Source of the DNA: Vitrella brassicaformis CCMP3155
Lineage: Eukaryota; Protista; Chromerida
DNA: 36,321 bases
Reading direction: 5' to 3'
Assembly: GCA_001179505.1 (NCBI GenBank)
Contig: CDMY01000653.1
Coordinates: 1 to 36,321 of the forward strand
Made by a program: the position numbers and the translations under genes. Below the pieces are notes generated by a model. That model had not been told where the DNA came from and searched no databases. It saw only the letters and a program-made list of their open reading frames with translations. This document shows positions 1-36,321 of the stretch, one piece after another (position 1 is the first letter of the stretch; each line of letters opens with the position of its first letter).

Positions 1-612
1 CGATGGACTTGCCGCGCGGCACCCATTCATGTGTCGAGCACGATCTCCTTGACGAAGCTGCCAGCACCTCTCGAGACCTAGCTGCATGGGGACTGGGGGC
101 CGCAGTCTGTCTGAGTGACAAAGACGCCTACAGAGAGAAGGTGCAGGGGAGAAGCTGAGGGCGTGTGTGCAAGATAATGTGACTATGGGCTATCAGGCCT
201 TACCAAGCATTTGGAATGAGGTTGTGTGTGTGGGTCATGAGGCGAATCCGAAGTTGCTCGAAAGGTATCGCGTCAGCATCGGTGAAGTAAAGACCATATA
301 GGTCGGTCTTCATCGCAATCGCACCTTCATCAAGAGGGCAGAAAAGGTCTGCTAAAGGCCCTTGACGGCATGGCCGATCCGTTGACGTCCTTCATCCTTT
401 TCCTGAGCAGACAAGCGCACAAACAGAGAGAGATGTCATGTGGGAAGCCTTCTGGCTGCTTCTCGCTTCGTGTGTGGCCTCTCTCTGTGTGAGCCTCTCT
501 GGTGCTCTTGTGATTTCGGAGAGAGCATGCGCCGTTAGCGTGTAAACACTCTCTGATTTTGAGGGCTTTTTCCCATTGCAGGGGAGCGGGGCGGCGGCTG
601 ACGTGTTCAGCT

Positions 613-636
613 AAACCCTAGTTATGCGTAGGGTTT
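613..636. promoter_or_regulatory. Inverted pair of telo-box-like octamers (AAACCCTA-8 nt-TAGGGTTT)
   Basis: AAACCCTA at 613-620 and its exact reverse complement TAGGGTTT at 629-636. The sequence is seen directly; any regulatory role is inference. Confidence 0.35.
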
Positions 637-730
637 GCGAATTTCGTGAATGCTGTTGTGCAGGAGTGCACAGCAGGCAGGCACCTTCCCACACACGGAT
701 GTGCACAGGGGTGGGCTGGTGTGCAGAGAG

Positions 731-830
731 GGAGGGAGGGAGGGAGGGAGGGGGCGTGCACTGCGCATGGCTCTCTCTCTCTCTCTCTGCGCGCGCGCGT
801 GTGTGTGTGTGTGCGTGTGTGTGTCCATGC
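731..830. repeat. Compound microsatellite (GGAG)n-(CT)n-(CG)n-(TG)n
   Basis: Seen directly; typical of the simple repeats in introns and intergenic DNA throughout the window. Confidence 0.9.
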
Positions 831-971
831 CTGCCTGCCTGCCTTTATGATTGCGTGCGCTCATGGCCCATTCATTCCAAACAGTCAGTGCATTCATGTC
901 AGTCATCGGCCATTCATTCAGCAGCCCAGCCGTGTGTGTGTGTCATTGGCACGCACACACACACACACACA

Positions 972-1075
972 CTGACTGCATGGAGGGTGTGGGGTGGTGT
1001 GTACTCTGTGTGTGTTGACTGACTGGGTGATACGATAGCTGGCTGATTGACATGACAGCAGAGAGACAAACAGAC
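972..1075 (-). repeat. Left copy of ~105-bp inverted repeat (partner 4533-4636)
   Basis: Its reverse complement (tctgtttgtctctctgctgtcatgtcaatcagccagctatcgtatcacccagtcagtcaacacacacagagtacacaccac...ccatgcagtcag) aligns by eye with 4533-4636, with a few substitutions and short indels. Confidence 0.9.
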
Positions 1076-1092
1076 AGAGGTCACATAACTGA

Positions 1093-1575
1093 AAGCAGGC
1101 AGCGTCGGGTGGCAAACGCCGAGTAAGTTCTCACAAAAAGATAGTCGCATCGCATCCACCACACCACACCACACCACACCACGCACAGCTGGTGGGTCGC
1201 CATGACGTGAGCAGAGGAGGCTATGGGGAGTCAGATAGCTCTGATGATGGCACGGTGCAGTTGTGGAGCCTGCAGGGGCGCTATCGATAGATCGGTGTGT
1301 GGTTGACTAAGAGAGACATGTGCAGCAAGCAAAGCACTGTCAGAGACCAATCATGTCGTACGTAGGCCATGCTTCGTGACATGAATGAACCACTACTCGC
1401 TGAGGTGGGTGGATGTTGTGTCCAAACATCCACGGACGTGTGGTCCATCGCAGTCAGTCAAACGAACCGGTTCATATAAAACGTAGAAGCAGGCAGCATC
1501 GGGTCGGGTGGCAAACGAACGCCAAGTACTCACTCACCAATAAATAGTCGCATCCACCACACCACACCACGCACA
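1093..1575 (+). repeat. ~90-bp imperfect direct repeat (1093-1187 and 1487-1575)
   Basis: Both copies read aagcaggcagc.tcgggtggcaaacg...atagtcgcat...ccaccacaccacacc...acgcaca. Confidence 0.85.
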
Positions 1576-1643
1576 CTCTCACGCACCGCACCGCATGCAG
1601 ACACACACACTCACTCACAGAGAGCAATTAAGTACATCTACAG

Positions 1644-4302
1644 TCATGTTGAGCGAATTGTCACGGTGTTGGACGGTTTGCCTTTGGTGCCGTCGGCCAT
1701 CAGGGGCACCACTTGCCACACACAGCACTCTGCAGCACTGCCCTCGCTCTCCTCCACGCTGTTCCTGACGGCCTCGACCAAATCGACCAACTCACTCGTC
1801 GACACACCGTCCTCAAAATGCTTTTTCTCCACTTGCCGCGTCACCGTCATGGGGGCGCCCTCACGCTCGCCCACCAGCACCTCCCACCCCACCACACCCG
1901 TGGCACCGTTCCTATCGACAGACATCAAAGACACACACACAGAGATAGACGCGTTCATTGGAGTCAGTCAGTGCACTCACTCATTGAATGTATCTATCGT
2001 GTCTGTCGTACCGCACTCACTGCCCACGCTCACTCACCAGCTGAAGTGCAGCGACGGGCTGGTTGCCACAGCGGTGCTGCCATGGCCACTACCATTGTCT
2101 TGGTTGGCCACCATTAGTGTGGGCGGCTCGGCCGGCTCCCCTTGCCACCGATGCCGCGTGGCTCGATAGGACGAGCCGTGCACAAACTGCATCTCCAGCA
2201 CCTTGCTGCTGGTCTGGGGGTCGATCTCGGTGTAGAAGGGCATCAGCGGCTTCCCGATACCGCCCCAGTCTATCGCGTAGTTGCCGTTGTCCAGCAGCTG
2301 GGAGCTGCCCGTCGCCCACGTGTATAAGTCCGGCGAGTGCCGGTACTCCCACACCTGTGTGGCTGTCATGGCGGCCTCGTCAACGCGGTAGCTGACGGCT
2401 CGTGAGTACTCGGGAACGTCACGCGGACCGTTGTCATACATCGTCAGCAGCAGAGTGCCATTGTCTTGGGTCAAGAGCCGGACATCGTGTTGGAATGAAA
2501 AGGGCCGCGATTGGTTGATGAAAATGAAGTCGTTGAACCCCTCCTTGCCTCCCAGGCGCCACAGGATGGTCCCTGTGTCTCGCGACACCTTGACGACGCC
2601 CAGCATCCGCAGCGACATGATGATGTGCCCGTCGCTGGACCAATCCACTGAGTTGACGTGCGCCTGACCGAACCGACCACACATTCACAGAGGGACGAAG
2701 GGAGGATACAGTACACACACGATCGAAGCCCAAAATACCCCTATCCTCATCCAGTTCTCACTCACAAGGTCCCAGAAGGGGAATTGCTGTGCGGCAATGG
2801 TGTATGTGTTCCGCGTGTGGAAGAGTGCATCGGGCAGCTTGATCCCGTCCCACGACCGCCACTCGTAGACCACGTTCCCCTCTGCGTCGAGCTCCTGCAC
2901 GATGGCCCCGGCGAGCGTCTTGGTGGTCGATTCGCCCCATATGCTGGGAAGCTCCTCCAGCGGCAGGCCGTGTTCTTTCATGGCGGCCTCGTGTGGCTGC
3001 AGGTCCACTGGCTGGATGTCGTAGGCCATCAGCAGCACATGCCCGTCCTCGCGCAAGTGGATGCCGTGCAGCTCTGCTTCGTACCTGCACACCACACAGC
3101 CAAGGCAAGCAGACAGAGCAGACAGGGCCCGGCCCGTGTGTGTATGCGATGCGTGTCTGAGGGCAGGGCAGCCAGGCCAGCAGCCACTCCCACTCACTCA
3201 CCCACCCCTCCCCACCCATGGCCAGGTCGGTGTGTCTTGACCTCCGTGTACGATTTGTCAAGCTCCACATACAGCAGCCGCCGCTCGTCGAAGTAAGTGA
3301 GGTGCCCCGTCCGCTGCTGCACAGTGAAGTCCGCATGGCCGATTCGCTGCGGGTGGTCCTGCCGCTCCAGCCGCCGATGGAACACCGGCTCGCCTGAGTC
3401 GTCCAGTATCAGTAGGTAGGGGGCGAAGCCAGGGGCAGTGGCATTGTCGCCCTCCACCAGAGTTCGCAGGATGATGTTGGCTGCGAAGATGTAGCCCTCT
3501 GCTGTCGCCCCCCTCTTGGCTGGCACCGTGACGTTGACCAGAGGGAAGTCAGAGGGAAGCGTGATAAACGAGCTGGGAGGGGAGATGAAGCTCTGCGTGG
3601 CCGCGGCCTTCTCTGCCGATGATGCCTGCTGCTGGTGCTGCTGATATGTTGGCTGTGGCTGCTCCGTCAGTCTGCGCAGCTTGTCACCAGACTCCTTCGG
3701 CGACACGGTGAACCTCCAAGTGTATCCCTCCAGCACGGTGACAGCTTCGTTCGCCTCTTTGACGCGCAGCCCAGGCTTGACGTGGACCGTGACGGTCTCG
3801 CCCGCTGCGAAAGGCGACGAGGGCTCGAAGATGACCATGCTGCCCCCCTCAACCAGCTTCACAGAGCCATCACACCCACCACTCTCAGAACCTGCAAACA
3901 GGCGAAAAGAATAGGCACAGCGCTGGAGTGCTGCACACAAAGATCGGTGTAGATAGTCGCTGGCTGACCGTGTACTGTCATGCCGGGCCCATCCGAAGCG
4001 CCCCTCTCCACGTTGGCGAGCGACAAGGTGGCCGAGTCACCGATGCCGCCCACACGAAGGGACACGGTGGTGTATGGCGAGACGAGTGAGGCTTCGGGCC
4101 GTGGATTGATGTAGCGAAAGGGGCTCGGTGAGGGTGAGGCCCGGGATTTCCTCGCGTCTTCGTTTTCCTCCCGAATGAGAGACCTCTTGGCGTTTGCTGG
4201 TGCTGCTGGTGTTGGTGCTGCTGGTGTGGCTGCGGTCGTTTCTAAGGGGTACAGAGTCATGGCGACAGCCAGGAGCATGGCCAGATGGGGGACAATTGTC
4301 AT
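1644..4302 (-). CDS. Secreted aryl-sulfate sulfotransferase (ASST family) with N-terminal Ig-like domain; 5 exons
   Basis: Exons 4302-3969, 3891-3216, 3084-2766, 2663-2038, 1911-1644 join in frame at GT-AG sites. Signal-peptide-like N-terminus (HLAMLLAVAMTLYPLETTA). Ig-like segment FRYINPRPEASLVSP...VIFEPSSPFAAGETVTVHV. ASST motifs LPSDFP, YLLILDDSG, ELHGIHL, VVYEWRSWD, DLAHVNS, WRLGG, FQHDVR, YDNG, SRAVSY, GSSQLLDNGN, SYRA, SWNGAT. Confidence 0.9.
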
Positions 4303-4532
4303 CGCTGCTCATCTCACTCCTAGCTTAGAATTTCTATACCATTATTTCATCCTGGCGTCCGCTCCCATTAATTATGACGGCACGCGGCCTCTGCTGCCTC
4401 TGTGGCGCAAATGTTGAGAACGTGGGTGACTGCATATCGTGAATGTCTGTCTGTCTGTCTGTCTGTTTGGGCTGCGGCAGCGTCCGCCCGTTTCCTCGTG
4501 CTAAGTAGTCTCAGACTGTTCAGCGATGTCTT

Positions 4533-4636
4533 TCTGTTTGTCTCTTGCCATGTCAATCAGCCAGCTATCATATCACCCAATCAATCGACACACACAGAGT
4601 ACACACCACACCAGACCACACCCACCATGCAGTCAG
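4533..4636 (+). repeat. Right copy of ~105-bp inverted repeat (partner 972-1075)
   Basis: See the left copy; the two copies enclose the whole sulfotransferase gene. Confidence 0.9.
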
Positions 4637-4912
4637 CCAGGTCTTCACAGTGTGTGCGTAGCATATACATGGTGCGTGTGTGTCCATCAAAAAAGACATA
4701 GGGTGGGTGAGTAGGATCCCACCCAGACCCACACCCACACACGGACACGCAAGTGCCATGCAGAATCCACTGACACGCACACACAAACACCCCTGTTGGT
4801 ATCAATCATCCCCCAACCAACCAGCAGCCTCAACCAATCACTCATCCCTTTAGGAATACGACTACTCCCCCCCCTCTGGTGCCCCTGTGTGTATTGTATG
4901 TTTCCTCTTACT

Positions 4913-7900
4913 TCAAGCCCCTTCCTGCCCCCCACCGGCCTTGCTGCTCTGACCCTTGCTGGCCTTCTTGCCGCCGTGGTTGTCCTCGACCAAGCTCACG
5001 TCCTCAATCTCCACCTTGCCACGCAAAGACCGCCGCAGAGGCTCACTGAACGAGTAGTCGCGCAGAGCTGCCTTGGCGGCCACCTTTTTGCTGTTGACCC
5101 TGTTGACCAGAGCGCTGTCACCCTCCTTGCTGCTCTCCCCCGCTGCCACCGCACCACCGTCACCATCACCATCACCATCATCGACCCCATTCTCCTCGGC
5201 CTGGTCGGCCTTGAGGAGCTTGCTGGGCGGTTGTTCGGCAGACGGCTGGGGGGCTCTCGAGCGGTCTCTCTTGGGACGGCGGGGGGGAGCATTGTGGTGG
5301 TGCTGCGGGGGCTCGGCTGAGATGGACGCTTCGCTATCACGACGGGCACCACGGGGGCGGAGGGACCTCTTGTGCTTGCTCTCGACCACCATCTGAAGAA
5401 CAGGGAGGCAAGACAGACATCCGCCGGTGCATAGACGCTACGTTGTTGCTGCTCTTGTGACGTGGGGTGGGTGTCGTCACCTTATCGTTGAGCCCTTCAG
5501 GGGGGATGACGGGAGAGCTGGCCGACGGGTCACTGCCCATGGCCTGCAAACACACACACACACACACACACATTTCAAATGAAGAGGAGTGTAAGTCAGT
5601 GAGTGTGGTGTTCACCTCTCCGGCCCCCAGGCCATTCAGAGCCTCCATATTGTTCTCGGCGTCCTTGTCGTTCCTCCGCAAAGGCCCCTGCCGCTCTCCT
5701 AGAGGCTCTTCATCCCCTCCATCCCCACCACCACCATCAGCGTCTGGCTGCTCTGAGTTCGATCCACCACCCGCACAGGCCGCCGCTGCTGCTGCTGCCG
5801 CTGCCGCTGCTGGTCCTGGGCCGCTGTCGCCATTCTTGGTGTGCTGAGAGTCGTTCTCGCTCATGTGTTGGTCATGGTCATCCTCATGGTTGTCATGGGG
5901 AAGTAGCGGAGAGAGCAATGGGGGGATGGGTGCGGGGGGTGCTGGGGCTGCTGCTGGGTGGTCGTCCGACGGCTTGTCAGAGGGGGAATGGCCGTCAGCG
6001 GGCGCCTGGGGCTTGCCCTCGCGCTTGGCTCTCGCAGTGTCCCCGAGATTCGCCCTGATCTGCTCAGGCCTCGTCGCGAACAGATGGCTGATGACCATCT
6101 GGTTCTGCAGTCTTCTTGGAAGACTCAGGAGGTTCAGGGAGCGGCCGGGGGCGTCGGCGCTGCGATCTGGGCTATCATCAACAAACTGCACAGATAGACA
6201 GACAGATGGATCAACACACACACATACGGGATTATGTGGGGTGAGAGGTGGGTGCTTTGTGCTGTCTGTTCTGTGTGGTCTCTCGTTCGTTCCATCATGA
6301 CGTTCATTGATTCGTTCATTTACCTTGTCCAGCGATTCGTCAACAACAGCAGCGGCAGCGGCCGCAGCGGCCGCACCACACGCACCACCCGTCTGGCGGC
6401 TGTTATCTGCTCCACACGCCCCTGCGCCACCCTCACGACCAACCAACTCGCTACACTCAGCCTGACCGACGCACACCAGAACACACCCAAGCTAATGCAC
6501 ATCAATCACATACGGCCGCATTATGGCCGGCCTTGTTGTGGTTTCCCTCCGTCTGTCTGTCTGTCCCTACCATGTTTTGATCATTGCTTGAGGGTATCTC
6601 CTTCTCCTTATCGCCGCCCACATCTTCCTCTCCACCGCCGCCCACCTCCTGAGGGGGCACTACTGGTGCCCCAAGCACCACAAACTCGTTGTCACACGCA
6701 AAGCCCATCGCCACGTCGTCAGATGAACCGTCAGCACCACTCGCACCAGCAGCAGCTGCTGCTGCACCGCCGCTTTCACCAGGTTCCTCATGTGCACCCA
6801 CGACCTGACGAACGAACAAGGCAGAAGGCAGGGCGCCCCACACATGCATGGCGATCGACCCCAGCTTGCTGCCTGCCTGTCTGCCTGTCTGTCTGTCTGT
6901 CTGTCCATTTGCGCGGTAGTGCTCTGCCCACCTGGTCGCTTGGCGAAGTGGTAAGGGCTGCCGCCTTGTCCTCTTGCACGGCTTGGCGCTTGTTCTCCTC
7001 GTCGTCTTTCTGGTCCTTCTGCTTGGCCTCGTCCATGTCGAGTGGCTGCATGGTCTCACCGGCATCAAGCGCTGGGAGCTGTGGCGTGAGTGGGCGAGTT
7101 GCGGACGGAGGGCGTGGGGGCAGCACGGGGGACTGGGACTCCTCGGCAACAACACACTGAATGCGATGCACCCCCACCAGCCATCCAGCGACACACGGAG
7201 AACAAACAACGGGATGAGTGAGTGGCCGTGTCTGTGTCGGTCTGTCATCAATCGTCCCATCCCCTCTCACTCACCTGGTCAGCGGGAGAGCAGGGGCCTC
7301 CTCGCTGCCTGTGCGACGATCCATCCCCACGAATGCGGCCGGGGCCCCGCTCCCCACCGCCCCCCTCGTCTGACCGCAGAATCCCGTCCGCCTCATTGAT
7401 GTCGTCACAAGCCGCTGCTGATGCAGATGCCGCTGCTCCTTGTGGTGGTGGTGGCGCAGCGTGGCTGGTGCGAGAATCGGCGAGGTGTTGAGGCAGCTGC
7501 AGGGGCGGCCGGTCCCTGACAGTCTTGTTCCTGACCTCCACAGCTTTCTGCAGCGCCAGGCGGACGCCTTTGCGGGTGGGTTTGATGGGTATGGGCAGAG
7601 CAGGGAACGGGCCCGCGGCGAAATGGCCGTCGCGGAGGGCGACCATGACGTCGGGACCGTCGGTGCCGTTGGCGGCCGCCACCAGGGCGAGCTGCTCGCT
7701 GGCATAAGCCGCCACCTCCTGGCTGCTCAGTACGGCATCATCACCTGCAGCACCTGAAGTGGACGAAGCCCCATCTGCAGCAATCGGTGAGGTGACACAC
7801 ATTACATGCATTACCGAAGCACATCCATACCTCCCTCCCTCCCTCACTCCCTCCCTCCATGACCTTGGTTATCGTGTTCCCCTTCTCCATCCTCATCCTC

Positions 7901-10900
7901 GTCGTCTCCCCCATCGTCAGGCTCGCCGTCGCTACCCTCAATGACGACCTCGTAGTCACCCTGACCATCTCCCACACCCTCGTCGGCCTTGTCGGCGCCA
8001 GCGGGGTGGTTCTGGTCCGACCAGAGCGACCGGATGGGGGGATTACCGATCGTCTTGGCCAGCCGATTGCGAGTCTCGACGGCCTTCTCGAGGGCCTTGT
8101 CGATGCCCTCTCGGGTGCGTTTTTGGGGGTTGATGGTGCGGGAGGAACGGTGTCCACTGCCTTGGCGGAAGCGGATCACCCACGCGGAGTCGTACCAGAT
8201 GACGTTGATCCTCTCGGAGCTGTTGAGTCGACGCAGCTCGGCCAGCCGCTGCCTGGCGTAGCGGTCGAGGGCGTCCCTGTCCACCTCAGCAGCAGCAACA
8301 GCAGCAGCAGCGGACGAGCCTGAACAGCAGCAAACAAAACGACACGTATGTGACTGACTCGGCGGGAGTGTGGTGTGGGTGTGTGTCCTGTGGCACCCAC
8401 CTGCAGAGGCCTCTGTCCTCCCTCTCGCCCGTTTCTGCGGCTTGCGGTGGTATTGCTCTGCAATGATGCATTGAACCACCAAATGTGATTGATGTGCGCA
8501 CAGCCATCCCATCCCATCCCTCCACTGTTGTTTGTGTTTTGTGTCGTGCAGTGCAGTGCAGTGCAGTGCACCCATGGATCTCTCCCCCTTTGTGTCTCTG
8601 TGGCTCACTCACCGTCTGCATGGTCGTGCTCGTCGTCTTCCTCTTCCTCCTCCTTGACGCGCGCCATCTCGCCTGACCCCTCAGCGACGCCACCGGTGCC
8701 AGCCGGGCAGCCCGGCGGCAGCGACTGGATGGCGGGACGGCCCAGATCCCTGGCTACTTGGTTGCGGATGGCCATAGCCTCCTCGAGGGCCTTGTCGATG
8801 GCCTCGCGTGTGCGGGGCAGTGGTGTGATGGTGCGCCACACCCGGCCTCCCTTGTGGCGGAACTGGATCGACCAGGCGAACTTGTGCCACCTGAGATTGA
8901 CGTTCTCGGTGTCGTTGAGGCGACGCAGATCCGCCAGCCGATGCTTGGCGTAGCGGTCGAGGGACTTGATGTCCACCGACGCACCACCATCAACCGCATC
9001 TGAACGAACACCACACACCCGCCCATCCATCCAGCCCTCCCTCCCTCCATGAATGCACCTCCCCCCCTTTGCGTGTGGCTCACTCACTGTCTTGTTCCTC
9101 GTCCTCATCTTCCTCCTCTTGCTCGTCCTCAGGCGCGACGCTGCTGCCCTCCATCTCGCTACCCTCACCATCGCCATCCCCCCCTCCATCGGGCCCTCTG
9201 TCGTCACTCCGGTGACGCCGAGGCGGCAGCGACTGGATGGATGGGTAGCCCATGGTCTCGAGCAGTTTGTTGCGCTTCTCGACTGCCTCCTGCAGGGCCT
9301 CGTCGATGCCCTCTCGGGTGCGGGCCTGGGGGCGGGAGGTGGCGTAGTGCGCCTTGCCGTCGTGGCGGACACAGACTTGCCATCTGCCGTCGTGGTGCCA
9401 GCTGATGTAGGTGCTCGTGTGGCGGTTGAGGTGACGCAACTCGGTCATCCGGTCCTCGGCGTAGCCGTTGAGAAGGCCACCCCTCCTGGCCGCAGCAAGA
9501 CGAGACGAACCTGGAGACCATAGCAGGCACAGAAGCAGCACAGCACAATACAACACATACTCGGACAGACATGCACTCACGTGGGTGTGTGTGTGTGTGT
9601 GTGTGTGTGTACCTGGAGATCCTCCTCTCCGTTTCCGCCTCTTACGCGCCCTTTGGTCGTGCTCCTCTCCCTCTCCCTCCTCGTCGTCATGCTCGGCCAT
9701 GTCCATCTCATCGCCATCATTGCCATCTCCCACGCCCTCGCCCTCGCCCTCGTCGTCACCGCCGTGGCGGGGGGGATAGCGGAGAGGGGGAAGGCCAACC
9801 GTCTTGGCCAGCCGATTGCGCTTCTCGACTGTTTCCTTCAAGGCCTTGTCGATGGCCTCCCGGGAGCGGCCTCGCACTCTGATTCTGAATGACCTCTGCT
9901 GGTTGTCGAGGCGGATCTGAATGACCCAGCCGTTGCGGTGCCACATGATGTGGGTGCCTCTGGAGCCATTGAGGCGACGCAGCTGGCCCTGCCGCTCCAC
10001 GCCGTAGGCCTCAAATGCCTTCTTGTCTACCTCACTCGCACCATGCGCCGTGCCGATCTCTACTTCCTCCTCGTCCTCAGACGCGCCCCCCTGCAGCTGC
10101 TCGTCTCCTTCGCCCTCATCGCCACCACGATGCCGCGAATGCAGCGACCTGATGGGCGGAAGGCCAGCCGTCTCGGCCAGCCGGTTGCGAGTCTCGATCG
10201 CCTCCTCGAGAGCCTTGTCGACGGCCTCTTGGGTGCGGCTTGACGGGCTGATGGTGTCGTAACTGGCTGATCGACCTGACCGGCCGCCGACTCGGATCAT
10301 CCACGTGAACTGATGCCACACGATGTAGATGCCCTTGGCGCCGTTGAGGCGGCGCAGCTGCGCCAGCCTCTGCTTGGCGTAGACGTCGAGGGCGTCCTTG
10401 GCGCCCACCGACTCACCACCAAACGAGCCTGCACATCACATCACATCACGCCCACAAAATCAGCACACACAGGTGTGGTGCGCATGCGGGTGTATGTGTG
10501 GGTTGCGTAACACGCACCTGACGATGGCTCTCGACCCCTCTTGCGCGCCCTGTGGTCAACGTCCATCTCGACCTCCCCATCGCCGCCACCTTGCTCCTTC
10601 CTCGACAACCGACGCAGCGCCCGCAGCAAACGGCCCTCTCTCGGCACTCTCGGGCCATGGCCACCATCACCAGTACTTGACGCAGCAGCAGCAGCAGCAG
10701 CAGCAGCAGGTGCTGCGGCTGCGACAGCAGCTGCCGCTGCTGCTGGTGGTGACTCCCCGCGCCTCCCTCCGTGGGCAAAAAGATCGACCGGCTCCCCAAG
10801 GACAGGGCGAACGCATTGTGGTAGGCCCCACTCTGTGGCGATGCGGTCTCGGTGTCTGACGGCCTGGGAGAGGGATCGGTCGATCTCCCGGGGCGTGAGG

Positions 10901-13900
10901 CTCTCGACGACGAATTCGCGGTGGTGTGGTGGGGCGGTGAGGTCGGTTGGGTGCTGCAGGAACAGGATGAAGGCGCCGCGGCAGTCCCATGACAGGCCGA
11001 AGGACGACAGGGATGACACCACGTCGCTGGAGGGGTGGTGGGATGCGAGCAATAGAAAATAGGCGTTCTGGAGCTGGTGGAGCTGGTAGAAGGCGTAAGT
11101 GTTGGCCTCATGGGCTGGCATGCCGGCAACTGACACGCAAATGAAACACACAGGTGTCTGTCTGTCCCTGTGTCAATCGTGCTGTGCTGTGCTGTGCTGT
11201 GCTCACCTGAAGGTTTGCGATCGTTGGCTACGGCTACAGTGGGGGGCACTGGGTGGGCCCTGCGACGAACGACCTTCTTACCCCCACCTGACACACACAC
11301 ACGTACGTTAACACACACGACAATCCCACAGTCAGTCGCGTCGCCCCCAACACCTACCTCCCCCTCACCCACCCACCTCTGAGCGATGCAGATGAGGAGT
11401 CGCTGGCCCCCCCTCCCCTCCCTTTGTCAGCCCGCCGCTTGCCGCCCCTGTCTCTCTCCTTCTTCAATGGCCCGGCGCCACGCGAGCCGCCCACACCACC
11501 TTTCGGCCTCCCCTTTGCCGTCTTGGTGCTGGCCTTGCTGATCGCGTCATGCAGTGCCTGCCGGATGGCGGCCGTGGTGAGTGAGTCGGGCCGGAGGGAT
11601 GGCTGGTAGTCGCCAGAGCGGTAGCGGAAGAGGAGACGCTGGGAGGTCTCGACAATGACGCCCAGCATGGGGGAGGGGTCGCCAGTGGCCTGCTCGGCCC
11701 GCAGCTTGGCCCGCTCCATCAGCACACGGGCAGTGGCCGCCGCCTCGCTCGCCGTCAACTCCTCGTGGTCACCTGCACCCACACACACCACACACATAGA
11801 CGGGCACTAGAGATGATGTCAAGAAGGACTTCTGGCGATCCCCCCCCGGCCCCCCGCCCGCCCATCGACCGACTCGACTGACCTTTGTTGTGTGGCATGG
11901 GTATGTCGTCCTCGGTCTCTTCTGCATCCCAATCCGGCTCACTCAGCACCCCCTGACCCCCAGCAGCAGCCGCCATGGCGTTCCACCGCTCGATGGCCGC
12001 ATGCAGGGCGGGAAGTACGTCATCCTCACACGACACCGACACACCGCTCCACCTCCCGCCCTTGTCCTCGGCCTCCTCACAACCACCACCACCACCACCA
12101 CCCGCTGCTGCTGCTGCTGTGGGTGTGTTGTTGGTGGTGTTGGGTGCCCCACCCGTGACGTAGAACTTGCCAGAGAGTATCTGAGCTTTCCACTTGATGG
12201 GGAGGGCGGGCTGTGAGGGGCGGGAGGGATCGAGGTTGGTGCGACGGAGGCGATTGAGCATGAGGCGCACAAGGGTGCTGATGAGCTTGAGGGCGTCGGA
12301 CCTCCTCTGGCTGCGGGAGGGCCGCTTGCCGTTGCCATTGGCGGGTGGTGGGGGGCCCTCCACCAGCTGGCCATTGCTGCGATGCCGGGGCTTGGGCCAA
12401 CGAGACTGCATCTCCTGACAGACACAGACAGACAGACAGACAGATGAGCAACCGACCCACCACCCCCTCTCCCTTCCTCCCTCCCTCCCTGTCACCAACC
12501 TGATAGTCCTCGCTCCCGTCAGCATCGTCACCGCTCTCGCCGCTGTCACTGTCACTCTCCTCATCGCTCTCACTGCCACTGCTGCCGTCGCCACCCGAGT
12601 CGGCGCCCTGGCCGTGGTGGATCTCACGCGTGTAGTCGACGTGCCGGCGGGCCCGTTTGCCGTCGCCACCACCACCACCACCAGCGGCGGCGGCAGCGGC
12701 AGCGGCAGCGGCAGCGGCAGCGGCAGCGGCAGCAGGGGAAGCAGCCTCGCGGCAATGGTCGCTGCAGAAATACTGAGGGAACCGACGGACACAGAGAGAG
12801 AGAGACGGGGAAATGGATGCGCTTGTGTGGCGTGTGGTGTGGTTGAGTGGTGTTCTGTGGTTGGTTGGTTGTTTACTTCCTTCTCGCCCCCGTAGTTGTC
12901 ATCGAACTCGTTGAGGGACATGCCGTTGACGATCCTGATCGACATTCGACAAGGACACACAAGGGAGGAGGGAGGGAGGGAGGGATCACCAACGAAACGA
13001 AGCCACACAGGTGCGTGCGGTGCGTGTGTGTTGACTGACTGACTGACCACTCTCGGCAAGATGTGCATTTGATCTTCAATCTCGTGCCCAGGACCTTCTT
13101 GCTGTCCTTGTGGTACTTGTCCCGCAGCGCATACCGGCTGGCGGGGCCGGGGATCACCTTGGACGCCAGCAACTCACTCACCATCCCTGACATACATGAG
13201 TGAGACCAATCAACCCACCAACCATGGCAAGTTTACACACACACACAGGTGGACAGACAGGACAGGACAGAGAGGCGTTGCGTACGGTTGTACAGCTGGC
13301 GCCCCTTGCCGATGCCGGGGAACTCCAGCCGCCAAACCACAGCACAACCGTGGAATCTGCACACACACACACACACATACATATGGATGGATGGATGGAC
13401 GCATCGTTGGCTCACTTGCAGGTGCCCTGCTTGGCTGTGCACTGGCAGAAGCCCGCCGTCAGCGCGTAGCCCAGCCACAGCTTGACGGCCTCGTACTGCA
13501 CACACGCACACAAGCATCCATCCATTCCATCCACCCCTGTGTGTGTGTGCTGTGTGTGGGTACGTGGTATGGGATGAAGTTGACGGCTTCGTTGATGTTC
13601 TCGCCGGTGTTGAAGCCGAAATGGTACGCCTGACACACACACACACGCAATATGCACACAGACACAGACACACACAGACAGACAGACAGACACAGACGGA
13701 GCAGTTGATGTGAGTCGTGTGTCTGTCGTGTTTGTCACGCCCTTGTCACCCACCCACCGCAGGCAGGGTCACGACGAAGCTACGGGCACGTTGGATGACG
13801 CTGGTTACAACCACCACACCACACACCCACACGTGTGCACAACACCACCGATGCGTCCATCCCCCGTTGCCTGACTGACCTACGTACCGGTGTACGGTGA

Positions 13901-15231
13901 TGCCGTTGGCCTTGAGCCACTCGGGGTGGATGAGCAGCCGCTTGTGGCGCATGTACTCGGGACACCTCTCGTGCATCCTCTTCATCTCCTCGTTGATCAG
14001 CCGGTCCAGCCTCTTCTTGTGCTTGGCAGGCACCACGTACCACACCCTGACAGACAAACGACACACACACACACACACACACACACATGGATGGATGGAT
14101 GGTGCACACACACGGCCTTCAGGGGCCAGGGTGGGGAGGGTGTGTGTGTGTGTGGTGTGGCTGCTGACTTGACGTCGCCCCCATGGTTGTAGTTCATCGA
14201 CGCCAAATCACGGTCCTGACCACACCACACACCACACCACACACCACACCACACCACATAGCGCGCAGATACGGAGGCCATCCATCCATCCATCCATGCA
14301 TCCACTGTGTGTGTGTGTGCCAATTGGTGTGTGTGTGTCGAGTGCCCTGGTCACCTACCTCTCTGTGGTTGCCGAAGACCGTTCCGATGGACCCAAAGTA
14401 GCCGTACTGACACACACACACCACAGACATACAGACACATCATCAAGGCAAAGTCTATGGATGGCATGCGATGCATGTGTGTATCGTTTTTGTCTAGGTG
14501 TGTGTGTCTAATGCATTTATTGGATACCGGTGTGTTGATGCCTTCCATACGCGGCATCTCCCTCAGGGCGTCCCCTTTGAGGTGGTTGAGGTTGAAGGAC
14601 TTGCACCTGTCGGGCCCGTCAAAGAAGCTCGTCACGATGTTGGCCGCGTACAGCCGCGCCGCCCTCTCCTCGGGCCGCTTCTGCCCTTCCTCCTTCGACC
14701 ACTGACAGCCAACGACACACCACACCACACCACACACAGGCGGAATGGGTTCATGCGTGGGGGGTGTTGGTGCGTGTGTTGGCGTACCATATCCCAGATG
14801 CGCTTCTCGAACTGCAGGATGCCCTCGTCCTTGCCCAAGTCGATGTCAGCGGTGTCGAAGGGCAGGGCCACCTCTCTCGCCTCCAGCCGGTAGTCGTCAC
14901 CATGATACCTACCACACACACACGCACACACACACACACACAATATGTACCTCTGTCCGCCGCTTCTCCCTCCCTCTCCCTCCCTCGCCCCGACAGACTC
15001 ACTGGTCTTTGCTCTTGTTCATGGTGTCGATTTCGACTTCAAAGATGTAGGGGTGCGGCAGTTGGCCGCTGGACACCGACTGGTGGGTGCGGGTGACCCG
15101 CTGCGATAGGACCCCCTCCACATCCGTCAACTTCTCGAGGTCCTCGTACCCCGCCTCACGCGGCACCCAACCGGGGGGAGGCACCAGCTGCATGGATCGA
15201 CGGACGGGCGGATGGATTGCAAATATGCAGC

Positions 15232-15262
<31 letters not shown>

Positions 15263-15690
15263 GGGAGGGAATGTGCGAATGGACCGTTTCTGTGTCTGTG
15301 TGTCGTGCATGGATCGGTGGATGGATCGGTGGATGGATGGATGGATGGCTGCGTGAAGGCGTACCAGCAAGACTCCCTTGTTTCGGTGCTCCTCCTTGGC
15401 GAACAGGTCGCCGAGGAACTTGTTGGTGTCCTGCATGTCCTCCTCCGTCATCGCTATCGGCTCGACGGTCGGGATGTCCACCTGCCATCTGAATGAATGA
15501 ACAACAATACACCACACCACACCACACACAGAGATAGAGGGAGTGCGGTGGTGGGCATTCAATGCATGGAAGCTAAGCTGTTCGGTGGTGTGACCGGCAT
15601 TCAATGTGTCTGTCAGTGTCGTGTCGTGTGGACGGACCTGTCGATGATGTCGTGGGCAGGTGGTGCCCCCGCCGCGGCAGCGCTAGCCAT
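4913..15690 (-). CDS. KDM4/JMJD2-type JmjN-JmjC histone demethylase fused to a Cys4 motif and ~9 AP2-like modules; 30 exons, ~2,517 aa
   Basis: Exons: 15690-15638, 15488-15365, 15187-15003, 14908-14788, 14701-14528, 14406-14359, 14215-14169, 14046-13888, 13800-13758, 13629-13564, 13495-13416, 13356-13286, 13186-13048, 12934-12877, 12772-12500, 12414-11883, 11772-11377, 11287-11207, 11129-10518, 10428-9613, 9510-9088, 8999-8613, 8319-7864, 7774-7275, 7156-6932, 6804-6571, 6461-6324, 6185-5616, 5543-5481, 5392-4913. All junctions are GT-AG with matching phases; total 7,554 nt, one open frame from ATG (MASAAAAG) to TGA. Confidence 0.85.
7495..12300 (-). repeat. Array of ~80-aa AP2-like protein modules: five close copies plus four degenerate ones
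   Basis: Close copies at ~8030-8275, 8720-8965, 9225-9480, 9775-10025 and 10145-10400 share L(D/E)xYAxxRLAxLRRLN...W...WxI...(R/T)R(E)(G/A)IDKALEEAxExRNxLA. They are also similar at DNA level (e.g. ggccagccg.ttgcg..tctcga...gccttgtcga at ~8057, 9805 and 10174). Degenerate copies lie at ~7495-7720, 10815-11100, 11520-11740 and 11980-12300. The repeat is certain; the AP2 fold is inferred from the three-strand W/W pattern plus a C-terminal A..A...R helix. Confidence 0.8.
13416..15488 (-). other. JmjN + JmjC catalytic region of the large gene
   Basis: JmjN: IPTVEPIAMTEEDMQD...KGVLLLVPPPGW. JmjC: [43 protein letters not shown]...CPEYMRHK...AYHFGFNTGENINEAVNF...FCQC. Fe ligands H-x-E...H, the 2-oxoglutarate Lys, and the KDM4-type Zn site (C..H..CxC) are all present. 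Confidence 0.93.
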
Positions 15691-16496
15691 CTCGAGACGC
15701 TTCTATGTCAGCAACTATCGTCTGCTCTGCCACTCACACGCCTCAGAAGCTTCGTCAGCATCAGGTCAGGCAGCGAGCAATATGGCAGGAATGCCTACAG
15801 CAGCAGGAACTGGCTGCGGCAACGACCCTTGCGGCCAAGTGGCGGAAGAAGTAAGACTAATACCACCAAGGATGCAGCAATCGATGCATACGGTGCCCTG
15901 CCTCTCCTCCCCTCACCGCGAGACTGCATGCGAGCTTTGTAGCTCTCTAAGCGCGGAGTAGTTTCTGGTGCGCATCCACAGGCAAGAATGGATTGAGCGC
16001 AAGCCACTCAGTGCGTGTGAAGGGATGGAGTGCACCTTAGGTATCGTCTATCACATGTTGCAGGGCCTCATGGCCTGCCTGGCTATTCCCTTCTCTCTCC
16101 CTCTGCTGTCTTCCTGTCTTCCTTCCTTATGGGTCCCGTGTGTATATGGTGGTGTATTCATGTGATTGGCTGATTGTTGCTTTGGTGGCTCAGAGGGCGC
16201 TCATTTTTCTACTTCCCCCTTCTGGCTTCTGTACACTTGCCATGGCTCTTGCCGGGCGACAGCGCCCGTTCTTGTGTACGAAGCCGGAATCGGTGTTTCT
16301 CAACGTTCTACAAGGCAGCCAGTGCTCTCTGTTGCCATCTGTTTGTCCGCCGGTGCCAGTGCAGGGAGGGGTAGACAGGCCGTGTGCATGCTTTGCATGT
16401 ACATGCTGCTAGTTTAGTGCGTGAGACAACAGGATCCCTCCGGGGTTACAGACACGAGTCTCGTTAAACACACTAACCAACCAACCAACATGAGAG

Positions 16497-16838
16497 ATGC
16501 AGGCCCTGCGAAGCTCCCGGTGTTGTATCTCTGCAGCGGCAGCCTTCTCAGCGCCCTCAGCAGCAGCCCTCGCGCCATCCCGCGTCCTCCCCCTGTCCGT
16601 GAGGCAGCAGGTGCGTCACTTCACGCGCAACAACTCCAAGACCATCTTGAATCAGTGGTACGACTCACTGCCGCTGACGAAGCGGTGGAAGCGAGCCATC
16701 CGGAAGGGCACTATGGTGTGGGAGAAGGGGCAGGTGAAGATCCCGCGGCTCAAGGTGGAGGGCTATGACTGCAAGACCAATCCCTACAGGGGGCCGCTCT
16801 CCGCACTCAGGAGCCCACGCATCGAAATCCAGGACTGA
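16497..16838 (+). CDS. Small basic protein with probable mitochondrial presequence (hypothetical)
   Basis: Single-exon 113-aa ORF with GC-rich third positions. The N-terminus is Ala/Ser/Arg-rich, lacks acidic residues and ends ...VRQQVRHF; a K/R/W-rich mature part follows. Family not recognised. Confidence 0.75.
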   Translation: MQALRSSRCCISAAAAFSAPSAAALAPSRVLPLSVRQQVRHFTRNNSKTILNQWYDSLPLTKRWKRAIRKGTMVWEKGQVKIPRLKVEGYDCKTNPYRGPLSALRSPRIEIQD

Positions 16839-18542
16839 CTGACTGAGGATGTGATCTCGGAGGGAGGGACACAGGGGGGAGGGAGGGAGGAAGGGAGGTG
16901 CTTGGTGGAGGGCTGATGTGGTTGTGTTGTGCGGTGTGCGGCTGTGCGTTCGTTTGTGGTTGATTGGCATGCACCAGACTCCCGTCACCTGGCAGAGCCC
17001 GGCATCTCAGCGAAGATGCCGGGCTTTGTTGATGATGGGGATCGGGTGCTTACAAATCAGCCACAGCTCAGCTGGTGAGCCGCCAGACCAAGTGAGTTTT
17101 GGTTACCTGCACGATTGCGCAGGGGTGCATGGTGTGTACAGTAAGTAACTTGTGTGCATGATGTGATGTGCACGGACGGTTGACTGATTGATGTGGAAGC
17201 GGACCGGGGTGGGTGTGTCCATCATCCTGCCTAGCTGTGCTGGTGTGAATGGATGGGCATGGCATGGCCGGATGTGTCGGTAATCAATCTGCACGGGCTT
17301 GGCTTACACGCACATGCATTCATTAGTTAAGTTAGGGTTCAAACACACACGCACTCCCCTCACAGACAGCAGAGACAGACGGAGAGAGAGATAGGCTGGT
17401 GGCATCCATCGTCCATCCACGAGTGACTCGCATCGCACACATCCCACCCACGTATGTCATTGATTCACACATCCGCACAAACACGAGGGGGAAGGGAAGT
17501 CCATCACATCAGATCGCATTGCAGGACGGCAGGCAGGTAGCAGCTAGCACTTTGAGAAAGATCGATCAAGCCGGTCTGTCTGTCTGGGCTTAGGCAGCGC
17601 ACTTGTTGAAAAAGAAGAGCACTAGGCGTCATCTCCTCTCTCTCTGCTCTCTCTCTCTCTCTCCCTTCGCAGGCTCTCTGTGTCTGCGTGTTCAGTGTAG
17701 CTCTCGACACCCCCCGTGCACCCGTGCCAACGACGCATGAGTCGGCATCACGCGCAAAGATGCGCGGGGAGTATGAGAATCCACGCTTCACACGCAGCCA
17801 TGGAGCCTTTCTGGCACATCATGAGAATATAACGGGGCGAATCAAGCTGGCAGGGAGGGAGGGAAGCGTCGACCGACCGGTCCTTGTGTACTGGATGGAT
17901 GGATGAAAAGTCACCAAGACTGTGTGTGTGTATATCTGTTTGTCTTGGTGTGGTGTGGTGTGGGGGTAACTAACAGAAAAAACTGTGTCAGCAGCGGGCC
18001 GGGACAGCCAGCCGGCTGGTAGTGTACACGCACACGCCATACCCCACCATAACACACCACACCACACCACATAGCGCAGCAAGTAGGTGAGTGAGCTTGC
18101 AAGGAGAGCAAGTAGTAACTGAGTCAGTGAGTCAGTGAGTCAGTCAGTCAGTCAGTGGGTTGAGTTGAGCAAATCGGTCCATCCACCCACCCATATATCC
18201 CAGCAATCCGATCCGGATAACAAACACAACACGGGCTGGTATGGAAAAATATACAATCCATACGCGCACACAGCCACACACACACACGTGAGCGATCCTT
18301 CCCTCCCTCCCTCACTCACTCACTCACTCTCTGTGGCTTGCCACAATGCTGTTAACAACACGAAACGAACCCCTCTCTATATGGCTCTTCGTAACGAACG
18401 CAATGACACCAGACCGCCGCGCTCTCTCTCTCTGCCTTGCCGCCCCCTCTAGCTCGCTTGCTGCGATGTACACACCCACACTCACAATATCCCACCCCAC
18501 TCCCTCCCTGTGCGATGCACAAAGCACTGCACCGCAGCTGGA

Positions 18543-18609
18543 AGCGTCAAAAGACGACCGCCCCCCGACAGTCAGACGCGAGTGCGTCTTGTCGGGGGCA
18601 GCGTCAAAA
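18543..18609. other. Bulged GC-rich stem-loop flanked by a 10-nt direct repeat
   Basis: CCCCCGACA (18562-70) pairs with TGTCGGGGG (18590-98); AGACGC pairs with GCGTCT around a GAGT loop; 3-nt bulge GTC. AGCGTCAAAA occurs at 18543 and 18600. Confidence 0.6.
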
Positions 18610-18930
18610 CTGTCCCCATAAACCACAGCGCATTGCTGCCACTCCCTACCCTATAGTGCCGTGCCCTCCCCTCCCCTCCGCCTCTCACACTGATCTGATC
18701 CATACATAAACGTTTGTCAGCCAGTCATAGATAGCATATATGGATAGATAGGTCACATCACATCACCCGCCCCGCCAGCAACCGACCTGACCTGACACGA
18801 CACACCCGGACCGAACACACACAGAGACACACAGCCAATGGAATGCATCCACCCCATCCCTTGATTGATTGAGGGCGTCAATCGGTCCTTTGTCTTTACC
18901 TTGATATGCAAAGATCCGTGTCTCTCTCTG

Positions 18931-21629
18931 TCAGCCCCCCGCCGAGCCCCCCGTCCGTGGCGTCCCCGTGCCAACACGGGACCGCTTCTTCACCTGTGGC
19001 GGCAGCGTCGCGGCCATGCTGCACGCAGACGACCCGCTCCCACTGCCCCCCGTACCCTTGCTGCCGCCCGAGCTCGGCATGCCGTTCATCGGTCCATGGC
19101 TGCTCGGGTGTGGGCCATCCATTGGTGCCCCGGCCGACTCGCCGGACACGCCCGGGGAGCTGCTGTCCTCTGAGCAAACCATCCTCACGTCCTCGGGGGA
19201 CACACACGGACCCATGGTGCTGGTCGGGACCTGCTGGGGCGACACCTGCATCGGTACCGCACCGCCGCCACCTGACGACCGGTGGCTCGACGAGGATGGC
19301 GCCTGTGTTGTGGATGCTGCTGCTGCTGGGGGTGCGGGTGACATGTGGAATGATGGGGGCTGAGGGTGGTGGGCGGGGGCGTGGGAATGATGAGCCGCAG
19401 CGGCCATCTTCTGCGCCTCCATTGTGCGGGGTGAGAGGGGGGGCCAGATGGTGCTGGGCGGCGACCGGGGGGAGAGGTCCCTCTCCCTCGGCGACAGGGG
19501 CGGCCAGATGGTCGACGGCACGTCACGCGGGCTCTTCTCGCCTTCGCCAGCCTGCTGTGGGTGGTGGTGGGGCGCCTGATGCTTGGGCAGCTGGATGTTC
19601 TTGTGGGTGTGGGCGCGTCGCATGGCCTCGCTGCCCTGCCTCTCCTGCTCGATCGAGTCACGCCGGGACGATGGGAGGCTCTGCTGCTCTTTGTGGGGGT
19701 GGGCCTGCGCCTCTGTGGATGCGGTCGCAGCAGCAGAAGCAGCCGGGGACAGCACGAGTGACGGCGGTGGGCGGGGAGGGGCGAGCGCCGCTCTGAAGAA
19801 CACACACAGCACACACGAGAAACACAAAAAGAGAGAGATATGATGATGCATCGGGTGTGTGTGTGGTCCATGTGTGGTGCAGGCGTGTGTGTGTGCGTGT
19901 GTGTGTTGCTTACTCGCTCACCTCACTGAGTTGAACCAGGAGTGGGTGAGTGCCTGTTCGGCGGTGGGCCGGTCCTGCGGGTTGAGTTTGATGAGGTGCT
20001 TGAGCAGGTCGATGCCGGCCGGCGACATCCTCTCCTTGACGGCCGTCGCGAACTCGCTACCGACCTGCCGGAAGAACTTCTCGATCCCATACGTCATCAG
20101 GTATCTGCAGAGAGAGAGAGAGAGAGAGAGAGCGAGAGGCGGACGGACACATACTATAGTTAATGGAATGGGTATCAATCAGGGGCGTGTGGGTGCGGTG
20201 TGGGTGGCCTACGTACGTGAACTTGATGGCGACGTTGATTTTGTCGTACATGTTGGTGTGCTCGATCATGTATTGCCCCCTGAGCGGCACCGTCAGGAGG
20301 TGGAAAAATATCATACCCACCGAAAAGATGTCGGCCTGATGGATGGATAGATGGATGGACACACACACACACGCACACATGCCTCACCCTCTCGCTCTCT
20401 CTCCGTGTGCACCCGCCGCGCGTCGCGTACCTTGGGGCCGTCGTAGGGCTTCTTGGTCCACATAACGGGGTCCTGGTACTTGTTCTTGCCCCTCTTGTCA
20501 GGGATGGGCAGGTAGGGCGACTCACCCGGCCGAGCACTAGGGTTGGGCCTCAGCCGCTGCGCCATGCCGAAGTCGATCAGGATGGCGCAGTTCTGGTTGG
20601 CGGGGCAGTCGTAGCGCATCAGCACGTTCTCCACCGACAGGTCCAGGTGGACGATGCGGTGGGCGTGCATGAACCGCACACCGTCGAGGATCTGGTAGAT
20701 GAGGCGCTTGAGGCTCTCCTCCGGCACCATCGGCTTGGCGGTGAGGAACTCAAACATGTCCCCGCCGGCGGCAAACTCGCTGACAAAGTACATGTTGTGC
20801 GCGTCCTGCCCACAGTCGATCCACGTGGCGATGTTGGTCGCCGGCCCGTTCAGAATGGTCAGGTACCGGAGGCAGCCCGTGTCGCCCAGAGGCTGCTCCG
20901 TGTCGCGCTTGGCCTGGGCCTGCTGCACGAATGACTTGGGCACCATCTTGACGGCCACGTGCTTCTTCTCCTTGTGGTCGTAGTGGAGGTAGACGTGACC
21001 CTTGTTGCGCTGCGCCGCCTGCAGGACGCGGATGGCCTCGTACCGCCCCTCGCCGGTGCGCTTGTCGTACTCCTGCCAGACGCGCACGATGGCGTAGTCG
21101 GTGGGCTCCCAGGGGTGGCCCAGGAACCAGGGAAGGTCCCCCATCCGCTGGTCGTACGCCACACGGTAAGGGGGAGGCGCGAACACCTCGTCGAGCAACA
21201 TCTGCACACAGCACAGCCACGCACAGAGAGATGCAGCAGCAGCTGATATGCGTGTTCGAATGCGATGCGTCGGTGTGTGTGTGCGTGTGGTTGCTGCGCT
21301 CAGCTCACTTGCTCTGTGGGGGAGGGGGGCAGAGGGGGAGGGGGAGGGTGTGGCTCGTTCGTCGTCAGTCTTGCTGGGATGATGTGGGGAGCGGCTGATG
21401 GGATCTCTCTCGCAATGGCTGGTGTCACCACAGCGCCCGCTTGCGTCTCATCAGACACAGACAGACAGACAGGACGCTCGCAGAGAGAGGCGCACTACTT
21501 GGAAGGAAGTCTATGGCTATGGCTGTGGATGCAGTCAATGCCTAGCCGCTTGACTTGCTGCAGAATTGCCTGTGTATTCTCTAGAGAATAGGCCGAGGGA
21601 ACAAACAGGAAATCCTCCTTTGGTGACAT
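18931..21629 (-). CDS. Ser/Thr protein kinase (CAMK-like, atypical HLDLSVEN catalytic loop) with low-complexity C-terminal tail
   Basis: Exons 21201-20431, 20335-20217, 20104-19922 and 19792-18931 splice in frame. Motifs VAVK, YFVSEFAAGGDMFE, HLDLSVENVL, IDFGMA, GKNKYQDP, ADIFSVG, LNPQDRPTAEQALTHSWF. An upstream exon ends at 21309; the start (ATG at 21629?) and first junction are unresolved. Confidence 0.85.
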
Positions 21630-21727
21630 CAGACAGCCTCTTTTACGAAATGCATGCGCTCTAAACCACAACCTCAGCCAGTCCGCCCTTGTCGGTTGGT
21701 CTCCCTTCTCACCTGCCGTCCGTCTGG

Positions 21728-24711
21728 ATGCTGTCATTTGTGGTTTTGGCAGGGCAGCTGCTGCTGCTCATCGGGGGCGCTGTGTTTGGCTCCCTGGTGC
21801 TGCTTCTGCTGCTGGTGAAATGGTGGCTGGAGAGGCCGCTGAGGCAGCCCATAGGGCGTGTGAGGGCGGGAGGTCCGTTCAAGGGCCAGGCGCCGGACGA
21901 TGACACCTATGAAGGTAGGTGTGGAAGGAAGGCGCAAAGATCTGTGTGTGCATTGTGTGCGTCACGTCGGTCGTGGTTCGGTTGCAGTGTGCATCGTGGG
22001 TGCTGGGCCTGCCGGGTCGTCGTGTGCATACTTCTCTGTCAAGGTAAGCCGCTATCGACACACCAATGTGCGAGCGGATCTTATCTCTCCCTGTGTGTGC
22101 GTGGTTGTGTGTGTGTGTGTGTGTGTAGGGCGGCGTCAAGACGCTGCTGTTGGAGCGGAAGACCTTCCCGCGCGACAAGTACTGCGGCGATGGTGTGTGC
22201 ACGCCCGCCATCAACATACTCGAGGAGATGGGCGTCATGAAGGCAAGCAGCAGACAGACAACCGCTGACACCACACGAGGCGGGGCCATCTGCACACGTG
22301 GGCTGGCGCATGCGTGTGTGTGCATCTGTCTGTTAACACAGACCCTGAAGGAGAACAACGAGGTGAAGTTTGCCGATGCGGGTGGGCTTGTCAGCCCGGC
22401 CGGACTCTCATACATCGGTGGGTCAACGAGTGAGTGAGTGGATGGATGGATGGATAGGCATAGGCAGCCTAGGCAGATCATTTATTTGGTGCTTGCTTTG
22501 ATGGGGCTGGCTGGGCTGATCAGGTGCGTCGGTTGAGAAGCTGGGCAACGCTGCCGCGTGTGCGGTGAAGCGGCTGCATCTCGACATGAGGATGGCATTC
22601 GCCGCAAGGGACGCTGGTGCGCACAGCACACAGACAGCCCAACAGCTGCGCTGCGTGGGAAGAGCACAATATAATGAGGCTTTCCTGTTCCTCTATCTAT
22701 GTGTGTGCAGGTGCGAGTCTGCTGGAGGAGCAAGACGTGATTGGCGCCGAGTTCGATGACAGCCGGGGGATCTGGACCGTCAAGACGGAAGCAGGCAGGC
22801 ACAGCACAGCACAGCACAGCAGGGCCACACTGGCTGACACACACACGAGGATGGCATGGCATGAGTGCAGGTGCGAGCTACAAGGCCCGTCTGCTGGTGT
22901 GCGCCGACGGTGCACCTTCCAGGCTCGCCACCAAACTCGGATACTGCACGTAAGTGGAGTTGAGTGAGGGACATCTAACCTCACCAAACACACTGCACTG
23001 CCCGTCATTGTGTTGTGTTGTGTTGTGTTGTGTTGCGATGACTGCAGTGAGGCGCCCAAGGGGATATCGAGCCGTGCCTTCATTAGCGGCAAACACAACA
23101 CCAACTTCGACGGTGTGTCCTCCAGTCAGGCAGTCAGGCAGACAAGCGACTGACAGACGTGTGTGTACCGTACGTGTGTGTGCGCTGCTGCGCTGTGCTG
23201 TGCTGTGCTGTGCTGTGTTGGTGCGTCGCGTCAGGTGTGTGTTTCTACTTGAAGGGGGCGCTGCCGGGTTATTGCGCCATCTTCCGGCACCCCAACGATG
23301 AGCTCAACTTCTGCTACTACCTCATTCCGTGCGGCAAAGAGGTACGTACAGAGAGAGGCACATTAATTACATTGCCACACCACACCATCACACATACGCT
23401 GGGCGAACGAACACCGATAGACACGATGTGTGTGTGTGGGGGGGGGGTGGGTGCCAGGGCATGTGTGGCGACGTTAGTGAGAAGGATTTGCCCAGGCTGC
23501 ACAACTACGCCATCAAGGAGGACCCATTCGTCAGTGCTGCCATCGGCAAACAAGCCAAAATCGAACCCATGAAGGCAGCAGCGGTGAACACACAACACAA
23601 GCCATGGAAACAGACGCATGGACAGACAGACAGACAGACAGACAGGCACGTGTCTGTGTGTCGTTCGTTTGTCATCCCCAGCTTCGCCTTGCGCGTCAAG
23701 GGGTGTCCAAGAGTTACGGCCCTCAGCTGCTGATCGTGGGTGATGCGGCCGGACAATGCGACCCACTCACCGGTAAGTAAGGCTTGGCTTACTCACCGAC
23801 GTCGCAAGAGCTCATTCATACACACAAGGAGATTAGATAGATCACCATGTGTGTGTGTGTGTCTGTGTGTGCTGTGTCTCTGTGTGCAGGTGAGGGCATT
23901 CACACGGCCATGATTGGCGGCAAACAGGCGGCCCTGACCATCATCGAAATGAGCAGGGAAGGCGACTACTCGGAGGAATCCTGCAAGGTACGTACGGTAC
24001 CTTGCGTACCTGACTCATGTCATGAAAACATCCATCCACATGTGATGTGCATGTGTGTGTTGTTGCTGTGTTGTGGTTGGTGGATTGGATTGTTCAGGTG
24101 TATGAGGACCGCTGGCTGAAGGAGTTTGGCCACGACTTCCCCATCGTATGTCATCGGTTGCACACCACACACGCCCGAAAGACAGACACCCCTCTGCTGC
24201 GCTGCAGTGCACATCATCACACATGAATGCCTTTCTGCATGCATGCCTGCCTGCCTGCCTGTGCTCACTCAGTCGGTGATGGGTTCGTGGCTGCTGTGGA
24301 AGTGCCCCATGCTCATCGACGCTACGGCAGCTGAAATGCAGGTTAGTGAGTTATGGATGGAGCACGAAACCCTATCTATCCGCATGTGATGTGTGTGCTG
24401 TCTGTGCTGTGTGTGCATGTGTGCAGCGTCAGGGCGACAAGATGCTTGCTCTCTGGGCGGAGCTCATGACGTGCATGAAACCCAAGGCAAGGCAGGGCCC
24501 TGCACGCCAACCCAATAACACATTCGCACACGACAGACACGTGCCCCATGTCCCCATGTATGTTGTGTTGGTGTGTCGTTTGTTTTGTGTGTCACTCCTC
24601 ACTGATCAGACGTATTTCCTGCACCCGTCAATCGCGCTGCCTTTGGGTGTGGCTGTGGTGCGGCGGTACCTCTCCACCCTCATCTTCGGAGAGGCCAAGC
24701 GACAGCTCTAG
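21728..24711 (+). CDS. Membrane-anchored FAD-dependent oxidoreductase, geranylgeranyl-reductase family; multi-exon
   Basis: N-terminal hydrophobic anchor (LLLLIGGAVFGSLVLLLLLV). Rossmann motif YEVCIVGAGPAGSSCA (splice 21914/21988). Further motifs LLERKTFPRDKYCGDG, VCADGAPSRLA, LLIVGDAAGQCDPLTGEGIHTAM. Stop TAG at 24709-24711. Confidence 0.9.
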
Positions 24712-25737
24712 AGTCTAAGGGGGCACCTTTAGCGCCCTGCCCAACAAACACTCCACACACGCGAAACGAGACGGGGGCCAGTTTTGTCTGTCTGTGGTGG
24801 GGGAGGGAGGGAGGGAGGGAGGGAGGGAGAAGTCAGAGCAGCGAGTGAGTGCCCTTTTTCCGTTTCGTTTCGGTACTTTGTCAGCGGTCTGTCTGTTTTG
24901 TCGGAGGGAGTTGCACCATACATTTGCTTTGTTCTGCTTGCTCTAAGCCGCTCGTGTGCCTGCCGCCCTGTCTGGTCACTCACCCACCCAGACAGACAGC
25001 AGAGACATGCGATGCATGCGATGCGTCGGGTCGGATGGGCGTCGCGTGACTGACATGTGCGCTGCGCGTAGAAGGGAATGAATGATAAGTGAGGGCAATG
25101 TAATGTTTACCTTTGCCAGCCGCCTGGCACCATGTAGGTGTGTCTGACCGACGAAATATACGGCAGTAGTAGTCAGTCGCTTGAGCGTGCATATAACCCG
25201 CCCCTACCTGCACTGCAGTCACTTGCTGTCTTGTCTGTCTGTCGTGTCTGCCCCGCCTCCCCTCTATTTTGCCTGGGGCGTGCAGTGCACAGTTTTGTGA
25301 TCTGAGTGTACAGTGCGTGAGCGTGTGAAGCGACGGCCCGGTACACGCGCCCTTGAATACAGTCCATTTTGCAGCCCTAACAACAGTTTTTATGACCAGC
25401 AAAGCTAAGGACGGGTGACCTGGGGAAAAGAAATAGGATGCACCGCAAGAAGAACAAGGCGGCGAGGATTCGGAACAGGAGAATGGGGCGAGAATGCAGG
25501 TGGAAACACCTCATTTACACACATTTTAGTGCGTCCATTTCACGATTTCCTTCTCCTTTTTCGGCAACTCACGCAAATGACGGCAAGTGCCACATCACAT
25601 CACGACACAGCTGAATGCATGACGCATACACACATCTGTCCAGCAATTCACCAGACTCTCACCAGACACTCACTCGGACAGACGCCCAACCACCACTCTC
25701 TCCCTCTCTCTTCGTCTCCCCCCCGCATATCCAAAAC

Positions 25738-26815
25738 TCACCACTGCCACCAGCCTTTCCACGTTTTCTTGTGGTCGAGAGCCCACGAGGGCGACATCAT
25801 ATCACGGTACAGATAATCCCCCCTCGGAATGTCATTCCAGAATCGACTCAGAAAAAAGTACAGCCGCACACCCACACCCACCATCCGCAGGATGGTTGTG
25901 GGCGTCGGCAGCCACGGCCGCAGTGTGGGCTCCCGGCCGTTCCTGATGCACTGGATAGCGCGCGGCGTCCGGCCATCGCTCTCGTACCCGTTCGTGGCCG
26001 AGTAGTATCGCGACGATCGGCCGATGCTCCTCTTGTCGCTCCGCTCGCTCTCGCTCTCAAACTCGCTGTCGCCCGTTTCCGGATCGACCAGGGGAGACCT
26101 CTCGGTCGGCCTCGACTGTCGCTGGTCGTTTCTCCTCCACTGCGCGCGCGGCCTCCGTGTCATGACCATCTCATAATGCTCCACATATGACAGGGTGCGC
26201 GCGAAGAAGAAGGGCGACAGCAACAGGTGGATCTCCCACACATGGTAGATGATGGAGAAGACCAGGGACGACCAAGGGTCCTCCGGTGAGCTGAAGGATG
26301 ATCTTGGGCCGCCCGGGCGTGCGAAGGGCAGCATGTGGTCGAGGAACTGGACGGCTGCGTTAGGCAGTGGCATGGTGAAGTACAGAGCGATGCAGACGAG
26401 GAGGGTCCACATGGCCGTGGCGAGGGAGGTGTAGATCATGTCCTTGAACTGCCCTCCCACGCGGCCGACGAACCGACGTGTGTCGTAGAAGGGGTTGTAG
26501 AAGAACAGAGTCTCCAGGAACAGCGGCACAGTCACCTTATAGACACACACACAGACAGAACGCCCATCCATCCATCCATCCCTCCTTCCGCAGTCTTTCT
26601 GTCATGCTTACCCCACAGGACCATATAAGAGTTGATCCCACACACAGGTTGCGGAATCTGGGACCCTTCTCATTCTCAGGGGTGAGCTGCTTCGCCGTCA
26701 GCAGCACCTCCACCAGCACCAGCGGCAGGGTGTGGAACCGCCCAATCAAGCCCCCGAAAAGGCAGACACACACCCAGCAGGTATGATAGACGAAGGCGTA
26801 ACAGACCTCTATCAT
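25738..26815 (-). CDS. Hypothetical multi-pass membrane protein
   Basis: Exon 26815-26612 (MIEVCYAFVYHTCWVCVCLFGGLIG...) joins in phase 0 to an exon starting at 26535, giving several hydrophobic segments (VTVPLFLETLFF; SLATAMWTLLVCIALYFTM; SLVFSIIYHVWEIHLLLSPFFF) and then an acidic/Ser-rich tail. The 3' end is uncertain (possible GTGGGT donor near 25881). Confidence 0.55.
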
Positions 26816-27221
26816 GCTGGCTGGGACACCACAGCTGAGCACACGGTATCACGTGGCCTGCCTCTGCTGCTGCTGCCGCTGCTGCTGGTGCTGGTGGTGG
26901 TGGTGATAATCCGTGGCCGCCGCCTGCTGCCTTCCGAAAGCACTCGGTCGCTGCCGTATCACATCACACTTGCATCACAGTTGCACAAAGATCTCCAGAG
27001 CTCAGCTGCTTGCAAAATGATTGATCTCACCTCAGAAGTGTTAAGCGCACCGACGGAGCAGCTCACAGGTGCAGATCTGTCCTCCTCTTTCCCCACTTGT
27101 CGGCTAAGCTCGCAGCCCCGCGAGCTAATATTCGCAAGAGATCCCAGTTTTTGCTCTACACGCCTTTGACAGGCTCTACAAGAAGCGAGCAAGGCAGCAG
27201 AGGCCGAGATTCGCAGCTTCC

Positions 27222-30200
27222 ATGAATGCATCTCGCGTTGCTCGCACGGCCACAGCTCCCCTCGCCCAGCGAGCGCCAGCAGACCCCTCTGCGTCGGTCC
27301 TGCGCACCCTCAAGCGCAGGCTGCAGCGAACCCAGACGACCAACCAGCTGCTGGCCACTTACTATCGCAACCGGTCGTCCGTGGACCCCCTTCGTCTCAT
27401 GGTGACACTCACGAGGCTGGCGACGCTGTCGGCCGCTGAGAAGGACTTCCGCAAGAGGGATCTGCTCGGCGATATGCGCCTCCGCGCCCTCGTGGCCGAC
27501 CTGACGGCTCACCTGACGAGCAACGGTGATGGTGCTGGTGGTCCACACATGCCGCAGCTGAATGGGGCGGCAGATGAGCCGGCAACAGTTGCTGTAGGCG
27601 ATGGGCGGTCTGTCAGCTCCGTTGCGTGGGGCCTCGCGAAGCTCAACCTGTCATCGGCGGACTTCATCGCTCTCTGCGGCCATGATCTGTGGCGGGAGGT
27701 GTTTCATAAGGCAGCCAAGGCTCTTGAACGAGGCACCCTGGGGCCCTCTCACGTTGCGCAGCTGATGTGGGCGGCCGGCCGGTCCAAGCACAGACACGAA
27801 GGCTTCATTGATGGCGCAATTGCTAGTCTTGGCGCCTGCCTGAGCGAGTACCGGCCTGAGGAGCTGGCTACAATCACGTGGGCGCTTGCCGAGGTCGGCT
27901 GTGGCTCCCCTGGTGTATTCAGCGCCATTGCGGAACATATGACCCATCACCGTATCGACGATCTATCCCCCGGAGGATTGTCGTGTCTTGTGAGGGGCCT
28001 CTCTGTGGCGGACTGCTACCCCGATGCTCTTCTGCACCGAGCTGTGAGGAGTGCGACTTCGCTGCTGGATCGCCATGAGTGGGATGCGACAGACATGAGC
28101 GACCTCGCCCAGTTTGCGGCGTCCATCGCACGCACACCGTCCCCATCTGTCAAGGCCCCGGCATTCTTCTGCTCTCTGGCGTCCTATACCCTCTCTCTGC
28201 TCGACCAGCCAAAACACACGAAGCTCTACAACCGTGAGCTGAGCATCATCGTGTGGAGCTTTGCCGCCTCCCACCAATACTCCTACGATCTCTTCAGGCG
28301 GACGTTCGAGCGGGACTGGACCCCCAGGCCAGAAAAGGACGACATCACGCCGATCGACGAGAGCCGCGAGGCCATCGACCCAAGACGCGTATACCTCAGC
28401 TACGCCTACGCACGGCTGGTGCACCCGCAGCCACCTTTCCCCCCTCAACTCTCGCCCCCTCCCTGGCTGTCGGCGTGCAGGCCGCTGATGCAGGAGGGAC
28501 TGGGCCCCAATATGTCTTCGTCGACGATGCATTTGGAGGTGATGCGTGCGGTGGAGCGGGTCAGCGGTGTGCGTGTGGTCAACGAGTTTGTGGACCCATG
28601 GGGATTTGCTGTCGATATGGCGCTGGTCGGCCCTGCAGGGTGCGAGCCATCAAGGGGAGAGGAGGGGGCTGCATCGTCCCGCCAGGAGAGGTCTGAGGGC
28701 TCTGGTGGGGAGGCGAACTCGCGCCGCCGTTTGGTGCGGATCAGCGAGTCGCCCGAGGCGCTGCTGGACCTGACTGACACGTGGGGAGACGACACCGACC
28801 CGGTAAGCACAGCAGGCACAAAGGCAGGCCAGCAGCTCACTCACTCATGTGTGCCATTCCATTTGCCGTGTGTTTCATGCAATCAGCGCTCTGCGATAGC
28901 GGCCGTGAGCCGCCTGGCCTACTGGGCCACATACCCCGCCGCAAAGAGGGCCAGCAGACCCACGCACCAGGAAAGCACGGCAGACGAGCAAGACACCGCC
29001 ACCCTCAAGGAGGCCATCTTCATCGGCATACAGTCGCGCGCCAAGTCAGCCATCCAAAGCGACCCACGGTTCACCGACCTGCTGCAGCGGCTGACTAACC
29101 AAGTGGTCCCACCGACACACAGGGGAGTGCTGCCGAGTATCGTCGACGTGAGTGCTTTCGGCCCGCGTGATTGGGGTGCAGTGCGGGGGAAGGTGCTGAG
29201 TGCTGGTGTGGGTGTGGAGGATATGGCGATGCTTGCGGTGGCCGCGGCTAACGGCGGCCTGCTCATTGACGGGGTGCTCAAGTGCCTGGGCGAGGTGAGG
29301 AAGCGACTGCACATGACCGCGCGTTGTGTCTCCTCTCTCCTTGATGCGTGTGTTGTGTTGCCAGGTGTTGGTCGGCGAGAGGATGTTCGACACGGCATCC
29401 CCGAAGCATCTTGTCGACATCGCCTGGAACTTCCACAAAGTCAGCGAGGAGATCAGATCGAAGCACACGGACAGGGCATACTTGAAATCTCCTTTCTATC
29501 AGTTGGGCATCCTGTCCCTTCCACTGGCCCAGGCCGTGACCAGCCAGATCCTCCAGCGGCCAGCAGCCTTCACGCCCCGCAACCTGGCGACCATCTCCCA
29601 GGCCGTCTCCCAGTACGCCGCTGCCCTGCCCGAGTACATGGGCTTCCTCCCAAGTGTGATAAGGGAGCGCTCCGCTGACATCGAGTCGCCCCGTGACCTG
29701 GCCCTCATTCTGTGGACGCTCGCACGGCCGCATGGGCAAGCGGCCGGTGCTTCGCCAGGGAGCGATCTGCTGGACTCGCCTCTCTCCCTGATAACTGAGG
29801 ACCCTCCTGTTGGTGCTGGAAGGGCCACTGCACCAATGGGGACGAGTCCACTCGATGACGCGAGTGACGTCTTCACGCAGTCGGGTACGTTGCTGCTGAG
29901 GTCGGGGGTTTTCGCGTCGGCCACTGCGCAAGACATCGCCATGTTGGCGGCCACATTCAGCCGCGTCAACGTGGTCCATCCGGAGCTGTTTGGCGAGATC
30001 AGCAAGATGATGCAGCAGCAACAGCAGCAGCCGGAGAGGGGATCGTCACAGCTGCGGTGGAAGCCCATCGACATATCCACAGTGATGGTGGCCATGACGC
30101 GGCTCGGCTGGCGCGACGACGCCCTGCTCATGGCGTGTGCATCCATGACTTCCGACCGGCTGGATGAGTTCTCGCCCGACGAGCTCTCACACGTCCTCTG

Positions 30201-32192
30201 GGCGCTCGGCAAGTGGCGCTCCAACGTCACCCTGCAGCCCGCCCAGTCATTGCTGCGGCGCGTCACGGCGTCCCTGCCTGCAATGGCGCACCACTACGGC
30301 CCCGCACAGCTGGCAGGCATCCTTTGGTCGTGGGCGGCACACAGCACGAGCATCGCGTCGCCCACGCAGCTCGCCTCGGTGTGTGCGGCCATCGCGAGAT
30401 CGGTCACTCCCCGGCTGCATGGCGATGTGGATGTGAGGGCGCTGTGTCTGCTGGCCTGGGGTATGGCTCGGGCAGGGGTGAGTGTGCATGAGCCAAACGA
30501 GGCCATTCGGGCGTTCTACCGGGAGATGACGTCAGTGTCTATGGCGCGGCTGCACGAGTTCGGCCCTCGCGACCTCGCGAACCTTGCCTATGCGATGACG
30601 AGTGGCGGTGTGCATGGGAGGGAGGTGTATGAGAGGCTGGCCACGGCGTCGCTCCCAGTGGTGTCCAAGTGTGCGCCGATCGACGCGGCGCATCTGATGT
30701 GGGGCTTCAGCAAGGCGGGATGGCTCCACCCGCCCCTCTTCCGCGCCGTCGCTGACCACCTGCTGTCCACACGAGCTCTCCTGACCCACACCAGCAACGC
30801 AGTGGATGACTCGTATATCGTCTGGAGCGTCCTAGCCTCGGCATTCACCGAGGCCGGTCTCTGTCACGCGCCCCTACTCAACCACATCCGCGAGTGGCTG
30901 ACGCCCCATGTCGTGAGCGGCCGGTTTCCGACAGACAACCTGCTGTCGCTCATTTGGCATTTCGTCAAGAGCGGCATTGACTGCGGGGAGGCCATTCTGC
31001 AGACCGCTGTGGAGCGGCTGGGTCTCAGGGATGGCAATGAGGGCGTCAACACAGAGAGGGGGGAGTGTGTGGGTGTGGGTATGGCGCCGAGCAAGCACCA
31101 CGTGGCGGCATTTCTGTGGTGCCTGGCGATGGCGCGGCAGCTGCCGGCATTCCCTGATGTCGTGCGTGCGGGAATGGGGCGTGACTGGTCGACTCAGTCC
31201 AGGGAACACATCACCGACAAGGAACGAAGCATGGTATGTATGGTCAGTCTGTCTGCTCTCTCACCCTTCCCGACCCACACACAAGCCTTTGCACACCATG
31301 ACACGTGTGTGTGTGTGTGTGTGTGGTGTGCATGTGTGTGTGGGTGCAGATCTACCAAGTGCACCTGGCGTGTGTGGTGGAGGGCCTGGATGAGTCGATG
31401 CGTCTGCACGGCCAGTCACTGGAGGATTGCAAGGCGGCCTACAGCAGCGGCCGGGCGGCACAGCCCACTGAAGCCTTCCCCCGAGGCATCGAGAGTCTCG
31501 CATTACGTCGGGATGCGGCCAAGCGGCCCTGGGAGAGCCACAGGCGGCGTGCAGTGCCGGAGATGTCCAACTTCCACCGTCACATGTCTCGTTTTCTGAC
31601 GGGTTTGGGTGTGCCGCACATCAATGAGGGGGTGACCGAGGAGGGCATCAGTGTGGACATTGAGATACGCGACAACACGGTGTCTGGTGGTGGTGGTGCT
31701 GATGGTGGTGGTGAGACAATCGCCATTGAGCTGGACGGGCCGTCGCACTTCCTCTACCGACTCGACTTGCCTGACGATGCCGACAACAGCGTGTTGAGTG
31801 ACGGTGGACCCACCAGACAGTCGACGGCACACTGCCAGCAGCAGCAGCAGCAGCAAGGGGATGGTGCTAGCAGGGACAACGAGCTGATATCACTCAGGAC
31901 GCCCTCTGCACCACACAAAATGAGGTACACACACAAGACAGACAGACAGACAGACATCCACCGCCAGCCACCTCGTGGATATATGTGTAGGTGGCGGCAT
32001 CCGACGCCCACGACACTGTTCAAGCGGTGGGTGCTGGAGGGCCTGGGGTGGCGAGTGATATCCGTGTCTCTGTTTGAGCTGGATCCGTTGTGGAGTGACC
32101 CGCGGGCGCGGATGGACTACCTCCTGGCACTGTTGCACGCATCACAGTCCCCCTACCTGAGACGGAAAGTGCCGCAGTCGGTGCAGCGGTAG
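27222..32192 (+). CDS. Organelle-targeted helical-repeat (OPR/HPR-like) RNA-binding protein with C-terminal RAP domain; 5 exons, ~1,544 aa
   Basis: Exons 27222-28802, 28887-29294, 29365-31233, 31350-31924, 31991-32192 join in frame. Arg-rich, presequence-like N-terminus. Many ~37-38-aa repeats (PEELATITWALAEVG, PDELSHVLWALGK, PRDLANLAYAMTSGG, PAQLAGILWSWA). RAP domain: FHRHMSRFLTGLG...SVDIEI...IAIELDGPSHF...KRWVLEGLGWRVISV. Confidence 0.9.
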
Positions 32193-32690
32193 GAAGGGTG
32201 GCTGTCGGGGTGTGTGTGTGTGGTTGGCTAGACAGATAGGCGGATAAACACACGGATGCAGATGCATGTGTGTGCTAGTAGTATGTGTGTGTGTGTGTGT
32301 ACATAGTCTGCTTCACAGAGTCGATCGATTGACTGATATGTCGTCCGACCAATCAAATCAGCCACCCAGTTGTCGTATTGCTCTCACATCGGTCCAGCTA
32401 CCGACAAACACACCTCTCTCTCGCCACTCATCTTACAAATTTAGCTGAGTAGTGAGACACGAGTCCGTTTCTTGCGACCATCCGTGTACTGTACGTGTCT
32501 CGTCACACATGAGGCATCCGTCTCGTCACGCACACGGCAGGGAATCTATCCGTCACCGCTTCGGATTACGAAGAGAAAACGACCAACCGATATAGAATGT
32601 AGGCAACGATGAATAACAATCTCTTGTCGTTCTCTGTTTGCTCTTCCTCCTTGACTCTGCACGAGTGCAGCCTGTGTAGCAGCGGGGCGA

Positions 32691-34737
32691 TCAGCCTCTG
32701 CTTGATCGCCTCTTTGGACCTGTCGAATAGTTCCACTCTCCCGTGGGAAGACGATGGCTGCGGCGGCCGTCGCTCTGAATGCGGCTTATCAAGTGGCCCA
32801 TCGCCCCTCCCATCTCCTCCGGCTTGGGCAGGCCTTGGATGCTCACCGTCTCGAAGAGGATCTCGTCCTGCACGCCATCGTGGAGGTAGGTCTTAACCTT
32901 CGTCGCGCCGATGGCGACGTGTGCGGCGGTGATAACATAGAGCTTGTGGGCTTTGTTGTCGATGGTGCTCCTCACCAGGAGGCCCTTGCCGTATCCCATG
33001 CCGCCATCACGGGGATCAGCGCCCTCCCGAAGCCCAGCTGCCAAAGGCTGGCCCGCCAGCACCCTTGATCATCTCGTACATGACGATGCCTGCAGCACAC
33101 AGGCACCAATTCACGTATGGCACACACATTGGCAGATGTTGTGACAAAAAGTCGACGTACCCAGGGAGACAATGTCGGCCTCTAGTCCGTGGTGCTTCAT
33201 GCCGAGCAGAAACTCTGGGCTCTCGTAGCCCCTCGTGCCGTGGCACACGTAGGTCGGTGGATTGATATTGTGGATGGCAGGGACATGCACGCATCGCGAC
33301 GGTGCTCTCGGGGGGACCGAAATCGCACAGCTTCAACGTCTCCCTAGAGGAAGAAACATACAAAGAGAAAAGCCGTATTTGTGTGTCGGGGCTTCCCTCC
33401 CCCTGTCTGCCGTGTCTTTGTGTGTGTGTTACCGGCCATTGCGCCCCTGCAGCAGCATGTTGTTGGGTTTCACATCCCGGTGGGCGACACCTTTGCTATG
33501 CACATGGGCCAGCGCCTGCAATGCCTGCATCACACACCAGACACACCTTAGCCTTGCCCTGCGTGTCTGTGTATGGTGTCTGTGTCTGTGTGTACCCGGA
33601 ACATGAATCGCTTCACGCGGCGGGGGCCGAACTTGCGGCGGCTGTAACGATCATACTGCACAGTAAGAGAGAAGAACAGTGCATTCGCACCTGCGTCACG
33701 TCGTGTTGATGGGGTTCTGAGCAATCACGATTGTGTGGATGGCAGATACACAGATATAAAATGTAGACAGCCATGTGTCTCGTCTCTGTCTGTGTATCGC
33801 CCCAGCAGCCGCAGCAGCAACCGCAGCAGCAGCCGGTGCAGCGGGAGGGGGCCGGTGGCGGGTAGCTGTCGCCCGCCTCGTGATTCCAATGGAGAAACTC
33901 CTGTGTGGTATACAAATGCAGCAACGTATCAGTGACGCCCGTCTGTCTGTCTGTCTGTCGGTCTGTGTCTCTGCGTGTCTTACAGCTTTGTTGAAGTTGT
34001 CGAAGTACGGGTGGTTGAGGGCGGTCGCAGCAGTGATGCGGTCGTAGGGGTTGAACTTCCACATGCTGCACACACACACAGAATGCTGGATGGGCGTGTG
34101 GAGACACACACACGTGACACACATGTCTCCTCCCGTGTTTGTGGCTCACCTGTACAGCAGTGCGATCTGTTCCTCATCGAGGCGGTCAGCATTTGGGAGA
34201 GTCCGCACGGCAATATGTGGAAACTGAAGGGGACACTTAAACACTTAAACACTATAGTGAGGGAGTGAGGTGAGTGTACCTGGTCGTCACGTGGGGCACA
34301 CCGACCTGGCTGAGAGGGCAGATGATACCGGCTGCGAGTCTGACAAACTCCCAGGCGACTTCCACGCTCTTCCCCCCTCCGCCAGGAAGGACAGCCAGGA
34401 GTCCCGCAACCACCCAAACGGCGACCCCCAAAATGATGCGGCCGGCCTGCAGCACAACAGCATAAACATGAGATAGATACCAGCCCAGACCTTGTGTCTC
34501 CGGAGCAGCTTCAAATTGTTGATCCTTTCAGTGTACGGGCCGCCCGAATCCTCCCTCCTACCATGACGTAGTGGTCGTGTTCGTCACGGACCCTCTCCTT
34601 TCTCCACATGAGCTCCCACAAGCTGCCGCCCCGAACGAGTTCAAACACCATGTAGAAGCGCTTGTTGGCCTCGTCGACCCACGCCCCCTTCATCTCCACG
34701 ACATTGGGATGGTGAAACTTGTCTCCCAGCTCCTGCA

Positions 34738-34773
<36 letters not shown>

Positions 34774-35957
34774 GCGTGCATGAATTAGTATACCCACTTG
34801 TGCAGCGCAGCGCTGCCTGGCTTGCAAGGACCCTTTGCCCCCATGCACCAGTGTGCCCTTGCCTCACTCGTGTGCGACCACTCACCATTTCCCTTTTGTT
34901 CTGGTTGTCCATGTGTCCCTGGTGGCTGAAGTCTTGCACCTTGATGGCCACAGCGAAAGAGGCAATCCCGTGAACACCGGCATGAACATTTCTTGACCTG
35001 AAGATCAAAGATACAGACATCGCATACCATGCTGTTGCTTTCGTCGTCACCAATTCCTCCAGCCTTTCGACTTCCTCGTCGTGCTTTTTGATGGCGGTCG
35101 CCCTTCTGGCACATCAAGGCCCTCTGCGTGCTGGTCACAAAGGAGATACAAGCGTCGCATGTGTGGGAATGTCGTGAGTGCGTACTGAAGCTCTGTGACG
35201 CGCCTCTGTGCCGTTGCGAACACGGGATTCAGCGTCCAGATGGCTTCACTGGACGAAGACACACATACAGAACACCATAACGCCGTGTGTGTGCTGGTGT
35301 TTTGGTTCACTGACTCGTGCTCCTCCTCGGCGTTCTGGATGCGCTCGTTTAGCTGGGCAATCTCGGTCTCTAACAAATCTATGCCTGTGTCACACACACA
35401 TGTGATTTGTGATTTGTGTGGTCCGCACTCAAGCGCACACACGACAAGTGTACAAGCGTCCGTCTGTCTGTCTGTCTGTTTGTGTCAGGAGATGCATTGA
35501 GGTCCTTGGCATTGAGGTCGATCTGTGCCTTGGCGCTGTTGTCGGCTATGGTCCTGGGCACGCACATCCACACACACGTGCACACGTGTTGCAACAGTAA
35601 GGGGAGCGGCTCACTTCTTCGACTGTTTGACCCTCGTCTCGTGGCTCACCAGCTTCTGCTTCAACTCCTGTGTACGCATACAGAGACATCCGCATTCGCG
35701 TGAGGTGAGTATATGTGCGGGCATGAATGCGTTGATCAGTACCTTTATGTTGTGTTGGAGGGCTTTGCGCGTCTCGGTGATCTCTAAAACGTCTAGCTCA
35801 GACTTTGACCTGACTGGACCAACGTGAGTGAGCGCTTACCCCGCCACAAGAGGCCCAGCCTCTACTTGAGCCTCAGCCACGTCTTCTCCGGCACAAACGT
35901 GGCCGCGAGGATGCCTCCCGCCACCAAAGCCGCGCCGACCAACAATCCGAACGCCAT
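32691..35957 (-). pseudogene. Disrupted or chimeric locus: TM anchor + coiled coil + CMGC-like kinase pieces in non-canonical order + trypsin-like fragment
   Basis: Pieces in transcription order: MAFGLLVGAALVAGGILAA (in-frame TAG at 35862-64); coiled-coil exons; VAIK / HHPNVVEMK / FYMVFELVRGGSL; MWKFNPYDRITAATALNHPYF; [29 protein letters not shown]; KLCDFG, then a frameshift, then GTRGYESPE...DIVSLGIVMYEM; then in another frame YVITAAHV. Confidence 0.6.
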
Positions 35958-36321
35958 AATCTCAGCAAGACCTGACAATGCTGAGTACACCCAATCCCAG
36001 ATGCATCCGAATGCTGCCGAATCGTTGCGATCTCACTGGACACTTGCCTACCGAACGTTGCCCAGTTCCTCATCCACTGCGACGGCTGGCGCCAGCCTAG
36101 GGTCGCCCAAAATCAACTCCACTGCACACATGAGACACAAGAGGGCAGGTGACATTCGCCAGGCTGCTGTGCGTGGTCTGTGGAGGCTGTGTACCTGCGC
36201 CCGTTTGGTGCCTATCGTCCTCACCCTTGCCCTAGAAGTTGTAAGAATAGGTGGGAGAGAGTCGGGGAGAATGGTGAAGAGAGGATCTGCCGGGCGGTCA
36301 GTCCCGGATAAAGGATTAAGT

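Follow-up and report, generated by a model that had tools for sequence, protein, structure and literature searches.

A Predicted KDM4-Type JmjC Protein of Vitrella brassicaformis with a Putative Array of AP2-Like Modules

Vitrella brassicaformis is an alga and a free-living, culturable relative of the malaria parasites. In the stretch of DNA analysed here, which comprises positions 1 to 36,321 (36,321 nucleotides) of contig CDMY01000653.1 from strain CCMP3155 (assembly GCA_001179505.1) and is referred to below as the window, we describe a gene that is expressed and spliced and whose predicted exons support the presence, in a single reading frame, of a KDM4-type JmjC domain and an array of AP2-like modules (Table 1). 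The reading that we favour, with moderate confidence, is that this is one expressed gene whose product would be a KDM4-clade eraser tethered in cis to DNA motifs by means of its AP2 modules. The enzyme activity, its substrate, the binding of DNA and a nuclear location are all properties that we infer for this protein.

Table 1. Features of the predicted gene; positions are those of the window
Feature	Positions	Strand	Protein and exons	Remarks
Whole gene	4913..15690	-	2536 aa; 31 exons; 7611-nt CDS	Assembled from GT-AG exons
JmjN-like region	15161..15484	-	aa 20-68; exons 2-3	PDB matches to KDM4B/C residues 21-63, E 0.07
JmjC catalytic core	13564..14701	-	aa 162-340; exons 5-10	HxE...H, 2-OG Asn/Lys, Zn Cys/His
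Zn-site CxC and C-terminal part of catalytic domain	13077..13495	-	aa 341-427	CQC vs KDM4D CSC
FCS/TRASH-like zinc finger	12743..13076	-	aa 428-466; exons 13-15	C-x2-C ... FCS-x2-C
Poly-Ala/Gly and acidic linker	12500..12742	-	aa 467-547	Ends at predicted donor 12500
M0, claimed module, unsupported	11920..12303	-		hhalign probability 3%
M1, marginal degenerate module	11501..11883	-		hhalign probability 60%, 35 columns; flanking introns in RNA
M2, marginal degenerate module	10804..11207	-		hhalign probability 79%, 57 columns
M3, putative divergent AP2 module	10139..10411	-		hhalign probability at least 99.6%
M4, putative divergent AP2 module	9770..10042	-		hhalign probability at least 99.6%
M5, putative divergent AP2 module	9221..9487	-		hhalign probability at least 99.6%
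M6, putative divergent AP2 module, the one modelled	8713..8985	-		AF2 pLDDT 89, a-b-b-b-a; fold matches
M7, putative divergent AP2 module	8018..8296	-		hhalign probability at least 99.6%
M8, module without strand-1/2 Trp pair	7488..7739	-		hhalign probability 99.6%
Low-complexity C-terminal tail	4916..7487	-	aa 1897-2536; exons 25-31	Predicted exon structure

The JmjC Domain and the Adjoining Putative Zinc Finger

The N-terminal part of the protein is apparently an intact JmjC domain of the KDM4 clade. The Pfam JmjC family was matched by exon 8 (E 1.7e-8), and in a search against PDB sequences the JmjC region matched KDM4 (E 2.3e-12), JMJ14 (1.2e-6), Rph1 (3e-4) and, at 1.6e-3 or weaker, chains of the KDM5 family; the matches in a second PDB search consisted of KDM4A-D, one chain titled 2-oxoglutarate oxygenase, Rph1, and nothing else. 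The closest solved proteins are thus the human KDM4/JMJD2 enzymes (KDM4D and KDM4A-C), with which the HxE...H residues, the 2-oxoglutarate Asn and Lys and the Cys/His/CxC zinc site are shared. In the alignment with KDM4D, the HxE of the Fe(II) facial triad lies in NHRED (KDM4D WHTED) and the second triad His in AAYHFGFN (YGYHAGFN), the 2-oxoglutarate Asn and Lys are found in MNY...DVK (INY...EPK), and the CxC of the zinc site is retained as CQC (CSC), while a pocket pair that is Ala-Ile in KDM4D is Ala-Val here. The remaining Cys and His of the zinc site lie in HERCPEYMRHK, which is aligned with GCGAFLRHK of KDM4.

The initial annotation had proposed a KDM4-type JmjN/JmjC unit with its iron triad, 2-oxoglutarate Lys and zinc site in place. 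This description holds for the JmjC domain, but the evidence for JmjN is weak, as no Pfam JmjN match was found in the N-terminal region at E<=0.01 and the top six PDB matches of this region, all to the JmjN positions 21-63 of KDM4B/C, have an E value of 0.07. In comparison with the KDM4 proteins, the JmjN region is divergent and the PHD and Tudor readers are absent, whereas a long AP2 array and a putative finger of the FCS/TRASH-like kind have been added. The motif of this finger is visible in the sequence (KCTSC...YFCSDHC), and the Pfam matches of the region (YHS 5e-4, zf-FCS 9e-3 and zf-FLZ 0.1) all fall below the cut-off.

Relationship of the Modules to AP2 Domains

Against a profile built from paralogue modules alone, six modules (M3-M8, of about 90 aa each) were recovered robustly by hhalign with a probability of at least 99.6%, two others (M1 and M2) were marginal, and M0 was rejected as a module. 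The repeated modules proposed in the initial annotation are therefore real and six of them are solid, but its count of about nine was too high. The matches of individual modules to the module profile in the gene model (E 1e-22 to 1e-43) are beyond chance. Their consensus, ...YAKxRLAELRRLN...W....W.I......TREAIDKALEEAVExRNRLA..G.PPIRSLP, includes the REAIDKALEEAxExRN helix that had been noted earlier (here TREAIDKALEEAVExRN), but the conserved Trp residues are located in two strands and not in three as was then stated. Each module also has an additional helix at its N-terminus, together with a conserved tail, G-x-PP-I-R-S-L-P.

None of 18 modules from the window and its close paralogues matched Pfam AP2, even at E<=10, and the Pfam search of ORF pieces and single modules likewise gave no AP2, its sole and weak match being Arm-DNA-bind_2 (E 0.02). 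A profile of six window modules retrieved nothing relevant from the PDB sequences, and a search of the ESM Atlas provided a weak lead to AP2 (score 0.85-0.87). A relationship to AP2 is, however, supported by a chain of profiles whose alignments do not overlap, consisting of the close modules (A4), the domains of the proteins P0014 and P0017 (A7), and the canonical AP2 domains of P0025 and P0011 (A6), the last two of which match Pfam AP2 with E values of 2.4e-69 and 3.8e-18, respectively. By hhalign, A4 was related to A7 with a probability of 96.0% (E 4.7e-9) and A7 to A6 with a probability of 97.6% (E 4.3e-12); the direct comparison of A4 with A6 was weak (22%, P 1e-3) but in the same register. 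The recruitment of further canonical AP2 domains yielded two Vitrella proteins and none beyond these. When the extended module family was compared with Pfam, AP2 was the sole family matched by more than one member, and the top eight matches of the family profile among PDB sequences, which include 3igm (E 0.0012) and T. gondii mitoribosomal proteins, were all ApiAP2 domains.

The predicted fold points in the same direction. The AF2 model of M6, for which six sequences of paralogous modules were aligned, is confident (pLDDT 89) and has the topology a-bbb-a, with strands at E30-33, E36-43 and E46-52 and a helix at H59-80, whereas a single-sequence model of the two-module piece M3-M4 was unusable (pLDDT 40). 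The matches of the M6 model among AFDB clusters were mostly "AP2/ERF domain-containing" proteins, with TM up to 0.80. Foldseek gave no match to PDB with a module model at E<=0.001; the best matches among solved folds were the ApiAP2-domain proteins of the T. gondii mitoribosome (9i05_XH, 9g6k_UG and 9hqv_Yn; Z 6.1-6.2), followed by TEM1 (5.0), PfSIP2 (4.5) and ERF1 (3.8), so that the AP2-like shape suggested earlier for the modules is upheld by the model, with AP2 chains foremost. All of these Z scores are below 8, and because the folds of HPF (Z 6.1) and of frataxin (Z 4.9) score similarly, both were considered as the module family; they were rejected since no family other than AP2 is indicated by the sequence profiles. 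Overall, the transitive profile chain and the predicted fold support the view that the modules are AP2 homologues.

Possible Readers of DNA or a Protein-Binding Scaffold

Enzymes of the KDM4 clade act on methyl-lysines of histone H3. The product of this gene would be an Fe(II)/2-oxoglutarate histone lysine demethylase of this clade (with JmjN-like region, JmjC domain and zinc site), followed by the FCS/TRASH-like finger, a flexible low-complexity linker, and six robust and two degenerate lineage-specific AP2 domains. These basic modules, the net charge of which ranges from +2 to +12, would most likely contact DNA with their three-stranded sheets, in which the differences between modules are greatest, and the DNA-bound array could then tether the demethylase in cis at particular sequence motifs, probably occurring in clusters, at which it would strip H3 lysine methylation. 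It is in this sense that we infer a sequence-targeted eraser.

It is possible, though in our judgement unlikely, that the fusion is real but that its AP2-derived modules serve as a scaffold binding proteins, histones or RNA, with targeting through protein contacts made by the conserved helices and the G-x-PP-I-R-S-L-P tail, and with acidic linkers that touch histones. The distribution of conservation is consistent with such a role, since identity between modules is highest in helix a1 (52%), helix a2 (60%) and the tail (60%) and lowest in the sheet (32%), which is the DNA-contacting surface of AP2; variable sheets would, however, also be expected for a multi-module reader that recognizes different half-sites. 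The linkers between modules are acidic, with basic KR patches, and the five between M3 and M8 are strongly so (net charge -6 to -22), but the modules themselves have retained their net positive charge together with two Trp residues typical of the AP2 sheet. The failure of every module to reach Pfam AP2 and the identity of the closest solved structures also favour the scaffold, as in four T. gondii mitoribosomal proteins the ApiAP2 domains make no use of the canonical features for binding DNA (PMC11742926). These proteins are ribosomal scaffolds and, unlike the window protein, they are without a chromatin enzyme. In T. gondii AP2IX-6 a helix precedes the sheet, as it does in the Vitrella module.

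Paralogues, Splicing and the Unity of the Gene

The module subfamily gave 20 matches among 1.84 billion representatives, and every match with a named organism was from Vitrella. Two Vitrella proteins, P0001 (CDMY01000649.1) and P0021, have this subfamily in common with the window gene (65% and 40% identity, respectively) and resemble it in their acidic linkers and KR patches, but they are without JmjC and have a different N-terminus that is common to both. P0001 was rejected as an orthologue because a comparison of the window with 16.6 kb of the P0001 contig showed nothing in common outside the array. For JmjC-carrying orthologues or the annotated protein of the window, the search with P0001 gave paralogues only and that with a 442-aa ORF gave none.

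The exons had been proposed earlier to splice into one frame, and this is borne out by the assembled model, which runs on the minus strand from the ATG at 15690 to the stop at 4913 with no internal stop and with GT-AG boundaries at all introns; the number of exons is 31 and not 30, because an additional intron (13357-13415) is required to maintain the frame. In the RNA run X1, whose evidence for exons is confined to 7700-13690 of the window, nine introns of the model were found to be spliced, including 13187-13285, 13496-13563, 12773-12876 and 12935-13047. Of the other exon joins, those of exons 5/6, 6/7 and 7/8 are backed by a gapless alignment across them to KDM4D 165-213 (E 2.3e-12), and a tail join (SPADQ/CVVAEE) has counterparts in P0019 and in P0001, an annotated paralogue. 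A search of the window against Rfam gave no match.

The initial annotation had pointed to RNA across the junctions between the two halves, and here the outcome is divided: intron 12773-12876 and those on both sides of M1 are spliced, but the joint 12500/12414 is absent among the RNA joints listed, and the join of exons 15 and 16 at this place is predicted from the reading frame and the GT-AG boundaries alone. This could indicate two adjacent genes, one of them KDM4-like and ending near 12500 and the other, encoding the AP2 array, starting at about 12408, where an ATG is present at the start of exon 16 just past the proposed acceptor, the common frame then being coincidental or due to read-through. 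The existence of P0001 and P0021, which have the array with another N-terminus, is in accordance with such an arrangement. We nonetheless consider it improbable, as no stop codon occurs in exon 15, which would splice in frame through a canonical GT-AG intron, the RNA contigs of run X1 have nearly the same depth over the JmjC part as over the array part (68.9 vs 70.1), and the contig over exons 16-19 extends 215 nt past 12411. Three sampled words of the intron 12500/12414 occur in the unspliced-type runs X2-X4, with X1 not listed among the runs that contain them, which is a weak argument of the same kind. Homology to the paralogue begins only at aa ~1004 of the window protein, so that M0-M2 are peculiar to the window gene, and this too argues for one gene.

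The loose ends of the RNA contigs have no mapping position anywhere in the window.

It is likewise improbable that the protein is an ordinary KDM4 enzyme to which a recent, weakly constrained and functionless appendage was added by segmental duplication, for although the subfamily is confined among named matches to Vitrella, the paralogue and window arrays are 80-88% identical in DNA (dS ~0.2), purifying selection on the modules is moderate (dN/dS 0.46 vs the paralogue), M0-M2 are degenerate and M8 is without the Trp pair, the constraint on modules exceeds that on linkers (0.83), six modules are intact and predicted to fold confidently, the gene is expressed and spliced, and its phase-1 symmetric exons have stayed in frame.

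Comparison with Known Systems and Significance

Several JmjC demethylases have a DNA-binding domain of their own, namely Rph1/Gis1 of yeast and REF6/ELF6 of plants (C2H2 fingers), KDM2 (CXXC) and KDM5 (ARID). The predicted protein would resemble these in combining N-terminal catalysis by a JmjC domain, with its JmjN-like region, and a putative C-terminal DNA-binding array in a single polypeptide, but its appended domain is of the AP2 type, is present 6-8 times with long acidic linkers between the copies, and is not zinc-dependent. The presence of a DNA-binding domain within a JmjC demethylase is thus a well-known principle, whereas its AP2 version is new as far as the literature was searched: no paper describing a JmjC and AP2 architecture was found, and the novelty suggested in the initial annotation stands to this extent.

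ApiAP2 proteins are the main transcription factors of alveolates. The modules are similar to those of ApiAP2 factors (PF14_0633/3IGM, the tandem AP2 of PfSIP2, and AP2-I) in their predicted fold, in which a helix comes after a three-stranded sheet, but differ in lying below Pfam AP2 detection and in possessing the N-terminal helix and PPIRSLP tail. Arrays of "one to four or more" AP2 domains are known in ApiAP2 proteins (PMC4117751), and the accessory domains listed for those of Plasmodium are AT-hook, zinc finger, acetyltransferase, pentapeptide repeat and ACDC, with JmjC not among them (PMC6631176). In P. falciparum the JmjN/JmjC demethylase PfJmjC1 is functionally coupled to AP2 proteins, in that ApiAP2 factors co-purify with it and have been proposed by the authors as its recruiters (bioRxiv 10.1101/2025.10.08.680194, 2025 preprint). 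In that case two separate kinds of protein associate in trans, and the finger of PfJmjC1 is of the C5HC2 type; the single polypeptide of Vitrella would be a covalent counterpart.

By analogy with PfSIP2 on SPE2 arrays, one may speculate that the array is a programmable reader of clustered or tandem motifs which brings a KDM4 eraser to defined heterochromatin borders, with P0001 and P0021 as competing antagonists. This extension is rather improbable; if true, their near-identical arrays would put P0001 and P0021 in competition with the window protein for its sites, and Vitrella would have evolved a lineage-specific, DNA-encoded pair of eraser and blocker, and the fusion would be a Rosetta stone for the direct recruitment of JmjC demethylases by ApiAP2 proteins across Myzozoa.

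As an entire subfamily of AP2 domains escapes detection by Pfam, the AP2 counts and domain architectures of chromerids are underestimated. Apicomplexans and their relatives have almost no specific DNA binders other than AP2 proteins, which bears on how chromatin erasers reach their targets in these organisms. The fusion joins two partners that have so far been known to associate only as separate proteins, in Plasmodium, and it provides independent gene-fusion evidence for the functional link proposed for PfJmjC1 and ApiAP2 and, in a free-living culturable relative, a tractable single polypeptide in which this link may be tested.

Gene model and transcript support

The DNA of this region is GC-rich and eukaryotic; its introns are short and abound in CA/TG and CAGA repeats. 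The gene model, which was built by joining minus-strand coding stretches, read in three frames, at GT-AG sites, comprises 31 exons from an ATG at 15690 to a stop at 4913, with a 7611-nt CDS encoding 2536 aa without internal stops. The initial annotation had proposed 30 exons spliced into one frame; the single frame is retained, but the 30-exon version loses it after exon 11 and an additional intron (GTGAGC...GCAG) restores it. Across the whole gene the introns are short (68–177 nt), and many are CA-rich after the donor and GT/TG-rich before the acceptor. The 102-nt intron between M4 and M5 (the candidate repeat modules are designated M0–M8 in array order) is in frame and stop-free, and thus a mechanical ORF reads through it, the naive translation of which would insert 34 false residues. 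The module-bearing exons 17–25 are symmetric and all start in phase 1, which fits growth of the array via exon duplication.

Coordinates of features in the window
Feature	Position	Strand	Remark
Neighbouring ORF	2034-2684	-	unrelated to fusion
Neighbouring ORF	20311-21207	-	unrelated to fusion
Neighbouring ORF	27222-29678	+	unrelated to fusion
Neighbouring ORF	29326-32192	+	unrelated to fusion
C-x2-C ... FCS-x2-C motif	12743-13076	-	aa 428-466; between JmjC domain and linker
Frame-restoring intron	13357-13415	-	
X1-confirmed intron	13496-13563	-	JmjC side
X1-confirmed intron	13187-13285	-	JmjC side
X1-confirmed intron	12935-13047	-	JmjC side
X1-confirmed intron	12773-12876	-	JmjC side; within 12934-10428
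X1-confirmed intron	11773-11882	-	array side; within 12934-10428
X1-confirmed intron	11288-11376	-	array side; within 12934-10428
X1-confirmed intron	10429-10517	-	array side; within 12934-10428
X1-confirmed intron	9000-9087	-	array side
X1-confirmed intron	8458-8612	-	array side
Exons 17-25	7864-11772	-	module-bearing
Stop-free intron	9511-9612	-	between M4 and M5
Mechanical ORF	9080-10408		reads through stop-free intron
Acidic linker (example)	9613-9769	-	
G-x-P-P-I-R/Q-S-L-P tail (example)	8713-8745	-	after second helix
DNA similarity to P0001	7909-10641		80-88% identity

Public RNA runs (X1–X4) were compared with window 7700-13690. The contigs of X1 were spliced, those of X2–X4 unspliced, and nine introns were confirmed exactly by X1, as CT..AC on the plus strand. 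One X1 contig (depth 70.1) joined exons 16–19, another (depth 68.9) joined the JmjC C-terminal exons 10–15, and the sizes of the small exons 10, 12, 14, and 23 were consistent with the lengths of the contigs' short 'sides'. Between 12934 and 10428, where the JmjC exons meet the array, four introns were spliced in X1, but the exon 15/16 join (12500 to 12414), which lies beside masked repeats, was not among the joints listed from the RNA runs; it is based upon frame, GT-AG sites and an X1 contig extending 215 nt beyond 12411. In a weak word test, the 3 words sampled from the exon 15/16 intron occurred in X2–X4, and X1 was not listed among the runs containing them. For exons 1–9 there is no RNA evidence, but KDM4 proteins could be aligned with three peptides that cross exon joins, two of the three without gaps and that of exons 9–11 with a single 6-aa gap. 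The structure of exons 25–31 we infer; the exon join SPADQ/CVVAEE is also present in P0019 and recurs in P0001, the annotated paralogue. This is a real, expressed gene.

The demethylase half

Exon 8 matched the Pfam JmjC family (E 1.7e-8), and its only matches in the PDB were KDM4A-D, a chain titled 2-oxoglutarate oxygenase, and Rph1 (E 1.6e-7), with which its zinc Cys and His line up. The peptide of exons 5–8 aligned without gaps to KDM4D 165-213 (E 2.3e-12) and retains HxE (H-R-E), the Asn of 'INY' and the Lys of 'EPK'; its next match after KDM4 was JMJ14 (1e-6), and KDM5 scored 1.6e-3 or weaker. The second His and CxC are retained in the peptide of exons 9–11. By sequence, this is therefore a KDM4-clade JmjC domain whose catalytic and zinc sites are intact, in agreement with the Fe triad, 2-oxoglutarate Lys and Zn site initially proposed. 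The JmjN domain proposed with them is divergent; this region had no Pfam match, and its best PDB matches fall at the JmjN positions of KDM4B/C, but weakly (E 0.07).

Following the catalytic domain, a motif that the initial annotation did not mention (KCTSC...YFCSDHC) gave matches below threshold to the FCS/TRASH-type zinc fingers YHS, zf-FCS, and zf-FLZ.

The repeat modules are divergent AP2 domains

The nine candidate segments were aligned, and then the six good ones again, with the consensus ...YAKxRLAELRRLN...W....W.I......TREAIDKALEEAVExRNRLA..G.PPIRSLP. When scored against a profile made from paralogue modules only, M3–M8 had probabilities of 99.6–100%, M2 79%, M1 60%, and M0 3%; hence, of the approximately nine modules originally counted, six are solid and two (M1, M2) degenerate, but M0 is unsupported. 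Identity between modules is 32% in the sheet, 52% in helix a1 and 60% in both helix a2 and the tail. In each of M3–M8, the second helix is succeeded by this conserved tail (G-x-P-P-I-R/Q-S-L-P), which also occurs in distant members such as P0009, whereas canonical AP2 domains are without it; it could be a docking motif. The net charge per module is +2 to +12, and M3–M8 are separated by five strongly acidic linkers (net -6 to -22). Several of these linkers carry KR-rich basic patches (QRARKRRKRR, HRARKRGRE, RKPQKRARGR) which look like putative nuclear localisation signals.

An AlphaFold2 model from the six-module alignment (pLDDT 89, pTM 0.80) has a helix (5-23), three strands (30-33, 36-43, 46-52) and a second helix (59-80), and is predicted to be the AP2 sheet-plus-helix with an extra N-terminal helix. 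Foldseek matches among AFDB clusters were mainly AP2/ERF-annotated proteins (E 2e-3 to 0.1, TM up to 0.80), whose accession prefixes are those usual for entries from chromerids and dinoflagellates. In some, the match extends over the N-terminal helix, and some lie within proteins named SANT or kinase. The helix, three strands and helix proposed initially were recovered, but the scores against solved structures (VIA-align) were modest. Three T. gondii mitoribosome chains, two of them named AP2IX-6 and AP2IV-1 in the PDB, ranked first (Z 6.1–6.2), followed among AP2 proteins by TEM1 (5.0), PfSIP2 (4.5), and ERF1 (3.8). As non-AP2 folds score similarly (HPF 6.1, frataxin 4.9) and every Z is <8, structure alone leaves the family undecided, and it is the sequence chain that decides.

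No module of the window or of its close paralogues matched Pfam AP2, even at E<=10, and the six-module profile found nothing relevant among PDB sequences. When 1.84 billion representatives were searched exhaustively with an HMM, only 20 proteins were returned, including P0011 ('AP2/ERF domain-containing') and P0009 ('Chromo domain-containing'). Several of the 20, on FG-GAP or low-complexity proteins, were false; the true matches bearing an organism name were all from Vitrella brassicaformis CCMP3155, the others being contigs or MMETSP transcripts. When distant members were aligned, a gradient was observed from the window modules to domains resembling ordinary ApiAP2 (P0014, P0017). For 35 segments compared with Pfam, AP2 was the sole family matched by more than one (5 matches, best E 5.5e-4), and the best eight PDB sequence matches of the 35-segment profile were all apicomplexan AP2 domains, led by 3igm (E 0.0012) and followed by AP2IX-6, AP2IV-1, AP2VIIb-2, and the AP2-bearing 'RPL22' of the T. 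gondii mitoribosome. In an hhalign chain run with non-overlapping alignments, the close modules matched P0014/P0017 (96.0%, E 4.7e-9, 52 columns), which in turn matched seven canonical AP2 domains of P0025 and P0011 (97.6%, E 4.3e-12), proteins that themselves match Pfam AP2 (E 2.4e-69 and 3.8e-18, respectively). The direct comparison of close modules with canonical AP2 was weak (22%, P 1e-3) and in the same register. From this chain, which bears out the AP2 likeness first noted, we conclude that the modules are homologous to AP2, as a divergent Vitrella subfamily failing the Pfam model.

Paralogues and related proteins

P0001, on contig CDMY01000649.1 (GCA_001179505.1; L001:249-6621), carries six modules, 65% identical in protein to those of the window gene, but has another N-terminus, without JmjC. 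The homology begins at model aa ~1004, and no other match to the window was present in 16.6 kb of that contig; P0001 is therefore a paralogue that arose by recent segmental duplication. Between the two, Nei-Gojobori dN/dS is 0.46 in modules and 0.83 in linkers, with dS about 0.2. A further Vitrella paralogue, P0021, has four modules, no JmjC and an N-terminus in common with P0001. Two unspliced ORFs on ENA contigs of ~2.2 kb, P0002 and P0006 (94 and 85% identity, respectively, to M7 and M8), suggest that a closely related Vitrella-like organism may be present in environmental assemblies. Of the neighbouring ORFs, one resembles part of an arylsulfotransferase (E 6e-28), one is a protein kinase exon (E 3e-23), one encodes a FAST/RAP-domain protein (RAP E 1.5e-9), and one of 818 aa had no Pfam match.

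Sequence searches found no JmjC-plus-module protein elsewhere. Of two other Vitrella proteins, P0025 combines six AP2 domains with PHD and P0009 carries this helix-plus-AP2 module type with a chromo annotation, and the AFDB matches A0A0G4H3W2 and A0A7S1JLJ8 combine AP2 or helix-plus-AP2 modules with SANT or kinase annotations, which suggests that fusing AP2 to chromatin domains is a habit of this lineage.

Implications

Most likely, this is a single gene that joins an intact-looking KDM4-type demethylase and six to eight divergent AP2 domains in one protein. The literature searched contained no description of a JmjC+AP2 protein; apiAP2 genes are numerous in chromerids according to their genome paper, which nowhere contains 'demethylase' or 'Jmj' (PMC4501334), and the accessory domains listed for Plasmodium are AT-hook, zinc finger, acetyltransferase, pentapeptide repeat, and ACDC (PMC4117751, PMC6631176). 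PfJmjC1 co-purifies with PfAP2-HC, AP2-O5, and PF3D7_0613800, which its authors propose as recruiters (bioRxiv 10.1101/2025.10.08.680194). DNA binding by the modules cannot be assumed, because the canonical DNA-binding features go unused in the mitoribosomal ApiAP2 proteins of T. gondii (PMC11742926); cis-targeting to DNA is the mechanism with the best support, but one that we infer. The design of a JmjC domain with a built-in DNA-binding domain is already known, its AP2-type version appears to be new, and the fusion is relevant to the chromatin biology of alveolates.
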